DNA from: a virus
Taxonomy: Duplodnaviria; Heunggongvirae; Uroviricota; Caudoviricetes
IMG/VR virus record: IMGVR_UViG_3300025896_000023
Length of the DNA stretch: 64,000 nt
Direction: 5' to 3' (one strand)
The translations under genes were made by a program, and so were the position numbers. Below are positions 1-64,000 of this stretch, one piece after another (positions within the stretch are counted from its first letter, which is position 1; each line of letters starts with the position of its first letter). The notes below the pieces were generated by a model, which was given only the letters and a program-made list of their open reading frames with translations, was not told the DNA's origin and did no database searches.

Positions 1-190
1 AATATGATGTTAAATTTCTTTTTGAAAAAGATGGTATTAAAATATATCGTTTTTATAATGAAGGTAGATACCATTATTTCACAACAAATGGCGAAACAAT
101 GACTTCACAGGTATCTAATAAAACATCGTACGAGGACAACATTCAGTAAAAATAAATCACATAAAGTTTTTTTATGTCGGATAAAAGGTT

Positions 191-223
191 TATATTTACA
201 TTATAATTAAAACAGATATAAAA
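191..223 (+). promoter_or_regulatory. conserved promoter-like module (TATATTTACATTATAATTAAAACA...ATG)
   Basis: Core copy upstream of cca-like gene. Confidence 0.5.
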
Positions 224-964
224 ATGGCTAAAATATTTAAAGTCGGAGGTTGCATCAGAGATAAATTTCTTGGATTAGATTCTAAAGATATTGATTTTAC
301 CTTCGTATTAGAAGATACGAAAGGGTTTACTGTTGAAGATGGTTTTCAAATCATGACGAACTGGATGACAGACCAAGGGTTTGAAATATTCTTAAGTACT
401 CCAGATTGTTTTACAATTCGTGCCAAATTTCCAAAAGATCATCAGTTCGCTGGATTAGTTGCAGATTTTGTAATGGCAAGAAAAGAGGTTGGATATGTCG
501 AAGGAACCCGTAGGCCTATTTTGGAATTGGGTACTCTTGAAGATGATTTACTTCGTAGAGATTTTACTCTGAATGCATTAGCAGAAGATATTGATGGTAA
601 TCTTATTGATCTATTCGATGGAGTAGAGGACCTAAAGGTTGGAATATTGAGAACTCCAATGGATGCTAACATTACAATGATGGATGACCCATTACGTATC
701 TTAAGAGCCCTGAGATTTACTATCACTAAAGATTTTCAAATGCATGCTGATATTTGGGAAGCTATGAAACAACCAAGCATTCTTAAGAAGCTAGAGCAAA
801 CTGTAAGTCACGAAAGAATCAGAGAAGAACTACTTAAAATGTTTCAATTTAACACACCAAGAACATTTAGATTGTTAATGGATGTAGATGAAATTATCCC
901 TGGGTTCTTAGAATTGATTTTTAAAGATGGAATGTGGTTACAACCCACTACTAAAAAAATATAA
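224..964 (+). CDS. cca: CCA-adding tRNA nucleotidyltransferase, class II, minimal head-domain form
   Basis: N-terminal GGCIRDKFLGLDSKDIDF (GGxVRDxxLGxxxxDxD) and RRDFTLNAL (RRD motif) are seen in the sequence; 246 aa. Confidence 0.75.
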   Translation: MAKIFKVGGCIRDKFLGLDSKDIDFTFVLEDTKGFTVEDGFQIMTNWMTDQGFEIFLSTPDCFTIRAKFPKDHQFAGLVADFVMARKEVGYVEGTRRPILELGTLEDDLLRRDFTLNALAEDIDGNLIDLFDGVEDLKVGILRTPMDANITMMDDPLRILRALRFTITKDFQMHADIWEAMKQPSILKKLEQTVSHERIREELLKMFQFNTPRTFRLLMDVDEIIPGFLELIFKDGMWLQPTTKKI

Positions 965-966
965 TT

Positions 967-1212
967 ATGAAAAAGTTTTTAGAATTTATCTGTTGGGAAT
1001 TAGTAGTACCATTAGTATCAAATGTTTTTATGTTTCTCATGGGAATGGTTATGTTTGGATGGGCTCTTAGTTTTTTTGGATTAATGGTATTTTTTGTGCC
1101 AAGTCCAATATGGGTAAGATGGGTTGTAGGGATCTTTGATTCTTTCTGTGCAATCATGATAATCTATGGATGGATATATGATGCATGGAAAGGGGGTTAT
1201 AAACAAAATTAA
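967..1212 (+). CDS. small multi-pass membrane protein
   Basis: 81 aa, hydrophobic helices throughout; starts 3 nt after the upstream stop. Confidence 0.4.
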   Translation: MKKFLEFICWELVVPLVSNVFMFLMGMVMFGWALSFFGLMVFFVPSPIWVRWVVGIFDSFCAIMIIYGWIYDAWKGGYKQN

Positions 1213-1231
1213 TTTTTTAAATATAATATTT

Positions 1232-1525
1232 ATGAAACAGGTAGAAGATAAAGAAATTTTAATATGTGAATGTCATTCAACTGACCATCAACTTGTAATA
1301 TTATACGAGGAAGACACGTTAGAGGGAGGACATACATATCCAATGTGTTATTTCCATATACATCTAGCAAAGAAACCATTTTGGCAACGAGTTAAGTATG
1401 GACTAAAATATATCTTTGGATATCAATGTAATTATGGTGCGTTTGATGAGTTTATATTTAACCCAAAGGATGCTGATAAATTACAAGAGTTGGTAAACTA
1501 TTTAAAAAAGATTAAAAATGATTAG
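1232..1525 (+). CDS. hypothetical protein (His/Cys-containing)
   Basis: ORF in the chain of + genes; track start 1166 overlaps the previous gene, so the internal ATG at 1232 was chosen. Confidence 0.35.
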   Translation: MKQVEDKEILICECHSTDHQLVILYEEDTLEGGHTYPMCYFHIHLAKKPFWQRVKYGLKYIFGYQCNYGAFDEFIFNPKDADKLQELVNYLKKIKND

Positions 1526-1922
1526 AGTATATTTAGATGATGTAAGAACTCCGGTTGATAAAGATTGGACGGTAGTAAGAAACTACGAAGAATTTGTTGA
1601 TACAGTTACTTACATTGGACTTGAGAACATTGACTTAATCTCGTTAGACCATGATTTAGGAGATACTGCCATGGCCGAATGGCAACGAAATGTTTATCAT
1701 AACTACGAATTAAATTACGATAATATTCTAGAAAAGACTGGAATGGATTGTACTAAATGGTTAGTAGAACAATGGATGGATGGAAGTCCAGTAGTTGATG
1801 TTGTAATCCATTCTGCGAATGCAATTGGTAGCGCAAATATGATGGGTTATATTAATAACTATCGACATATTCATAGGTTACCTCAAAATTGTGTAAGAGT
1901 ACGCATAGAACATACTGTATAA
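1518..1922 (+). CDS. hypothetical protein
   Basis: 134 aa ORF; ATGA overlap with the upstream gene. Confidence 0.45.
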   Translation: MIRVYLDDVRTPVDKDWTVVRNYEEFVDTVTYIGLENIDLISLDHDLGDTAMAEWQRNVYHNYELNYDNILEKTGMDCTKWLVEQWMDGSPVVDVVIHSANAIGSANMMGYINNYRHIHRLPQNCVRVRIEHTV

Positions 1923-1932
1923 ATCTTATATT

Positions 1933-2328
1933 ATGAATAATAATTTGATGACAAGAGAAGAGATGGATGCTTTCTTAGAAAGTATTGGAGGCTTAAACAA
2001 TGGTTATTTTACTGACAGGCCACCTATTAAGAGTCGAGGTTTCTTTTCAGTTTCTGACGGTTGGTTAGGAATTATTAAGAGATTGATTGAAGATCTTATA
2101 GAACTTGGATGGAACAAAGAAATTTGTCAAGTCAAAGAAAAGTTCGGTGGCCTTAGATTTTATATCAATAGCGGAAGCGAAGAGATTTGGCAACGTATTA
2201 GATTAGCTGAAGATGCTTCGTATATTACGTGTGAAAAATGCGGTGAATTAGGTCAAATCAGAGGAAATGGCTGGATTTCAACATTATGCGATGAACATAG
2301 CGGAGGCAAGAAAATTCTAGAAATTTAA
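1933..2328 (+). CDS. hypothetical protein with C-terminal Cys/His cluster
   Basis: 131 aa; KEKFGGLRFY then CEKCGE...CDEH zinc-ribbon-like spacing. Confidence 0.45.
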   Translation: MNNNLMTREEMDAFLESIGGLNNGYFTDRPPIKSRGFFSVSDGWLGIIKRLIEDLIELGWNKEICQVKEKFGGLRFYINSGSEEIWQRIRLAEDASYITCEKCGELGQIRGNGWISTLCDEHSGGKKILEI

Positions 2329-2366
2329 GATAGTTTCGAATATATAATTCTAAAAGGAATTTTATT

Positions 2367-3152
2367 ATGAAAGCATCTTTATTAAATATTAAAACATCAC
2401 CATTAGATGAAAGGGACATTATTATAGAAACAATAATTAGTCCAAATCTACAAATACAATCTGACGTAGATTATAGAAAAGATATGCCAGAAGTATGGGA
2501 CCAAGGAGAAGATGGTCCCTGTTCTAGTTTTGCAGCTGCTGCAATTAAAGCATGGCAGGAGAAGATGAATTATGGACTAAATGAGGAACTTTCACAATAT
2601 TTTATATACAATATAAGACCCGATAAATCAATCAAGGGAATTAACCCAAGGATTACCATGCGACTACTACAATCATGGGGAATACCTCGCAAGAAAATTT
2701 ATAATAATAAACCAATATCTGACGTTAACAAATTATCTAAAGAAATATTAGATGATGCAAAAAATCATAGAATACTTGGGTATGCTGCAGTAAATACAAT
2801 AGACGGTTTAAAGGGTTCTTTAATTAAAAATGGTCCAGCATATATTGCAATGCCAGTTTATAATGAAAGCGATACATTTTGGAAAGGTGGCAAAGGAGAT
2901 AAAATGTTAGGTGGACATGCGTTAGTAGTGGTAGGTTATAATAAGATTGGATTTATTATAAGAAATTCATGGGGTTCTAATTGGAATGGAGATGGACACA
3001 CAATATATCCTTACACTGAGTTTGGAATGCACCTAGAAATTTGGACATCAATTGACGATACAACATCAACTCGGCAAGTTCCTTCAACTACACCGAAACC
3101 AGAAAGAAAGGGTATTGCAGGATTGTTTAAAAGGATATTTGGTAAAAATTAA
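2367..3152 (+). CDS. papain-like (C1 family) cysteine peptidase
   Basis: Cys motif CSSFAAAA, His motif GGHALVVVGY, and NSWGSNWNGDG (Asn-Ser-Trp) in canonical order. Confidence 0.6.
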   Translation: MKASLLNIKTSPLDERDIIIETIISPNLQIQSDVDYRKDMPEVWDQGEDGPCSSFAAAAIKAWQEKMNYGLNEELSQYFIYNIRPDKSIKGINPRITMRLLQSWGIPRKKIYNNKPISDVNKLSKEILDDAKNHRILGYAAVNTIDGLKGSLIKNGPAYIAMPVYNESDTFWKGGKGDKMLGGHALVVVGYNKIGFIIRNSWGSNWNGDGHTIYPYTEFGMHLEIWTSIDDTTSTRQVPSTTPKPERKGIAGLFKRIFGKN

Positions 3153-3230
3153 CAAAAAATTAACACTTATTTTTTTCAAGTATTAAATATTATAGTTATA
3201 TTTACATATCTAATTTAAACAAATAAAATC
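3145..3230 (+). promoter_or_regulatory. class-B upstream unit: AAAAATTAACAAAAAATTAACAC tandem half-sites plus variant promoter core TATAGTTATATTTACATATC
   Basis: Half-sites overlap the upstream stop codon. Confidence 0.4.
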
Positions 3231-4205
3231 ATGAAAAAATTATTATTATTATCTGCAATTATATTATTAATGTCATGTGATCCTGGAGAAATTCGAGTAG
3301 ATCCTAAACCTACTCCTACACCTCCGATTGCAATTGTACCTACACCTCCGTTTGCATCCGATGTTCCATTACCACCAGATCCTATAATCGATACGCCAGT
3401 TCCTACTATAAATCTTTCAAATTTACCAGAATGGACATTGATTCCAGACCAAAAATTTGAGAATGCATTAATTGCACAGGGAATTGACGATATTTCCGAT
3501 GGAAGGGTATTAACAAGTAAGATATCAACGTTGAAAGTATTAAAGGTTGAACACGCTGGAGTAACTAATACTACTGGTCTTGAGAATTTCTTAAGTTTAG
3601 AATTTCTTTCTCTATGGGATAATCCAATAACTTCAATAGATCTTACACATAATGTTCTATTACAAATATTAGGATTAAGCGAAACCTATTTGGAAACAGT
3701 AGATTTATCTAAAAATACAGAATTATATAGCGCAGAATTTCAAGGAAATAGTGATAAAAATGAAGATCCAAACTATCCATGGGGTAAAACTAGAGGATTT
3801 ACATCATTGGATTTTAGTCATAATCTTAAACTTCAAAGAATTTATGTAATGTGCAATAGATTAACATCGCTAAATGTTAGAATGTTACCTAAACTAACTG
3901 ATTTATGGATAGGATGTTCATACACAGGACGCACTGGAGGAAATTATATTAAAACAATAGATCTTACTGGTAATCCACGCCTTGGAACATTCATAGTGGC
4001 AGGAGGAACCTTTGAATATATTGATGCCAGAAACGCAAATAGCTCAGGTAATATAATGGTTAATGTTGTACTTAAAAATAATCCAGATCTAACAAAGGTT
4101 AGAGTTACAAATTTAGCGTTAATTAAATCTGTTAATGCAATGACTAGACCTGAAGGTCAAAGAGAACCATGGTATTTTGATGCACATACTATTTTATTTG
4201 AATAA
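3231..4205 (+). CDS. lipoprotein with leucine-rich-repeat-like region
   Basis: Signal peptide plus lipobox MKKLLLLSAIILLMSCD; repeated LxxLxLxxN segments; Pro-rich linker. Confidence 0.5.
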   Translation: MKKLLLLSAIILLMSCDPGEIRVDPKPTPTPPIAIVPTPPFASDVPLPPDPIIDTPVPTINLSNLPEWTLIPDQKFENALIAQGIDDISDGRVLTSKISTLKVLKVEHAGVTNTTGLENFLSLEFLSLWDNPITSIDLTHNVLLQILGLSETYLETVDLSKNTELYSAEFQGNSDKNEDPNYPWGKTRGFTSLDFSHNLKLQRIYVMCNRLTSLNVRMLPKLTDLWIGCSYTGRTGGNYIKTIDLTGNPRLGTFIVAGGTFEYIDARNANSSGNIMVNVVLKNNPDLTKVRVTNLALIKSVNAMTRPEGQREPWYFDAHTILFE

Positions 4206-4241
4206 ATAAAGATATATAATAAATAAATAAAGATTAATAAA

Positions 4242-4712
4242 ATGGGATTACCATATAGTGGCCAAATATCGATGGGAAATATAAATACTGAGCTCGGAAG
4301 AGCAAGTAATACTCCTAATACGCAATTGGCAGGTGGATTAACTCCGACAATATCTTCTCTATTTGGATTGGCAGATTCAACAATAAATAAAGTAGCTCCT
4401 CATCGTATTTCAGAATTTTATGGTTATTCAAGGGATTATATATCATTCAGTGGATTATATTCAATTGGATATAATGGAAGCGTCAGTGGAACTGTTACCG
4501 TATCCGGGGGTCCACATAATTTTTCAGCAGGCGCAACTCAATTTGGAGGAGGAACAACGACTGCGAATATCGTAGTAAACGGTATAGCTAGAAGTCGTAC
4601 TCAAGCTGGAAATGGAACATCATATTCAACAACCTTTCAATTAGGAGAAGGAGTATATTCATATTCATTAAGTGTATCTTTGACCGGTAGTGGTAGTGGT
4701 TTTATAAATTAA
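4242..4712 (+). CDS. Gly/Ser/Thr-rich protein, paralog 1 of a tandem pair
   Basis: Shares YSGxISxGxINTE, EFYGY, SxYSIGYNGSxSGTVT and YxYSLSVS blocks with 4797..5237. Confidence 0.5.
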   Translation: MGLPYSGQISMGNINTELGRASNTPNTQLAGGLTPTISSLFGLADSTINKVAPHRISEFYGYSRDYISFSGLYSIGYNGSVSGTVTVSGGPHNFSAGATQFGGGTTTANIVVNGIARSRTQAGNGTSYSTTFQLGEGVYSYSLSVSLTGSGSGFIN

Positions 4713-4796
4713 AATATTTCTTAAAAATATAATATATCTATTAATATGAATGATATGTTAGACTAAATTAGATATATAAAAAAAAATAATAATAAT

Positions 4797-5237
4797 ATGA
4801 GTTTAGTATATAGCGGGGCAATTTCTTTAGGACAAATTAATACAGAAATGGGAGGACCTGGAACTAATAAAAGTTTAACTTCTAATTCGGTCAATGCAGG
4901 AAAGGCGCCAGACCATGGCATCCGAGAATTTTATGGTTATACACGAAAATACGTATCCTTTAGTTCATTATATTCTATAGGATATAACGGTAGCGCAAGT
5001 GGAACTGTTACAATAACGGGAGCAGCTAATTTTTCAGCAGCAGCACTAAAAACAAATACAGGTGGTATAAATGTTTCAATAACTGTTGGAGGAATTACCA
5101 GAACTGCATCGAGGTCTACTGCAGGAACTACATTTTCTACTACATTTCAACGAGGAACGGGTACATACGCATATTCGTTGAGTGTAAGTTCATTAGTCGG
5201 CTCTGGCTCTGGATACATAGACGTTGTAATGGTTTAA
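4797..5237 (+). CDS. Gly/Ser/Thr-rich protein, paralog 2 of a tandem pair
   Basis: Clear paralog of 4242..4712. Confidence 0.5.
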   Translation: MSLVYSGAISLGQINTEMGGPGTNKSLTSNSVNAGKAPDHGIREFYGYTRKYVSFSSLYSIGYNGSASGTVTITGAANFSAAALKTNTGGINVSITVGGITRTASRSTAGTTFSTTFQRGTGTYAYSLSVSSLVGSGSGYIDVVMV

Positions 5238-5274
5238 TTTTAAAATATTTTATTAATTCTAAAAAATTCATTAA

Positions 5275-6234
5275 ATGAATATTAAAGGAATTCATGTGTT
5301 TAAGGGAGTAAGTGAAAAATCTTACTCCGAACACATCTTATTGATTCAAACACTTTCTGCCCTAGAGTGGAAGAAAAATGGACCAATACATTTATATACT
5401 ACAGAAAAGGATTTAATCTTTTTCAAAAAAATGGGCATGGATGTTTTATATGATAATATAAATACTGATGTTCTTGAAGAGCCAGACGATATATATTGGC
5501 CACACTTCGGTGCTGCTACTAAAATGAAGGTTCTTAATTCCATTCAAGAATTTCCAGTTGCATTTATAGATAATGATTTAATTTATAAGGATAAATTAGA
5601 TGAGTCTATTTTAAATTATGATATAACCTATTTGCATGATGAAGGCAGATTTTGGAGAAATTATCCAGATGTGTCTTTATTGGGTAAAAGAAAGGATTAT
5701 CAATTTCCAAATATTCCGGAACTTAATACATGTAATCCCATTAATGTTGGATTCTTTATTATAAATAATAAAGAACTTAAAGAAAGATATTGCAAACTAG
5801 CATTAGATTTCATGACTAAAAATAATAGTTTATCTGCTCCTGTTAAATGGGCAAATCCTGACCTAAGAAAGTTTTGGAAACCATTATTTGCAGAACAACG
5901 ATTATTATCTGCAGTCGTCGATAATGGAGGATTTACAAGAAACCAATTATTTCCATATACATATTATGGAGATACTTGTAATTGGACGCATATTAAAGAA
6001 AATGTTAGAATTACCAGCGATAATTTATATAAAAAGGAAAAGTTTACATGGTTTCATTTATGGGGAGAAAAGGTGGCATACAAAAAGCCAGCATTTAAAC
6101 CTCTTAAAGTTATAATGTTTTATCAATTATTGAATGAATTATTTAATAGAAAAGACCAAAGAATCACACAAATTGCATGGAATATTTTGGATTGGTTAAA
6201 GAAATCAAATTCATCTAATGAATATAATATATGA
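5275..6234 (+). CDS. DXD-motif protein, paralog family member A (putative nucleotide-sugar glycosyltransferase-like)
   Basis: N-terminus IHVFKG...LSALEWKKNGPIHLYT...DVLYDNINTD aligns with 7818..8789; DXD-like VAFIDNDLIY. Confidence 0.4.
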   Translation: MNIKGIHVFKGVSEKSYSEHILLIQTLSALEWKKNGPIHLYTTEKDLIFFKKMGMDVLYDNINTDVLEEPDDIYWPHFGAATKMKVLNSIQEFPVAFIDNDLIYKDKLDESILNYDITYLHDEGRFWRNYPDVSLLGKRKDYQFPNIPELNTCNPINVGFFIINNKELKERYCKLALDFMTKNNSLSAPVKWANPDLRKFWKPLFAEQRLLSAVVDNGGFTRNQLFPYTYYGDTCNWTHIKENVRITSDNLYKKEKFTWFHLWGEKVAYKKPAFKPLKVIMFYQLLNELFNRKDQRITQIAWNILDWLKKSNSSNEYNI

Positions 6235-6977
6235 AAATAGAAGTAGTAACATTTGTAAATATATCTACAAATTATGCACGCAAATATAAAAAATGTATAG
6301 ATTCTCAGAGAGAATGGGCCCAATTACATGGAATGGGATATACTGTATTTGAATATGCTGCTAAAAATGATTTGCAAAATGATTGGGAATTTTATATTAA
6401 TTATTTTAATATAATAAGGGAAGATGGAATCTATTATCTTGGAATATTACCAAGTGTTATGATTTTAAATAAACATGAAAATCCATTTGAAAATATTCAA
6501 TGGGGTGGAATTCTTGTCAACTCATACGTAAATCCATCATTCTATATGTCGCCAAACATAACTGATGAATATTTATTAGAAACTATAATGTTTTCTAAAT
6601 TATTTAAAGATACTCCTACTAGTTTACCAATGTTAGGACTTAGAATTATTATTTGTAAGACAATTGATTATGTTGTAGAATATAAAGATTTGCATGTTGG
6701 CATGCCATATATTCAGGGTCTTTCATCTGGAATGGAAATGCACTTAGATACAAATAAAGAAGGTATTGTTGAAGTTTCGTATAGTCCTAGATTGTTAGAA
6801 GATGATCAGTTCTATCGACCTGGAGATTTTGCAGTTAATATTCCATTTAAAAATAACTTTGGGAAAGCATATATTATAGAATTCTCTCGTATTAAAAAAC
6901 AGATAGATAAGATAATGAAATTAGGAAAGAGTTTGGAACAAGATTTATCATATGAAAAAGGCAATTTGGGTTCTTGA
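6231..6977 (+). CDS. hypothetical protein
   Basis: 248 aa ORF overlapping neighbours by 4 nt, an operon-like arrangement. Confidence 0.4.
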   Translation: MKIEVVTFVNISTNYARKYKKCIDSQREWAQLHGMGYTVFEYAAKNDLQNDWEFYINYFNIIREDGIYYLGILPSVMILNKHENPFENIQWGGILVNSYVNPSFYMSPNITDEYLLETIMFSKLFKDTPTSLPMLGLRIIICKTIDYVVEYKDLHVGMPYIQGLSSGMEMHLDTNKEGIVEVSYSPRLLEDDQFYRPGDFAVNIPFKNNFGKAYIIEFSRIKKQIDKIMKLGKSLEQDLSYEKGNLGS

Positions 6978-7821
6978 AAATATTAAAGAATCTGACGATT
7001 TCTATGATGAATTAACAATTATTATGTTAATTGCAAGTATATGCTCATGGAAAAGGCATAATATTACATTTGATGAATTGCATTGCGATTCTAGAACACT
7101 AGAAAAATTAAAAGAATTTAATATATTACATCTATGGGATAACGTAGATACTTCGATCGTTGATTCCTATACATCCATTAATAAAACTACATTTTGGGCA
7201 AGTTCAAAGGTTAGAGTCCTACTTGCACAAAATGAGTGTGTTTCATTAATTGACACTGATTTTATTTCATATGCTCCTATTTATAATATTGGAAATGAAT
7301 ATCCTATAATCTATTCGCATGATGAAGATGGATTACAGTGGTATTGTGGAACAGAAGATCCCTATATTAAGAAAATAAAAGGATTGCCTATATGGCTAAT
7401 CCATACTCCAAATAAATCAGCGCTCAATGTATGTTATTTAAGTTTTAATGATATAGAAATCCAACAGGAATATGCAAAATATGCCGTGAAATGCATGGAA
7501 GAATTAAGTATGTATGATGCTCCAGTAGGGGTGCACATGGTCTGGGCAGAGCAAAAAATACTCAAACAGATTATTACACATCACCAAATCGAGTGTAAGA
7601 CATTGATTAAGAATGTATTCTCATGTGAATCTAAGAACTTTAAAGAAGATCTTTTTAACTATTCAGGGGAATGGACATATAATGAATCTTTAACTAAATA
7701 TTATCATGTTGGATTTGATAAAAAAGATCTTAGAAACGAAGGATCCGATTTAAAATTCTTATATATAATTTGTAGAGATTATATAGATATAGAGTCACTT
7801 AAACTTAAATTCACAAAATGA
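6952..7821 (+). CDS. DXD-motif protein, paralog family member B
   Basis: AIWVL...SWKRHNITF...; DXD-like VSLIDTDFIS; same architecture as members A and C. Confidence 0.4.
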   Translation: MKKAIWVLENIKESDDFYDELTIIMLIASICSWKRHNITFDELHCDSRTLEKLKEFNILHLWDNVDTSIVDSYTSINKTTFWASSKVRVLLAQNECVSLIDTDFISYAPIYNIGNEYPIIYSHDEDGLQWYCGTEDPYIKKIKGLPIWLIHTPNKSALNVCYLSFNDIEIQQEYAKYAVKCMEELSMYDAPVGVHMVWAEQKILKQIITHHQIECKTLIKNVFSCESKNFKEDLFNYSGEWTYNESLTKYYHVGFDKKDLRNEGSDLKFLYIICRDYIDIESLKLKFTK

Positions 7822-8789
7822 AAGCAATACATGTAAATTGGACTGCACCTTTTTTTAATAAAGAAAGACTAAGAGGACATGGATTTTCTATAACTAAAGA
7901 TTTAAATTCAATAGAGTATAGTATTCCCGACTATCAAATATTATATACAATTCTATCAATACTTAGATGGAAATTACATAATGGACCTATAAAATTATAC
8001 ACAGATTCAATAGGTTTAAATTATTATAAAACAATCGGAATAGATGCATTATACGATGATATCAATACTGAGTTTCTAGATAATTTAACGGGAGTCGATG
8101 CAGCGTATTACTGGACTTCTGGCAAAATACAAGCACTTCGAAACGAAAATGAACCATTTGTGTTTTTAGATCAGGATTTTATAGTTAGAGGAACCATACC
8201 AGAATCCTTTTATTATGGAGATATTGGAATTGGACACTGGGAAATTCCAAGAGGTAATTATTATTTTACTAAAAAACAGTGGGAGTCTGAAATTAAACAT
8301 GTTTCATTTCCTATAAATTATAATTGTAATGCATATTCACCTAATACATCTTTTGTTTATTTTGGATCTAATTCTGCCATTGATGAATACGTAAACGCAC
8401 ATAAAGAATTAATAAACTCCGGAGATAATGAAGTACCTGAGTGGTTTTGGTTAGCAACTGACCAAGGTATTTTAGGACATATTATTAGGGAACATGAATA
8501 TCACACAAATACATTAACAAATAGAATATTTTTAGCAGATAGCGATTATGCTAAAGTAGAAGATAGAAAGTTTGGATATTCTGAACAATGGTACTATCCA
8601 ACTGAATTTGATTCTAGTAAAAATGAATTAGAATGGGAACACGTTTGGTTAGCCAAGGTGGTATATGCGTCAAATCCTTTATTATTATCGAATGACTGCA
8701 CACGATTTTATGAAGAGATAAAAAACGTTTTTCCAGAATATTCTTATATTTTAAAAGAAACAAGATTAAAACAATATGAAAATAGTTAG
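7818..8789 (+). CDS. DXD-motif protein, paralog family member C
   Basis: IHVNWTAP...LRWKLHNGPIKLYT...DALYDDINTE; DXD-like FVFLDQDFIV. Confidence 0.4.
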   Translation: MKAIHVNWTAPFFNKERLRGHGFSITKDLNSIEYSIPDYQILYTILSILRWKLHNGPIKLYTDSIGLNYYKTIGIDALYDDINTEFLDNLTGVDAAYYWTSGKIQALRNENEPFVFLDQDFIVRGTIPESFYYGDIGIGHWEIPRGNYYFTKKQWESEIKHVSFPINYNCNAYSPNTSFVYFGSNSAIDEYVNAHKELINSGDNEVPEWFWLATDQGILGHIIREHEYHTNTLTNRIFLADSDYAKVEDRKFGYSEQWYYPTEFDSSKNELEWEHVWLAKVVYASNPLLLSNDCTRFYEEIKNVFPEYSYILKETRLKQYENS

Positions 8790-9564
8790 AGTTCTTTGGG
8801 GTAATAGTGATACTACATGGAATGAAATTCCTGAAAAACCACTATTCGATAATGAAATAGTATATGTATGGGGAACTGAAAATCAGGCAAGATTAATTTC
8901 TAGAGGATATAATACAATTATATTAGGACCTTATATCACACAACCAGAATACAGCAACATATATACTCATTTCGTGCATAAATTACATGCTCTTTCCGTT
9001 GCTGAAAAGGATTTCGAAGAATATCTATTTTTGGATTGGGATGTTAATATTGTAAAAAAAATAGATGACCAGTTCTGGGATTTAATAAGAAGCAATGGAC
9101 CTATACAGATTCCAACGTATAGTTATCCTAAAGGATATGAAAGTGTTGTATCAAAATTCTTATTAGATAATCCTGAAAATGAAAAGGTTAAGAATTTAGA
9201 TCCTAACATTATTAAATGGATTAATGTACAAAATACAATGTTAGAGAAATATAGCTGGGATTTTGAGGATATTAATGTTGTTCCTAATTTCTGTTTTTTT
9301 TATTCAAATGGTACAAATGCAATATCTAAACTTATGGAAATATATCGTAAATACAATATTAAAACATGTATTGAAGAATTTTGTATGTTTATTTTTGCAA
9401 ACTGCACACTTGAAGATTTTATAAATACATATGAACCTCTGGTTATTAATGGATGTAGAGATGATTATCATCATTTTGATAATTTAGATGACTATTCAAT
9501 ACTAAAAATAAATCAGCATGTAAAAACCATAATATATAAAAATATTTATCTAGTACATCAATAA
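8776..9564 (+). CDS. hypothetical protein (possible distant member of the same family; LFLDWDVN)
   Basis: 262 aa ORF in the same block. Confidence 0.35.
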   Translation: MKIVRVLWGNSDTTWNEIPEKPLFDNEIVYVWGTENQARLISRGYNTIILGPYITQPEYSNIYTHFVHKLHALSVAEKDFEEYLFLDWDVNIVKKIDDQFWDLIRSNGPIQIPTYSYPKGYESVVSKFLLDNPENEKVKNLDPNIIKWINVQNTMLEKYSWDFEDINVVPNFCFFYSNGTNAISKLMEIYRKYNIKTCIEEFCMFIFANCTLEDFINTYEPLVINGCRDDYHHFDNLDDYSILKINQHVKTIIYKNIYLVHQ

Positions 9565-9565
9565 T

Positions 9566-10279
9566 ATGCATTTTAAAGATCCAATAATAGAGTCAGGCAT
9601 CCAAGATATTAAATATCTAGCACCAATTCCAATATATCAACATCAATTTGAAGATGATGATTTCAGTAATAGAGTTTATGCATTTGGGTTTGAAACCTTA
9701 AATGAAAAACAAAAACAAATGGGACAAGAACTTCCAGGAAGATTTGATGATGAGAGGCAAGAAACATTCCAAGTATGGTATGACAGAGCAGATCAATGGG
9801 TAGAGGAAAATGAATTACAACCAATTGGCAGCAGATTTTGGACACCTCCTAATGATTTTTTAGATATTGATAATGTGGATGTTCATATAATTAGGCAAAG
9901 AATTGAAAATGGATATTTACATTTATTGAATTCTCTTGGATATTCACATGAATCAACTCCAATAATTACTGAAAGTTGGATGCAATATTATGATCCATAT
10001 AGCGGAAGAGGACATAATGCACATAATCACTGTAGATGGAGTGCAAGTGAAGCAAAACCAATGATGTTTAGTGGAGGTTACTACCTATCAGATGGATTAC
10101 CAATTAAAGACCATCCATACTCTGGAGTATTTGCGTTTCATATTAGAGGTATGAAATATTATATAAGACCCAAAAAAGGAATGTTAATTATTTGGCCTTA
10201 TGATATTATTCATTCTGTTGAGCCTTTTTATGGAGCAGAGCACCGATGTGTAATTAACTTTAATATACAACTCAAGTAA
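9566..10279 (+). CDS. putative 2OG-Fe(II) oxygenase-like protein
   Basis: C-terminal GMLIIWPYDIIHSVEPFYGAEHRCVINFN resembles the distal His plus Arg strand of phage 2OG oxygenases; HNAHNH upstream. Confidence 0.4.
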   Translation: MHFKDPIIESGIQDIKYLAPIPIYQHQFEDDDFSNRVYAFGFETLNEKQKQMGQELPGRFDDERQETFQVWYDRADQWVEENELQPIGSRFWTPPNDFLDIDNVDVHIIRQRIENGYLHLLNSLGYSHESTPIITESWMQYYDPYSGRGHNAHNHCRWSASEAKPMMFSGGYYLSDGLPIKDHPYSGVFAFHIRGMKYYIRPKKGMLIIWPYDIIHSVEPFYGAEHRCVINFNIQLK

Positions 10280-10839
10280 TGGAAAATATAGGATATGATA
10301 TTTTCGTTTTTAGAAAAAGTATTCCTTTTCAAACAATAGAATTATGTAATACTATTAGAAATGAATCCAACTCTGATGGAAGAATCGATGCTAACGATAT
10401 TTTAATGGAAAGCTTTAATAGTTTTATTAAAGAATTATATAATGATGTGATTCTAGATTATTTAAAAATATATGATGTAGAGAACGGAATAGGTTATAAC
10501 TCAAGTATTGATACCGTTAATGAAATTAAGGAGTATGTTAGTCCATTATGGCGAGAAGTATTTTTATTAAAATATTCTGAAACATATCCCATCTCTTATG
10601 AAAAAAACGTGCATTGGGATTTTTCTATGTTTACTATTGTCGGATGTTTAAACGATGAATTTGAAGGAGGTGAACTTGAATTTCCTAGGCAAGAAATAAG
10701 TGTTTTATTAAAAAAAGGAGATATTGTGATTTTTCCAGGAGGGTTAACCCATCCGCATTTTGTGAATAAAGTTACCAAGGGAGAGAGATATGTTATCGTT
10801 GGTCAAACCCTATATCCTGGCTTAAATAAAATAAAATAA
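10279..10839 (+). CDS. 2OG-Fe(II) oxygenase (prolyl-4-hydroxylase-like)
   Basis: VHWD (HxD) ... GGELEFP ... GDIVIFPGGLTHPHFVNKVTKGERYVI (distal His, Arg). Confidence 0.55.
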   Translation: MENIGYDIFVFRKSIPFQTIELCNTIRNESNSDGRIDANDILMESFNSFIKELYNDVILDYLKIYDVENGIGYNSSIDTVNEIKEYVSPLWREVFLLKYSETYPISYEKNVHWDFSMFTIVGCLNDEFEGGELEFPRQEISVLLKKGDIVIFPGGLTHPHFVNKVTKGERYVIVGQTLYPGLNKIK

Positions 10840-11886
10840 ATGAAAGTATATTGTACATTACCATTTACCAGAATGAAAATAAATTCTGATGGAGAATATC
10901 ATTCATGTTGCCACCAGAATATACATTATGGAAATATAATAAAGGAGGATATTACAATAAAGGAAGCATTTGATAAAGACATTATCAAAGATATTCAAAA
11001 TTCTATTTTAGGAAATAATTTACACGATGCTTGTAATACCCCTAGGTGTCCATTTTATTCAAAACGAAATGAATTAGATACGCTATTCATGAACGATGTA
11101 GAATATACGGACCAACCTATTGATTTTGAACTTTCATTACCATCTTCGCATTGTAATATAGGAGGAACAGACCCTACACCTGATACTGCATGCCCAATGT
11201 GCCCTAGGGCATCTGTGTCTTTTATTGAGCATGAACCATCCATTGATTTAATAGAAATAGTATTGGATAAATTAAAACCTATTATGAATAAGGTTAAAAT
11301 ACTAAATATACAGGGAATCGCTGAACCGTTTTGGAAAGGAAAAGTATTTGAAATTTTAAATAAATTAGATTTTAAAAAATATAGAAATGTTATACATTTT
11401 TGGAGTTTTACAAATGGAACAGTATTTGGAGATAAAATACAAGATAAATTTATAGAAATGGTAGGATTTGCTAGTTTAGGATTTTCAATAGATGCAGCAA
11501 CACCCGAAACGTATATTAAAGTAAGAAAATTAAATTACTTTAAAACTATTGAGAGAAATTTAAAAAAATATTTCGAAAAAACAAAGAATCTTAAAAATGA
11601 AAATGGTTGGTTACATTCGTTTACGACATATAATATCAATATGATAAATGTGCATGAAATGGAACAAATGGTCAGGTGGTCACATGGGATAGGGGCAGAT
11701 AGAACAGAATTTACATTAACATTTATAAGTGCTCCTGAAATTCCAATAGGTACCGAAAATATATGTAATAAAGATAATTGGCATATATTTTGGGAAGGAC
11801 AACAAAGGGCGATGCATGTTGCAAAGGAATTAAATTATAGTGTAACATTTTATGTTCCATTTCATGGAGGATTTTTAAATAATTAA
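10840..11886 (+). CDS. Cys-rich hypothetical protein
   Basis: 348 aa; CTLPF...HSCCHQ, CNTPRCPF, ACPMCP; no CxxxCxxC radical-SAM motif. Confidence 0.45.
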   Translation: MKVYCTLPFTRMKINSDGEYHSCCHQNIHYGNIIKEDITIKEAFDKDIIKDIQNSILGNNLHDACNTPRCPFYSKRNELDTLFMNDVEYTDQPIDFELSLPSSHCNIGGTDPTPDTACPMCPRASVSFIEHEPSIDLIEIVLDKLKPIMNKVKILNIQGIAEPFWKGKVFEILNKLDFKKYRNVIHFWSFTNGTVFGDKIQDKFIEMVGFASLGFSIDAATPETYIKVRKLNYFKTIERNLKKYFEKTKNLKNENGWLHSFTTYNINMINVHEMEQMVRWSHGIGADRTEFTLTFISAPEIPIGTENICNKDNWHIFWEGQQRAMHVAKELNYSVTFYVPFHGGFLNN

Positions 11887-11888
11887 TT

Positions 11889-12791
11889 ATGAGAGATTTT
11901 ATAGTTGCCAGGTCTTGGCGCACGTTTGACAAACAACAATTAGTTGCACTTACTGAAATATGTAAAATAATTGTTCAACAAGAAAGATATATTGATAATG
12001 CCGAAATACATTTAAATATTAATAATCCAAATCATGAAATGCAGGCAAAGGCATTTCAATTACTTCCCCCTGGTGTTAGTTTATTTTTTTATGATAACGC
12101 TGAACTTGAACAATACGTAAGGGATTGTGGAATTGAACCAGACATAGAAAAGTACAGAGAATGGGAATGGATATACCATATCATATTACACCATAAATTA
12201 TATCATGAAAGAGGTAATGATTACGTTTTAACATATGATGATGATATTTTATTTAATGATGTTGATTTTTCAGATATAGTACATTTCGTAACTACTAAAA
12301 TTCCATTTAGTATTGCGGATCAATTTGTTGATGCAGATAAACCAATGATGGGTAAACTTATTGAAAAATTTGGCAATGAATTATTTGAAAATTATTATCG
12401 ATGTCATGGTAATGATAAATCTGGAAACTCTGGTTTTATGGGATTTAACAACAGTACGATGTCTCTGTTTACTTCTAAGGAGGATTTTCAATGGTTGATT
12501 AATTCATTTATATATAAGAGATGGGACCACATGACGATGCAGGGTACATCATGGGACACCTATAAGGTATTAATACAGGAACAATCATTACTATCAATAT
12601 TAAATAGAGCGTATTCAAATACGGAACATATCATACTATTACATAGTGATGGGTATATTTTGACAACCGACATGGAATTAATGAAACAGAGTAAAATAAT
12701 GCATTTTATTTCAACTACAAAATATTCCGAAGAATACACGCAACTTATTGAGAATAAGTATACTATATTACAAGAGGTATTTAAAATATAA
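11889..12791 (+). CDS. hypothetical protein
   Basis: 300 aa ORF followed by a terminator hairpin. Confidence 0.45.
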   Translation: MRDFIVARSWRTFDKQQLVALTEICKIIVQQERYIDNAEIHLNINNPNHEMQAKAFQLLPPGVSLFFYDNAELEQYVRDCGIEPDIEKYREWEWIYHIILHHKLYHERGNDYVLTYDDDILFNDVDFSDIVHFVTTKIPFSIADQFVDADKPMMGKLIEKFGNELFENYYRCHGNDKSGNSGFMGFNNSTMSLFTSKEDFQWLINSFIYKRWDHMTMQGTSWDTYKVLIQEQSLLSILNRAYSNTEHIILLHSDGYILTTDMELMKQSKIMHFISTTKYSEEYTQLIENKYTILQEVFKI

Positions 12792-12820
12792 ATTGTTAAT
12801 AACTTTCTTTGAAAATAAGT

Positions 12821-12851
12821 AGCCAAACATTTTTTTGTTTGGCTTTTTTTG
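12821..12851 (+). terminator. rho-independent terminator
   Basis: AGCCAAACA-TTTTTT-TGTTTGGCT then TTTTTTTG. Confidence 0.6.
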
Positions 12852-12854
12852 TTT

Positions 12855-12893
12855 AGATTTACATTATAATTAAAACAAATAAAAAACACCATT
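12855..12893 (+). promoter_or_regulatory. promoter-like module copy (variant TAGATTTACATTATAATTAAAACAAA)
   Basis: Follows the terminator at 12821. Confidence 0.45.
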
Positions 12894-13298
12894 ATGATGA
12901 ATTCAATCCAAAAAGAAGTTAAAATAGTTTTAAGTCCATCAAGCGAACAATATGCTAAAATTCGTGCAGAGTATTTTGAAAAAACAGGAAGCGATAATTA
13001 CTATGATAATCGTGATCTTTTTGACCAAATGGTTAAAGATGTTCAAACAGAATGGATATTGGAAAATGTAACATTTGGTAATGCACAATGTTTTGCTGAA
13101 CCAATTCGTATCGCACACCCTGATCAATGTGTTTCATTATATAATGACGGTAATGGAAGTTTCATTGGTAACACGTCTTGGAATGACCAGATTAAAATGT
13201 TTTGGGAGTACCCAGTATATTCAATCGAAGGAGCAGAAATCATGCTGGCACGTCAACAAGAGGCCGAGGAGCAAGAATTAATTGCTTCTTGGGAGTAA
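12894..13298 (+). CDS. hypothetical protein
   Basis: 134 aa ORF downstream of a promoter-like copy. Confidence 0.45.
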   Translation: MMNSIQKEVKIVLSPSSEQYAKIRAEYFEKTGSDNYYDNRDLFDQMVKDVQTEWILENVTFGNAQCFAEPIRIAHPDQCVSLYNDGNGSFIGNTSWNDQIKMFWEYPVYSIEGAEIMLARQQEAEEQELIASWE

Positions 13299-13405
13299 TT
13301 AATCTATAAGAATTGAAACAAAAAATCACAAGTGCAATATAACTTAAGTCTTTAAGCCTGAGGGTAAAATCATTAATCCCGGGAAACTTTTTAAATCTAT
13401 AAATT

Positions 13406-13609
13406 ATGAAAATATTAATAATCTTATTAGCATTTCTTTCATTTTCATGTAAACCAGCAGAAGATCGTATAAAGGATCATAGCTACACCAAAGAATGGTA
13501 TTACCAAAATGTTCAAAGATACCAAGTATATCAGACCAAATATGGCGAACGATACATATTGGTACTAAATAATAGAGAATCAAAGTACATTAGAAAATAT
13601 TTAAAATAA
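13406..13609 (+). CDS. small lipoprotein
   Basis: MKILIILLAFLSFSCKP lipobox. Confidence 0.4.
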   Translation: MKILIILLAFLSFSCKPAEDRIKDHSYTKEWYYQNVQRYQVYQTKYGERYILVLNNRESKYIRKYLK

Positions 13610-13620
13610 TTATTATAGAT

Positions 13621-13965
13621 ATGAAAGCAATAACATATTATAGAGTATGCCATAAAGAAACACTACAGGGACTTTGGTACAATTACAATGGAGAATTTAC
13701 TGGATTAATTCACAACGCATTTGATTTTTGTGAGAATAGTTTATTAGAAATGGAATTCGATGAAACCATAGTTGGATGGTTATCTGCAGTAGAATCATTA
13801 GAAGATTTATGGAAATGGTTCACTCAGGATGATATTAAAGAACTACAAGATTATGGCTGGTATATTCATGAATTCGAAGCAGAAGATGTTAAATTCTATG
13901 AAAGGTTTCAACATCTTGTAATTAAACAAGAAACATCAAAAGTAATAAAATTAATAAGACTTTAA
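13621..13965 (+). CDS. hypothetical protein
   Basis: 114 aa ORF. Confidence 0.4.
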   Translation: MKAITYYRVCHKETLQGLWYNYNGEFTGLIHNAFDFCENSLLEMEFDETIVGWLSAVESLEDLWKWFTQDDIKELQDYGWYIHEFEAEDVKFYERFQHLVIKQETSKVIKLIRL

Positions 13966-13968
13966 ATC

Positions 13969-14385
13969 ATGGAAAAACTATCAAACTTAAAATGGTACCT
14001 TGCACTTCCAATATGGTATGCAATAATGACCACTTTGACATTTATAATATGGTTTGGACTTTCTCAAGCTATGGGTGGACCTGAAGATGTATTTACAAAT
14101 CCAGTAACCTGTCTTAAATTTTCAAGTCTAATGGCTATTCCATTTACTGCAATAACCTTATTAACGATTAATATGTCCAACTCTAGTCAGAAATTCTGGG
14201 ATAGAGCCGAAGAGGTTAGTGAAAGAATTGAAGCTGCTGAAACTACAAAGGAACTGCATGAGATAATCAATGATGAATTTATAAAAGGTGGAACTCTTAG
14301 AAGATTATCAGGCGGAGGACCCCACTATGAGAAAATGAAACAAATGATAGCCATTATAAAAACCAAACTTAAATACGTAAAATAA
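13969..14385 (+). CDS. membrane protein
   Basis: Two or three N-terminal TM helices. Confidence 0.4.
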   Translation: MEKLSNLKWYLALPIWYAIMTTLTFIIWFGLSQAMGGPEDVFTNPVTCLKFSSLMAIPFTAITLLTINMSNSSQKFWDRAEEVSERIEAAETTKELHEIINDEFIKGGTLRRLSGGGPHYEKMKQMIAIIKTKLKYVK

Positions 14386-14386
14386 A

Positions 14387-14468
14387 ATTGTTAATAACTT
14401 TTTGCAAATAAGTTTTCACGGGTCAAATTTAATAGCTATATTTACATTATAATTAAAACAAATATCAT
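14387..14468 (+). promoter_or_regulatory. full composite module: AATTGTTAATAACTTTTTG palindrome, GTTTTCACGGGTCAAAT box, TATATTTACATTATAATTAAAACA core
   Basis: All three blocks present. Confidence 0.55.
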
Positions 14469-14798
14469 ATGAACAGATTAATTTTTATTTTAGCAGGAGT
14501 GATTATAGTTGGATCAATCACATTTGGAATTAAATCGTATAGCCACACTGAAACCATTAGTGCAAAGGTAGAAGGTAAGGAAAGAATCACAGAACAAAAT
14601 GGAAAGCATTTAGATTCTTATTATTTAGTGTATACTAACAAAGGTACCTTGAAGTTGGAAGATGACCTTTTTCGCGGTAATTTTTACTCAAGTGATGTGT
14701 ATGGAAAACTTAGACAAGATTCTACGTATACCTTTAAAACATCAGGTTACCGTATTGGTTTTATAAGTTCTTATCCTAATATCATAGAAGTTAAGTAA
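14469..14798 (+). CDS. hypothetical protein with N-terminal TM anchor
   Basis: Directly downstream of a full promoter module. Confidence 0.45.
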   Translation: MNRLIFILAGVIIVGSITFGIKSYSHTETISAKVEGKERITEQNGKHLDSYYLVYTNKGTLKLEDDLFRGNFYSSDVYGKLRQDSTYTFKTSGYRIGFISSYPNIIEVK

Positions 14799-14799
14799 T

Positions 14800-15210
14800 A
14801 TGGAAAAAGATTTTACACCTTACGAACAAGCATTGGCCCTAAAAGAATTAGGGTTTAATAGAAGAACGTCTGCACAGTATAATACGCGACAAGGTGATGA
14901 ATGGATATTAACATTTGATTTGTCGGGAGAAGGTCAATATCCTAACAATTCTTCAGCATGTATAGCACCAACATTCTCACAAGCATTTAGATGGTTTAGA
15001 GAGAAATATAGTTTATCTGTGTGGGTTACATCAAAAACAGTTGAGAGCAATACAATATACATTCCATGTGGTAGAACAATCCCCGATACTATCAAAAAAG
15101 AACTCGCTGTTGATATTATACCTTATGCAGCTTTTAAAAACTACGAAGAAGCAGAACTTGAATGTTTAAAGAAACTAATAGAAATCGTTAAAACAAAAGA
15201 AGTATGTTAA
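14800..15210 (+). CDS. hypothetical protein
   Basis: 136 aa ORF. Confidence 0.4.
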   Translation: MEKDFTPYEQALALKELGFNRRTSAQYNTRQGDEWILTFDLSGEGQYPNNSSACIAPTFSQAFRWFREKYSLSVWVTSKTVESNTIYIPCGRTIPDTIKKELAVDIIPYAAFKNYEEAELECLKKLIEIVKTKEVC

Positions 15211-15449
15211 GCCCCGCAAAATACGTAATTGTCAATGGATGTGCCATTATATTCTCAGCAGCAATCCAACACAAAGATATGGTTGGTTACAATAAAAAAG
15301 CAACAGGAGCTGGTTTTGTAAGATTTATCTTTGATGAAAAAAACGATCAGATTAAAGCAATAGCTTATGGAAAATCAATCTCGCTTGGAATAGAGTCACA
15401 TGAAAGAGACTCAAGAATTTTAACAATGCAAATCACTAATACTTATTAA
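15204..15449 (+). CDS. hypothetical protein
   Basis: 81 aa ORF. Confidence 0.35.
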   Translation: MLSPAKYVIVNGCAIIFSAAIQHKDMVGYNKKATGAGFVRFIFDEKNDQIKAIAYGKSISLGIESHERDSRILTMQITNTY

Positions 15450-15450
15450 A

Positions 15451-15861
15451 ATGCAAAAACATTATTTTGAATTAGATAAAGTAGAGTCAATTACTTTAAC
15501 ATTAGAAAGAGAATCAAGTTACCAATGGTATCCAGAGACCCCTGCTCCTCCTAAAACATTTTTGGGATTTTTATTTGGACAACAACCTTTAATTCCAGCG
15601 GGTTGGAATGAGTATAGAGATGATGATGGAAATGAATGTAGACTATGGAATAGAAAACAATCCACATATTTTGCAGATTATTCATGGTATCGAATAGATG
15701 AAGTCAATAAAAAGATTTATAATAAAGCGCACGTTACGGTGTATTTAAGTTATAAACATTCATTAGGAACAAATTTCGAATCTAATGAAGAGGCTCAGGA
15801 ATATGTAGATTCATTAATAGAAGATTCAGATAAAGGTTTTCACGTAATCATAAATAATTAA
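15451..15861 (+). CDS. hypothetical protein
   Basis: 136 aa ORF. Confidence 0.4.
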   Translation: MQKHYFELDKVESITLTLERESSYQWYPETPAPPKTFLGFLFGQQPLIPAGWNEYRDDDGNECRLWNRKQSTYFADYSWYRIDEVNKKIYNKAHVTVYLSYKHSLGTNFESNEEAQEYVDSLIEDSDKGFHVIINN

Positions 15862-15865
15862 AAAT

Positions 15866-16003
15866 ATGAAACATTTTTCAATATCATTAGTATACATTGC
15901 ATTCTTTACTTTAATCGGTTTTGCATGTTATTTTACAATGTCGGCATGGCCATTATGGGCACTAGTATTTACACCAACATATTCAAATAAAGATAATGAG
16001 TAA
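15866..16003 (+). CDS. micro membrane protein (45 aa, not in ORF track)
   Basis: ATG at 15866; one TM helix; stop overlaps the next start. Confidence 0.3.
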   Translation: MKHFSISLVYIAFFTLIGFACYFTMSAWPLWALVFTPTYSNKDNE

Positions 16004-16208
16004 CGAATTTAAAAATGTAATTCCAGGTAAGATTTATCGACATTATAAAGGAGGAATTTATAAGGTTCTTCACCTGGCAAAGAATACGGATAATGATGAA
16101 GATATGGTTATCTATCAATCAACACAATTTGGTAGTTATCATGCAAGACCTTTAACCAATTGGAATACTCCAGTCAATAATAAGCCAAGATTTTATGAAT
16201 GTAATTGA
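15996..16208 (+). CDS. DUF1653-like protein
   Basis: IYRHYKGGIYKVLHLAK...MVIYQS...HARPLTNW pattern. Confidence 0.5.
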   Translation: MSNEFKNVIPGKIYRHYKGGIYKVLHLAKNTDNDEDMVIYQSTQFGSYHARPLTNWNTPVNNKPRFYECN

Positions 16209-16494
16209 TAAAAGAAATCAATTTTTAGAAATGGATGGTTTGTATTTTGAGTCTGAGACACATGAATGGTTCTATGATAAAAGTAGTACCAATTATGCCC
16301 AGACAAACAATGGGTTGTACAAAGATTCCCTAAAAAATATTTATTGTTTTATTACTAGAAACAAAGAAACTGGAGAATACGATAGGGTAATGATGGATTC
16401 GAAAATAAATGAAGTTATTTTCGATACAAAATCTTTAGAAGGAATTGGATTTGAAATTGACCGATTAAAAGTAGCAAAAAGATTTAAATTATAG
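16195..16494 (+). CDS. hypothetical protein
   Basis: 99 aa ORF. Confidence 0.4.
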   Translation: MNVIDKRNQFLEMDGLYFESETHEWFYDKSSTNYAQTNNGLYKDSLKNIYCFITRNKETGEYDRVMMDSKINEVIFDTKSLEGIGFEIDRLKVAKRFKL

Positions 16495-16497
16495 ATT

Positions 16498-16914
16498 ATG
16501 AAAGATGTATTAGAATATATGAGAAGTCCTGAGGGACAAAATGCAATGAAAGTGTATTTTGACAAGCTTGCACAAAGAGATGCTATTGAAATGGCAAGGG
16601 CACAAAAATTATTAGAAATGTATAAGGTTTGCGACGATTCAACATTTGATTACTTAATGTTAGATATTTTAGTTAAGCAAGAAAAATACGATCAAAGACA
16701 TTATGATACTTATTCAGATAGAACTTTGCATATTATGAATTTAATGTGGGAAATAGCATCGAAAGAAGGTGTTGAAATAGACCCAATTGATGGTTTAACA
16801 GAGAATTTCTCATCAATGGTTTATGATTATTATGGTTACCAATTCGCAATCACACATGGACAAGGTTCGGTGTTAAGTGTGTATCGCCAAAACGAATTAA
16901 GATACAGAAGTTAA
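16498..16914 (+). CDS. hypothetical protein
   Basis: 138 aa ORF. Confidence 0.4.
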   Translation: MKDVLEYMRSPEGQNAMKVYFDKLAQRDAIEMARAQKLLEMYKVCDDSTFDYLMLDILVKQEKYDQRHYDTYSDRTLHIMNLMWEIASKEGVEIDPIDGLTENFSSMVYDYYGYQFAITHGQGSVLSVYRQNELRYRS

Positions 16915-16916
16915 TT

Positions 16917-17282
16917 ATGGAATCAATATTAGATAAAAAGATAGATTTTAAGGATGCGATTGATTCAATTAAAAGAGTACTTGGAATCTTATTTCCATGG
17001 GTTAGTCTTTTTAAAAGTATTAAAAATGAAACGTTTTATTCAAACACATTATATGATATTAAACAGGGGCATCCTGTTATAATTAGATCTGAAAAGATAA
17101 TGTCTCAATATGAAAAAATGTATGGCAGAATAGATTCGCAATTCGCATTAGATACTGTTAAGATGGGAATTAAGCGTGAAATCTGTGATGAAATCATGAG
17201 AAGTGATTTATTTGAATGGCAAATCGAAGGTACTACAATGGGAACCAAAGTTGCTGCAAGAATAATTATTAATAAGTTTTAA
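16917..17282 (+). CDS. hypothetical protein
   Basis: 121 aa ORF. Confidence 0.4.
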   Translation: MESILDKKIDFKDAIDSIKRVLGILFPWVSLFKSIKNETFYSNTLYDIKQGHPVIIRSEKIMSQYEKMYGRIDSQFALDTVKMGIKREICDEIMRSDLFEWQIEGTTMGTKVAARIIINKF

Positions 17283-17316
17283 AAATAAGTATTAAAACAT
17301 TTTTTATATCGAAACT

Positions 17317-17354
17317 TTTAGTTATATTTACATATAAATTAAAACAAACATACA
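17317..17354 (+). promoter_or_regulatory. promoter-like module copy (variant TATATTTACATATAAATTAAAACAAACA)
   Basis: Upstream of Prs-like gene. Confidence 0.45.
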
Positions 17355-18233
17355 ATGATAATATTAGATTTAGTTAACCCGGAAAAATCGCAAATCAAGT
17401 ACAAAATTAGTCAATTCCCAGATGGTCAACAAACAGTAGACCTTACAGAATGGAATGACTTATTGAGATATACTGATGCTGTAAAAATTAGCTCACGTTT
17501 AAATAGTTTTAAAGATTTAGAATTAATTATTTGTGCAACCACTGCGATCAGAAATATTAAACCTACCAGAGAAATTATCCTTTACGTTCCTTATTTTGTA
17601 GGTGCTCGTTCAGATCGCAAATTTAGCGAAGGTGGAGTTAATTATCTAAAACAGGTAATTTGTCCAATTATTAATTCTTTAAATTTTATAACTGTAATTA
17701 CGTTAGATCCACACTCTGATGTATTGGAAGCATGCTTGAATAACTATGAAAAATTAGATAATCACATACTAGCAAAATATGCACTTTCAAATATAGATAA
17801 TAAAAAAGATGCTCAAGAAAGAATTTGTTTAGTAAGCCCAGATGCTGGAGCATATAAGAAAATCTTTGATGTTGCTAAAAAGTTTGGAATTCAAAATGTT
17901 GTTACTGCAAATAAAGTAAGAGACATGAAAACTGGTAATATTCTTAAGACCGAGGTTCCAAACCTACCAGGAATTGTTGGAGATGATTTACAATATGTAA
18001 TCATCGATGATATTTGCGATGGTGGTAGAACATTTAATGAACTAGCAAAGGCAATTAGAGAACAACGAAGTGATGCAAAGATCTATTTAGTAGTAACCCA
18101 TGGTATCTTTAGCGCTGGATTTAAAGAATTATCACAATACTTCGAAGGAATTTATACAACAAATAGTTATCGAGAAGTTGCAGATAATGAATATGAAGAA
18201 AAAACAAACACAATAGTATTTAAAGTAATATAA
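17355..18233 (+). CDS. ribose-phosphate pyrophosphokinase (Prs) family protein; candidate ADP-ribose pyrophosphokinase
   Basis: PRPP-binding loop VIIDDICDGGRT; SPDAGAYKKIFDVAKKFG; length 292 aa; directly downstream of a promoter module. Confidence 0.6.
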   Translation: MIILDLVNPEKSQIKYKISQFPDGQQTVDLTEWNDLLRYTDAVKISSRLNSFKDLELIICATTAIRNIKPTREIILYVPYFVGARSDRKFSEGGVNYLKQVICPIINSLNFITVITLDPHSDVLEACLNNYEKLDNHILAKYALSNIDNKKDAQERICLVSPDAGAYKKIFDVAKKFGIQNVVTANKVRDMKTGNILKTEVPNLPGIVGDDLQYVIIDDICDGGRTFNELAKAIREQRSDAKIYLVVTHGIFSAGFKELSQYFEGIYTTNSYREVADNEYEEKTNTIVFKVI

Positions 18234-18445
18234 TGTATACTATAGATTCATTAACAACATTAGGATATGTTATAGAAATTAGTTTGGATAGAACAAGTAC
18301 TCCTAAATTCGCGTTTGACATATGGAAATATGAACACTTTGGAAATTATGAACTAATTAAAGTCAGAGAATGGTATTTATACCGAACATGGCAAGAAGCA
18401 TTTGAAGCAGCAGTAGAAGAATTAAAACACTTAAATTTAATATAA
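18233..18445 (+). CDS. hypothetical protein
   Basis: 70 aa; ATGT overlap with Prs-like gene. Confidence 0.35.
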   Translation: MYTIDSLTTLGYVIEISLDRTSTPKFAFDIWKYEHFGNYELIKVREWYLYRTWQEAFEAAVEELKHLNLI

Positions 18446-18556
18446 AAATGAATAAAGAAATTAAAACAGAAACAACGGACCAATTAGTATTAGTTCATGA
18501 TGTAATTTTAGGCTCAAGATATGAGTTGCAATCGGTTGAAGTAGAGGCAGATCTAG

Positions 18557-19078
18557 GTGCTCCAGATGAAACTATTGATGAGCAATAGAGAATATCGAAT
18601 GTATGGCTTGGTACCTTATAACTTAAGCCCAATCCAACAAGGTATCCAATTTGGACATGCTGTGGTAGAATATGGAATTGAATTTATTGAAAACCAAGAA
18701 TACCAAGAATGGGCTAGAAGAGATAAAACTTTTATTATTCTAAACGGCGGTACTACTAATTCAAATACAATGAGATTAGGAACTCTTAACCAACATTATC
18801 ATGAATTAAATGACAATGGTATTAAAATTGGAGAATTTCATGAGCCAGATTTAGGAGATCAATTAACTGCAGTAGTTTTTATAGTTGATGATCGAGTATT
18901 TGACAAGGTAAATTGGCCAGACTTAGTTCCATTACAATTCAATAATGGATTTATGAATCCAGAAGACCTAGATGAGTACCGAAAAAATGAATTCGACGAA
19001 TGGAAGAAACAATTTGGAGATGATGCAGAGCAAATCGTATTCCTAAGATATTTTTTAAAAAACTTTAGATTAGCATAA
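18557..19078 (+). CDS. hypothetical protein, weak resemblance to PTH2-type peptidyl-tRNA hydrolase
   Basis: QQGIQFGHAVVEYG roughly matches the PTH2 AAQCxHA box; true start may be an internal Met. Confidence 0.3.
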   Translation: MLQMKLLMSNREYRMYGLVPYNLSPIQQGIQFGHAVVEYGIEFIENQEYQEWARRDKTFIILNGGTTNSNTMRLGTLNQHYHELNDNGIKIGEFHEPDLGDQLTAVVFIVDDRVFDKVNWPDLVPLQFNNGFMNPEDLDEYRKNEFDEWKKQFGDDAEQIVFLRYFLKNFRLA

Positions 19079-19079
19079 G

Positions 19080-19595
19080 ATGTATCAAGAAATAGAAGGT
19101 GATTTAATTGCTATGGCAAAACAAGGTAAGTTTGATGTAATTACACATGGTTGTAATTGTTTGTCAAATATGGGAGCAGGAATAGCACCTCAAATGGCAA
19201 AAGCATTTGGAGTTGATAAATTTGAAATGGAAACTTGGGGTGCAACAATCGAAAAACTAGGATGTATTGATTGGCAAACAGTAGTTCTTGGAGAAAATAC
19301 AATTTGGTCTTTAGAAGATTATAAGAACAATCGAGATGAACCAGAATTAGTAGTTGTGAATTCATATACACAATATAGATATGGTAAGAATCATAAAGAT
19401 GGAGTTGCTAAACCTATTGACTACGAAGCACTTACATTATGCATGCGTAAAATCAATAATAAATTTAATGGTAAACATATTGGACTTCCAAAGATTGGCG
19501 CCGGTTTGGCAGGTGGAGATTGGAATAGAATCAAACGTATTATTCAAACAGAATTAAAAGACATGAAAGTGTCAGTAATAATTTATAAACCATAG
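19080..19595 (+). CDS. Macro domain protein (ADP-ribose binding/hydrolysing)
   Basis: DVITHGCNCLSNMGAGIA matches the macro-domain nucleotide-binding loop. Confidence 0.6.
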   Translation: MYQEIEGDLIAMAKQGKFDVITHGCNCLSNMGAGIAPQMAKAFGVDKFEMETWGATIEKLGCIDWQTVVLGENTIWSLEDYKNNRDEPELVVVNSYTQYRYGKNHKDGVAKPIDYEALTLCMRKINNKFNGKHIGLPKIGAGLAGGDWNRIKRIIQTELKDMKVSVIIYKP

Positions 19596-19598
19596 AAA

Positions 19599-20084
19599 AT
19601 GAAAGTAACAGATAAACATGTATTTTTCTGGAATGGAATTTACTCACAATGGCATAAAGCACCAATGACAATTGACAAGATTGAATATAATTCTTGTGAA
19701 CAATACATGATGCATCAAAAGGCATTATTATTTGGAGATGAAGATATTGCAGAGCAAATTATGCAAGAAACGAATCCAAGAGAACAAAAGAAATTTGGCA
19801 GAATGATTAGAAACTTTGATAAAACTATTTGGGATAAAAATTGTTTGGCAATTGTTTATGAAGGAAACTTGGCAAAATTCAGACAAAATGCTGGATTAAG
19901 AGAAGAAATGTTAAATACTGGCGATCGTATCTTTGTAGAGGCTTCTCCATTAGATAATATTTGGGGTATTGGACTTGATGAAAATGCCGAAGGAATTGAT
20001 GATCCATCATATTGGTTAGGTTTAAATCTTTTAGGACAAGCATTAACTCTTGTAAAAAATCAAATTAAATCTGAAATAAGATGA
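19599..20084 (+). CDS. NADAR (YbiA-like) domain protein
   Basis: FFWNGIYSQWH...CEQYMMHQKALLFGD...NIWGIGLD signature. Confidence 0.65.
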   Translation: MKVTDKHVFFWNGIYSQWHKAPMTIDKIEYNSCEQYMMHQKALLFGDEDIAEQIMQETNPREQKKFGRMIRNFDKTIWDKNCLAIVYEGNLAKFRQNAGLREEMLNTGDRIFVEASPLDNIWGIGLDENAEGIDDPSYWLGLNLLGQALTLVKNQIKSEIR

Positions 20085-20365
20085 GACAATCAGGTAAAAC
20101 TACAAGATTAGTGGATGCTGCAGTTCAATATTTATTTGAACACGGATCTATTAGAATCTTAACAAACTCTGAAGTATTTGATAGAAATTCACTGAGAGGT
20201 TATAGACCAGAACAAGTCGATATGCTTTTAAAATTTATCGATCCAGATACTAGGCCAGATAATAGAGCACAACAGTATTTTATTGAAGCATTAGATAGAA
20301 GACTTGCAACCGAACATGGAGGAAGCACTGAAAGAATTAGTGCAACAGAATTTAAAGTAATTTAA
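20081..20365 (+). CDS. hypothetical protein
   Basis: 94 aa; 4-nt overlap. Confidence 0.4.
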   Translation: MRQSGKTTRLVDAAVQYLFEHGSIRILTNSEVFDRNSLRGYRPEQVDMLLKFIDPDTRPDNRAQQYFIEALDRRLATEHGGSTERISATEFKVI

Positions 20366-20517
20366 TATGAAAAGATTAGTAGAATTATTAGCACCATCGT
20401 ATTTAGGATTTGCTCTAGCCGCATTTGCGCATATCACATGGTATCAATGGGAATTTTATGCAATTATAGTTCCATTTTATATTTTAGTAAAAATAACGGA
20501 TTTTAATAAAGACGAAG

Positions 20518-21096
20518 ATGAGTAGAACAGAATTTCACACAGGAAAATTATATCCAGTCAAAATTGAAAATAGTCTGGAAGAAACTTGCAGAAGTATTGC
20601 AAAACGACATGATGTTGAACTAAGTGAAGATTGGCAAGAAGACTTTAGGGATGCTTTTGATGAGTATGCTACTAAGATAATAAGCCAACCCGAGGAGTAT
20701 TTTATTCATGGAGAAAATCTTTATAGAGTTATTGACCATATCGAATCAGACGATGATGAGTCCTTTATGAAACTTAGGCATAATGGAGATGGTAGTATTT
20801 CCTTTATTGGTCAATTCTATAATGGAGGTACATGTTTTTCCGAAATTTTAGAAGAATCATTAAATGATTTAAAACCAAGTTATCAAGTTCAGATTAAAGA
20901 AGCAGTTGACCATATTGTTGAAGTCCATGGAGTTGAACAACCTTTTACAATTCCAGGCGCTGGTAAATTAATCAAGGAATATATGAGCCTTGAAAAGGCT
21001 ATTGAATTATTTGAAGGTGCCAAGAATGAAGCTGCCGGAAATGCATTTAGATCTTCAGCGTATGAGGCAACACTAGAAACAATCTTAAAAGTATGA
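20518..21096 (+). CDS. hypothetical protein
   Basis: 192 aa acidic protein. Confidence 0.4.
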   Translation: MSRTEFHTGKLYPVKIENSLEETCRSIAKRHDVELSEDWQEDFRDAFDEYATKIISQPEEYFIHGENLYRVIDHIESDDDESFMKLRHNGDGSISFIGQFYNGGTCFSEILEESLNDLKPSYQVQIKEAVDHIVEVHGVEQPFTIPGAGKLIKEYMSLEKAIELFEGAKNEAAGNAFRSSAYEATLETILKV

Positions 21097-21274
21097 ACAA
21101 ATATAGAGTAGAATGTAGAATAGGTTCAAGCTGTACGATTAGAACAATTGAATGCAGAGAAATGACAATTAATGAAGGTTCATATTGTTTTTGGACCGGA
21201 GAATATGGAAAGACTAATAAATTAGTTTATGCATTTCCAATAATGAATTCCATAGTAGAAGGTATTCATGAAGA

Positions 21275-21356
21275 AAATTAACATAAAATTAACACTCGGG
21301 ATTTTCTAGTCTCGAGTTTTTTGTTTATATTTACATTATAATTAAAACAATAACAA
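21275..21356 (+). promoter_or_regulatory. class-B unit: AAAATTAACATAAAATTAACAC, terminator hairpin, TTTTTTGTTTATATTTACATTATAATTAAAACAA
   Basis: Upstream of Fpg/Nei-like gene. Confidence 0.45.
21295..21322 (+). terminator. rho-independent terminator
   Basis: CTCGGGA-TTTTCTAGT-CTCGAG then TTTTTTG. Confidence 0.5.
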
Positions 21357-22148
21357 ATGCCAGAATTAGCAGAACTTAGATTAACTTCAGAATATATTAA
21401 AACCGTTTCAAATGGTAGAGAATTTACACGAATAGAAAAAAGTCAAGCACATAAGGGTATTGAATTTTCAGCCCCATATCCTACATTTAAAATCAGTGCA
21501 AAAAGTAAAGGTAAGGAAATTGTTATGTATCTTTATCCGAATGAAGCAACACCAGTATATACTCCAATTCGAATGACAATGGGAATGTCAGGACATTTTC
21601 AACTCACCGAAACTGGTAAAGAAGCAAAGCATGCACATCTTAAATTTTATAGTACAGATGGTTATACATTGAGTTTTGTAGATGTAAGAAGATTTGGTAA
21701 ATGGAAATTAGGAGAAGAATGGTCAAGCAATAGAGGACCAGATCCAACTTTAGAATTTCAAAACTTTGTTAGAAATGTTAAAGAAAATTTACATAAAAAA
21801 GATTTTGACAAACCTATTTGCGAGGTCTTAATGAATCAAAAATATTTCAATGGTATTGGTAATTATTTACGTGCCGAGATATTATATAGAGTAGATGTAA
21901 ATCCATTTATCAGTGCAAGAGAAGCCTTACAAGGTAATCCAGAAATATATCAACTATGTAAATGGGCACCAATGCAGGCCTATAAATTAGGAGGTGGCCA
22001 ATTAAAGGATTGGGAAAATCCATTTGGTAAAGAATCTGAGATGAAATCATGGTCGGAATTTATGAGATGCTATAACAATCCAAAAATGAATAAAGTAGTA
22101 GATACAAATAAAAGAACCTTTTGGTTCGATCCTAAATGGAACAAATAA
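21357..22148 (+). CDS. Fpg/Nei-family DNA glycosylase/AP lyase, apparently zincless
   Basis: N-terminal MPELAELRL (Pro2-Glu3); H2TH-like FNGIGNYLRAEILYRVDVNPF; no CxxC...CxxC at the C-terminus. Confidence 0.55.
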   Translation: MPELAELRLTSEYIKTVSNGREFTRIEKSQAHKGIEFSAPYPTFKISAKSKGKEIVMYLYPNEATPVYTPIRMTMGMSGHFQLTETGKEAKHAHLKFYSTDGYTLSFVDVRRFGKWKLGEEWSSNRGPDPTLEFQNFVRNVKENLHKKDFDKPICEVLMNQKYFNGIGNYLRAEILYRVDVNPFISAREALQGNPEIYQLCKWAPMQAYKLGGGQLKDWENPFGKESEMKSWSEFMRCYNNPKMNKVVDTNKRTFWFDPKWNK

Positions 22149-22158
22149 CTTTTAAATT

Positions 22159-22407
22159 ATGACAGATTTACAAAAATGGGAAGCAGTTAATCAATGCGAA
22201 ACTGCAAAAGAATTAGAAACCCTAATTCTAGAGAATTTTTCAGATGGTGAAGGAAAGATCCAAGGTCGATCTAGAAAGTTCGATACCGTTGAAATGCTAG
22301 TTGGTTTAACAATGTTTATGAAGAATCAAATGCACCCTAATATTCTTACTAGAGAGTTTGGTATTCGTCAACAGGCAATTTATTTGAAATCTGTTGAAAC
22401 AAATTAA
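22159..22407 (+). CDS. hypothetical protein
   Basis: 82 aa. Confidence 0.35.
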   Translation: MTDLQKWEAVNQCETAKELETLILENFSDGEGKIQGRSRKFDTVEMLVGLTMFMKNQMHPNILTREFGIRQQAIYLKSVETN

Positions 22408-22471
22408 GTAATACTTATATAATAACCATAACCAGCATCCAACTAACGAAGGTTGCACAATACCATATATT

Positions 22472-23272
22472 ATGAAAAACGATGCATTAGGCGATCGCAT
22501 GAAAGAGTTCTACGAAGATAGAACCAGAATCAAACTTCCAAGAAGAACTTACACAATTATTCGAATTGATGGTAAGGCATTCCACACTTACACTAAAGGA
22601 TTAACAAGACCATTTGATGAGGGTCTAATTGAAGACATGAATGCAACTACTGCATATTTATGTAAAAACATCCAAGGCGCTAAATTCGGTTATGTGCAAT
22701 CAGATGAGATTAGTTTAGTCTTAACAGACTTTGATGACTTAGGAACTCATGCTTGGTTCGACAACAACTTACAGAAAATGGTAAGTGTTGCTGCTTCTAT
22801 GGCAACTGCAGAATTCAATAAACTTAGGTTAATGCGATTCATGAAAGATAGCATGATCTTTTTAGAACCTGAAGATATTGGAAAATTCAAAATGGCTGAG
22901 TTCGACGCTAGAGCATTTCAAATTCCATTTATCGATGAGGTAGAAAACTATTTTATTTGGAGACAACAGGATGCTGTAAGAAATTCAATCTCTTCAGTTG
23001 CACAAAGTCTTTATAGTACTACAGAATTACATGGTAAAAAAACAAGTGATATGCAAGAATTGATCTTCCAGAAGGGAATTAACTGGAATGATTATGATTT
23101 TCGTTTGAAACGAGGCGCAATAATCGGAAAGGTAGAAGTTGTAACTACAACTAGCGATGTTAATTACACGAGAAATAAATGGCAAGTTATTGAAACTCCA
23201 ACATTTACTCAAGATAGATTTTTTATTAAAGGATTACTAAACACTAAAAAGAAAGAAAATGAATTGGTTTAA
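22472..23272 (+). CDS. Thg1-like 3'-5' nucleotidyltransferase (tRNA-His guanylyltransferase family)
   Basis: DRMKEFYED...LPRRTYTIIRIDGKAFHTYTKGLTRPFDEGL...YVQSDEISLVL matches Thg1 catalytic core blocks. Confidence 0.65.
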   Translation: MKNDALGDRMKEFYEDRTRIKLPRRTYTIIRIDGKAFHTYTKGLTRPFDEGLIEDMNATTAYLCKNIQGAKFGYVQSDEISLVLTDFDDLGTHAWFDNNLQKMVSVAASMATAEFNKLRLMRFMKDSMIFLEPEDIGKFKMAEFDARAFQIPFIDEVENYFIWRQQDAVRNSISSVAQSLYSTTELHGKKTSDMQELIFQKGINWNDYDFRLKRGAIIGKVEVVTTTSDVNYTRNKWQVIETPTFTQDRFFIKGLLNTKKKENELV

Positions 23273-23774
23273 AAGATTATTTGGAATTAAAGAAGTAGAA
23301 GTTCAACTCATGGAAAGAAAGGAAACCTATAATCCAATCAGTGGCACTTCTAAAACAAATGAGATAGATGGCCATGAAATTGCCAAACAAAGACTTATTA
23401 AGGAATTAAAAGGTTCTTTAGGAACAAAGGGTACTCCTGGAATAGGCGGAATACAATCTCAAGTAAATACTCAAACCAGAGTAATAGGTGCTAATGATTC
23501 TAATAATGACTACTTATCATTAATGGCAATTGCATCTATGGTAAATTCCAGTGATAATTCAAATACAATTGAAGAAACTACAGTCGGTACTGGATTCCAT
23601 GATGGAGGGTTTGGTGGTGGAGATTTCTCAGGTAGTGGTTCAGGAGGTTCATGGGAAGATAATAGCTCATCTAGCAATTCAAGTTCTTATGATTCTGGAA
23701 GCTCATATGATTCTAGTTCATCGAGTGATTCAAGTTCTTATGACTCAGGTTCATCTAGTTCCAGTGATTATTAG
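23259..23774 (+). CDS. protein with Ser/Gly/Asp low-complexity tail
   Basis: C-terminal SSYDSGSS repeats. Confidence 0.4.
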   Translation: MNWFKRLFGIKEVEVQLMERKETYNPISGTSKTNEIDGHEIAKQRLIKELKGSLGTKGTPGIGGIQSQVNTQTRVIGANDSNNDYLSLMAIASMVNSSDNSNTIEETTVGTGFHDGGFGGGDFSGSGSGGSWEDNSSSSNSSSYDSGSSYDSSSSSDSSSYDSGSSSSSDY

Positions 23775-23868
23775 AATTGTTAATAACTTTTTGAAAAGAA
23801 TTCACTAAAAGTTTTCAATATATCGAATATTATAGTTATATTTACATTATAATTAAAACAAACAAAAT
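23775..23868 (+). promoter_or_regulatory. full composite module copy
   Basis: AATTGTTAATAACTTTTTG ... GTTTTCAATAT ... TATATTTACATTATAATTAAAACAAACAAA. Confidence 0.55.
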
Positions 23869-24090
23869 ATGAAAACACTTTTAACAATTACAGTTCTAGG
23901 AATAGGATTATTATTTTTAGCAATCTATTATGAACAAGGAAGAGATCCTTATGAAGAAGGAATGCATTTGGATTATAAAATAGAAATAGTAAATGGCTTT
24001 GTATATAAGAGCCTAGATCGACATAGGGGAACAATACAAGTACTGAATTCCGATGGAACTCCATTGCGAGATGGTAAAAAAATATACTAA
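23869..24090 (+). CDS. small membrane protein
   Basis: 73 aa with one TM; follows a full promoter module. Confidence 0.4.
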   Translation: MKTLLTITVLGIGLLFLAIYYEQGRDPYEEGMHLDYKIEIVNGFVYKSLDRHRGTIQVLNSDGTPLRDGKKIY

Positions 24091-24122
24091 ATAATTCACA
24101 ATATAATTAAAAACAAACATAT

Positions 24123-25688
24123 ATGAACCCATTATTTTTAACAGACGGTTACAAAACAGGACATCACCAACAATATCCAAAAGGAACTACGTTGGTTTAT
24201 TCTAACTTCACTCCTCGTAGTAACAAGTATGCTCCTAAAGGTTGCGATCAATTAGTATCATTTGGTCAACAAATGGTAGTTAAACAAATTCACGAAGCAT
24301 TCGATAAAGATTTCTTTAGTAAACATAAAGACGAAGTTTGTGGAGAAATGAAACGCGAATTGTCAATGTACTTAAATACTGACTATGATGTTAGTCACTT
24401 TGAAGCTTTGCATGATTTAGGTTATTTGCCTATCATTGTTAAGTCAATTAAAGAAGGTAGTTTAGTACCAATGAGAGTTCCAGTATTGACAATTTACAAT
24501 ACACATCCAGATTTCTATTGGATTACAAACTATTTAGAAACAGTTATTTCTAACTTATTGTGGAAACCAATGACTTCTGCAACTATGGCGCATTCTTATC
24601 GTAAGTTATTTACTTCATGGCAAGAAAAAACCGATGCTGAAAAAGGTTGGTTCGTAGATTGGCAAGCACATGATTTCTCAATGAGAGGTTTAGATTCTAT
24701 TGATGCTACTATTAGTTCAGGTTTGGGTCACTTAACAAGTTTCTCAGGTTCAGACAGTTTACCAGCAATCTTTGGAGCAAGAAAATTCTATAATGAAACT
24801 GGATTTGTGTCCGGTTCGGTAAATGCAACTGAACATTCAGTTATGTGTGCTGGTAGTAAAGAAGATGAGGTTGGAACATTTAGAAACTTGATGGAAACAT
24901 ATCCAACTGGAATTCTTTCAATAGTCAGCGACACATGGGATCTTTGGAAAGTTTGTACCAGTCACTTAGTTATCTTAAAAGAAGAGATTTTAGCAAGAGA
25001 AGGTAAAGTAGTTATTAGACCTGACTCTGGAGATCCAGTCGATATTATTTGTGGATTAAATACACAACCAAAGGGTGTTAAAGGAACTAATGGACCTGGA
25101 CCAGAAGTTACTACAAATGCAGAATTGGACAAAGAACATCCTGCACAAAAAGGTGTTATTGAATTATTATGGGATGTATTTGGTGGAGAAATCAACGAAC
25201 AAGGTTATAAAGTATTAGATCCTCACATTGGAGCAATATATGGAGATTCAATCACATTAGACCGTGCTGAACAAATCTTTACAAGATTAGAAGCAAAGGG
25301 ATTCGCAAGTACAAACATAGTTTTAGGCGTAGGTTCATTTACATATCAATTTAACACAAGAGATACATTCGGGTTTGCAATGAAAGCCACTTATGTTGAA
25401 ATAAAAGAACATTTTAGAACAGTTAAAGACGAGAATGGTAATTATACACACTCTGAAGAAATCATTATAGGTCGTGAAATCTTCAAAGATCCAATCACCG
25501 ATGATGGTATTAAGAAATCTGCAAAAGGTTTATTAAGAGTTGTTGGAGATGAAACATGTATGTTATTAGAAGATCAATGTACATGGGACGATGAAGCTAC
25601 TGGTAAATTAAAGGTAATTTATAATAATGGTCAATTTGAAAACCAAACTACTTTGACAGAAATTCGTGAACGTTTAACAAATTCATAA
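24123..25688 (+). CDS. nicotinamide phosphoribosyltransferase (NAMPT/NadV) family; candidate nicotinamide ADP-ribose transferase
   Basis: MNPLFLTDGYKTGHHQQYP N-terminus and overall 521-aa NAMPT architecture. Confidence 0.8.
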   Translation: MNPLFLTDGYKTGHHQQYPKGTTLVYSNFTPRSNKYAPKGCDQLVSFGQQMVVKQIHEAFDKDFFSKHKDEVCGEMKRELSMYLNTDYDVSHFEALHDLGYLPIIVKSIKEGSLVPMRVPVLTIYNTHPDFYWITNYLETVISNLLWKPMTSATMAHSYRKLFTSWQEKTDAEKGWFVDWQAHDFSMRGLDSIDATISSGLGHLTSFSGSDSLPAIFGARKFYNETGFVSGSVNATEHSVMCAGSKEDEVGTFRNLMETYPTGILSIVSDTWDLWKVCTSHLVILKEEILAREGKVVIRPDSGDPVDIICGLNTQPKGVKGTNGPGPEVTTNAELDKEHPAQKGVIELLWDVFGGEINEQGYKVLDPHIGAIYGDSITLDRAEQIFTRLEAKGFASTNIVLGVGSFTYQFNTRDTFGFAMKATYVEIKEHFRTVKDENGNYTHSEEIIIGREIFKDPITDDGIKKSAKGLLRVVGDETCMLLEDQCTWDDEATGKLKVIYNNGQFENQTTLTEIRERLTNS

Positions 25689-25963
25689 TGAATAGACAAA
25701 ACTCACCAGTACCATTAATAATAGTAATTTTAGCTGCACTAGTAATCTTTATGGTTACTAGTTGCAAACCAGAAAATTATAAAGAACCTAATTATTCTAT
25801 TAATCAAGATAAATATGAACTAGATAGTAATTCACATTTTACCGATAAAGCTTATAAAATATATACATTAGAGGGTTGTGAATATATTGTAATAAGTACA
25901 GGTTCAGGTAAATGGGGTACACATAAAGGAAATTGTACAAATATAATTCATTCACTAAGATAA
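25688..25963 (+). CDS. small lipoprotein
   Basis: TM/signal then VTSCKP. Confidence 0.4.
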   Translation: MNRQNSPVPLIIVILAALVIFMVTSCKPENYKEPNYSINQDKYELDSNSHFTDKAYKIYTLEGCEYIVISTGSGKWGTHKGNCTNIIHSLR

Positions 25964-25964
25964 C

Positions 25965-26441
25965 ATGGAAGTAATTAAACCAGAACCAAGAAACACATTC
26001 TATTTAGATAAACATACAAAAATATTTTTAGCAGGTTCTATAGAAATGGGAAAGGCAGAAGATTGGCAATCCATGATTCCTACTATATTTGAAAATAGAC
26101 AAGAACTTGTTTTCTTTAATCCTCGCAGAGATGATTGGGATAGTTCATGGGAACAAAATGAATCAAATCCTCAGTTTAACTATCAAGTTAATTGGGAATT
26201 AGATCATCTTGATGAAGCTGACTTAATTTTCATGTACTTCTCACCAGAAACCAAGAGTCCAATTAGTTTATTAGAACTTGGATTATATGCAAATTCTGGC
26301 AAAATGATAGTATGTTGCCCCGATACTTTTTATCGTAAAGGTAATGTAGATATTGTATGTAGCAAGTTTAATGTTCCTGTTTATAATACAATAGGATCAG
26401 CAATTGGTAGATTAAGAACAGAATTAAAAGATATAAAATAA
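25965..26441 (+). CDS. nucleoside 2-deoxyribosyltransferase-like (Rcl/DNPH1-like fold) protein
   Basis: KIFLAGSIEMGKAEDWQ...FNPRRDDW...ADLIFMYF...LLELGLYANSGKMIVC pattern. Confidence 0.45.
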   Translation: MEVIKPEPRNTFYLDKHTKIFLAGSIEMGKAEDWQSMIPTIFENRQELVFFNPRRDDWDSSWEQNESNPQFNYQVNWELDHLDEADLIFMYFSPETKSPISLLELGLYANSGKMIVCCPDTFYRKGNVDIVCSKFNVPVYNTIGSAIGRLRTELKDIK

Positions 26442-26443
26442 GT

Positions 26444-26716
26444 ATGAAAGATAAATTAGGACTTATAAATTACGAAGGAGATTGCCTTAAAGTAATCAAA
26501 GGTTACAACACATTGATTGTTAAAGACCAATACGGAAAGGTAGCATTAGAAACAGATGTCAAAGGATTATATGATTTCATTGATGGTACATCAAATATTA
26601 TAGATAGCAAAGGAAAAGAATGGGATTTTTTGAAAGAACACAAAGATGCTAAACCATCTCTTTTTAAAATACATGAATTCCTTAAGGATTTTAATATTAA
26701 AATTTGCAAATGTTAA
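26444..26716 (+). CDS. hypothetical protein
   Basis: 90 aa. Confidence 0.35.
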   Translation: MKDKLGLINYEGDCLKVIKGYNTLIVKDQYGKVALETDVKGLYDFIDGTSNIIDSKGKEWDFLKEHKDAKPSLFKIHEFLKDFNIKICKC

Positions 26717-26757
26717 TATCTTTTAGAAATAAAGGTTAAAATACAAATAATTAAAAC

Positions 26758-27465
26758 ATGAAAATAACCCTAATTAGCGACACGCATACTAAACATTGGG
26801 AACTTGAAGGAGATCTTCCAGGAGGAGATGTATTGATTCATGCTGGAGATATTATGAATTCAGGCAGAAATATAGAAGATATTAAAGATTTCTGTAATTG
26901 GTTCGATAAACAAAACTACGATTCAAAGATTTTCATTGCTGGAAATCATGATAGAATGTTTGAGGATTATCCTGAAAAAGCAATGGAAATTGTTAATTCA
27001 TATAAAATGATAACATATCTACAGGATTCATGGATTAAACTAGGGAATGATGGACAGTTTAATGATGATACAATGGTTAAAATATATGGTAGTCCGTGGC
27101 AACCTGAATTTTACAGTTGGGCATTTAATTTACCAAAGGGTGGTCCTGGATTAATGTCAAAATGGGAAGCAATCCCAAAAGATACAGATATTTTAGTAAC
27201 GCATTGCCCACCACAAGATCATTTAGATACGAGTGGACCTCCATATAATGAAGGACATTTAGGTTGCGCTTTACTTAGAGAAAAGGTAGATGAACAACCA
27301 CCAAAGATAATGGTATTTGGACATATCCATGGAAGTTATGGATATAAATTTCATAATGGAACTCATTTCTTTAATGCATCTATTTTAGATGAAAGATATG
27401 ATTATGTTAACAAACCAGTTACATTTAATTGGAACCCTGAAACAAACGAAATAATATTTATATAA
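26758..27465 (+). CDS. calcineurin-like metallophosphoesterase
   Basis: LISDTH...GDVLIHAGDIM...AGNHD...THCPP...GHIHG motif series. Confidence 0.6.
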   Translation: MKITLISDTHTKHWELEGDLPGGDVLIHAGDIMNSGRNIEDIKDFCNWFDKQNYDSKIFIAGNHDRMFEDYPEKAMEIVNSYKMITYLQDSWIKLGNDGQFNDDTMVKIYGSPWQPEFYSWAFNLPKGGPGLMSKWEAIPKDTDILVTHCPPQDHLDTSGPPYNEGHLGCALLREKVDEQPPKIMVFGHIHGSYGYKFHNGTHFFNASILDERYDYVNKPVTFNWNPETNEIIFI

Positions 27466-27470
27466 TCATC

Positions 27471-28106
27471 ATGGAACCAGAAAAAGACATATTTGATCAG
27501 TGGGCTGAAGAACGTGAAAAAAAATCATGGATAGTAAGAAAGTTAGAATACATTCCAATTTGGTGGAATCATGATGGCAGATATCTACATAAAGAAATTA
27601 AGGTAGGAATCAAAAACATTTGGTATTGGTTGCCTATTATTTGGAAAGATCGTAATTGGGATTCTCATTATATCTTTGAAATCATGATTCATAAAATCAA
27701 AGCACAATCCAAATATATCGGAGAACGCGGTATGCATACACGATCCGAAAGGGATGCAGAAATTATGATGACATGTGTTCGTCTAATGAAATTAATTCAA
27801 GATGATTTTTATAGTTCTGAGTATTCAGATTATCATACAACAAAGCATTGGTTTGAAGACGTACCCGGAAAGGAAGGATATAGTTCATGGGAGTCTAAAT
27901 TAATGGAAGAAAACTTTGATGATTTCTTTAAAAAATATCCATTAATCTATAAAAGAGTTATCAAAGGGGAAGGACCATTTAATTTAGAAGGGCGCGACGA
28001 TGACAAACAAGTCATTGCAATGAATATTGGCCATATTAATCATAATAGAGCAAGTAAATTGTTATTTAACTTAATGGAAGAAAATATCCAACGATGGTGG
28101 GATTAA
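27471..28106 (+). CDS. hypothetical protein
   Basis: 211 aa. Confidence 0.4.
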   Translation: MEPEKDIFDQWAEEREKKSWIVRKLEYIPIWWNHDGRYLHKEIKVGIKNIWYWLPIIWKDRNWDSHYIFEIMIHKIKAQSKYIGERGMHTRSERDAEIMMTCVRLMKLIQDDFYSSEYSDYHTTKHWFEDVPGKEGYSSWESKLMEENFDDFFKKYPLIYKRVIKGEGPFNLEGRDDDKQVIAMNIGHINHNRASKLLFNLMEENIQRWWD

Positions 28107-28188
28107 ATTGTTAATAACTTTATAAAGATAAGTTTTTACAATTCAAATATTATAGTTATATTTACATTATAATTAAAACAACATATTA
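28105..28188 (+). promoter_or_regulatory. full composite module copy
   Basis: AATTGTTAATAACTTTATAAAG ... TTTTTACAATTCAAATATTATAGTTATATTTACAT. Confidence 0.55.
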
Positions 28189-28419
28189 ATGAAAGAAAAA
28201 TTTAAAGATTTCTACGAATACTTCCTTAAGTATTATTTATGGTTTTGCTTAGGGATAGTTACAATTAAAGCAATAGATCTTGCAAATTACTTAATGACAT
28301 ATCCAAACGATATAACATTTTTTGTAGGTTTATTTATTTACACAGTGTGTATCGGTGGTATAGGATACGCAATTTATTCAGTATTTAACAATTTAAAAGA
28401 AAAAAAAGATGAGAATTAA
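28189..28419 (+). CDS. small membrane protein
   Basis: 76 aa, two TM; overlaps the SPFH gene start. Confidence 0.4.
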   Translation: MKEKFKDFYEYFLKYYLWFCLGIVTIKAIDLANYLMTYPNDITFFVGLFIYTVCIGGIGYAIYSVFNNLKEKKDEN

Positions 28420-29254
28420 ATCGATTTTAGTAATTATTTCAGTATTATTAGTATTAATATTTTTAGCAAATTCATGTGAGCGTATAGACGCAGGACATGT
28501 TGGAGTACAGGTTAACCTTTATGGAAGTGGAAAAGGAGTAGATGATGTAACAGCATGTACTGGGGTTGTATTTTTTAATCCAATTTCAACAAAAATTTAT
28601 GAATTTCCAACATATATTCAACATAAAGAATATAAGAAAACAGCAGATACCGATGATTCGTTTATTGTAAACAGTAAAGATGGATCTGAATTCAGGGTTT
28701 CACCTATTATGAACTACTCTGTTAAGGCAGAAATGGTACCTGCAATCTTTGCAAAATACCGTAGATCTTTACCGGAAATTGAGGAAGGATTTTTAAAGAC
28801 TGCAGTTTATGATGCATTTCGATTAGCTACTAATAAATATACAGCTGATGAATTAATTTCGAACCGTGCAATATTTGAGGTAGAAGTACGAAGATTATTA
28901 GAAGGACAATTACTTAAGGAAGGATTTATTATTAATCAATTTACTTCAAATTTAATTTATCCTGAAACATTTAAACGATCAATTGAAGCAAAAAATAACG
29001 CAGTACAATCGGCATTACAAGCTGAAAATCAAGTTAAAACAGCAGAAGCACAGGCTAAAATTAAAGTTGCAACGGCAAATGGTAATGCTCAAGCTATGTT
29101 AACTGCAGCCAAAGCCGAAGCCGAGGCAAATAGTTTAAAACAAAAAACTATTACACCTATGTTACTTCAATTAGAATGGATTAATAAATGGAATGGTAAA
29201 TTACCCGTAACAATGTTAGGTGATAAAACAAATTCAATGATCGGTATTAAATAA
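28409..29254 (+). CDS. SPFH/band-7 (prohibitin/stomatin-like) domain protein with N-terminal anchor
   Basis: N-terminal TM; AEAQAKIKVATANGNAQAMLTAAKAEAEA coiled segment typical of SPFH C-termini. Confidence 0.5.
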   Translation: MRIKSILVIISVLLVLIFLANSCERIDAGHVGVQVNLYGSGKGVDDVTACTGVVFFNPISTKIYEFPTYIQHKEYKKTADTDDSFIVNSKDGSEFRVSPIMNYSVKAEMVPAIFAKYRRSLPEIEEGFLKTAVYDAFRLATNKYTADELISNRAIFEVEVRRLLEGQLLKEGFIINQFTSNLIYPETFKRSIEAKNNAVQSALQAENQVKTAEAQAKIKVATANGNAQAMLTAAKAEAEANSLKQKTITPMLLQLEWINKWNGKLPVTMLGDKTNSMIGIK

Positions 29255-29280
29255 GACATCATATATAAGATTAAATTAAA

Positions 29281-29302
29281 GGTCCCTATAGGGACCTTTT
29301 TT
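29281..29302 (+). terminator. rho-independent terminator
   Basis: GGTCCCTATAGGGACC then TTTTTTC. Confidence 0.65.
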
Positions 29303-29393
29303 CTGTTAATAACTTTTTGAAAACATGTGTAAATAAATTTTCATGGTTCAAATATTATAGTTATATTTACATTATAATTAAAACAAACAAATT
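29303..29393 (+). promoter_or_regulatory. full composite module copy immediately after a terminator
   Basis: CTGTTAATAACTTTTTG ... TTTTCATGGTTCAAATATTATAGTTATATTTACAT. Confidence 0.55.
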
Positions 29394-29618
29394 ATGATAC
29401 GAAGTAAACAAGAAACTAACCAACCAATTATCATAGACCTTACCGGTCCTGATGGAAATGCATTTGCGCTTATGGCCTACGCTAAAAGATTTGCAACTCA
29501 ATTATGTTGGAAAGATAAAGGTTCTGCACTTATCGAAGATATGATGAGTAGTGATTACGAACATCTTTTGGAAGTATTCGATAATGCATTTGGAGAATTT
29601 GTAATCTTAGAAAGATAG
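29394..29618 (+). CDS. hypothetical protein
   Basis: 74 aa after a promoter module. Confidence 0.4.
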   Translation: MIRSKQETNQPIIIDLTGPDGNAFALMAYAKRFATQLCWKDKGSALIEDMMSSDYEHLLEVFDNAFGEFVILER

Positions 29619-29620
29619 TT

Positions 29621-30265
29621 ATGAAAATAGTAGTAGAAAAAGGACAAAGAGTATTTTTTACAAGTGATACTCATTATAACCATACTAATATATGTGGAGG
29701 TATTTCTCAATGGGATGGTTCAAGAGGAACACGTGAGTTTAATACATTGCACCAGATGAATCAAGTTCTGGTAGATAATATAAACAATACAGTAGGAGAA
29801 AATGACGTATTAATTCACCTAGGTGACTGGAGTTTTGGTGGAATTGAGAAAATATCTGAGTTTAGAAACCGAATAGTTTGTAAAAACATTCACCTAATCT
29901 TAGGAAATCATGACCATCATATTGAAAATGACAAGGAGGATGTTAGAGATAATTTCTTAAGTGTTAATCATTACGCATATGTTACTGTGGTAATGCAGGC
30001 AATTTCTAAGAACCTTCCTGCACAAAAGAACAGATTTATATTAAGTCACTACCCAATGGCAAGTTGGCAAGATATGGGACAAGGGGTTATGCATTTACAT
30101 GGCCATGTTCATTTACCGAAAGGTAGAAGAGTAGGTCCAGGCAGAATGATGGATGTTGGAGTTGATGGAAACGATTTAAAACCAATTGAATTACGTGATG
30201 TTCTTTCTATTTTAAATAAGCAACCTATTAAATCAATGTTTGCGTTTAAAGACCACCATGAATAA
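29621..30265 (+). CDS. calcineurin-like metallophosphoesterase
   Basis: FTSDTHYNH...LIHLGDWSFG...LGNHDHH...GHVHL. Confidence 0.55.
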   Translation: MKIVVEKGQRVFFTSDTHYNHTNICGGISQWDGSRGTREFNTLHQMNQVLVDNINNTVGENDVLIHLGDWSFGGIEKISEFRNRIVCKNIHLILGNHDHHIENDKEDVRDNFLSVNHYAYVTVVMQAISKNLPAQKNRFILSHYPMASWQDMGQGVMHLHGHVHLPKGRRVGPGRMMDVGVDGNDLKPIELRDVLSILNKQPIKSMFAFKDHHE

Positions 30266-30510
30266 GAAACAAAACTTTAATTTTTTATATAATATCAGTA
30301 TGGCATATTACAATGGACCTAGGAGAAAAAAGAAGGTAGATCCTTCAATAGTAAGACGTAGAACTACTGCTGAAGATTTTGAAAATACCCTAAGCAGGGC
30401 AAAGATCGACGATAACCAAGTAAATTTGCATAGTACATTTAAAACAATAGATGGTGTACCTCACAAATTTAAAGAAGGTAAATGGATTCCACTAACTAAA
30501 ATTTAAAAAA

Positions 30511-30933
30511 ATGAAAGCAACATTAAATCACAAATTAAAAAGAATTAAGCAAAAATTTTATATCTGGAGAAAATCAACATTTGATTCAACATATAAGGGA
30601 GAGGTTGATAGCCAACAAACTTCAGCTTATTTAATTTGTAAAAAACTAATTGAAAAACCAGGAGCAATTCTTTTGATGTCTCCATTGAGTGGTAAAAGGT
30701 ATATCAAATTAGATAGTGATGAAATTTTTGTAATTATTAGTTCAACCTCTATTCAAATTATTAATCATGTTTATAGTTATACAATTCCAATTGGAGGTAG
30801 AATTTTAAATAAAACATTGGATGTTTTTGATAGTAAAATGGAAGATACTCGTTCAAAAATGGAGAACAATATGAAAGGAAATATTCAAAAATCATTAAAT
30901 CAAATCAAAAAAGAATTAGATAATAATTTATAA
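30511..30933 (+). CDS. hypothetical protein
   Basis: 140 aa. Confidence 0.4.
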   Translation: MKATLNHKLKRIKQKFYIWRKSTFDSTYKGEVDSQQTSAYLICKKLIEKPGAILLMSPLSGKRYIKLDSDEIFVIISSTSIQIINHVYSYTIPIGGRILNKTLDVFDSKMEDTRSKMENNMKGNIQKSLNQIKKELDNNL

Positions 30934-31414
30934 AAAGTTTCAATTTAAAACCAAACAAACATGAAAAATTTAATCGGAGGATTATCAGTAGAATTAGACA
31001 ATGACACAATTATGATTAGAGATTCTAAAACTTCTGAGCTTATACAGGCAAAGGTGGTCTCAGCAAATGATGCAGTAGATACCTATATGAATTTGGTTAA
31101 AGTATTAAAAGAAAAACATGCTAAACGTATCGCGTAATGATTAAAGTACAAACAAACACGTATGATTCCTCAACTGTAAAGGCGTCATCATATGATTATG
31201 CGACAAAAGATTTAATAGTAGTATTTGTTCATGCTACTTATCTTTATAAGAATGTAAATGAGACAGATTATTTATCATTTGCAAATGATAAATCACAAGG
31301 TATTGCACTTAACAATGTGATTAAAGGAAAGTACGACTTTGAAAAGTGCGAAGATGAAAAATAATGATTACATTTATTGGAATGATGAATGGAATCCACC
31401 AATTATAAAATAAT

Positions 31415-31777
31415 ATGGAAAGATTTATAATACATAAGAACCTTAAAAAGGTTGAAATCCTAATGAGCTTTCATAAAACAGAAGATGGTAAAGAATTACC
31501 AAAGGTAATTGCCCTTGCAGAATCAACAAGAAGGCCTTATGTTTCCGAAAAGTGGAGTAACCTTGGTGAAATTACATATAAAGCTTCTTATAACAAAAGA
31601 AATGGTAATCTTGTAAAGAATTATTATTTAGTATGGGGAGATGACGATCGATTTGAAGAGTCAGGATTCCAACGTTTAACCACATCGTCTGGTAGAAAGG
31701 TATCATTTAAATCTGCATTAAAGATTTTTAATGATGCAAGAAAAGCAACAGAATTTTTAAACTTTTCTAAGATTTAA
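31415..31777 (+). CDS. hypothetical protein
   Basis: 120 aa. Confidence 0.4.
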   Translation: MERFIIHKNLKKVEILMSFHKTEDGKELPKVIALAESTRRPYVSEKWSNLGEITYKASYNKRNGNLVKNYYLVWGDDDRFEESGFQRLTTSSGRKVSFKSALKIFNDARKATEFLNFSKI

Positions 31778-31787
31778 GATATAAAAC

Positions 31788-32012
31788 ATGACATTAAGAG
31801 AAAGGTTTCAGCAATGGTTTATTAATGACGAAGATGAACACTATGAAGGGATGGTAGAAACTGTTGCTATCGAACATGAAAAAATAGCAGATGATTTTGC
31901 TATTGGATTTACAGATTGGTGTATTGAAAATGAGGTGTTTTACGCAATAAAGTTTGGTAGGATGCAAACAAAAGCAATATTAGAAATTTATAAAAAAGAA
32001 AAAGGATTATGA
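31788..32012 (+). CDS. hypothetical protein
   Basis: 74 aa; its 3' end lies inside a 27-bp direct repeat. Confidence 0.35.
   Translation: MTLRERFQQWFINDEDEHYEGMVETVAIEHEKIADDFAIGFTDWCIENEVFYAIKFGRMQTKAILEIYKKEKGL
31986..32012 (+). repeat. 27-bp direct repeat ATTTATAAAAAAGAAAAAGGATTATGA, copy 1
   Basis: Identical to 32166..32192. Confidence 0.7.
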
Positions 32013-32173
32013 TAACAATTATTGGATATATCTTATCAATTATATTATTAATAATAATAGTATTATTTTTTATAGTTTTATGGTTTAATGAAGAGGAAGA
32101 ACCTAATGGAAATTCACAACAAAGTGAAAGACAAAAAAGAAATGATGATTACGATAATAATATTTATTTATAA
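32009..32173 (+). CDS. micro membrane protein (54 aa, not in ORF track) bracketed by direct repeats
   Basis: ATG at 32009; single long TM, acidic tail; flanked by identical 27-mers. Confidence 0.35.
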   Translation: MITIIGYILSIILLIIIVLFFIVLWFNEEEEPNGNSQQSERQKRNDDYDNNIYL

Positions 32174-32192
32174 AAAAGAAAAAGGATTATGA
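32166..32192 (+). repeat. 27-bp direct repeat, copy 2
   Basis: Identical to 31986..32012. Confidence 0.7.
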
Positions 32193-32869
32193 GGTATATT
32201 TCAATCGATATCGAAACAACAGGATTAGACTCAGAAACAAATCAAATTCTTTCAATAGGAGCAGTAATAGAAGATACGTTAAATCCTCTTCCATTTGAAC
32301 AGTTGCCAAAATTTCACGCAGTTATAAAACGTGAAAGTGTTTATGGAAGTATTTTTGCATTGAACCTAAACAAAGATTTAATCCAAGCAATGAAGGATTA
32401 TTCTGAAGCAAAAACAGATGAATTTAAACAAGAAATTGAAGAATCTTTTGGAGCTAAGTTTTACCATGAAGATGAGGTTGTTGAAGCACTTTACCATTTT
32501 TGTTATAGAAATGGATTAGTTCCATTTGACCCTAATTTCTTAAATAAACAAATTAAAGTAGTTGATGGTATTGCATATCCAATCTTAGGTTCAAATATGG
32601 TTAAAACTTATTTAAACTGTGCCGGTAAAAACTTTGCAGGATTTGACAAGAAATTCTTAGAGAAATTGCCAAGATGGAAACAAGTATTTTCAATTAGAAG
32701 CAGAGTATTAGACCCAGGAATCTTATTTGTTGATTGGATTAATGATGAGAGCATTCCAAGTTTAGATCAATGCAAAGAGCGCGCAGGAATTAAGGGTGTT
32801 GTAACTCATAATGCTGTTGAAGATGCAATGGATGTTGTAATGTTACTTAGACAATGTTATAAATCATAG
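32189..32869 (+). CDS. DEDD-family 3'-5' exonuclease
   Basis: ISIDIETTGLD (Exo I) and HNAVEDAMDV (Exo III, DEDDh). Confidence 0.55.
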   Translation: MRYISIDIETTGLDSETNQILSIGAVIEDTLNPLPFEQLPKFHAVIKRESVYGSIFALNLNKDLIQAMKDYSEAKTDEFKQEIEESFGAKFYHEDEVVEALYHFCYRNGLVPFDPNFLNKQIKVVDGIAYPILGSNMVKTYLNCAGKNFAGFDKKFLEKLPRWKQVFSIRSRVLDPGILFVDWINDESIPSLDQCKERAGIKGVVTHNAVEDAMDVVMLLRQCYKS

Positions 32870-33326
32870 GGATGGGACTACTTCAAAAAATATCATGGAA
32901 CACAAGAAAATGGAACCTTAAGTTTAATTTACTTGAAGTTTATTTACATGATGGTGATGGATGTTGGGGATTTTCATTTTGTGAAGTAATTAAAAAATAT
33001 AGGCCATACTCATTATTATCGATTGAGTTTAGATTGCCAAATGGGGCTGAAAGAACAAAGGTACAGATTACAAATTGGGACTTTCTTTATTTAAGTACAC
33101 CATTATATGATTGGTATCTTGATTTAGATGAAAGTATCACATGGGGGCATAAACCAACGAGAGTTCAAAGGATAGGAATCAATATTGTACAAAAACTTTT
33201 TAAATAATGTGGATAGGAATTGGAATAATAATTATTGCGCTATTAGTATGGTCATGGCTTTTTTACGAGATAAAGAATGCACCTGAAATCGATGAAAATG
33301 GTAATATAATCACCAAGAAAAAAGAT

Positions 33327-33408
33327 AAAAATTAACAAAACTTTAACACCTGAGATTATTTAGTCTCAGGTTTTTTGTTTATATTTACATTATAATTAAA
33401 ACAAACAA
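33327..33408 (+). promoter_or_regulatory. class-B unit: AAAAATTAACAAAACTTTAACAC, terminator, TTTTTTGTTTATATTTACATTATAATTAAAACAAACAA
   Basis: Third class-B copy. Confidence 0.45.
33349..33376 (+). terminator. rho-independent terminator
   Basis: CCTGAGA-TTATTTAG-TCTCAGG then TTTTTTG. Confidence 0.65.
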
Positions 33409-33725
33409 ATGATGACACGTAAACTAGAAATTTTAGGATTGATTGAATTAACATCAAAGAGACAAGCAAACAACGGAACGTTAAGATTTCACGATCCAAT
33501 TACAAGCTGCGATTATTTTAGTTATGCTAGTGGGTATGTTCGACGCAAACCAAGAAATACAGTAATCTATCAATTAAATAAAAAAATAACGGTTAAGAGA
33601 GAATCTCAATATAGGGCAGGCACTTTTTTCGAATGTTACGAAAGAGTAATGGAAATGTCTGAAGAAAAAAGAATCGATATTATTGCAAGAGCAACTGTAA
33701 ACTTTAGAAAATATCTAAACAAATA

Positions 33726-34289
33726 ATGAATTGCCTGATAGTTATAGCGCATCCAGATCGTACGTCCTTTGAGAATACAAAACTCATAAAGACTTTGAAA
33801 ATGCGATATACAAAGGATGGACATAAGGTAAATATAGTTGATCTTTATCTTGATGATTATAATCCATCTTCATTTGTTGGAGATCTTTCAAATATTAATG
33901 ATAACGCATTTGCAAAATCATATAGACATTTAATAAAAACGTCAAACCATATTTGGATTATTTCACCAACAAGATGGTTATCAATGTCTCCTTTAGTCGA
34001 AGGATTTATTGACCAGGTATTTATCAGTGGGTTTGCATTTAAGGACGGTAGAGGACTTCTAGGTGATAGAAAACTTGGAGTAGTATTAACATCTACTTCA
34101 CCTAATAATGTAAGATGGAAGACCTTAGATATAATGTGGGTAAGACTTAAGTTAATGGTATTTCCTCAAGTATTTAAGTTTAAAAACATTAAAATATATC
34201 AAATTTGGAATGTTAAAAAATCTACAAACCTAGAACTCAATACACACCTACAGAGAATAAATCAAATTGTTAATAACTTTTTGAAATAA
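33726..34289 (+). CDS. flavodoxin-like fold NAD(P)H-dependent oxidoreductase-like protein
   Basis: MNCLIVIAHPDRTSFENTKL...VNIVDLY pattern; C-terminus encodes the conserved palindrome element. Confidence 0.4.
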   Translation: MNCLIVIAHPDRTSFENTKLIKTLKMRYTKDGHKVNIVDLYLDDYNPSSFVGDLSNINDNAFAKSYRHLIKTSNHIWIISPTRWLSMSPLVEGFIDQVFISGFAFKDGRGLLGDRKLGVVLTSTSPNNVRWKTLDIMWVRLKLMVFPQVFKFKNIKIYQIWNVKKSTNLELNTHLQRINQIVNNFLK

Positions 34290-34347
34290 ATGTTTCACAG
34301 TTCAAATATTATAGTTATATTTACATTATAATTAAAACAAACAAATT
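34265..34347 (+). promoter_or_regulatory. full composite module copy (palindrome block lies inside the upstream gene's last codons ...NQIVNNFLK)
   Basis: Upstream of DNA ligase. Confidence 0.55.
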
Positions 34348-35640
34348 ATGTACTTAGACGAAATACAAGAGTTTATAGATGCTCAGAATTCTACAAATTC
34401 AAATACTGACAAATTAAATGTTTTAAAGCAATACGCAGATAATGAATCTGTAAAAAAAGCGCTTGAATATACATATAACACATTTAAACAGTATGGTGTT
34501 ACTTCAACAAATTGCAAGAAACTTAGCCATCTTTCGAGTTATGGTTTTTCTTCTCTTTTTGATTTATTAGATGATTTAAATTCTAGACATCTTACCGGAC
34601 ATAATGCAATTAGTTGTGTTAATGGATTTGTAGAGGCAAATAAAAGACACGAGGATTTAATCTTTTCTATTATTGATAGAAATCTTAAAACTCGTTCAAC
34701 AACCTCCATGATTAACAAGGTGATTCCTAATTTAATTCCAACGTTTGATGTTGCTTTGGCAAATTCATATGATGAAAAAACTGCAAAGAAAGTTAACATG
34801 AATGAAGATGTTTGGTACGTTAGTAGAAAATTAGATGGATGCAGATGTATTTGTATTATTGATGAAAATGGAGAACCTACTTATTTTTCAAGAGGAGGAA
34901 ATGAATTTCTAACACTTAAAAATTTAGATGCTGAAATCATTTCGTTAGGTCTTAAGAATATGGTAATTGATGGAGAAATTTGTATGATGGATGCAAATGG
35001 AAATGAGAATTTCCAAGGTATCATTAAAGAAATCAAACGCAAAGATCATACGATTAAAAATCCATTCTTTTATATGTTTGATATTCTAACAATGGATGCG
35101 TTTATTACAAAGGAAGGAACAACTCCATTTTCAATTAGAAATGTTCAATTAGACAATTTATTCTTTGAAAAGGAATTTAAAAATATTGGATATTTAGAAC
35201 AAACGATTTTGATTGATGAAAAAATGTTAACCTATTACATTGGAGTAGCCAAAGAGCAGGGATGGGAAGGACTTATGTTACGCAAAGATGCAACATACCA
35301 AGGAAAACGTAGTAATGATATTTTAAAGGTTAAGCAATTTTATGATGCAGAATATATAGTAGTTGATTTAGAGAATGCAATCAATAGGGTTATAGTTGAT
35401 GGTAAAGAGGTTGAAGAGATGATGTTAAAAAATATCATTATAGAACATAAAGGAAGCAGAGTGCAAGTTGGTAGTGGATTTTCACATGAACAAAAACGTC
35501 ATTACTTTACAAATCCTAAAGAAATTCTTGGAAAACAAGTGACGGTACAGTATTTCGAAGAAACACATAACCAGAACGGCGGTACAAGCTTAAGATTTCC
35601 AACTATAAAAACAGTATGGGAAACTAAAAGAAATATCTAA
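34348..35640 (+). CDS. ATP-dependent DNA ligase
   Basis: Motif I SRKLDGCRC (KxDGxR); EGLMLRKD; DILKVKQF. Confidence 0.7.
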   Translation: MYLDEIQEFIDAQNSTNSNTDKLNVLKQYADNESVKKALEYTYNTFKQYGVTSTNCKKLSHLSSYGFSSLFDLLDDLNSRHLTGHNAISCVNGFVEANKRHEDLIFSIIDRNLKTRSTTSMINKVIPNLIPTFDVALANSYDEKTAKKVNMNEDVWYVSRKLDGCRCICIIDENGEPTYFSRGGNEFLTLKNLDAEIISLGLKNMVIDGEICMMDANGNENFQGIIKEIKRKDHTIKNPFFYMFDILTMDAFITKEGTTPFSIRNVQLDNLFFEKEFKNIGYLEQTILIDEKMLTYYIGVAKEQGWEGLMLRKDATYQGKRSNDILKVKQFYDAEYIVVDLENAINRVIVDGKEVEEMMLKNIIIEHKGSRVQVGSGFSHEQKRHYFTNPKEILGKQVTVQYFEETHNQNGGTSLRFPTIKTVWETKRNI

Positions 35641-36233
35641 TGCTGATTGCACCTCCTACTGGTTCTTATGAATTAGAACTTTATATACAATGGTTAAAGA
35701 AACATAACCTTACATGCAATATATTAACGCCTGACGTTACCAAAATAGATCAACCATTATTATTATGTGGAGGAGCAGATGTCGGTATAAATAAAAGGAG
35801 AGATAGGTTAGAATTTAATTGGATACGAAGTGCTATTGAAAATGGACAACCTATAATTGGAGTGTGTAGGGGAATGCAACTCTTGAACGTTTATTTTGGA
35901 GGAATAGTAAAAAGTTTAAATGAAACTATTACCGAATCACATAGATTAGATTCATTTGAAGACGATGATGACCACGGCAAGAGAGTTTCACAATACCATT
36001 TGGTAAAGGATCTTGATGGAAACCAAATAATGGTTAATAGCAGACACCATCAATATTGTTATAAGATTGCAAAGAATTTTAAAGTAACATATACATCAAT
36101 TGATGGTGGAAATATACCAGAGGCGTTTGAAGATAGGTCACGTGGTATTTATGCAGTTCAATGGCATCCTGAAAGATTTGAGTCTGATAATAATATGATT
36201 CCATTAAACTTTTTAAATGAAACAAATATTTAA
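35640..36233 (+). CDS. class I glutamine amidotransferase-like protein (C26 / gamma-glutamyl hydrolase type)
   Basis: GVCRGMQLLNVYFGG nucleophile elbow; HH pair near the C-terminus; ATGCTGA overlap with ligase. Confidence 0.55.
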   Translation: MLIAPPTGSYELELYIQWLKKHNLTCNILTPDVTKIDQPLLLCGGADVGINKRRDRLEFNWIRSAIENGQPIIGVCRGMQLLNVYFGGIVKSLNETITESHRLDSFEDDDDHGKRVSQYHLVKDLDGNQIMVNSRHHQYCYKIAKNFKVTYTSIDGGNIPEAFEDRSRGIYAVQWHPERFESDNNMIPLNFLNETNI

Positions 36234-36706
36234 TATCTAATAAAATAAACATGGAAGAGCAAGGTACATTATTAGAAGAGGCAAGTTTTAGATTCTCACA
36301 AGATGCCAATTGTCTGTCAGATGCAGATGATTATGAATTCTTAGAAATAGAAACACGTTCAAGTTTAGGAATTGATAGAGATGAAGATTGCTTCTTTATA
36401 TTAAAGACACAAAAATGGTCAGTCGATTCAATCGAAGATCTTGAAAAACTATTTAATCGAATTAAAAAAGTAATTGAAAATGTCAGTAAATAAAAAAGTT
36501 ACAATAGTTGGTGATGAATTTAGAACTAACCTATTATCATTAACTGAAGGAGGATCTACTGTTGAAGTACATTATGTAAACAGAGTTAAAGTTTATACTA
36601 ATGTAAAAAATACAACAGCATATATTAACGCAATTAAATTAAAGAATGAAACAATTAATGAAAAGATTGTAGAGGTTTATATTAATGGTGTAAAAACAAA
36701 ACATGT

Positions 36707-36916
36707 ATGGCCAAAAGAGTAGTATCAACAACAGTTTGCACAAATTGCTTAGATGAATTTGTAACAAAGGAAATGTACACTGTCGTTAGAAAATCACACA
36801 GAGGAGTTCCAGATAATAATGAAGAATATTATACACCATATTGTGAGGAATGTATAAAAGATACAAGTTTTTATTTAAGAATATTAAAAGAACCTACTCC
36901 ATTACAAAAGAAATAG
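36707..36916 (+). CDS. small Cys-rich (zinc-ribbon-like) protein
   Basis: CTNCLDEF ... YCEECIKD. Confidence 0.35.
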   Translation: MAKRVVSTTVCTNCLDEFVTKEMYTVVRKSHRGVPDNNEEYYTPYCEECIKDTSFYLRILKEPTPLQKK

Positions 36917-37112
36917 ATATATAAAAACAAAGCATATACTATGGAATTTATAATTGGATTAGTAATTATTACAGGAATTGTAATTTACTTAAAAACTAGA
37001 AAAAGCAAAGCAAATAATAATACAAATTATTATAATTATTAAAAATAAATGAAACTTTTTTGTTTAGACTTATATAAATATAGTAATTAATTAATATTTA
37101 AAACAAACAAAA

Positions 37113-37289
37113 ATGGAAGATTTATTAAACCAAATCGTAGCAGCAGTTGATTCAGTAAGAGAAGACGCAGCTAAATTTGAAGAAAAAGGAAATGGTGCTG
37201 CTGGAACTAGGGTTCGTAAGGCAATGCAAACTATTAAGACCCTTGCACAGGATGTAAGAGTTCAAGTATCTGAGGCTAAAAAAGTCTAA
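37113..37289 (+). CDS. histone H1/Hc1-like small basic DNA-binding protein (58 aa, not in ORF track)
   Basis: MEDLLNQIVAAVDSVREDAAKFEEKGNGAAGTRVRKAMQTIKTLAQ matches the Bacteroidota histone-H1 family pattern. Confidence 0.6.
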   Translation: MEDLLNQIVAAVDSVREDAAKFEEKGNGAAGTRVRKAMQTIKTLAQDVRVQVSEAKKV

Positions 37290-37579
37290 TTGATTTAAAA
37301 AACTGTTCGAGTAGGCATTAAGACTTATTCACTCTAATGCTAAAGTGGTGGACTCCATATAAAGATAAAGGTTACTAATCAAAAACGACATTGAATAGTT
37401 CTGATACTGGACTTGAGATTAGCGCGGTTAAATTCCGAAGTGATATAAGTTTTAAATGGGATAGGCTAGTTTCTTATATTGCAAATTTTTAAATGATATA
37501 TATTATCGATGTTCTTATACATATTAAATTATTAAAGGTTCCTTACAGCAATTAAATTCTATAAGGAAACAGAAGTCGA

Positions 37580-37608
37580 AAGACGTTGTAGGTTCGAGTC
37601 CTACCTCT
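37580..37608 (+). ncRNA. orphan T-arm plus 3' acceptor module (GTAGG-TTCGAGT-CCTAC CTCTCCA); its 5' complement TGGAGAG lies 22 nt downstream, not upstream
   Basis: No upstream partner within 300 nt. Confidence 0.25.
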
Positions 37609-37683
37609 CCAACAAATATTAAATTATTTGGAGAGTGGAGGAATTGGTATACTCATCTGTCAAAGAAAACGGAACCTGTATTT

Positions 37684-37756
37684 GGGGCTATGGTGAAATT
37701 GGTTATCACGCTGCCCTTGCACGGCTGTATTCAGAGTTCGAATCTCTGTAGCTCCA
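37684..37756 (+). tRNA. tRNA-Ala (anticodon TGC)
   Basis: Hand fold: acceptor GGGGCTA/TAGCTCC with G3-U70, D stem GTGA/TCAC, anticodon loop CTTGCAC, T arm CAGAG-TTCGAAT-CTCTG. Confidence 0.8.
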
Positions 37757-37940
37757 CTATATTTTTAAAGGATACGTTCAGCAAATTAAAAAACTTGATC
37801 TGTAAATTCAACAAAAAGTTATCCTGTAAAATATTAAAATGCTCGGGTGGTGAAACTAGTAGACACGCAATTAAATAATATTTAAAATTGTAAAAATATA
37901 GCACAGACGTAGATATATATAATAAACAAGTACTAATATT

Positions 37941-38375
37941 ATGAAAAGAACAGAAGCCGAAATCAGAGAAGCTATTGAAAATAGCAATTCAATGTGTCAA
38001 GCTGCAGATAAACTTGGACTAGCCTTTTCAACGTTTAAAACATACGCACAAAATATTGGATTGTATAGTCCAATTGATAATAAGGCAGGTAAAGGAACTT
38101 ATAAAGTTAAGAAAAAACTAGAAGATGTCTTTACTGGAAAAGAACATTTAGTTACTAGTCAATTAAGAAATAGATTAGTAAGAGAAGGTTATAAGGAATA
38201 TAAGTGCGAACATTGTGGAATTGATGAATGGGAAGGAATAAGGATTGGATTGGAACTCGATCATATTTCGGGAGTTAGATCAGATAACTCTTTAGAAAAT
38301 TTAAGACTTCTTTGTCCTAATTGCCATAGTCAAACCCATACATTTAGAGGTAGAAATATTGCTAAAAATGTTTAA
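37941..38375 (+). CDS. HNH homing endonuclease with N-terminal HTH, embedded in the tRNA cluster
   Basis: CEHCGIDEWEG...LELDHISGVRSDNSLENLRLLCPNCHSQTH; stop is 3 nt before tRNA-Leu. Confidence 0.65.
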   Translation: MKRTEAEIREAIENSNSMCQAADKLGLAFSTFKTYAQNIGLYSPIDNKAGKGTYKVKKKLEDVFTGKEHLVTSQLRNRLVREGYKEYKCEHCGIDEWEGIRIGLELDHISGVRSDNSLENLRLLCPNCHSQTHTFRGRNIAKNV

Positions 38376-38377
38376 TC

Positions 38378-38457
38378 GCTCGGGTGATGAAATTGGTAAA
38401 CATGCACGACTTAAAATCGTGTGCGAAAGCTTGCGGGTTCGATTCCCGCCCCGAGTA
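38378..38457 (+). tRNA. tRNA-Leu (anticodon TAA), type II
   Basis: Acceptor GCTCGGG/CCCGAGT, anticodon arm CACGA-CTTAAAA-TCGTG, long variable arm, T arm GCGGG-TTCGATT-CCCGC. Confidence 0.7.
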
Positions 38458-38465
38458 CTATAAAT

Positions 38466-38550
38466 GGAAGATTGGCAGAGTGGTCGATCGCGGCAGTCTT
38501 GAAAACTGTTGTACTGCAAGGTACCGTAGGTTCGAATCCTACATCTTCCG
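38466..38550 (+). tRNA. tRNA-Ser (anticodon TGA), type II
   Basis: Acceptor GGAAGAT/ATCTTCC perfect; anticodon loop CTTGAAA; variable-arm hairpin GTAC-TGCAAG-GTAC; T arm GTAGG-TTCGAAT-CCTAC. Confidence 0.7.
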
Positions 38551-38593
38551 CCTTTTTCAATTTATTAATAAAAAAAAGTAAATTGAAGTTAAG

Positions 38594-38700
38594 TCTTTAG
38601 AATAAGACATTAAAGAATTCAAATGTTGGAATGTTAATTATTCCTAAAATTACTATAAAGGTGATGTTAGTAACCTTCCAACAATGGGCTGTTCGTTTAG
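38594..38700 (+). repeat. copy A of an approximately 100-nt element with two conserved hairpins (AGAATT..AATTCT; AAGGT..ACCTT)
   Basis: About 75 percent identical to 39336..39425. Confidence 0.45.
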
Positions 38701-38734
38701 AGGCAAGACGCGAGACTCCGACACTTGAAAGATG

Positions 38735-38760
38735 GGTTCGATTCCCATACGGTCCACAAA
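38735..38760 (+). ncRNA. orphan T-arm plus 3' acceptor module (ATGGG-TTCGATT-CCCAT ACGGTCC)
   Basis: No 5' partner GGACCGT found nearby. Confidence 0.2.
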
Positions 38761-38888
38761 ATTAATAATGTCTTCGATATTCTGTTGTATTTTCATGAAC
38801 TACAATAGAGTATGTTAGGTTGAAATGCCTTGCTACCGCCAAGAGTTAAGGCTTTTAAAGTCTGGGCTACGAACAGTCGGAGTCAATA

Positions 38889-39191
38889 TTGAAAATATTA
38901 TTAATCTTATTAAACTATTTAAAAATGAATGAAGTAGCAGTAACAGTATTACCACATCCCATAACGACTTTTATCTTAGGGGCCTTAATTTTCTCAATGG
39001 CATTTATCTTTATGGAATTTAAAAGGCTTGTCGCGGAGACAAAGACATTTAATATTCTACTTAAAAAATTAGAAGAACATTGTGACAAAATGGAAATCAG
39101 CTTTGACAATAAATTGGACGAAGTTTCAAGAAAGGTAGATTCAAGAGTTGATAAAGCTATTTCTGTTGCTAGAAGAAAAATAGATAAATAG
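38889..39191 (+). CDS. membrane protein between tRNA genes
   Basis: 100 aa; TM followed by a charged coiled tail. Confidence 0.35.
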   Translation: MKILLILLNYLKMNEVAVTVLPHPITTFILGALIFSMAFIFMEFKRLVAETKTFNILLKKLEEHCDKMEISFDNKLDEVSRKVDSRVDKAISVARRKIDK

Positions 39192-39198
39192 TTAAATT

Positions 39199-39270
39199 GG
39201 TCCATTCGTTCAACGGTTAGGATGCTACCCTGTCACGGTAGCGATGAGAGTTCGATTCTCTCATGGACCG
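39199..39270 (+). tRNA. tRNA-Asp (anticodon GTC)
   Basis: Acceptor GGTCCAT/ATGGACC, D arm GTTC..GGAT, anticodon arm CTACC-CTGTCAC-GGTAG, T arm GAGAG-TTCGATT-CTCTC. Confidence 0.75.
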
Positions 39271-39335
39271 CTTCTTAAAACCGAATCACGTTAAGGTAGT
39301 AGTAGTCTCGTGCGGTAACGATGAAACAGTCGTTG

Positions 39336-39425
39336 AGTCTTTTAGAACAAGACATAAAAGAATTCGAAACCTTAGAAGTAATTCTTAAAACTATCAATGA
39401 AGGTGATATCGGTGACCTTCTAATC
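39336..39425 (+). repeat. copy B of the approximately 100-nt hairpin-bearing element
   Basis: Same blocks in the same order as 38594..38700. Confidence 0.45.
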
Positions 39426-39432
39426 CACACAA

Positions 39433-39458
39433 AAATGGGGCTTCGGTCCCATTTTTTT
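39433..39458 (+). terminator. rho-independent terminator closing tRNA cluster 1
   Basis: AAATGGG-GCTTCGGT-CCCATTT then TTTT. Confidence 0.65.
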
Positions 39459-39506
39459 ATGAAACAAACTCTCTACTTTTAATATAAATACTAAAATCAT
39501 ATTAAC

Positions 39507-39932
39507 ATGAAAGATATATTACTATTTTGGCCTCGATTCTTTAATGAGGCATGGATTACAAGAAAATACTACAATGCAGTTAAAGGTATTGAAAAAGAAT
39601 TAAATAAATCTAATTTAAGAATTGATTGGATTGGTAGAATTTATGGTGTTGTAGAAATCAAAGAAGAATTTAGAACACAACCTGAAATGATACAGCAATC
39701 AATGGTATTTCAGGAATTAGGACCAATTAACGAAATTCTAATGAAATATGGTTTATCTGATTTATCATATCCTGAAATAAGTAAAATTCCAGAAACAAAC
39801 CAATTTCTTGTAGTTTTATATCCTGAAAATGATTACTTCAATACAATTTCTTTCTTAAGAAATATCATTTTCTTAGGTATATTATTCGGTGCTAGTTTTT
39901 TAGTAAATGAGTTAATTAACTTATTTGTATGA
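39507..39932 (+). CDS. hypothetical protein
   Basis: 141 aa, hydrophobic C-terminus. Confidence 0.4.
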   Translation: MKDILLFWPRFFNEAWITRKYYNAVKGIEKELNKSNLRIDWIGRIYGVVEIKEEFRTQPEMIQQSMVFQELGPINEILMKYGLSDLSYPEISKIPETNQFLVVLYPENDYFNTISFLRNIIFLGILFGASFLVNELINLFV

Positions 39933-40672
39933 ATGAACGCATAGAACGTGTTGAAGTCAATGGATTAAGACATTACAAGGTTACTGTTGATGGCGAGATT
40001 ATAGGAGTCTTTCCAAGTATGACAACGATTCTTGGTGAAACAAAGGAAAAAGGTGGATTTGATGAATGGCGAAATAAAGTAGGTCATGAAGAGGCAGATA
40101 GAATCTCAAATCTATCAATGAATCGAGGTACAATTATGCATAGACTTATTGAATTGTATAAAGGTATTAAGGGTACTCCAGCTGAACGTTTGCTAGAGTT
40201 GAAGAATATTGCATCAACCGATAAAGAGGTCAATCAATTTAACAAGGATCCATTAGGAGATGAATGGTTAAAGGCCGGGTGGGAATTCTTTATGAAGTTT
40301 TGGAATCACCCTGTTGAATTTTTCGATAGAATCGAGGAGGTACTTGCCGCTGAAAGATTTATATGGTCAAAAAGAGGTTATGCTGGCACACTTGATAATG
40401 TATCTAATACATTTGATAGAGGAGTACTTATCATTGATTATAAGAATAGTAGAAAGCCAAAGAAAGACGAGTGGATAGAAGATTATTTCTGTCAAGTTGC
40501 AGGTTATTCTGTTGCATATTATGAAAGAACTGGAATAGTTCCACAGGGTTGCGAAATATGGATGGCAAATGAAGTAGAAGACAAACCACAGATATTTAAA
40601 ATGACATACGATGATATGAAATACTATTTTAAAGAATTTATGAAACGATTAAGACAATACAATGAGAAATAA
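39929..40672 (+). CDS. PD-(D/E)xK superfamily nuclease-like protein
   Basis: GTLD...VLIIDYKNSRKPK resembles the D...(D/E)xK core. Confidence 0.45.
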   Translation: MNERIERVEVNGLRHYKVTVDGEIIGVFPSMTTILGETKEKGGFDEWRNKVGHEEADRISNLSMNRGTIMHRLIELYKGIKGTPAERLLELKNIASTDKEVNQFNKDPLGDEWLKAGWEFFMKFWNHPVEFFDRIEEVLAAERFIWSKRGYAGTLDNVSNTFDRGVLIIDYKNSRKPKKDEWIEDYFCQVAGYSVAYYERTGIVPQGCEIWMANEVEDKPQIFKMTYDDMKYYFKEFMKRLRQYNEK

Positions 40673-41315
40673 AACAGAAGATACATGGCAAATCTTGAGA
40701 ATTCAAGGTGAATTTACAAAAGGATTTGATATATTTAGTGAACTTGATGCATGCATCTCAGTATTTGGAAGCGCAAGAACAGAAGTTGATAGTAAATGGT
40801 ATGAAGAAGCTAGAAAGTTTGGTTCATTAATTTGTGGAGAAGGATTTGGTGTAATTACAGGAGGAGGTCCAGGTATTATGCAAGCTGCAAATCAAGGTGC
40901 AAAGGAATCTGGAGGTAAATCAATTGGAATTGGAATTGAATTACCATTCGAAAATGGCATGAATCCATACGTAGATCTTGGCGTTGAAAATAGATATTTT
41001 TTTACACGAAAGGTAATGTTCCTTAAATATTCACAAGGATTTGTAGTATTTCCAGGTGGTTTAGGAACTCTTGATGAATTCTTTGAGGCAGTTACCCTCG
41101 CACAGTGTGGCCACAATATTAAATATCCAATAGTATTAGTTGGTAAGGATTATTGGACAGGACTAATAGATTGGTTAAAAAATGTTGCAGTTGAAAATGG
41201 AATGATCAGTGAAAAGGATTTAAATCTTTTTAGAATAGTAGACACTGCATCAGATGCCAGAGATAAAATAGTAGAATATCATAACAAATATAAAACTAGC
41301 GAAACTAATTTCTAA
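40662..41315 (+). CDS. LOG-family protein (Rossmann-fold nucleotide N-glycosidase, PpnN/cytokinin-riboside-5'-monophosphate phosphoribohydrolase type)
   Basis: ISVFGSAR...GGGPGIMQAANQGA...VFPGGLGTLDEFFE (PGGxGTxxE). Confidence 0.7.
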   Translation: MRNKTEDTWQILRIQGEFTKGFDIFSELDACISVFGSARTEVDSKWYEEARKFGSLICGEGFGVITGGGPGIMQAANQGAKESGGKSIGIGIELPFENGMNPYVDLGVENRYFFTRKVMFLKYSQGFVVFPGGLGTLDEFFEAVTLAQCGHNIKYPIVLVGKDYWTGLIDWLKNVAVENGMISEKDLNLFRIVDTASDARDKIVEYHNKYKTSETNF

Positions 41316-41652
41316 AATAATTAACCCAAGAAAATAGTTTACGAGATTTTAAATAGTCAGGATTTGATTGATTCTCGTAAGCTTCTTTTTCGAATGAAAT
41401 ATTATAGTAAGATTTCTTAGTAGATCCATATATAAAGATACCAATAAACCATTCAAATAAATATAAAATATAGAATGGAATTACTAATAGTTCTTGTTGT
41501 TGCTTGATATGAATACTTTCATGATTAATTACAATCCAATTCTTATTCGGTCTAATAATTACAAATGGCCAAATAGTTATACCTCCAACTCGCATAAACC
41601 AACTTATAGAGTTTAGGAATGATTCTGATTTAATTATAATAGGTGTTTTCAT
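41305..41652 (-). CDS. only clear minus-strand gene: small membrane protein with HExxH (putative zinc metallopeptidase)
   Basis: Fills an otherwise empty 400-bp gap; NHESIHIKQ HExxH followed by TM helices. Confidence 0.4.
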   Translation of the reverse strand: MKTPIIIKSESFLNSISWFMRVGGITIWPFVIIRPNKNWIVINHESIHIKQQQELLVIPFYILYLFEWFIGIFIYGSTKKSYYNISFEKEAYENQSNPDYLKSRKLFSWVNYFRN

Positions 41653-41712
41653 ATTGTATATATTTGAAACTATTTTTAAAAATAAAATATAATTTTAAAC
41701 TAAATAAATTAA

Positions 41713-42798
41713 ATGAAAGCAAATAAAAAATTTCTGTACAATTACTTAAATGCATTTTCGCCAGTTGCACAAGAACAAGAGGGCCAAAGGATATGGGTAG
41801 ATTATATTAGTCAATTTGCTGATACAGTAAAGACGGATGCATACGGAACCGCATATGGAGTACTTAATCGTAAGACAAAAGCAGGAGATGGCATTAAAAT
41901 TACAACACACAAGGTAGTTATCGAAGCACATTGTGACGAAATCGCATGGATTATTACACATATCGAAAGTGATGGAATGATCAGAGTTAAAAGGCATGGA
42001 GGTTCAGATAATATGATTGCTCCTTCTAAAACAGTAATGATTCATACACATGATGGCAAAAAATTACGTGGTCTTTTTGGATGGCCAGCAATTCATACTC
42101 GTGCCGAATATACATCAAAGGGATATGAGCAACAAGAACTATGGGTAGATATGGGACTTGCTGACAAAGAAGCAGTTGATAAGGCAGGTGTTGAAATCGG
42201 AAATCTAATTACATTTGATACTCAATTAGAAGAAATTGGAGACTATTATGTAGGTCGTTCATTGGATAATAAGATTGGTGGTTATATCATTGCAGAAGCA
42301 CTTAGAGAGATTGTAGAGCAAAAAATAAACCTTCCATATGATTTATATGTAGTTAATTCAGTACAAGAAGAGGTTGGCTTACATGGTGCCAAGTTAATAG
42401 CAAAAACATTAAAGGCAGATTTGGCATTGGTGCATGACGTTTGCCATAATACGAATACTCCTAAAATTGATAAAGCAAAAGATGGAGATAATAAAGGAGG
42501 AGCTGGACCATGTTTGGAATATACTGCACAAAACCACAGAGAAATTAATAAAATGTTAAGAGAAGTTGCAAAGGAATCTAATATTCCAGTTCAATTAACA
42601 GTAGGATCTATGGGTAATGATACAATGGCATTCTTTCTAGAAGGTACACCGACCGCTATTTTAGCAACTCCATTAAAATATATGCATACTACTTGCGAAA
42701 TGGCTCATCGCCGAGACGTAAAATATGCAATCAAATTATTTGTCGAGTTCTTAAAGGCTTTAACACCTGAAAAAATTGATGCTATTAATAGAGCTTAA
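41713..42798 (+). CDS. M42-family (FrvX/glutamyl-aminopeptidase-like) metallopeptidase
   Basis: GRSLDNKIGG and overall 361-aa M42 layout. Confidence 0.55.
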   Translation: MKANKKFLYNYLNAFSPVAQEQEGQRIWVDYISQFADTVKTDAYGTAYGVLNRKTKAGDGIKITTHKVVIEAHCDEIAWIITHIESDGMIRVKRHGGSDNMIAPSKTVMIHTHDGKKLRGLFGWPAIHTRAEYTSKGYEQQELWVDMGLADKEAVDKAGVEIGNLITFDTQLEEIGDYYVGRSLDNKIGGYIIAEALREIVEQKINLPYDLYVVNSVQEEVGLHGAKLIAKTLKADLALVHDVCHNTNTPKIDKAKDGDNKGGAGPCLEYTAQNHREINKMLREVAKESNIPVQLTVGSMGNDTMAFFLEGTPTAILATPLKYMHTTCEMAHRRDVKYAIKLFVEFLKALTPEKIDAINRA

Positions 42799-42800
42799 TT

Positions 42801-43475
42801 ATGATAACTTTTATAATTCCAACACTCTGGAAATCAGATAGAATCAACGATACCATAAATTCATTTAATAGATGCAGTAATCCAGATATTGAATTAATAA
42901 TAATCGATAATACAAATTCAGATTATGTATCAAATGATAAAAGGATTAAGGTTATAAAACAGAAACAAAATATCTTTGTAAATCCAGCATGGAATTTAGG
43001 AGTATCTATGTCACATAATAAATATGTGTGTATTGTCAATGATGACATTTCTCTTAATATAAATGTATTACTTAATAATTTAGATAATTTTATAGAAACA
43101 GATCCAAACTTTGGTATTATAGGTTGCAATGAAAATAACATACGAAAATACAAAGATACCAACAGCGATACTGATGTTTTGTCTCTGATTGAATTAGATA
43201 TTAGAACATATGGATTTGGTTGCATGATGATTTTAAATAAAAATAATTATATAGAAATCCCTGACTGTTTTAAGATATTTTACGGAGATGACTATCTATA
43301 TTATTACAATAAAAATATTTTTAATAGAAGCATTTATAGTATAGAAAATTTAAGTACTCCTGGTGAAATTTCAGTCACTAGTATAGATTTTGAAAAAGAT
43401 TACATACAGAAAGAGGATAAATATTGGCAAGATGAAATTATCAAGTTAAATGATAAAATAAACAGGAATATATAA
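42801..43475 (+). CDS. family-2-like glycosyltransferase
   Basis: FIIPT...ELIIIDNTNS...CIVNDDIS (DXD). Confidence 0.5.
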   Translation: MITFIIPTLWKSDRINDTINSFNRCSNPDIELIIIDNTNSDYVSNDKRIKVIKQKQNIFVNPAWNLGVSMSHNKYVCIVNDDISLNINVLLNNLDNFIETDPNFGIIGCNENNIRKYKDTNSDTDVLSLIELDIRTYGFGCMMILNKNNYIEIPDCFKIFYGDDYLYYYNKNIFNRSIYSIENLSTPGEISVTSIDFEKDYIQKEDKYWQDEIIKLNDKINRNI

Positions 43476-43988
43476 TAGCAATAAACACTTAAAAACAAAC
43501 AAATTATGGAAAAAATAAATATTTTTTTATTAAAACATGGTACTAAATTAATTTTAGCATTTATAATTTTAACTTGGTTAAAAACATGTTCAATCGATTC
43601 AGAAGTTTCAACTCTTAAAAAAGAGGCTCGTATTGAAAAAATCGTAATCGATTCATTGCCATCTGCTACTGAGATTAAAATCGAAGGATTAAAGGTTGAA
43701 AAAAGAATGATTCAGGCAACTGACAGAAAAATGTTAGATGTGCAAAGACAAACTCAAATTGAAAAAGAAATAAAAGAATTAGAATCCAAATAATGGCTAT
43801 TGAAAAAAGATCCCAAGGATTTGGTGATGATGTTGCTAAGTTTGCTAAATTAATTAAAGCAGATAAGGTTGCAGACGAAATAGCAAAGAAACTTGGTTAT
43901 AGCGGATGCGGTTGTGGAGAAAGACAAGAATCTCTAAATGATCCAGACCTTTTAATCAATAAAGTATTTTATAAAAATAAAGAAGAAG

Positions 43989-44504
43989 ATGAAAACATCA
44001 AAGAGTAAATTAGTTAATACGTTTATAATTGGAACATTTGTGTCACTTTATTTGCTTGTGAGTGTTATCTCAACTATCCACGTAATTGACTTTTTTAAAT
44101 TGTCAAACCCAGAATGGTTGGCTATTTCATTAGCAATTGGGTTTGAGGTTGGAGCTGCGGCATCGTTAGCCGCATTGATAACCTTAGATAAAATGAACAA
44201 AACATTGGTATGGGCATTATTTATTACAATTACATTAATGCAAATGCAAGGAAATATGTATTACGCGTTTATCAACCTAAAGGAATATAACGGATGGGTA
44301 GAGTTATTTAATCTTATTGAATGGGAACCTCTTGCACAAAAAAGATTATTAGCAGCAGTTTCAGGCGCTATTTTACCATTGGTTGCATTAGGATTTATTA
44401 AATCTCTAGTAGATTATATTAAACCAGAGACTGAGGCGGATGATATTAATATAAATGACCTTGATGTAATTGCAGAGGAGATTAACCATCCAAAAAAAAA
44501 GTAA
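43989..44504 (+). CDS. multi-pass membrane protein
   Basis: 171 aa, four hydrophobic helices. Confidence 0.4.
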   Translation: MKTSKSKLVNTFIIGTFVSLYLLVSVISTIHVIDFFKLSNPEWLAISLAIGFEVGAAASLAALITLDKMNKTLVWALFITITLMQMQGNMYYAFINLKEYNGWVELFNLIEWEPLAQKRLLAAVSGAILPLVALGFIKSLVDYIKPETEADDININDLDVIAEEINHPKKK

Positions 44505-44530
44505 TTAGCGTAGAAGAACAAATTGAATCA

Positions 44531-44887
44531 ATGCGAGATGTAGTTGATTCATATGATACTCTAGATGAAGAAATTACAGATTGGAATGCAACTTTAATGG
44601 ATGGCTTAGAAGAAGAGGATCCAATTGAATATGACATCATTTCGACGGATGAAAAGGAACCAGAAATTAAAACAATAATTATCGAAAAACCGATTGAGGT
44701 TATCAGAGAAGTTCCAGTAGAAGTTATCAAAGAGGTTATCAGAGAAGTTCCAGTTGAAAAAGGTATTTTAAATACTATTAATACTTTAAGTTCTTCAGCA
44801 GTAGGAGGAACTAAAGGACCTTTATACAATTTTAGAACAAGAGTCTCACCTGATGACGATAAGAATAGAAGTATTAGTCAAGATTAA
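44531..44887 (+). CDS. acidic protein with internal tandem repeat
   Basis: PIEVIREVPVEVIKEVIREVPVEKGI repeats; C-terminal KGPLYNFRT. Confidence 0.4.
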   Translation: MRDVVDSYDTLDEEITDWNATLMDGLEEEDPIEYDIISTDEKEPEIKTIIIEKPIEVIREVPVEVIKEVIREVPVEKGILNTINTLSSSAVGGTKGPLYNFRTRVSPDDDKNRSISQD

Positions 44888-44902
44888 CTTTAACATAGAA
44901 AT

Positions 44903-45322
44903 ATGAGTGAATTAATAATTGGAAAGGTTAGATTAAAAAACCAATACATAAGTAAAAAAATTGAAGCAGGGACCCTTAAACAGGTCCTTAATTCAACATA
45001 TCACACTGCATATAGACTTTATTTAATTACAAATGGAATTAAAGAACTACAGGATTTTGCAAATATTAATAGTGAAGAATATTTATTAACATCATATATT
45101 AAAACTGAATGTGGATTTGCCGGAGAAGCAAAGGATCAGATTTGGGCAATTACACATCTACAACCATTACTAAGAAAAACACCAAAATATATTTTAAGAT
45201 GTGAACTTATACATCTTAAAACAAATAAGGTTATTTATAAATGTGTTCTAGAACATAAACAGCAAACTGTTATATACAACCAAATACAAGAATGCATTGA
45301 TAATTTAAAAGAAATAATATGA
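44903..45322 (+). CDS. hypothetical protein
   Basis: 139 aa. Confidence 0.4.
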   Translation: MSELIIGKVRLKNQYISKKIEAGTLKQVLNSTYHTAYRLYLITNGIKELQDFANINSEEYLLTSYIKTECGFAGEAKDQIWAITHLQPLLRKTPKYILRCELIHLKTNKVIYKCVLEHKQQTVIYNQIQECIDNLKEII

Positions 45323-46215
45323 GAAGCTTATTAAAAAGAGGAGATAATGGAGAAGATGTTAAATTACTTCAAAAGGCCTTAGGATTAAAGGGAGATGGAA
45401 ACTTTGGTCCAAAAACAGAAGATGCTGTTAAAAACTTTCAAGGAAGTCATGGCCTTGTAATCGATGGATTAGTAGGACCAACCACTCAGCGTTTAATATT
45501 TAAACAAGACCTTGAAAACCACATAGATACACAATTAACAGTCCATTCCTTTGAATTATTATATATGGATAATGATGAATATTATTCTGGACCAAATAAA
45601 CCGGAGTATTTATTTTTGCATCATACAGCAGGCGGACCAAATCCAGTTAGCACAGTAAAGCAATGGAACGATGATATTAGGGGTAAAATTGCAACAGAGT
45701 TTGTAATTGGAGGACCATCGATAAATGGTAAAGAAACCAAATATGATGGTATAATTGTTAAATGTATGCCAGATGGTGCATATGCAAATCATCTTGGAGA
45801 TAATGGTTCTCGATCAATGCATGTTAATTCAGTAGGAATTGAAGTTTGTAATTTTGGTCCATTAACTAAAGTAGGTGAAGTATTTAAAACATACACAGGT
45901 GCAATTGTCCACAAGGATCAGGTATGCGATTTAGGATTCATATTTCGAGGAAGTAGATATTATCATAAATATTCAGATGCGCAAATAGAGGCACTCAGAG
46001 AACTAATCTTGTTTATTAAAGAACGAAATGGAATCAATATTAAAAAAGGATTAGTCGAATGGTTAAATACTAAAACGCCAGCCGAAGCATTTGATTTTAA
46101 TAAAGATGCATGGGCAGGTAAAGTTAAAGGTATGTTAAGTCACACATCAACTAGAAAAGATAAATCCGATATGTCTCCACAACCTAATTTAATCACAATG
46201 TTAAAATCTTTATAA
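45319..46215 (+). CDS. endolysin: peptidoglycan-binding domain plus N-acetylmuramoyl-L-alanine amidase-like domain
   Basis: N-terminal DVKLLQKALGLKGDGNFGPKTEDAVKNFQ (PG_binding_1-like); LFLHHTAGG amidase_2-like. Confidence 0.6.
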   Translation: MRSLLKRGDNGEDVKLLQKALGLKGDGNFGPKTEDAVKNFQGSHGLVIDGLVGPTTQRLIFKQDLENHIDTQLTVHSFELLYMDNDEYYSGPNKPEYLFLHHTAGGPNPVSTVKQWNDDIRGKIATEFVIGGPSINGKETKYDGIIVKCMPDGAYANHLGDNGSRSMHVNSVGIEVCNFGPLTKVGEVFKTYTGAIVHKDQVCDLGFIFRGSRYYHKYSDAQIEALRELILFIKERNGINIKKGLVEWLNTKTPAEAFDFNKDAWAGKVKGMLSHTSTRKDKSDMSPQPNLITMLKSL

Positions 46216-46889
46216 TGAAACCAACTGTAGATACCGGTAGAATTGAAACCATATCAAATATCTTAAATAACTCGGCTGCAAAGACAGGGGTTGAAATAGG
46301 AGTTTTTAAAGGAGAATTCTCAAGAAACATTTTAGAAAGATGGAATGGAACCTTATACCTTGTAGATCCATGGAGAGAATTATCAGATGAAGAATACCTA
46401 GACTCATCAAATCACAAGAACCATCAAGATGCTTTTGCACAAACAATGGAATCTATTAAAGGATTTGAAAACAGGGCATTTATGCTAAGAGGATTAGGAG
46501 AGGAAATGGTTCATCTGTTTCAAGATAATTCACTAGACTATATTTATATTGATGGCAATCATGATTATGACCATGTGAAACAAGACCTTGAATTATGGTG
46601 GCCAAAATTAAAAGAAGGAGGTTTACTTGCCGGCCATGATTATTTATTAGTAGATTGGCCAACCGCACCTAAAATGGATAATGGCAAAGATATACATGTA
46701 TGGGCAGATGGATACCAGTGGTCTCTCAGAGATTATCCAGGTAACGTAGAAGATGGATATGCAGGAGTATTTGGAGTTAATCCAGCTGTTGATGAATTTG
46801 TAAATGAACATAAACTAAAATATGAACTTACAAATGAATGGACATCCTCATTTATAATTATTAAACCAAAAGGAAACAAATCTAAATAA
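46215..46889 (+). CDS. class I SAM-dependent methyltransferase-like protein (TylF/Methyltransf_24-like)
   Basis: VEIGVFKGEFS...YIYIDGNHDYDHV...GGLLAGHDY. Confidence 0.5.
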   Translation: MKPTVDTGRIETISNILNNSAAKTGVEIGVFKGEFSRNILERWNGTLYLVDPWRELSDEEYLDSSNHKNHQDAFAQTMESIKGFENRAFMLRGLGEEMVHLFQDNSLDYIYIDGNHDYDHVKQDLELWWPKLKEGGLLAGHDYLLVDWPTAPKMDNGKDIHVWADGYQWSLRDYPGNVEDGYAGVFGVNPAVDEFVNEHKLKYELTNEWTSSFIIIKPKGNKSK

Positions 46890-46924
46890 ATTTATATAAT
46901 AATCAATAACTAAAATTTTAAATT

Positions 46925-47152
46925 ATGTCACAAGTTAACGAACAGGTAATTGAACAGGTAATTGAACAAAATCAGGAATCAAACCCAGATTTTCAACCAA
47001 TTTTCGAAGAGATCCAAGGAATGGACCAAACGGGAGCAGTTAATGTATTAATTCAAGCAGCGGGTCAGGCACAAGCGTCAGGAGCTCTTTCAGTTAGAGA
47101 TTCTGTGATGGTTGCTCAAGCAATTAATCTATTACAACCGGGTACGATTTAA
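46925..47152 (+). CDS. hypothetical protein
   Basis: 75 aa with VIEQVIEQ repeat. Confidence 0.35.
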   Translation: MSQVNEQVIEQVIEQNQESNPDFQPIFEEIQGMDQTGAVNVLIQAAGQAQASGALSVRDSVMVAQAINLLQPGTI

Positions 47153-47178
47153 GAATCTAACTACTGTTATTTAATCAA

Positions 47179-47206
47179 AGACTCTAAGAAATTAGGGTCT
47201 TTTTTA
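47179..47206 (+). terminator. rho-independent terminator (possibly bidirectional)
   Basis: AGACTCTAA-GAAA-TTAGGGTCT then TTTTTTATTTT; A-rich on the other side. Confidence 0.55.
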
Positions 47207-47498
47207 TTTTCAGAGTTCTCAGGGAATTTTTGGAAAATTTATTTTTAGGGGTGCTATATCACCCCTAACCCCTAGCCCCCATGCACGGGCAAATCCCCAG
47301 AATTGGTCAGAGGGCCACAGAACCCCATATAGTATCCGTAACCCTCCAACATTTTGAGTAATACCCAACCGACTATTTAAGTATCACATACCCGATGATG
47401 TGATGAGGCAGCCTAGTGAGGAAATATCATATCGTGCATAGTACTTAACGTATATTATATATGTATAAATGCCTACAACAACAGCCACCCAGCGGAAA

Positions 47499-47636
47499 TT
47501 AATTCCCCTGACCCTTGTACGCTTTTTTGTAATTTTGAGAACCCTTGTTTTTAGATGATTTGGTTTTAGAGTGTACACCTTTTCTTACTTTTTTAGGTTT
47601 TTCTTTAGTTAGGACTGAGGTAGAGTTTTTAGCCAT
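47499..47636 (-). CDS. possible small Lys-rich basic protein (45 aa) on minus strand
   Basis: ATG-initiated MAKNSTSVLTKEKPKKVRKG... in a 600-bp + strand gap; divergent from the + gene, with a 13-bp palindrome between them. Confidence 0.2.
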   Translation of the reverse strand: MAKNSTSVLTKEKPKKVRKGVHSKTKSSKNKGSQNYKKAYKGQGN

Positions 47637-47660
47637 GATATGTGTTATTTTTTAGATATT

Positions 47661-47673
47661 TATCCAGTGGATA
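47661..47673. promoter_or_regulatory. perfect 13-bp palindrome TATCCAGTGGATA in a divergent intergenic region
   Basis: Lies between the candidate minus-strand ORF start (47636) and the + promoter copy at 47711. Confidence 0.3.
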
Positions 47674-47710
47674 GGTACTTTTTTGACTCTTTTTAAAAAT
47701 AAATTGCAAA

Positions 47711-47754
47711 AAGTTTTCACGCGTAAAAAACTTTAGTTATATTTACATTATAAT
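47711..47754 (+). repeat. 44-bp perfect direct repeat AAGTTTTCACGCGTAAAAAACTTTAGTTATATTTACATTATAAT, copy 1 (promoter-bearing)
   Basis: Identical to 48252..48295. Confidence 0.7.
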
Positions 47755-47763
47755 TAAAACAAC
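47711..47763 (+). promoter_or_regulatory. composite module copy (GTTTTCACGCG box plus core)
   Basis: Also copy 1 of the 44-bp repeat. Confidence 0.5.
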
Positions 47764-48267
47764 ATGATGATACAGGAACATATTGAACTCTACTTTAACA
47801 TTTTTAAAGCAACACAGTCGGCATATAATACATCTGGTGTAAATAGAACCTATTTGATTAGAGGATTTTCACAATCACAAGGTGCATTTTACGCAGATAG
47901 TTGGAGGGTTATAGGTATTACACAGGCAGCATTAGATTCATTTGCATCCGTAGATTTTGCGAGAATTCCAAATAGAAAAGATGCAGTTACAGTAGAGAGA
48001 GCCCACGTACACCAAAGAAATGCATGGTTATCTGAAATGTTTGAAATGGAATGGAGTTGTGCAAATGAATGGTGGGCATTTATTTATGAGAGAGATGTAT
48101 GCATCTTGGCTACAAATTCTGAAAACCGTGCATCTGATAGTACTGGAGCAATTTTAGAAATAGCACATGAAATTCCGCAAGGTATGGAATATTTTACATC
48201 AACATTTATTGGTTGTAAATATCGTAAAGGTGTTGAAAGGGTTCTATTGGAAAGTTTTCACGCGTAA
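47764..48267 (+). CDS. hypothetical protein flanked by 44-bp perfect direct repeats
   Basis: 167 aa; stop codon lies inside the downstream repeat copy. Confidence 0.45.
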   Translation: MMIQEHIELYFNIFKATQSAYNTSGVNRTYLIRGFSQSQGAFYADSWRVIGITQAALDSFASVDFARIPNRKDAVTVERAHVHQRNAWLSEMFEMEWSCANEWWAFIYERDVCILATNSENRASDSTGAILEIAHEIPQGMEYFTSTFIGCKYRKGVERVLLESFHA

Positions 48268-48295
48268 AAAACTTTAGTTATATTTACATTATAAT
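48252..48295 (+). repeat. 44-bp perfect direct repeat, copy 2
   Basis: Identical to 47711..47754. Confidence 0.7.
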
Positions 48296-48311
48296 ATTAA
48301 ATGATATATCC
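48252..48311 (+). promoter_or_regulatory. composite module copy with truncated leader (ATAATATTAAATG)
   Basis: Copy 2 of the 44-bp repeat. Confidence 0.45.
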
Positions 48312-48476
48312 ATGACACCTACTGTAATTTTTACCGTGATTCCATATTTCCTAGATGGGGTTGAAGTTTTCTTAAATGATGTAAAAAGTTTTACCAATTG
48401 GAAAGATGCACACAGATATGCAAATCGCGAAATTGATGGGCGAAGATATGAAATTGTTGAAAGTGTTTTACTTTAA
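48312..48476 (+). CDS. small protein, paralog of 56455..56610 (not in ORF track)
   Basis: MTPTVIFTVIPYFLDGVEVFLNDVKSF... vs MTIYTVIPFFSDGIEIFANDVKSF... Confidence 0.4.
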   Translation: MTPTVIFTVIPYFLDGVEVFLNDVKSFTNWKDAHRYANREIDGRRYEIVESVLL

Positions 48477-48487
48477 AAAGAAATAAG

Positions 48488-48820
48488 ATGAAATACAATA
48501 GTAAAGAATATATCCTTTGTGCTGCTATTTGGTGCAAGGAAATTCCATTAAAGAAAGACATACCTCAAGTTCTACCAATTAATTGCGATAGAGGTATTGT
48601 TGTAACTGGGCATCGACATGGCCAATGTATTTGGACTATTGGTTGTTTGACAGGATTAAGAGCTGTTGCAATTGCCGAAGATGGTATTGGTGAAAATGAA
48701 CAAGGATTCTTAACCAGTAAAAATAGATTTGTAGACCGAAAAGAAGGTGGTGAAATCGCATTTGCAGCCGGACAAACTGAAAAATTAAGAGAAATGCTCT
48801 TTTCAGAAGACTTATATTAA
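48488..48820 (+). CDS. hypothetical protein
   Basis: 110 aa. Confidence 0.4.
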   Translation: MKYNSKEYILCAAIWCKEIPLKKDIPQVLPINCDRGIVVTGHRHGQCIWTIGCLTGLRAVAIAEDGIGENEQGFLTSKNRFVDRKEGGEIAFAAGQTEKLREMLFSEDLY

Positions 48821-49035
48821 CCTTAAACAATTAACTATGTTATCAGAAGAATTTATCAAAGAGGCAAAAAACTTTAGAATGCAAATGAAATGGTGTTCTA
48901 TTATGTGTTGGGCTGCTACATTAGCCTTTATTTTCATACCAACCAATAGCCCTGATATGTCTTGGACTATTATTCCAGTCGGAGGAACAATATTTACATA
49001 TATCTATTTTAGTATGAATAAAAACATTAAACAGC

Positions 49036-49605
49036 ATGAAAGTAATATTCCTAGATAATGATGGCGTGATTTGTCTCCTTAGTAATTGGGGTAGTAGAGT
49101 CAAGAAATGGCCAAAGTATAGATCTGCCAATCCAGAATCAAGTCCAAACCTAAAGGATGCACCTGTAGAAGTACGTTTTGATAATTTTGATAAAAAGGCA
49201 ATTAATATACTAAATAAAGTACTTGAAGTTACGGGTGCTGAAATCGTTGTAAGTTCTGATTGGAAATTGCATGCAACCTTAGAGGAACTTGGAGATTATT
49301 ACATTGAGCAAGGTATCATAAAAAGACCTATTGCAATTACGCCAAATCTTGAAGATTTTGATCCTGAAACAAATGATCTTTTTATGTGGAAGCGATGGTT
49401 AGAACGCAAAAGAATCCTTGAAATTAATAAGTATCTTGAACTACATCCTGAAATTACACAATGGGTTGCAGTTGATGACCTAAATATGAGTCCTCAGTCA
49501 AATGGTGGACATGGACTTGCACATTTTGTCTTAACACCAAGAAGTAATGAAGGTATTAAGCAATCAAACATATTTGATGAAATTGTTAATAACTTTATTA
49601 AATAA
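49036..49605 (+). CDS. HAD-superfamily hydrolase-like protein
   Basis: N-terminal FLDNDGVI (DxDG motif I); C-terminus encodes the palindrome element. Confidence 0.4.
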   Translation: MKVIFLDNDGVICLLSNWGSRVKKWPKYRSANPESSPNLKDAPVEVRFDNFDKKAINILNKVLEVTGAEIVVSSDWKLHATLEELGDYYIEQGIIKRPIAITPNLEDFDPETNDLFMWKRWLERKRILEINKYLELHPEITQWVAVDDLNMSPQSNGGHGLAHFVLTPRSNEGIKQSNIFDEIVNNFIK

Positions 49606-49662
49606 ATGAGTACATGTCAAATATAATAGTTATATTTACATTATAATTAAAACAAATAATAT
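49581..49662 (+). promoter_or_regulatory. full composite module copy (palindrome block encodes ...DEIVNNFIK of the upstream gene)
   Basis: AATTGTTAATAACTTTATTAAATAAATGAGTACATGTCAAATATAATAGTTATATTTACAT. Confidence 0.55.
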
Positions 49663-49971
49663 ATGTCAACTGAAAAAGTAGAGATTACAGTAATTAAAAG
49701 TAAACCTTTAAAATCAACCACGAGTGTTGAAGGTACCCTTGTGCAATGTAGTAATAATAAATGGTATGCCATTCTAACAATGAGACCTAGCAGAAATCCA
49801 TGGTTTATGAAATCCGTGTCTGCTACTTCAACAGGACGCACTGATATTAGTGATGAGCAATTCTCAATGAAATGTGCTGGAACCATGAGACCAAATCCAG
49901 AAGATGGTGTGCAAGTTTTATTAAATGCACTAAATGGAATTGAAGTTCCAAAGGATAAAATAACATATTAA
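49663..49971 (+). CDS. hypothetical protein
   Basis: 102 aa after a promoter module. Confidence 0.4.
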   Translation: MSTEKVEITVIKSKPLKSTTSVEGTLVQCSNNKWYAILTMRPSRNPWFMKSVSATSTGRTDISDEQFSMKCAGTMRPNPEDGVQVLLNALNGIEVPKDKITY

Positions 49972-50052
49972 ATTGTTAATAACTTTTTGCAGATAAGTTT
50001 CACAGGTCAAGGTTAATAGTTATATTTACACTATAATTAAACAAATATAAAA
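49971..50052 (+). promoter_or_regulatory. full composite module copy (core variant TATATTTACACTATAATTAAACAAA)
   Basis: AATTGTTAATAACTTTTTGCAG ... GTTTCACAGGTCAAGG ... Confidence 0.55.
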
Positions 50053-50982
50053 ATGGAAAATTCAATCAAAGTAGGTTACGATTCTAAAACAGGTCTTTAT
50101 ACTTTTAAACCAACCGTTAATTATGCCTCAACAATTGAAGTAAATGGAAAACCTGCAGTAGATGCATTAAGAGGTATTAGAAGTGGAGAATTGATTACTC
50201 TTTCTGAAAAACCAGAATCTATTACTTATAAAACAACTGCAAGAAGGTTGATCGGATACGATAATCTTGAAGAAATGACTACAATTGGCGTGAGTGAATA
50301 CGATAGACTTAAGCAAAAGGTTATTGATTCAAGATTGTACCTTGATGAAGATGCCGATGAGGATGATGAATTTACATATAAAACATTAGAAGACGAGGTA
50401 TTTTCACTAAGATTCTTTAGAAGTTATAAAGCAATTCATGAATCTATTGAAGAAGTTCATGACTTAGAAATTGAAATTATTGAATATCCTGTAAGTGCAT
50501 ATAAAGACATCATACCATTGCATTCAATGGATGCTAAGAATGTTTTTGAAACAAACTGTAAATTTACTCCAGATAATATTGGTCTATTCTTTGAAATTTG
50601 TAAAGGTTATGGAATTGATAGAAGTAGAATCGATATTCCTACACATTCAGGATTAAGATTTGCTAAAATCGATGATAAATTTGTTGGAGGTATGGAAGAC
50701 TTTGAAAGAACTTCAAGTGTTTCAATCATTAATAACTATGCCGCTTGTATTGAAAGAATGGAAAGGATCAAAGCAACATTAACTGATTTGATTAGCTTTC
50801 ATTTTGCAAAACAATCTCAAAAGATTGTAGATAAATCTACAGTTGGACATCTTTTGACTGAATTGAAAATCTTACAAAATTCAGTTTATGGATTGGATGT
50901 TAAAGCAAAAGAACATAATGCACAAAGAGCAATTCAAAATAGAATTAGTGAATTAATTAATGTCTATAAAGAACAAGCATAG
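50053..50982 (+). CDS. hypothetical protein
   Basis: 309 aa. Confidence 0.45.
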   Translation: MENSIKVGYDSKTGLYTFKPTVNYASTIEVNGKPAVDALRGIRSGELITLSEKPESITYKTTARRLIGYDNLEEMTTIGVSEYDRLKQKVIDSRLYLDEDADEDDEFTYKTLEDEVFSLRFFRSYKAIHESIEEVHDLEIEIIEYPVSAYKDIIPLHSMDAKNVFETNCKFTPDNIGLFFEICKGYGIDRSRIDIPTHSGLRFAKIDDKFVGGMEDFERTSSVSIINNYAACIERMERIKATLTDLISFHFAKQSQKIVDKSTVGHLLTELKILQNSVYGLDVKAKEHNAQRAIQNRISELINVYKEQA

Positions 50983-50990
50983 GGCGAGAT

Positions 50991-51446
50991 ATGGAAATAG
51001 ATTATAAAAAAATCTTATTAGGAATGTTAGGCGAAAAGATAGTTGCAAAACATTTCAGAGATAATGGTTATACTGTTGAAGAGTCCCTAAATATCTTTGA
51101 TTCAGACAAGGATATGATAGTTGATGGAAATAATATAGAAGTAAAGACAAATGCACCCCTAATTTATTACGATTCATTCTCATTCCCAAAAAGCCAGTAC
51201 AATAAGATTATAAATTCACATCGAGTTTATTGGGTTTCAGTACCATTACAGACACAAGAAGATCAATTTGCAGGATGTATATTTGAGATGGATCCTAAAG
51301 TTGCTAAGTTACATACGATTACGTTTAATTCTGGAAAAACAATAATAGGTCTTAAGAGGCAACAGGATGGTATGAAAGTGATTCATAAAATTGAAGATCT
51401 TTCTTTATTAAAACATCTAAGAAGTCTTTCTACATCTTACCTATAA
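50991..51446 (+). CDS. hypothetical protein
   Basis: 151 aa. Confidence 0.4.
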   Translation: MEIDYKKILLGMLGEKIVAKHFRDNGYTVEESLNIFDSDKDMIVDGNNIEVKTNAPLIYYDSFSFPKSQYNKIINSHRVYWVSVPLQTQEDQFAGCIFEMDPKVAKLHTITFNSGKTIIGLKRQQDGMKVIHKIEDLSLLKHLRSLSTSYL

Positions 51447-51508
51447 AATTGATATTAATCCTGGTGAAAATTGTTCGTAACTTTTTTAGCCGGGAATTTT
51501 TTATGTCA

Positions 51509-51551
51509 AATATTATAGTTATATTTACATTATAATTAAAACAAACAAACC
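51509..51551 (+). promoter_or_regulatory. promoter-like module copy (core plus AAAACAAACAAACC leader)
   Basis: No clear palindrome block upstream. Confidence 0.45.
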
Positions 51552-51705
51552 ATGAACAGAATAGAAATGTTAATGTTAGAGAATCAAATTGTGACGATGC
51601 AAGCATTGTATGAAATGTCTGAGTTGTCACACTTGAAGATGGAAGAACTTAGACAACAAATCAAGAAATCAAAGGACCTATTATCATTTTATAAACTATA
51701 AAGAT

Positions 51706-52086
51706 ATGAATTGGGAAGAAAGAAAAGCAGCCTACAAATCGAAGGCACAGATGTTAACGGCAGTGCCTAAAGACTTAAAGTACTTTTCAAGGTTTAATAC
51801 CTTGAAAATGGCAGTGATGGAGAAAGTTGAAGCTGACATTAAATCAGGTAAAATTAACGAAGAGGACGCTAGTGAACTACACACAATTAGGGACGCTAAA
51901 GATACCTTTGGTTTTACTGAAAGATATTTAAATGTAATGATGCACTATGCATTTGAAGAAGGTAAACATTCAGTTTTTCAAAATTACGCTAGGAGAACAA
52001 AGGCTATGAACGAAGCTTATGAGAAGATCGTTGATATTATGGATGGATTAGATATGATTCCAGAAAATTGTAATTGCGATAACTAA
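51706..52086 (+). CDS. hypothetical protein
   Basis: 126 aa. Confidence 0.4.
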   Translation: MNWEERKAAYKSKAQMLTAVPKDLKYFSRFNTLKMAVMEKVEADIKSGKINEEDASELHTIRDAKDTFGFTERYLNVMMHYAFEEGKHSVFQNYARRTKAMNEAYEKIVDIMDGLDMIPENCNCDN

Positions 52087-52112
52087 AATAGGTGAAGTGA
52101 AATAATTTATAA

Positions 52113-52194
52113 AATTGTTAATAACCTTTTAGCTAGGATTTTTTTTTGTCAAATATAATAGTTATATTTACATTATAATTAAAACAAACAAATT
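52113..52194 (+). promoter_or_regulatory. full composite module copy (palindrome variant AATTGTTAATAACCTTTT)
   Basis: Upstream of 52195 gene. Confidence 0.5.
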
Positions 52195-52500
52195 ATGTTT
52201 CCATACGGTGCAATTATCGCGGCAAATCTTTTAAACAAAGATACTCAAAGAACTCCAAAACAACCTAACGTCGCATCGTTAGAAGAATATACAACATTAA
52301 CCAATGAAGAGGTTTACAATAAACTAGTAGATGCTGCAAAGAATGTTGGTATTTGTGAAATGGCTAATATGATTTCAAATTGGATGGATTTTGATTCATT
52401 ATCTGATGTTAAGAAGCGATCATTTTTACATAAATATGCTCCAATTAGTTGCGTCAAAAATAAACCAACAATATTTGAATTAATAAAAGACTTATTTTAA
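52195..52500 (+). CDS. hypothetical protein
   Basis: 101 aa after a promoter module. Confidence 0.4.
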   Translation: MFPYGAIIAANLLNKDTQRTPKQPNVASLEEYTTLTNEEVYNKLVDAAKNVGICEMANMISNWMDFDSLSDVKKRSFLHKYAPISCVKNKPTIFELIKDLF

Positions 52501-52504
52501 TAAG

Positions 52505-53113
52505 ATGATAAACAACCTAGAAATAATCAAACCTCTCCTAAACTTTGAAAACAAAGGAGACTTTTATATGCTTTATGTATTTAAACGCAAAAAAGATCAA
52601 CCTCCAGAGGAACGTGATAATCACCAATCAGTAAGAACTATTAAGACTTATTGTATTGAGAGTATTGAACACCTAGAACGTAGGTGGAGTGAAGTACAGG
52701 ACCTGTGCGAGATGTTTAAGGCTAGAGCATATATTCATGTTCAAAAACAAAATCATCAGGACGTGTCACTTAATATGATGGTTACGCTGGCACAAAGAAT
52801 TCAGGATGGTAACGCAAATCAAAAAGGTTTATTTGATTCTGTGGTTGGACAAATCAAAACCCATGAAAAAAGATGGATTGTAGATATTGATACTAAAGAT
52901 GAACAATTTGATAGAGAAGTTCAATTATTTATTAATACTAAATGTAGACCCTTTGGCGCGAAAATTATTGCTAACATCAGAACTAAAAATGGAAATCATT
53001 TAATCACAGAAAGATTTGATGTTAAAACTTTTAGTGAAAAATTTCCTGAGATAGACATTCAACGTAAAAATCCAACACTTTTATATTATCCAAATAGCTT
53101 AGAAGATTGTTAA
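52505..53113 (+). CDS. hypothetical protein
   Basis: 202 aa. Confidence 0.4.
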   Translation: MINNLEIIKPLLNFENKGDFYMLYVFKRKKDQPPEERDNHQSVRTIKTYCIESIEHLERRWSEVQDLCEMFKARAYIHVQKQNHQDVSLNMMVTLAQRIQDGNANQKGLFDSVVGQIKTHEKRWIVDIDTKDEQFDREVQLFINTKCRPFGAKIIANIRTKNGNHLITERFDVKTFSEKFPEIDIQRKNPTLLYYPNSLEDC

Positions 53114-53187
53114 TAACTTTTTGAAATAAATGTTTCATGTTTCAAATATTATAGTTATATTTACATTATAATTAAAACAAATACATT
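53105..53187 (+). promoter_or_regulatory. full composite module copy
   Basis: GATTGTTAATAACTTTTTGAAATAAATGTTTCATGTTTCAAATATTATAGTTATATTTACAT. Confidence 0.55.
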
Positions 53188-53388
53188 ATGACGACAAAAT
53201 CAATTTTAGAAAAAGCCGAAACACTAAATGCAGAAGAATTCGTAAGATTCTTGGATTTAGCAAATATCGAATATTGCATTTTAGATTGTGACCTATTAGA
53301 TTATAACAATGAATATTGCAACATTGAAGTTAAAGGTTTTAATGAAGATGAATCTATATTATTCTGCGATGGCAAACTACAAAAATAA
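53188..53388 (+). CDS. hypothetical protein
   Basis: 66 aa Cys-containing. Confidence 0.35.
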   Translation: MTTKSILEKAETLNAEEFVRFLDLANIEYCILDCDLLDYNNEYCNIEVKGFNEDESILFCDGKLQK

Positions 53389-53522
53389 TAACGATACAAA
53401 TTTGATTATCTTCATAATATTATTATCAGGATTTTGTCTTGGTTTTATAGTTGCTCAGGCAATATATGATAAAAGACCTATTACAGAAGAGGAATATTAT
53501 GAATCACAAAAACAACAATATT

Positions 53523-53936
53523 ATGAATAAAGTTTTATATATCATAAGAGGACTTCCAGGAAGTGGAAAATCCACATTGGCACATAGTTTGGTTGACGAC
53601 GCTAAATTAGTATGTGAAGCAGATAAGTACCATATAGATGAAAATGGTAAATATAATTGGAAACCGGAAAATATAAAAGCAGCACATTCTTGGTGTCAAA
53701 ATCAAGTCAAAAACATGATGTCATATACTGGATTTGGTTCTTTTTATAATAAAATAGTGGTTTCAAATACCTTCACACAGGAATGGGAAATGCAAGAGTA
53801 TTTAGATATGGCAAAGGAACATGGATATATGGTATTTTCTATTATTGTAGAAAATAGGCATGGTGGAATAAATATACACAATGTTCCAGATGATACGTTA
53901 ACTAAAATGAGAGATCGTTTTGAAGTAAAATTATAG
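53523..53936 (+). CDS. small P-loop kinase-like protein
   Basis: Walker A GLPGSGKST right after the chosen Met; track start 53451 overlaps the upstream micro-ORF. Confidence 0.5.
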   Translation: MNKVLYIIRGLPGSGKSTLAHSLVDDAKLVCEADKYHIDENGKYNWKPENIKAAHSWCQNQVKNMMSYTGFGSFYNKIVVSNTFTQEWEMQEYLDMAKEHGYMVFSIIVENRHGGINIHNVPDDTLTKMRDRFEVKL

Positions 53937-53937
53937 C

Positions 53938-54678
53938 ATGAGAAAGATACTAATATGCATGTTTCTTTGTTATACATCATCAGCATATTCTCAAACTAAA
54001 ATAAAGATTGGTATTGGTGCAAATACATCATCCGGAAACGCAAATATAATAGGATTATCTTCGCAATTTTCTTTAAGTAGAGAAGACTCTACTAGAGTTT
54101 GGTCTATTCACCCTAGTTTTGTTTACACGCTAATTAAAAATAATAATAATGACTGGGAAGAAAGACAAAGAGAATCTTATATCAGTGGATCATATACTCA
54201 GAAATTTGGCCGTTGGAAATTAATTGGAATTGTCGAAGCTGAAAATTCAGCATTGAAAAAGATTCTTATCAGAGGATCTTCAGGTATTGGTGTCGAGTAT
54301 GATATATTACGAAAAAAGCAAACAACGATTGCATTATCCAATGTAATTATGCCTGAAATTTATCAATCTGAGATTCCTTTGGTAAAAGATCTTTTTAGTG
54401 TTCGAAGTAGTACACGATTTAAAATAGTATGGACCGGACCTATAAAAATTCAATTAGTTACATTTTTTCAACCTGCGATATGGTCAGATCAAGAATTAGA
54501 TTTTTTAGATAATATACAATTACGAAGCATAAATTCAATAGAGTTTCCTATATCAAAAAAGTTATCACTTACATGTTATCTTAACGTGAATACTTCAACA
54601 TTTTCACATTATATAAATCCTAAAGTGGAATCAACCGATATGAACACATCTATATTATTTACTTATAAAAATTTTTAA
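53938..54678 (+). CDS. secreted beta-rich protein, possibly outer-membrane beta-barrel
   Basis: Signal peptide MRKILICMFLCYTSSAYSQ; alternating hydrophobic pattern; C-terminal ...TYKNF. Confidence 0.35.
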   Translation: MRKILICMFLCYTSSAYSQTKIKIGIGANTSSGNANIIGLSSQFSLSREDSTRVWSIHPSFVYTLIKNNNNDWEERQRESYISGSYTQKFGRWKLIGIVEAENSALKKILIRGSSGIGVEYDILRKKQTTIALSNVIMPEIYQSEIPLVKDLFSVRSSTRFKIVWTGPIKIQLVTFFQPAIWSDQELDFLDNIQLRSINSIEFPISKKLSLTCYLNVNTSTFSHYINPKVESTDMNTSILFTYKNF

Positions 54679-54679
54679 T

Positions 54680-55261
54680 ATGAAACTATACACACAAAAA
54701 CAGGTTAAAGAACTTTTAGAAACACAGAGAGGTAATTGTTATGTTGCAGTTAAAATTATAACTAAAGATGAAGAAATTGCAAGTTTAGCATCTAATGCAC
54801 CCCTTCCGGGTGGTGATGATTTCGATAAGTACTATGGAATAGATCCAGAATCTTTATTTAAAGAGGATTTAGAGGACAGAGAATTACAAGGAAACTATGA
54901 ATGTTTTAAGAAGCACAGAGAATCTGCAAAGACATCATATAACACAATAGTTCCAACTCTAAATTCTATGATTAGTAAAATAGTTAATCTTAAAGAATTA
55001 ATAGTTTCATTATCAGTACAGGGATTGCCAACTGAAAAGGCTGTAAAAAGACTTGCCAAACTTGACAATAGTTTTACTAAACTTTCAGAAAAGGCAGATC
55101 AGTACAAGGAAGAGATGGATAAACAGGACACTTTGATTGATAGATATAAGCGTTTAAACGAATCTAAATTGTTTATGCATTGGAAATATTTAACACACTT
55201 AAAGGTCACAAAAGAATTGTGGATGGATTGGAAGAAACAATATGAAGATGTAATGATATAA
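54680..55261 (+). CDS. hypothetical protein
   Basis: 193 aa. Confidence 0.4.
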   Translation: MKLYTQKQVKELLETQRGNCYVAVKIITKDEEIASLASNAPLPGGDDFDKYYGIDPESLFKEDLEDRELQGNYECFKKHRESAKTSYNTIVPTLNSMISKIVNLKELIVSLSVQGLPTEKAVKRLAKLDNSFTKLSEKADQYKEEMDKQDTLIDRYKRLNESKLFMHWKYLTHLKVTKELWMDWKKQYEDVMI

Positions 55262-55266
55262 TATAT

Positions 55267-55548
55267 ATGGAATTACCAACAGATTATACAAAGCTAAAAC
55301 CTAAACAGAGAAGAGAGGTTAGAGAACAATACATAAAGGATCAAAATAATAAATGTATGCATTGTGATGAAGAGTTAGATAAACAACCACCTTTAAACAT
55401 ATTAAATAAATCAATAAATTGGAGATTATTTCCAATTGGGTTTTTACAAAATCCTATTCATCTCCAACATTGCCATAAAACAAATATGACTGAAGGCGCA
55501 ATACACGCTTACTGTAATGCAGTTTTATGGCAATATGAAGGTAGATAA
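55267..55548 (+). CDS. small Cys/His-rich protein, possibly HNH-like
   Basis: CMHCDEE...HLQHCHKTN...HAYCN spacing; sits immediately 5' of the second tRNA-like region. Confidence 0.3.
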   Translation: MELPTDYTKLKPKQRREVREQYIKDQNNKCMHCDEELDKQPPLNILNKSINWRLFPIGFLQNPIHLQHCHKTNMTEGAIHAYCNAVLWQYEGR

Positions 55549-55796
55549 TAAAAGAAGAACCTGCTACATAACACGGCGCCAAATTAATTGTGACATGTAC
55601 TATCTGGAAGGTCAGGTCAGGTTCTTTAGATTTACCAATGCTCGCTGTTAATTGAGAGGTAGAGGGTATTAATTTCCGAACAAGGGTTAATAGTAGGAAG
55701 ACGCCACTCATTGCACTCAATCAGTAACCCTGCTCTTGTTCTTCTAATGTGAGAAATCCTGTTAGTTAATAAGAAAGACCAAGGTTGGTAAATTTT

Positions 55797-55889
55797 AATC
55801 GGTTGGTGTAAGATCTGGAGTTCTAGACGATGGTAACATGGGCGGCCTGGCGCTGCTATGATAAGGGTTCGAATCCCTTACCGATTTCA
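55797..55889 (+). ncRNA. tRNA-like element, about 93 nt (perfect 7-bp acceptor AATCGGT/ACCGATT plus canonical T arm; interior not foldable by hand)
   Basis: AAGGG-TTCGAAT-CCCTT T arm; interior carries GCGGC-CTGGC-GCTGC hairpin. Confidence 0.3.
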
Positions 55890-55965
55890 AATAATTAGAT
55901 TGAACACAATTATTGACACGGCTCTGCAGAGCTAGGAGAGGTTTGGTTAGCTCTGTACAGTACAA

Positions 55966-55991
55966 GCACGAGGTTCGAATCCTCGCTCTCC
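55966..55991 (+). ncRNA. orphan T-arm plus 3' acceptor module (CGAGG-TTCGAAT-CCTCG CTCTCCA)
   Basis: Canonical T arm; only a 6/7 partner AGGAGAG lies 45 nt upstream. Confidence 0.25.
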
Positions 55992-56149
55992 ACTAAAAAC
56001 TACTTGAGTAGGTGGGAGTGGTCAATCAACAACTCACCGAAGTTTCAGGTAAAAACTATATAGAAACGGGATGGCCGAGCCCATATAGGTAAGTAGGAAG
56101 TTAGTGTTTTTTTAGGAGGATTGGATTAGTTTTTAACATTAACGAAAGG

Positions 56150-56235
56150 AGTCAAGTAATATGTAATGGCAAAGTTGGTTATGTCATCCTGTAAAAAAGG
56201 TTATATCGTCGCAAGTTCGAGTCCTGCCTTGACCA
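56150..56235 (+). ncRNA. tRNA-like element, about 86 nt (acceptor AGTCAAG/CTTGACC 6 of 7, T arm GCAAG-TTCGAGT-CCTGC)
   Basis: No standard anticodon arm could be folded by hand. Confidence 0.25.
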
Positions 56236-56293
56236 CGCTAATTAAACTAGTTTATGAACAGTCTTTGAGGTGAGATGCCTTCATTAGAACGGA

Positions 56294-56359
56294 AGTCAGG
56301 TGAAAGTAGGCTAAGACGAATTAAGTTTCGCGTTGCAGGTTCGATTCCTGTCCTGACTA
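56294..56359 (+). ncRNA. short (66 nt) tRNA-like element: perfect acceptor AGTCAGG/CCTGACT and T arm GCAGG-TTCGATT-CCTGT, but interior too short for D plus anticodon arms
   Basis: Seen directly in the sequence; may be a D-arm-less or truncated tRNA. Confidence 0.3.
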
Positions 56360-56361
56360 CA

Positions 56362-56454
56362 AATTGTTAACAACTTTTTGAAAATAATTGCTTAAAGATT
56401 TTCATGGTTCAAAGTTTATAGTTATATTTACATTATAATTAAACAAACAATATT
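56362..56454 (+). promoter_or_regulatory. full composite module copy (palindrome variant AATTGTTAACAACTTTTTG) directly after the tRNA-like region
   Basis: Shares AAATAATTGCTTAAAGATTTTCA with the 57567 copy. Confidence 0.5.
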
Positions 56455-56610
56455 ATGACAATTTACACTGTTATCCCATTCTTTTCTGATGGTATCGAAA
56501 TCTTTGCGAACGATGTTAAAAGCTTCTCCACGTTTGATGCTGCCTACTTCTATGCTACAAACCACTGCTCTGGAAAAACATTTGACATAATTGAAAACGA
56601 ATTAAACTAA
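56455..56610 (+). CDS. small protein, paralog of 48312..48476 (not in ORF track)
   Basis: 51 aa; directly after a promoter module. Confidence 0.4.
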   Translation: MTIYTVIPFFSDGIEIFANDVKSFSTFDAAYFYATNHCSGKTFDIIENELN

Positions 56611-56614
56611 AAAT

Positions 56615-57550
56615 ATGAATTGTAATTATAGAATATTAAAGGACGTACATATCGGACAAAGAGTTCGTAAAACAAAGGACAAAACTACAGTTCCTTTTAA
56701 AAATGACCCGATGACGGACGTAAAAATCATGAATTGGAACCAATTAGGTTTTCAACTAAGTCACCCTGATTTACCAAAAGATATTTGGGTTGATTTCCAT
56801 CAATTACCATTAGACACTATCCAGTTAGAATATGGAGTTATTAAGAATCCAATCACGTTTGTAGAGCAGGTAATGGTAGGCGGTTCGATGGTACTGGTTA
56901 GAGCAGATACTCTAGATTATATGGAGATGATAATTGACAAAAAAGACAAAGAAGATGCTACATTACATGGTGTTAGGGAATTGACACCCGGTGATAGGGT
57001 AATCAGTGCAATATGTAAACATGGAAATGTGATGGTATACTTAGGTACATTCAATATTGCAACTTATGCATATTCTAGAAGCTATTCATATAATTACAGA
57101 AGTAATGGTGTAATAGTCTATTACGTTAATGAAACTCCTGAAAGAGCCTTCTTTGCATACGAAGACCCTGATGGAACATACAATATTAAATCATATCCTA
57201 TTCAAAACAAAATAGTCAAAGAAAATTATTTAGCATCTGATAAAGATAAAGGAGATAAAGTTGACCCTCAATTTATTGACGAGTCTAAGAACTTACAAAT
57301 GATCTTGGATTTTGCGCTGTCCAGAGGATATGAAGCAAAACATTCCGATGAAAAAATAGATGAAGTTAAAAAACAATACTCTAAAATGAAATATGGCGAA
57401 TATGACCCTATCTGTTTCATGCAAAAGGGTAAAACCAACATTAGAGAAAATGCAGTTAATTTTGTATTGGAAGGTAATTTAATGGAAACAACCCATGTTT
57501 ATTTAAATAAACAAGATGCACACATTGCATATGACAATTTGAGAAGATAA
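56615..57550 (+). CDS. hypothetical protein
   Basis: 311 aa. Confidence 0.45.
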   Translation: MNCNYRILKDVHIGQRVRKTKDKTTVPFKNDPMTDVKIMNWNQLGFQLSHPDLPKDIWVDFHQLPLDTIQLEYGVIKNPITFVEQVMVGGSMVLVRADTLDYMEMIIDKKDKEDATLHGVRELTPGDRVISAICKHGNVMVYLGTFNIATYAYSRSYSYNYRSNGVIVYYVNETPERAFFAYEDPDGTYNIKSYPIQNKIVKENYLASDKDKGDKVDPQFIDESKNLQMILDFALSRGYEAKHSDEKIDEVKKQYSKMKYGEYDPICFMQKGKTNIRENAVNFVLEGNLMETTHVYLNKQDAHIAYDNLRR

Positions 57551-57566
57551 ATCGATATTAACTTTT

Positions 57567-57640
57567 AAAATAATTGCTTAAAGATTTTCACATGTCAGGT
57601 TTTTTGTCTATATTTACACTATAATTAAACAAACAATATT
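57567..57640 (+). promoter_or_regulatory. composite module copy (AAATAATTGCTTAAAGATTTTCACATG ... TATATTTACACTATAATTAAACAAACAATATT)
   Basis: Closest relative of the 56362 copy. Confidence 0.5.
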
Positions 57641-57844
57641 ATGAAAATGGATTGGAAAAAGATGGGATTTAAAACTGAAAAAGAGTACAATCAATTCTTA
57701 GAAGAAAAATGGCAATCTTTAAAAAAGAAATTAGAAGAGCCTGAAATTAAAGCAGTATTTGAAAGATTAGCAGACAGATAAATTACAGGTGAAACATATA
57801 TTGAAACCAATATATAAATCATATAAAACTTAACATAAATTGGA

Positions 57845-58135
57845 ATGGATTCTACAAAAATAACATTTAAGGGTTTCTTAAATTGTTTTGAAAGTATCGA
57901 GTTTAATATACTTACAAATAAAAAGAAGGAATATGATGTACAAAAGATTGAGTCAGTACATGAATCCGTTTCATATCTATCTAAAATGCTACAGAATGCA
58001 CGTAGAGAACTATCTAAGGCATACAAATCACATAAGGCAGGAAAACTATCTATTGAGGAATTATTTGATTACGAGTGGCATGTTAGTGAATTAGAACAGC
58101 AACTTAAAAATATTGAAGATCTTAATCAAGAATAA
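57845..58135 (+). CDS. hypothetical protein
   Basis: 96 aa. Confidence 0.35.
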   Translation: MDSTKITFKGFLNCFESIEFNILTNKKKEYDVQKIESVHESVSYLSKMLQNARRELSKAYKSHKAGKLSIEELFDYEWHVSELEQQLKNIEDLNQE

Positions 58136-58137
58136 TT

Positions 58138-58575
58138 ATGAAATACGTAGAATTTATAATAGAAGAATACTTAAACGATACTTATAAAGTTACACTAAAC
58201 CAACCTAAAAATCTAGATGGTAGTAAGCCACAGTTTACTAATAAAATTGGACCATTTGTTAAAATAGATGTCCAAGTAGAAGTTTATGCAATTTATACTC
58301 GATCTGCTGAATTGTTTTTAACGTTTGATGGTTTAACATCAAAGCATATTTTCTATATGCCAACTCATAAAAGTCCAGAACAACTTACAAATGAAATTTA
58401 TCAAAGGATTGATAAAATTGTAAATAAAGCTTTATTAGAAAATGGTAAAGAGGAATGGATTCGTGAAGAGTACAGAAAAAAAGCAGAACTTCTTAGCATA
58501 AAATTAGCAGAAGTTGTAGGAAAGATAAAAGAAATAGATGATAGACAAAATAAAAAGAATTATATGTTGGATTAG
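58138..58575 (+). CDS. hypothetical protein
   Basis: 145 aa. Confidence 0.4.
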   Translation: MKYVEFIIEEYLNDTYKVTLNQPKNLDGSKPQFTNKIGPFVKIDVQVEVYAIYTRSAELFLTFDGLTSKHIFYMPTHKSPEQLTNEIYQRIDKIVNKALLENGKEEWIREEYRKKAELLSIKLAEVVGKIKEIDDRQNKKNYMLD

Positions 58576-58792
58576 TGGTCATAGTTACTCTTATAATTTT
58601 GGATGGGCTCCAACGAAATGTAAATGTAATCGATGTGGCATGAAATGGAGAACGGTAGCAAATCCGGAATATATCACAGGTAAATCAAATCCATTAGAAA
58701 TAGATATTTTTATATGGGTTGAGGATTTACAAATTGAATCAAAACCAAGCATCGATACTAACTGGGACAATGAACCCGACCTAATGTCTTAA
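58538..58792 (+). CDS. small Cys-containing protein
   Basis: 84 aa; CKCNRCGMKW. Confidence 0.35.
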   Translation: MIDKIKRIICWISGHSYSYNFGWAPTKCKCNRCGMKWRTVANPEYITGKSNPLEIDIFIWVEDLQIESKPSIDTNWDNEPDLMS

Positions 58793-58966
58793 TGTATGAG
58801 CGAAATAAATTTAATTGAAGAAGACCTATGGGACCACTACAGTGGACTTCCTAGTCCAGCATGGTATCAATACAAAAAAGAATTTGAGGATGAAGAAGAT
58901 GATACAGGTGATAGCACTTGTGATAGAGGTATTATTACAGAGATTTAAACGCAAAAGAAAAAGTAT

Positions 58967-60163
58967 ATGGGATTTATAAATAAATTAGACAAGCAATACC
59001 AATATTTACTTCAGGACATTTTAGATAATGGAGTAAAGAAAGAAGATAGAACGGGAACTGGTACAATTTCAGTATTTGGACGTCAAATCAGACATAAAAT
59101 GTCGGAAGGATTTCCCTTATTAACAACTAAGAAAATGCCATTCAAAACAATCGTAACAGAACTTCTTTGGTTCTTACGAGGAGATACAAATATTAAGTAT
59201 TTGGTTGATAACGGATGTAACATTTGGAATGGAGATGCTTATAAGAGGTATTCAATTACAATGGGGATGACTGGTCAAGTAGAATCATTAACACAGAAAG
59301 AATTTGTAGAGAAGATTAAAACAGATGATGAGTTTGCTAACAAATGGGGTGAGTTAGGTCCAATTTATGGAGCACAGTGGAGAGGTTGGTTCAAACCTGA
59401 GTATGTAATGAACAATGATTTTGAGACTACTCTACAGCCAGTTGAAATAGACCAAATCCAAAACCTAATCAACGAACTTAAAACAAACCCAGACAGTAGA
59501 CGATTAATGGTTAATGCTTGGAACGTTGGAGAATTAGACCAAATGGTACTTCCACCTTGTCATTATGGATTTCAAGTTTATACAAGAGAGTTGAGTTGGG
59601 AAGAAAGAGATAAAGTATTCAATTTTAAATTACTCAATGAAAAAGGAGGTTTAAAAGGTACCACCGATACCAAACAAAAGTTAGAATGGTTTAACGAAGA
59701 AAACATCCCAACCAGAGCAATCTCTTTAATGTGGAATCAAAGATCCGTTGATACCTTCTTAGGTTTACCATTCAATATTGCTTCTTATGGATTGTTATTA
59801 GAAATAATTGCAAAAGAAGTTAATATGGTTCCTGACCAATTGGTTGGTAACTTAGGTGATGTTCATCTATATTCCAATCATATTGATGCTGCTAAAGAAC
59901 AGATTGGGAGAGAGCTTACAGAAGATGAGAGGTATGAATTAGTAACCCAGCAAATGAGCAAAATGAGAGCAATTAATGATGAGGACTATATTAGATATAA
60001 CATTCCAAAACAGACAAGAGAACCTTTTGCATTACCAACAATAAAACTTCCAGACTACGATATGTTTGAAGGAGAATTTTGTCCTGAATATTGGCTACCT
60101 ACTGATTTTAAAATAGAGAATTACCAATCACATCCAGAAATTAAAGCACCATTAAGTAATTAA
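58967..60163 (+). CDS. thymidylate synthase (ThyA) superfamily enzyme with large insertions; may be a dUMP hydroxymethylase or other pyrimidine C5-transferase rather than canonical ThyA
   Basis: RTGTGTISVFG, FPLLTTKK, ELLWFLRGDTN, LPPCHYGFQVY (catalytic Cys), WNQRSVDTFLGLPFNIASY, DVHLYSNH. About 45 aa inserted between the PCH and QRS blocks plus further insertions; 398 aa. Confidence 0.75.
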   Translation: MGFINKLDKQYQYLLQDILDNGVKKEDRTGTGTISVFGRQIRHKMSEGFPLLTTKKMPFKTIVTELLWFLRGDTNIKYLVDNGCNIWNGDAYKRYSITMGMTGQVESLTQKEFVEKIKTDDEFANKWGELGPIYGAQWRGWFKPEYVMNNDFETTLQPVEIDQIQNLINELKTNPDSRRLMVNAWNVGELDQMVLPPCHYGFQVYTRELSWEERDKVFNFKLLNEKGGLKGTTDTKQKLEWFNEENIPTRAISLMWNQRSVDTFLGLPFNIASYGLLLEIIAKEVNMVPDQLVGNLGDVHLYSNHIDAAKEQIGRELTEDERYELVTQQMSKMRAINDEDYIRYNIPKQTREPFALPTIKLPDYDMFEGEFCPEYWLPTDFKIENYQSHPEIKAPLSN

Positions 60164-60166
60164 GAC

Positions 60167-60400
60167 ATGATAGAAACAATAGGATATATTGCAACAGCAA
60201 TTACTGGAATATCTCTAATGATGGAAAATCTTAAAATGCTAAGATTAATAAATGCAATTGGATGTTTAGTATGGATTACATATGGTTTAATGGTAGATAG
60301 TATGCCAGTCGTAATTACTAATGTTGGTATTTTTGGTATACATTTTGCTAAACTTCTAAAGGAAGAATATAAAAAGAATTTAACAAATGATAGAAACTAG
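60167..60400 (+). CDS. small membrane protein
   Basis: 77 aa, two TM. Confidence 0.4.
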   Translation: MIETIGYIATAITGISLMMENLKMLRLINAIGCLVWITYGLMVDSMPVVITNVGIFGIHFAKLLKEEYKKNLTNDRN

Positions 60401-60725
60401 ACCATGGGGAACTTACGAGGTTCTCTTGGATGCAGAAAATGTAAAGGTTAAGAGAATTATAGTTAATCCAAATCAAAGATTATCGTATCAGTACCATCAT
60501 AAACGACAGGAATATTGGACAGTGGTAGAAGGAGAATTAACAATTATCTTAAACGAGTACGATCATTTAAGATTACCTGGTGATTCTATTGAAATACCAT
60601 TAGGAGCACACCACAGGGCATGGAATAAAACAAATCAACCAGTTACATTTATAGAAGTTCAAACTGGAACGTATTTTGGCGAAGATGATATTGTTAGATT
60701 AGAAGATGATTATTTAAGAAACTAA
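60387..60725 (+). CDS. cupin-fold protein resembling the C-terminal domain of mannose-1-phosphate guanylyltransferase/mannose-6-phosphate isomerase
   Basis: RPWGTYEVL...VKRIIVNPNQRLSYQYHHKRQEYWTVVEG. Confidence 0.5.
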   Translation: MIETRPWGTYEVLLDAENVKVKRIIVNPNQRLSYQYHHKRQEYWTVVEGELTIILNEYDHLRLPGDSIEIPLGAHHRAWNKTNQPVTFIEVQTGTYFGEDDIVRLEDDYLRN

Positions 60726-60728
60726 ATT

Positions 60729-61136
60729 ATGATAAAGGGAGTTATTGCAGGAAACTTTGATGTACTACATCCTGGATATATTAAAATGTTTAAAGAGGCA
60801 GCTGCACATTGTGATTGCCTTATTGTTTTATTACATAGGGATCCTTCAATCGAAAGACCTGATAAATTAAAACCTATTCTTTCGGTAGAAGAAAGAAAGG
60901 AAATGTTATTGGAACTTAAATCGATATGTGATGTATTGATGTATACGTATGAGATTCAATTGTTAGATTTATTAAAGAATGGTGATTTCGATATTAGATT
61001 TTTAGGATATGATTATATTGGAAAACCATTTACAGGAGATACTCTTAATATTCCAATTCATTATATAAATAGAGACCATGATTGGTCAACAACTAAATAT
61101 AAAAAATTAATAGCAGATACAATATATGGAAGATAG
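60729..61136 (+). CDS. cytidylyltransferase-like nucleotidyltransferase with variant HxGY box
   Basis: GVIAGNFDVLHPGYIKM where HxGH is expected; 135 aa. Confidence 0.45.
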   Translation: MIKGVIAGNFDVLHPGYIKMFKEAAAHCDCLIVLLHRDPSIERPDKLKPILSVEERKEMLLELKSICDVLMYTYEIQLLDLLKNGDFDIRFLGYDYIGKPFTGDTLNIPIHYINRDHDWSTTKYKKLIADTIYGR

Positions 61137-61248
61137 ACAGATTATTTGCCAAAAATGCGGTGAAATATTAAAGGAAGCTGGAACTGATCAAAATGGAAAA
61201 TATAAAACATGTGGATCTTGTAATGCTATTGTTACGAAAAATACATGA
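61126..61248 (+). CDS. zinc-ribbon micro-protein (40 aa, not in ORF track)
   Basis: CQKCGE...CGSCN. Confidence 0.3.
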   Translation: MEDRQIICQKCGEILKEAGTDQNGKYKTCGSCNAIVTKNT

Positions 61249-61427
61249 TATATAATAAATGAAATTTAAAACATTTAAAGAGTTAATAGAATCTAAAACA
61301 ATAGGTCAGCAAAATGTTGAACCTAATGATATTGATAATCCAGTACGCAAAGGAGATGGCGAGGATGCAAGATTAATAAAAATAAGACAATTCAAAGGAA
61401 ACGTCGAAGACTACAAAAATTACTGGT

Positions 61428-61754
61428 ATGATAGAATCAATAAAGGCAATAGTTCAACAATTAATTAGCGAATGGGGATGGGCAATTGCCGTTGCTCTAT
61501 TAACTATAGCAATGAAAGATGCTTTAAGTAAATTTTGGTTAGGTATTCAGTTTTTATGGGGTAATGATTTTAATGTAGATGACATAGTTTATATTAATGG
61601 AAATAAAAAAGCTAGAATAGTTCGACAAGGAATATTCAAAACAACATTTTATTTATATGAACATGATAGAAAATTCGTAGTACCTAACGATAGAATTTGG
61701 ACATTAAATTTAGAAAAGGAACTTCCAAAGGAAAATACAAGAAATAGTTACTAA
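61428..61754 (+). CDS. hypothetical protein with N-terminal TM
   Basis: 108 aa. Confidence 0.35.
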   Translation: MIESIKAIVQQLISEWGWAIAVALLTIAMKDALSKFWLGIQFLWGNDFNVDDIVYINGNKKARIVRQGIFKTTFYLYEHDRKFVVPNDRIWTLNLEKELPKENTRNSY

Positions 61755-62004
61755 AGATGAAACTTATTCATTTTTAGTGATATATAAATCATAGTATAAC
61801 ACTATAAAATCAAAAATTATTTATTATGGATTTCATCAACGAAGTAACCTCTGCTTCGCTAGATGAACCAAGAAAAGAAGTATCTGCTGAAATTTTTAAC
61901 GAATTGCAAGATGAATTTGCTATTGAGTTGTTTTTTGAAGATGATGAATCATTTGCTTATCGATTGGTCCAGTTTGGTGTTGGCGGTCCAGGTTAAAAGA
62001 ATTA

Positions 62005-62033
62005 AAAGTGTATCTATTTGGTACACTTTTTTT
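62005..62033 (+). terminator. rho-independent terminator
   Basis: AAAGTGTA-TCTATTTGG-TACACTTT then TTTTTAT. Confidence 0.55.
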
Positions 62034-62064
62034 ATTTAAATAAATACAATAAACAAATAAATTT

Positions 62065-62190
62065 ATGAAAAACATAATTAATAAAGTAACATCTTTTTTC
62101 AAAAAGAAAGAAGTTAAAGTAGAAGAAAAGCCAGAACTTAATACTTCTGTTAACAAAGGTCCATTATACGCATATAGAACAAAAAAATAA
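62065..62190 (+). CDS. micro-protein ending KGPLYAYRTKK (41 aa, not in ORF track)
   Basis: Shares the KGPLYxxRT tail with 44531..44887. Confidence 0.3.
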   Translation: MKNIINKVTSFFKKKEVKVEEKPELNTSVNKGPLYAYRTKK

Positions 62191-62200
62191 GTGTAAAAAA

Positions 62201-62255
62201 GTTTTCACGGATCAAATATTATAGTTATATTTACACTATAATTAAAACATATACT
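62201..62255 (+). promoter_or_regulatory. composite module copy (GTTTTCACGGATCAAATATTATAGTTATATTTACACTATAATTAAAACA)
   Basis: Upstream of glucosaminidase gene. Confidence 0.5.
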
Positions 62256-62825
62256 ATGATTTATACTTATTGTAAAGATTCGTTAATATTTAAAAGAGTA
62301 AGTCCAGTTGTTTATTTAAAAACAGTATTGGCAACTGTGGTTATGATTGGAGTTACTGGATATTTCATGTACAAATATGGAATAAAGAATTCTGTTAGTG
62401 AAATGTCAGTTGAGGAAAGAATAACACTTGTAAAAGAAAATGACCCATTCAGTAAAGAAAAAATGGCTGAAATGTTAGGAGGTTTAAATGTTAAATTTCC
62501 ATGGATTCCAATGGCACAATCAATGTTAGAAACTGGACATTGGAAAAGTGATATTTTCTTTGAAAATCACAACCTATTTGGAATGAAAGAGGCCAGAGCA
62601 AGAATTACCACCGCTATTGGTACAAACAAAAATCATGCAGAATACACAACATGGAGAGAAAGTGTGTATGATTACGCATTCTATCAAAACAGATACTTAA
62701 ATACAATTAAAACCGAAGGAGAATATTATCAATACTTATCTGCGAGTTATGCAGAAGATCCTAAGTATATCCTAAAGGTAAAGAATGCAGTGGAGCGTTA
62801 TAAATTAAAACAATTATTTAATTAG
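62256..62825 (+). CDS. membrane-anchored glucosaminidase-domain peptidoglycan hydrolase (FlgJ-like / lysozyme subfamily 2)
   Basis: Signal-anchor then MAQSMLETGHWKSDIFFENHNLFGMK. Confidence 0.5.
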   Translation: MIYTYCKDSLIFKRVSPVVYLKTVLATVVMIGVTGYFMYKYGIKNSVSEMSVEERITLVKENDPFSKEKMAEMLGGLNVKFPWIPMAQSMLETGHWKSDIFFENHNLFGMKEARARITTAIGTNKNHAEYTTWRESVYDYAFYQNRYLNTIKTEGEYYQYLSASYAEDPKYILKVKNAVERYKLKQLFN

Positions 62826-62859
62826 ATATATAATTAATATAAATAAATTTTAATATAAA

Positions 62860-63357
62860 ATGATAAAACCGAAGACATTAAATCAAGAGGTTGTTAGTGT
62901 AATAAATAAAAGTATTGCATTTGAATATACGTCACATCTATTTTGGAATGCTGCATCTAATTGGTGTGCAAGTAAAGGATATAATACAGCTGCTGCATAT
63001 TATGCAAATGAATCCTATTCTGAATTAAAACATGTAAAAACTTTACAAGAATTTTTACTAGGATGGAATGTTGAACCAGCGATCCCCGCTGTAGAAACAG
63101 TATATAAATTTGATAGCCTACCCGATACTGTAGAAAAATCATATCAATTAATGCTTGCAATTTTCGATAACTATGTTGATAATTCTCAGTCTATTTTTGC
63201 AATTGACCTATCAACATTTGATTTTTTACAACAATTTAGATTAAGACAAGTTGAAGCACTTGCAATTTATTCTAATATATTAAGTGGATTAGAATTAATA
63301 GATATGAATAATAAATTAGATTTATTACACTTTGAAGAAATATATTTAAAAGCATAA
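62860..63357 (+). CDS. hypothetical protein
   Basis: 165 aa. Confidence 0.4.
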   Translation: MIKPKTLNQEVVSVINKSIAFEYTSHLFWNAASNWCASKGYNTAAAYYANESYSELKHVKTLQEFLLGWNVEPAIPAVETVYKFDSLPDTVEKSYQLMLAIFDNYVDNSQSIFAIDLSTFDFLQQFRLRQVEALAIYSNILSGLELIDMNNKLDLLHFEEIYLKA

Positions 63358-63905
63358 TGAAAAAAGTAAAATTATTTGAAGAATTTTTAAATGAAAGTTC
63401 TACTTGGGAAAATCTTTGTAAAAAATCAAAGGTTATGTTTGGCGAATGGGTAATAGACGCATTAACTGAAGATGACATGGCCAAAATCATTGATTTAAAA
63501 GAGGCTGATAAATTAGCTAAAAAAAGATATGGTGAATTTGGATTTGCTACTCTTGACCTTGATGAAATGCAAGAACTTATTAACAGATATCCTAAATTAG
63601 TAAAGGAATCATTGGTAAATGAAGCTAAAGATTCTACGAGAGAAGAATTAATGGATTTGTTAGAAACTAAATACAAAATCAAAACTGTTAGAACTTCTGA
63701 AGAATTCAATGGTCAAACTGAAGGAATTTGGATTGCAGCCGATAACGAAGAAGAATTAAGCGGTAATAGAATGTTTGATTATTACAATCGTTCAGCAAAA
63801 TATACGAATGGTGTACTAAAACAACTTAGAACAGCAGTTGAAAAAACAGGTTGGTGGTTCGAATGGAATGATCCAGGAACAATTATGATTTGGCCTAAAA
63901 ATTAA
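63357..63905 (+). CDS. hypothetical protein
   Basis: 182 aa; ATGA overlap. Confidence 0.4.
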   Translation: MKKVKLFEEFLNESSTWENLCKKSKVMFGEWVIDALTEDDMAKIIDLKEADKLAKKRYGEFGFATLDLDEMQELINRYPKLVKESLVNEAKDSTREELMDLLETKYKIKTVRTSEEFNGQTEGIWIAADNEEELSGNRMFDYYNRSAKYTNGVLKQLRTAVEKTGWWFEWNDPGTIMIWPKN

Positions 63906-64000
63906 TAAATAAAGATATGAAATATATACAATTATTTGAAGAATTCATTAATGAAACTGAAATTGTTTATCATGATTACGATTTTCTAGGCATGCAAGCA

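What the first reader, a model, noticed from the sequence alone, without database searches (positions are those of the whole stretch)
19080..20084. Adjacent Macro and NADAR genes: a possible two-enzyme eraser of DNA or nucleotide ADP-ribosylation
Seen in the sequence: the Macro (GCNCLSNMGAGIA loop) and NADAR (NIWGIGLD) ORFs are separated by 3 nt. Established knowledge: macrodomains of the DarG type remove ADP-ribose from thymidine in DNA, and NADAR enzymes remove ADP-ribose from guanosine. DarT toxins use exactly these modifications in antiphage defence. Inference: a phage carrying both erasers back to back could neutralise both DarT classes. Alternatively the pair processes ADP-ribose derivatives for the NAD pathway above.
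Basis: partly seen in the sequence, partly recalled or inferred. Interest (0 to 1): 0.55.

Follow-up and report, generated by a model that had tools for sequence, protein, structure and literature searches.

The report
Macro and NADAR genes inside NARP1
Two real, neighbouring phage genes for ADP-ribose-releasing enzymes sit inside a known phage operon that rebuilds NAD+ after bacterial immune attack, so they are most likely accessory counter-defence enzymes of kinds described in 2024-2026 rather than a new paired DNA eraser.

Summary
A 171-aa macrodomain ORF (19080-19595) and a 161-aa NADAR ORF (19599-20084) lie 3 nt apart, are conserved under purifying selection, and recur identically in nine metagenome contigs.

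The pair sits between an Adps-like gene (17355-18233) and a Namat gene (24123-25688) that carries the published Namat signature GSFTYQFNTRD. This is the phage NAD+ reconstitution pathway NARP1, stretched here by 13 inserted ORFs.

The macrodomain's closest characterised relative is Adpp of Vibrio phage Gary (32% identity), the ADPR-1''-phosphate phosphatase of 'NARP1-AP'. It has Gln98 where DarG, TARG1 and AdfM have the catalytic lysine, and shows no significant similarity to the phage anti-DarT2 macrodomain AdfM.

The NADAR is YbiA-type with all five catalytic residues. Related phage NADARs are known anti-DarT1 enzymes (AdfN).

The adjacency is not a conserved unit. Of 44 related NARP1 loci, 23 carry the macrodomain and only 7 the NADAR, with variable spacing and order.

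Verdict: new member of known kinds. One open point remains: this NADAR clade is strongly linked to Namat, so it may feed ADP-ribose to NARP1.

The parts
17355..18233 (+). Adps-like gene (Prs homologue; ADP-ribose pyrophosphokinase of NARP1)
   Evidence: phrog_619 E 7e-69. TIGR01251 85 bits, below the 113 cut-off for true Prs. 32% identity, E 1e-35 to the Vibrio phage Gary gene that lies at the Adps position of the experimentally tested Adps-phosphatase-Namat operon. An Adps homologue accompanies the Namat homologue in 44/44 related loci.
18233..18445 (+). 70-aa ORF of unknown function, conserved after Adps in many relatives
   Evidence: tblastn hits at 70-84% identity in the same position in many loci. 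No Pfam or PHROG hit.
18596..19078 (+). PTH2-fold (peptidyl-tRNA-hydrolase-2-like) protein, 1 nt upstream of the Macro. The ORF may start at GTG 18557.
   Evidence: phrog_3668 'hydrolase' E 3.5e-17. AF2 pLDDT 77.5. Foldseek top hits are PTH2 proteins MJ0051, Bit1 and AF2095 at weak E values of 0.01-0.13. Found in the flanks of 20/28 Macro-seeded contigs, and directly upstream of the Macro in the gene orders shown.
19080..19595 (+). Macrodomain protein, Gln-type ALC1/TARG1-like class; Adpp-like candidate ADPR-1''-phosphate phosphatase
   Evidence: 32% identity over the full length to Gary Adpp. N26, Q98 and GAGLAGGDW motifs are shared with Adpp, BT1257 and SCO6735.
19599..20084 (+). NADAR protein, YbiA-type (Glu) subfamily; ADP-ribosyl N-glycohydrolase
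   Evidence: PF08719 E 8e-50. PDB 8bau PnNADAR E 1e-12. E34, K41, E114 and D119 are invariant and W122 nearly invariant across relatives; they correspond to PnNADAR E43, E125, D130 and W133 and to AdfN E36/K43.
21294..21317 (+). Terminator-like hairpin plus T-run. Possible end of the Adps-to-g21093 transcription unit.
   Evidence: This is a consensus match only, and the number of terminator-like sites in the region is not above the shuffled expectation.
24123..25688 (+). Namat gene (nicotinamide ADP-ribose transferase of NARP1)
   Evidence: PF04095 and PF18127. Contains GSFTYQFNTRD, which fits the published Namat-specific motif GSXΦXΦXΦTRD. 42% identity, E 5e-125 to Gary Namat.
25965..26441 (+). 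PF15891 nucleoside 2-deoxyribosyltransferase-like gene, a frequent companion of Namat
   Evidence: PF15891 E 2.4e-36. Present within the flanks of Namat in 32/44 related loci.

Best explanation
The two ORFs are separate accessory genes. [quoted passage not shown]

The Macro protein is an Adpp-type enzyme. It removes the 1''-phosphate from ADPR-1''-phosphate, which is the product of RES-type NAD+ phosphorolysis by defence systems such as aRES. This yields ADP-ribose, which Adps pyrophosphorylates and Namat joins to nicotinamide to remake NAD+ (the NARP1-AP pathway).

The NADAR protein is a catalytically intact YbiA-type N-glycohydrolase that cuts the C1''-N bond of base-linked ADP-ribose. Its most likely target is guanine-ADP-ribose placed on phage DNA by DarT1-type toxins, as shown for other phage NADARs (AdfN, NADAR-Bas32, NADAR-Bas60). 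Its product is again free ADP-ribose.

Shown here: gene reality, family assignment, catalytic-residue conservation, the Namat signature, and synteny statistics. Inferred: the substrates and the in vivo roles.
For: (1) The locus is NARP1.
- The NAMPT-like gene carries GSFTYQFNTRD, matching the Namat-specific selectivity-clamp motif (PMC12774641). The validated Gary Namat has GSFTYQYVTRD.
- The Prs-like gene falls below the true-Prs cut-off and is 32% identical to the Gary Adps-position gene.
- An Adps homologue accompanies Namat in 44/44 related loci.
- No NMNAT was found among the window ORFs scanned. The only nucleotidyltransferase-like ORF is of the sugar-phosphate type.

(2) The Macro is Adpp-like.
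- Identity to Gary Adpp is 32%, 70 bits, E 1e-20 over the full length, and 29% to a second NARP1-associated Macro.
- This compares with 28% to BT1257, 23% to TARG1 and nothing significant to AdfM.
- Adpp was shown to convert ADPR-1P to ADPR and to be needed against aRES (10.64898/2026.01.28.702374).
- The Macro lies between Adps and Namat in 18/18 contigs that hold both. In L020/L021 it is followed directly by Namat.

(3) The NADAR is intact.
- E34, K41, E114 and D119 are invariant and W122 is nearly invariant. They correspond to residues that contact ADPr or are needed for catalysis in PnNADAR, E. coli C7 NADAR and AdfN.
- All phage NADARs tested rescued phages from DarTG1.
- Vequintavirinae phages, the subfamily that includes NADAR-Bas60, encode a relative about 40% identical (phage 4MG, 41%).

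(4) The genes are independent modules.
- Of 44 Namat-seeded loci, 20 are core only, 17 add the Macro, 6 add the Macro and NADAR, and 1 adds the NADAR alone.
- The Adps-Namat gap ranges from 65 nt to 9.4 kb.
Against:
- The Macro family is far more widespread (about 2,500-2,700 phage records) than NARP1 (859 pathways in 20,185 genomes). It occurs without adjacent NARP1 genes in phAPEC8 and Cellulophaga phages, so Adpp activity may not be its only role.
- Its closest solved relatives, BT1257 and SCO6735, belong to a Gln-type subclass, and SCO6735 efficiently cleaves thymidine-ADPr on DNA. The fold search does not separate Poa1p, DarG, TARG1 and SCO6735.
- The residues mutated in Adpp are shown only in a figure and could not be checked.
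- In this window the Macro is the fourth gene after Adps and Namat is at least 14 genes downstream. This is outside the published operational definitions of within 2 genes and within 10 genes.
- For the NADAR, YbiA-type enzymes cleave G-ADPr in vitro, but K-12 YbiA did not rescue DarT1 toxicity in vivo.
- Co-location with NARP1 may only reflect clustering of counter-defence genes.
Confidence: 0.55

Rival explanations
1. The pair is a two-enzyme DNA de-ADP-ribosylation kit: the Macro removes thymidine-ADPr (anti-DarT2, like DarG2 or AdfM) and the NADAR removes guanine-ADPr (anti-DarT1, like AdfN).
For: - Both activities now have phage precedents: AdfN (PMC11257639) and AdfM (PMC13309987).
- The Macro's best PDB sequence hits are BT1257 and SCO6735.
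- SCO6735 has Gln at the catalytic-Lys position, as here. It cleaves DarT-made thymidine-ADPr in vitro and in cells, and that Gln is essential.
- The Macro gives weak hits to DarG models (NCBIfam 35 bits, PADLOC 34.7 bits).
- N26, the equivalent of DarG N22, is conserved.
Against: - There is no significant similarity to AdfM (E 0.22).
- The catalytic Lys is absent (Q98) and the TARG1 Asp is absent (A144).
- The DarG model score is far below the cut-off of 250, and there is no DarT-binding domain.
- The closest characterised homologue is the phosphatase Adpp.
- The Macro is positionally locked into NARP1 (18/18).
- The NADAR is absent from about 75-84% of the related Macro or NARP1 loci, and where present its spacing and order vary. 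Selection therefore does not act on the pair as a unit.
Confidence: 0.15
2. The NADAR is a dedicated NARP1 'feeder', analogous to Adpp and RyDEP. It hydrolyses a soluble or macromolecular N-glycosidic ADP-ribose conjugate made by a host defence enzyme, and the released ADPR is rebuilt into NAD+.
For: - Of 80 NADAR-seeded viral loci, a NAMPT-like gene lies within 10 kb in 26/30 (at least 60% identity), 7/21 (50-60%) and 10/29 (40-50%), often 21-133 nt away.
- Almost all of these carry the Namat motif; two are Nampt-type.
- NARP1 occurs in only about 4% of phage genomes, so this is a strong enrichment.
- The NADAR lies between Adps and Namat in 19 of 22 contigs holding both, and occurs with NARP1 but without the Macro in L035 and L221.
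- There is precedent for ADPR-releasing accessories next to NARP1: Adpp and RyDEP.
- Iyer et al. 2022 predicted that phage NADARs act on soluble ADPr derivatives and noted their neighbourhoods with NAD+ salvage genes.
Against: - No substrate is known.
- Close cultured relatives have a NADAR with no NARP1 nearby: Vibrio phage phiKT1024 and Vequintavirinae phage 4MG.
- Only 7/44 NARP1 loci of this clade carry a NADAR.
- The association may reflect a shared counter-defence island.
- The contig counts include near-identical contigs and are not independent lineages.
Confidence: 0.25
3. The Macro, and perhaps the NADAR, clean up by-products of phage RNA repair. The route would run from ADPr-1'',2''-cyclic phosphate made by a KptA/Tpt1-type enzyme, through cREC or 2H, to ADPR-1''P, and then through a Poa1p-like Macro to ADPR.
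For: - Poa1p, the yeast tRNA-splicing ADPR-1''P phosphatase, is the closest homologue with a known function that HHpred finds for the Adpp family. It also appears among the sequence and fold hits here.
- The window carries an RNA-repair-like kit: a cREC_REC domain (1518-1922), a CCA-adding-type nucleotidyltransferase (224-964), Thg1-like (22472-23272), HAD_SAK_2 (49036-49605), a PTH2-fold protein and 5 tRNAs.
- Iyer 2022 links Macro, NADAR and cREC to RNA repair.
Against: - No KptA/Tpt1 or RNA ligase was detected among the scanned ORFs of the window.
- The cREC gene is 17 kb away.
- Synteny ties the Macro to Adps and Namat, not to Thg1, which is present in only 11/28 Macro-seeded contigs.
Confidence: 0.08
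4. The NADAR is a YbiA-type N-glycosidase for reactive riboflavin-biosynthesis intermediates, as its best curated model names it.
For: TIGR02464 'riboflavin biosynthesis intermediates N-glycosidase' scores 149.9 bits, above its cut-off of 73.7. Many phage homologues are annotated 'GTP cyclohydrolase II' for this reason.
Against: - No riboflavin genes are nearby.
- YbiA-subfamily NADARs (PnNADAR, K-12 YbiA) hydrolyse guanine-ADPr.
- The phage context is NAD+/ADPR metabolism.
Confidence: 0.03

Closest known systems
Adpp, the Macro-domain ADPR-1''-phosphate phosphatase of NARP1-AP (Vibrio phage Gary KNV71_gp137; Osterman et al., bioRxiv 2026, 10.64898/2026.01.28.702374)
   Same: Full-length homology (32% identity, E 1e-20). 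Shared HxCNC...MGxGIAP, NxYxQY and GxGLAGGDW motifs. Encoded on the same strand between an Adps and a Namat gene.
   Different: The Gary operon is a compact three-gene unit, Adps-Adpp-Namat. Here three ORFs separate Adps from the Macro and nine more, plus the NADAR, separate the Macro from Namat. The window protein has an extra insertion of about 15-20 residues (roughly residues 64-88, a predicted beta-hairpin). Activity is untested.
AdfN and other phage NADARs (T4 gp30.3, NADAR-Bas32, NADAR-Bas60; Johannesman et al. 2024, PMC11257639)
   Same: An orphan phage NADAR with the conserved Glu/Lys pair (E34/K41, equivalent to AdfN E36/K43). A phage of the same subfamily as Bas60 (Vequintavirinae, phage 4MG) encodes a homologue 41% identical to it.
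   Different: It is not the T4 gp30.3 type, which has His at the third catalytic position; here that position is Glu114. It is embedded in a NARP1 locus rather than among early or replication genes. Activity against DarT1 is untested.
SCO6735 / BT1257 subclass of ALC1-like (TARG1-like) macrodomains (PMC9411070)
   Same: These are the best solved-structure sequence matches (BT1257 E 3e-10). Gln replaces the catalytic Lys of DarG and TARG1, and the GCGLAGG loop is shared.
   Different: SCO6735 is a bacterial DNA and protein de-ADP-ribosylase and DarT antitoxin. The window protein is a phage gene in an NAD+ salvage context and is more similar to Adpp.
AdfM, the chimallivirus DarG2-like macrodomain (PhiKZ gp104; PMC13309987) and DarG2
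   Same: Macrodomain fold, and the conserved Asn near the N-terminus (N26 here; N22 in DarG2, N23 in AdfM).
   Different: No significant sequence similarity (E 0.22). The catalytic Lys is replaced by Gln98. There is no phage-nucleus context and no DarT-binding domain.
Macro-NADAR co-occurrence and NAD+-salvage neighbourhoods in large phages (Iyer, Burroughs, Anantharaman & Aravind 2022, PMC9503650)
   Same: That survey reported Macro, NADAR, SLOG and Nudix genes co-occurring more often than chance in DNA viruses. It also reported tandem Macro-NADAR proteins and NADAR genes next to NadV-type genes. The window fits all of this and also has a SLOG/LOG-like gene at 40662-41315.
   Different: The survey predates NARP1, so the neighbouring 'NadV' genes were read as classical salvage. 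Here they carry the Namat signature.

Membership tests
Macrodomain superfamily | Macro fold and sequence profile match | tested here: met
   Pfam PF01661 is below its cut-off (19.9 against 22 bits). Supporting evidence: phrog_335 8e-43, PDB macrodomain hits, and an AF2 model with Foldseek probability 1.00 to Poa1p, DarG, TARG1, BT1257 and viral macrodomains.
Adpp / NARP1-AP | Homology to the characterised Adpp (Vibrio phage Gary) and to Poa1p | tested here: met
   32% identity, 70 bits, E 1e-20 over the full length. Poa1p is hit at E 5e-4 with the single sequence and 2.6e-5 with the profile.
Adpp / NARP1-AP | Encoded in or next to a NARP1 operon. The published screen required the Macro within two genes of the Adps/Namat pair. 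| tested here: inconclusive
   The Macro lies between Adps and Namat, but it is the fourth gene after Adps and Namat is at least 14 genes downstream. In relatives the Macro is always between the two (18/18) and sometimes directly abuts Namat (L020/L021).
Adpp / NARP1-AP | ADPR-1''-phosphate to ADPR phosphatase activity, and a requirement for it in overcoming aRES | not testable with these tools
   Needs LC-MS with purified protein and phage challenge assays. The residues mutated in Adpp are marked only in a figure.
NARP1 | Namat with the selectivity-clamp helix motif GSXΦXΦXΦTRD | tested here: met
   GSFTYQFNTRD in window 24123-25688.
NARP1 | An Adps-clade Prs homologue near Namat. The published rule is within 10 genes. 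| tested here: inconclusive
   An Adps-like gene is present on the same strand 5.9 kb upstream, with 13 ORFs between, which exceeds the 10-gene rule. Its score is below the Prs cut-off. It is 32% identical to the Gary Adps-position gene. Relatives pair the two genes in 44/44 loci. No phylogeny against true Prs was made.
DarG2 / AdfM-type anti-DarT2 macrodomain | Catalytic lysine (DarG K80, AdfM K78) | tested here: not met
   Gln98 occupies the aligned position (NSYTQ, against MFPTK in AdfM and LITKK in TARG1). The TARG1 sequence was recalled from memory; the two stretches aligned in the PDB search agree with it.
DarG2 / AdfM-type anti-DarT2 macrodomain | Sequence membership (DarG equivalog model, or similarity to AdfM) | tested here: not met
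   NF048014 scores 35.2 bits against a cut-off of 250, covering the macro part only. PADLOC DarG scores 34.7 bits. BLASTP against PhiKZ gp104 gives E 0.22.
DarG2 / AdfM-type anti-DarT2 macrodomain | Hydrolysis of thymidine-linked ADPr on ssDNA | not testable with these tools
   This cannot be excluded from sequence, because the Gln-type SCO6735 has this activity.
NADAR superfamily (PF08719) | Profile match and catalytic Glu/Lys pair | tested here: met
   PF08719 E 8e-50. E34 and K41 are invariant, equivalent to AdfN E36/K43 and C7 NADAR E88/K95.
YbiA subfamily of NADAR | Glutamate at the position of PnNADAR E125 | tested here: met
   VE114ASPLD119NIW122 aligns with YE125ASRHD130AIW133. TIGR02464 scores above its cut-off.
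DarG1 (BC4488, DarT1-associated) NADAR | Asp two residues before the conserved Glu (C7 D171), an N-terminal extension, and an adjacent DarT1 gene | tested here: not met
   Phe112 is at the -2 position. The protein is 161 aa with no extension, against 229-234 aa for DarG1. No ART gene was found among the scanned window ORFs.
T4 gp30.3-type AdfN | Histidine at the third catalytic position | tested here: not met
   Glu114 is at that position.

The most novel reading that the evidence does not exclude
This NADAR clade may be a third kind of NARP1 'feeder' enzyme, after the phosphatase Adpp and the O-glycosidase RyDEP. As an N-glycosidase, it would convert an N-linked ADP-ribose product of host immunity into free ADP-ribose that Adps and Namat rebuild into NAD+. 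Candidate substrates are base-ADPr on nucleic acids or nucleotides, or a soluble N-glycosidic signal such as a cADPR isomer or His-ADPR. The Adps-Namat intergenic space would then be a hot spot that collects enzymes matching the different ways bacteria break or divert NAD+.
Probability: 0.25. Interest if true: 0.65.

Novelty: new member of a known kind. Interest (0 to 1): 0.33.

Why it matters
If the assignments hold, this uncultured large phage (the exact Macro protein occurs on contigs up to 236 kb) carries an unusually expanded NAD+ counter-defence locus: NARP1, an Adpp-type phosphatase and a NADAR, with a PTH2-fold gene and a PF15891 gene as further conserved companions.

Three practical points follow.
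- Published rules for calling NARP1 and NARP1-AP (within 10 genes, within 2 genes) would miss split loci like this one.
- The space between Adps and Namat behaves as an accessory-gene hot spot. It could be mined for further enzymes that salvage ADP-ribose from non-canonical NAD+ breakdown products.
- The strong Namat linkage of one NADAR clade gives a concrete, testable lead on what non-DarT-associated NADARs do. The NADAR literature explicitly calls that question open.

The specific claim of a paired DarT1/DarT2 eraser would add little, because both activities are already documented separately in phages.

Tried and rejected
- Megablast of 17300-21300 against 50,697 phage records found no match, so no close cultured relative exists.
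- Foldseek of the Macro model against the PDB did not discriminate between Poa1p, DarG, TARG1, SCO6735 and viral macrodomains. All scored E about 1e-5 to 1e-6 with TM 0.5-0.6, so the fold cannot settle the substrate.
- I looked for an NMNAT that would indicate NARP2. The only nucleotidyltransferase-like ORF (60729-61136) matches sugar-phosphate or glycerol-phosphate nucleotidyltransferases instead. Rejected.
- I looked for KptA/Tpt1, ARTs or DarT in the window ORFs scanned with Pfam. None was found. ORFs under about 130 aa were mostly not scanned, and the rest of the phage genome is outside the window.
- The promoter scan gave counts no higher than shuffled sequence (63 against 58.6 ± 7.5), so nothing can be said about promoters.
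- I checked whether cultured relatives keep the pair. The Cellulophaga phage Macro is at the genome start with no NADAR or NARP1 nearby. The Vibrio phage phiKT1024 and phage 4MG NADARs have no Macro or NARP1 nearby. The phAPEC8 Macro has no NARP1 nearby.
- A PDB sequence search with the PTH2-like protein gave no hit. Only the fold search gave weak PTH2 matches.
- I could not obtain the Bas60, Bas32 or T4 AdfN sequences for a NADAR tree, because the accessions are only in a supplement. The subfamily was assigned from the catalytic residues instead.
Full report
**1. Observation**

The two ORFs are exactly where the finding says.
- ORF 19080-19595 (171 aa) contains ...THGCNCLSNMGAGIAPQ...
- ORF 19599-20084 (161 aa) contains ...DNIWGIGLDE...
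- The spacer after the TAG stop is the three bases AAA.

The NADAR assignment is very strong: PF08719 E 8e-50, TIGR02464 149.9 bits against a cut-off of 73.7, and PDB 8bau, the Phytophthora NADAR, at E 1e-12.

The Macro assignment is below Pfam's own threshold (19.9 against 22 bits). Other evidence secures it:
- phrog_335 at 8e-43
- sequence hits to the solved macrodomains BT1257 (3e-10), SCO6735 (7e-7), Poa1p, TARG1 and DarG
- an AlphaFold2 model (pLDDT 74.7, pTM 0.77) whose Foldseek hits are macrodomains or designed proteins built on that fold

Both ORFs are real genes.
- Against relatives of 83-92% protein identity, nucleotide differences pile up at third codon positions, e.g. 20/6/52 for the Macro and 30/17/86 for the NADAR.
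- The exact Macro protein occurs on nine metagenome contigs. The four displayed show the same Macro-3 nt-NADAR layout.

**2. Context: the pair lies inside a NARP1 locus**

All genes in the region are on the + strand. Upstream, at 17355-18233, is a Prs homologue.
- phrog_619 E 7e-69.
- It scores only 85 bits on TIGR01251, below the cut-off of 113 for true Prs.

Downstream, at 24123-25688, is a NAMPT-family gene. Its sequence contains GSFTYQFNTRD. A 2026 structural study defined GSXΦXΦXΦTRD, with aromatic X residues, as the signature that separates Namat from Nampt (PMC12774641). Namat is the ADPR-PP-using enzyme of NAD+ reconstitution pathway 1. The experimentally validated Namat of Vibrio phage Gary reads GSFTYQYVTRD.

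The window's two proteins are 32% and 42% identical to the two genes flanking Adpp in the tested Gary operon, annotated as ribose-phosphate pyrophosphokinase and nicotinamide phosphoribosyl transferase.

I took 44 viral contigs seeded with the window's Namat that had enough flank. An Adps homologue was present in all 44.

No NMNAT was found in the window. The one cytidylyltransferase-like ORF is of the sugar-phosphate type. The pathway is therefore NARP1, not NARP2.

Here the two core genes are 5.9 kb and 13 ORFs apart. In core-only relatives they are 65-90 nt apart.

**3. The Macro**

The Sorek laboratory reported in January 2026 that 15% of NARP1 operons carry a Macro-domain gene (10.64898/2026.01.28.702374).
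- The closest homologue with a known function is yeast Poa1p.
- The gene was named Adpp. It dephosphorylates ADPR-1''-phosphate to ADPR.
- ADPR-1''-phosphate is the product of RES-domain NAD+ phosphorolysis by the aRES defence system.
- Removing the phosphate lets NARP1 work against aRES.

I took the Gary Adpp sequence from that paper's Table S1. Pairwise comparisons with the window Macro:

| Comparator | Identity | Score |
|---|---|---|
| Gary Adpp (full length) | 32% | 70 bits, E 1e-20 |
| A second NARP1-associated Macro | 29% | 59 bits |
| BT1257 | 28% | 56 bits |
| TARG1 | 23% | 27 bits |
| PhiKZ gp104 (AdfM) | none significant | E 0.22 |

AdfM is the recently described phage anti-DarT2 macrodomain.

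In the alignment, the catalytic lysine of DarG (K80), TARG1 (K84) and AdfM (K78) is Gln98 in the window protein. It is likewise Gln in Adpp and BT1257, and SCO6735 has Gln85 at that position. TARG1's Asp125 is Ala144. The curated DarG model scores 35 bits against a cut-off of 250.

Synteny agrees with the Adpp reading. In 28 Macro-seeded viral contigs, 18 hold both Adps and Namat, and in all 18 the Macro lies between them. In L020/L021 the order is Adps-x-PTH2-like-Macro-Namat.

I therefore assign the Macro to the Adpp type. Two caveats apply.
- SCO6735 is of the same Gln subclass, and it does cleave thymidine-ADPr made by DarT, with that Gln essential (PMC9411070). The sequence alone cannot exclude DNA activity.
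- This Macro family is present in about 2,500-2,700 phage records, far more than carry NARP1. It occurs without NARP1 neighbours in phAPEC8 and Cellulophaga phages.

**4. The NADAR**

E34, K41, E114 and D119 are invariant, and W122 nearly so, in an alignment reaching down to 44% identity. They correspond to the following published residues:
- PnNADAR E43, E125, D130 and W133
- the Glu/Lys pair mutated in AdfN (E36, K43)
- E. coli C7 NADAR E88 and K95

The third catalytic position is Glu. That places the protein in the YbiA subfamily, not the DarT1-associated BC4488 type (Asp) and not the T4 gp30.3 type (His).

What is known about such enzymes:
- YbiA-subfamily enzymes hydrolyse guanine-ADPr in vitro and cytidine-ADPr.
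- All phage NADARs tested so far countered DarTG1. These were T4 AdfN and the unrelated NADAR-Bas32 and NADAR-Bas60 (PMC11257639).
- Homologues about 35-45% identical occur in many large myoviruses, including Vequintavirinae, the subfamily of Bas60.

Anti-DarT1 activity is therefore the default expectation. It is not guaranteed, because K-12 YbiA did not rescue DarT1 toxicity in vivo.

**5. Is the pair a unit?**

No. The counts from the three seeded sets are as follows.

Namat-seeded, 44 loci:

| Content | Loci |
|---|---|
| Core only (Adps + Namat) | 20 |
| Plus Macro | 17 |
| Plus Macro and NADAR | 6 |
| Plus NADAR only | 1 |

Macro-seeded, 28 contigs: the NADAR occurs in 7 and abuts the Macro in 2.

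NADAR-seeded, 34 contigs: the Macro is within 8 kb in 24. Of those:
- 7 are directly adjacent
- 7 have a short gap (60-700 nt, room for about one small ORF)
- 10 are 0.9-3.2 kb away
- the order is reversed in 2

The closest relatives of the window (89-91% identity) have a 921-nt insertion between the two genes.

The Macro's more constant neighbour is the upstream gene at 18596-19078, which is 1 nt away. It occurs in 20/28 contigs. Its model gives weak but consistent PTH2 (peptidyl-tRNA hydrolase 2) fold matches.

These counts are of contigs. Some are near-identical, so they overstate the number of independent lineages.

**6. What remains interesting**

The NADAR clade is strongly linked to NARP1. 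In 80 NADAR-seeded loci, a NAMPT-family gene lies within 10 kb as follows:

| NADAR identity to the window | Loci with NAMPT-family gene within 10 kb |
|---|---|
| at least 60% | 26/30 |
| 50-60% | 7/21 |
| 40-50% | 10/29 |

The gene is often only 21-133 nt away. Nearly all carry the Namat motif. NARP1 is present in only about 4% of phage genomes.

Both known NARP1 accessories, Adpp and the 2'/3'cADPR glycosidase RyDEP, work by producing free ADPR for Adps. A NADAR also releases ADPR. A feeder role for the NADAR is therefore a reasonable, untested hypothesis.

A full-text search for 'NADAR' together with 'NARP1' found only one paper, which mentions the NADAR in passing. Iyer et al. 2022 had already noted the following (PMC9503650):
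- Macro/NADAR co-occurrence
- tandem Macro-NADAR fusions
- NADAR genes beside 'NadV' genes
- a prediction that phage NADARs act on soluble ADPr substrates

Against a dedicated feeder role, cultured relatives carry this NADAR away from any NARP1, and only 7/44 NARP1 loci of this clade have it.

**7. Verdict**

The headline interpretation, a dual DarT eraser, is not the best reading.

Each component has a published counterpart:
- NARP1 (2024)
- Adpp / NARP1-AP (2026)
- phage NADAR / AdfN (2024)
- Macro-NADAR co-occurrence (2022)

This is a new member of known kinds in an uncultured large phage. It has an unusually expanded locus and one open lead, the NADAR-Namat linkage.

Noticed in passing
window 18596-19078 (ORF may start at GTG 18557): A PTH2-fold (peptidyl-tRNA hydrolase 2-like) protein ends 1 nt before the Macro. 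It is found with the Macro in 20/28 Macro-seeded contigs, so it is a more constant partner of the Macro than the NADAR. It has no Pfam or PDB sequence hit, only phrog_3668 'hydrolase' and weak Foldseek matches to MJ0051, Bit1 and AF2095. Its role next to Adps and the Macro is unexplained.
   Followed up: partly
window 25965-26441: A PF15891 (nucleoside 2-deoxyribosyltransferase-like) gene lies just after Namat. A homologue is within the flanks of Namat in 32/44 related loci, including loci with only the NARP1 core. The NARP1 papers read here did not mention it, as far as my term searches showed.
   Followed up: partly
window 17355-25688: Adps and Namat are separated by 13 ORFs and 5.9 kb here, against 65-90 nt in core-only relatives. 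The intergenic space acts as an accessory-gene hot spot. This locus would fail the published 'within 10 genes' and 'within 2 genes' rules for NARP1 and its Macro.
   Followed up: yes
window 21357-22148: An Fpg/Nei-family DNA glycosylase with a Neil1-type DNA-binding domain (PF01149, PF09292, PF06831) has no homologue in any of the 62 related viral loci examined. It looks like an insertion private to this phage.
   Followed up: partly
window 224-964, 1518-1922, 22472-23272, 49036-49605, 37684-39271: An RNA-repair-like set is scattered through the window: a CCA-adding/poly(A)-polymerase-type nucleotidyltransferase, a cREC_REC 'cyclic-phosphate processing' domain protein, a Thg1-like tRNA-His guanylyltransferase, a HAD_SAK_2 domain protein and five tRNA genes. 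No KptA or RNA ligase was seen in the ORFs scanned.
   Followed up: partly
window 40662-41315: A SLOG/LOG-family protein (PF03641, PF18306; TIGR00730 159 bits). This domain was reported to co-occur with Macro and NADAR in DNA viruses.
   Followed up: no
window 19599-20084 and 17355-18233: The NADAR matches the PADLOC candidate-defence component PDC-M42C over its full length (149 bits). It also matches NCBIfam's 'DS32_2 NADAR family anti-phage protein' weakly, and the Adps-like protein weakly matches 'DS32_1 phosphoribosyltransferase-like anti-phage protein'. Bacteria may therefore use a PRTase-plus-NADAR pair on the defence side.
   Followed up: no
window 9566-11886 and 58967-60163: Two 2OG-Fe(II) oxygenase genes are followed by a radical-SAM/SPASM gene. 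Separately, a 398-aa thymidylate-synthase-family protein matches a 266-position profile over residues 9-336, so it carries a large insertion. Either might relate to nucleotide or DNA modification.
   Followed up: no
L111 and L142 (viral contigs): Two distant NADAR relatives sit beside NAMPT-family genes with the Nampt-type sequence GGGLLQK.NRD instead of the Namat motif. The NADAR is thus occasionally linked to the classical (NARP2-like) enzyme as well.
   Followed up: no
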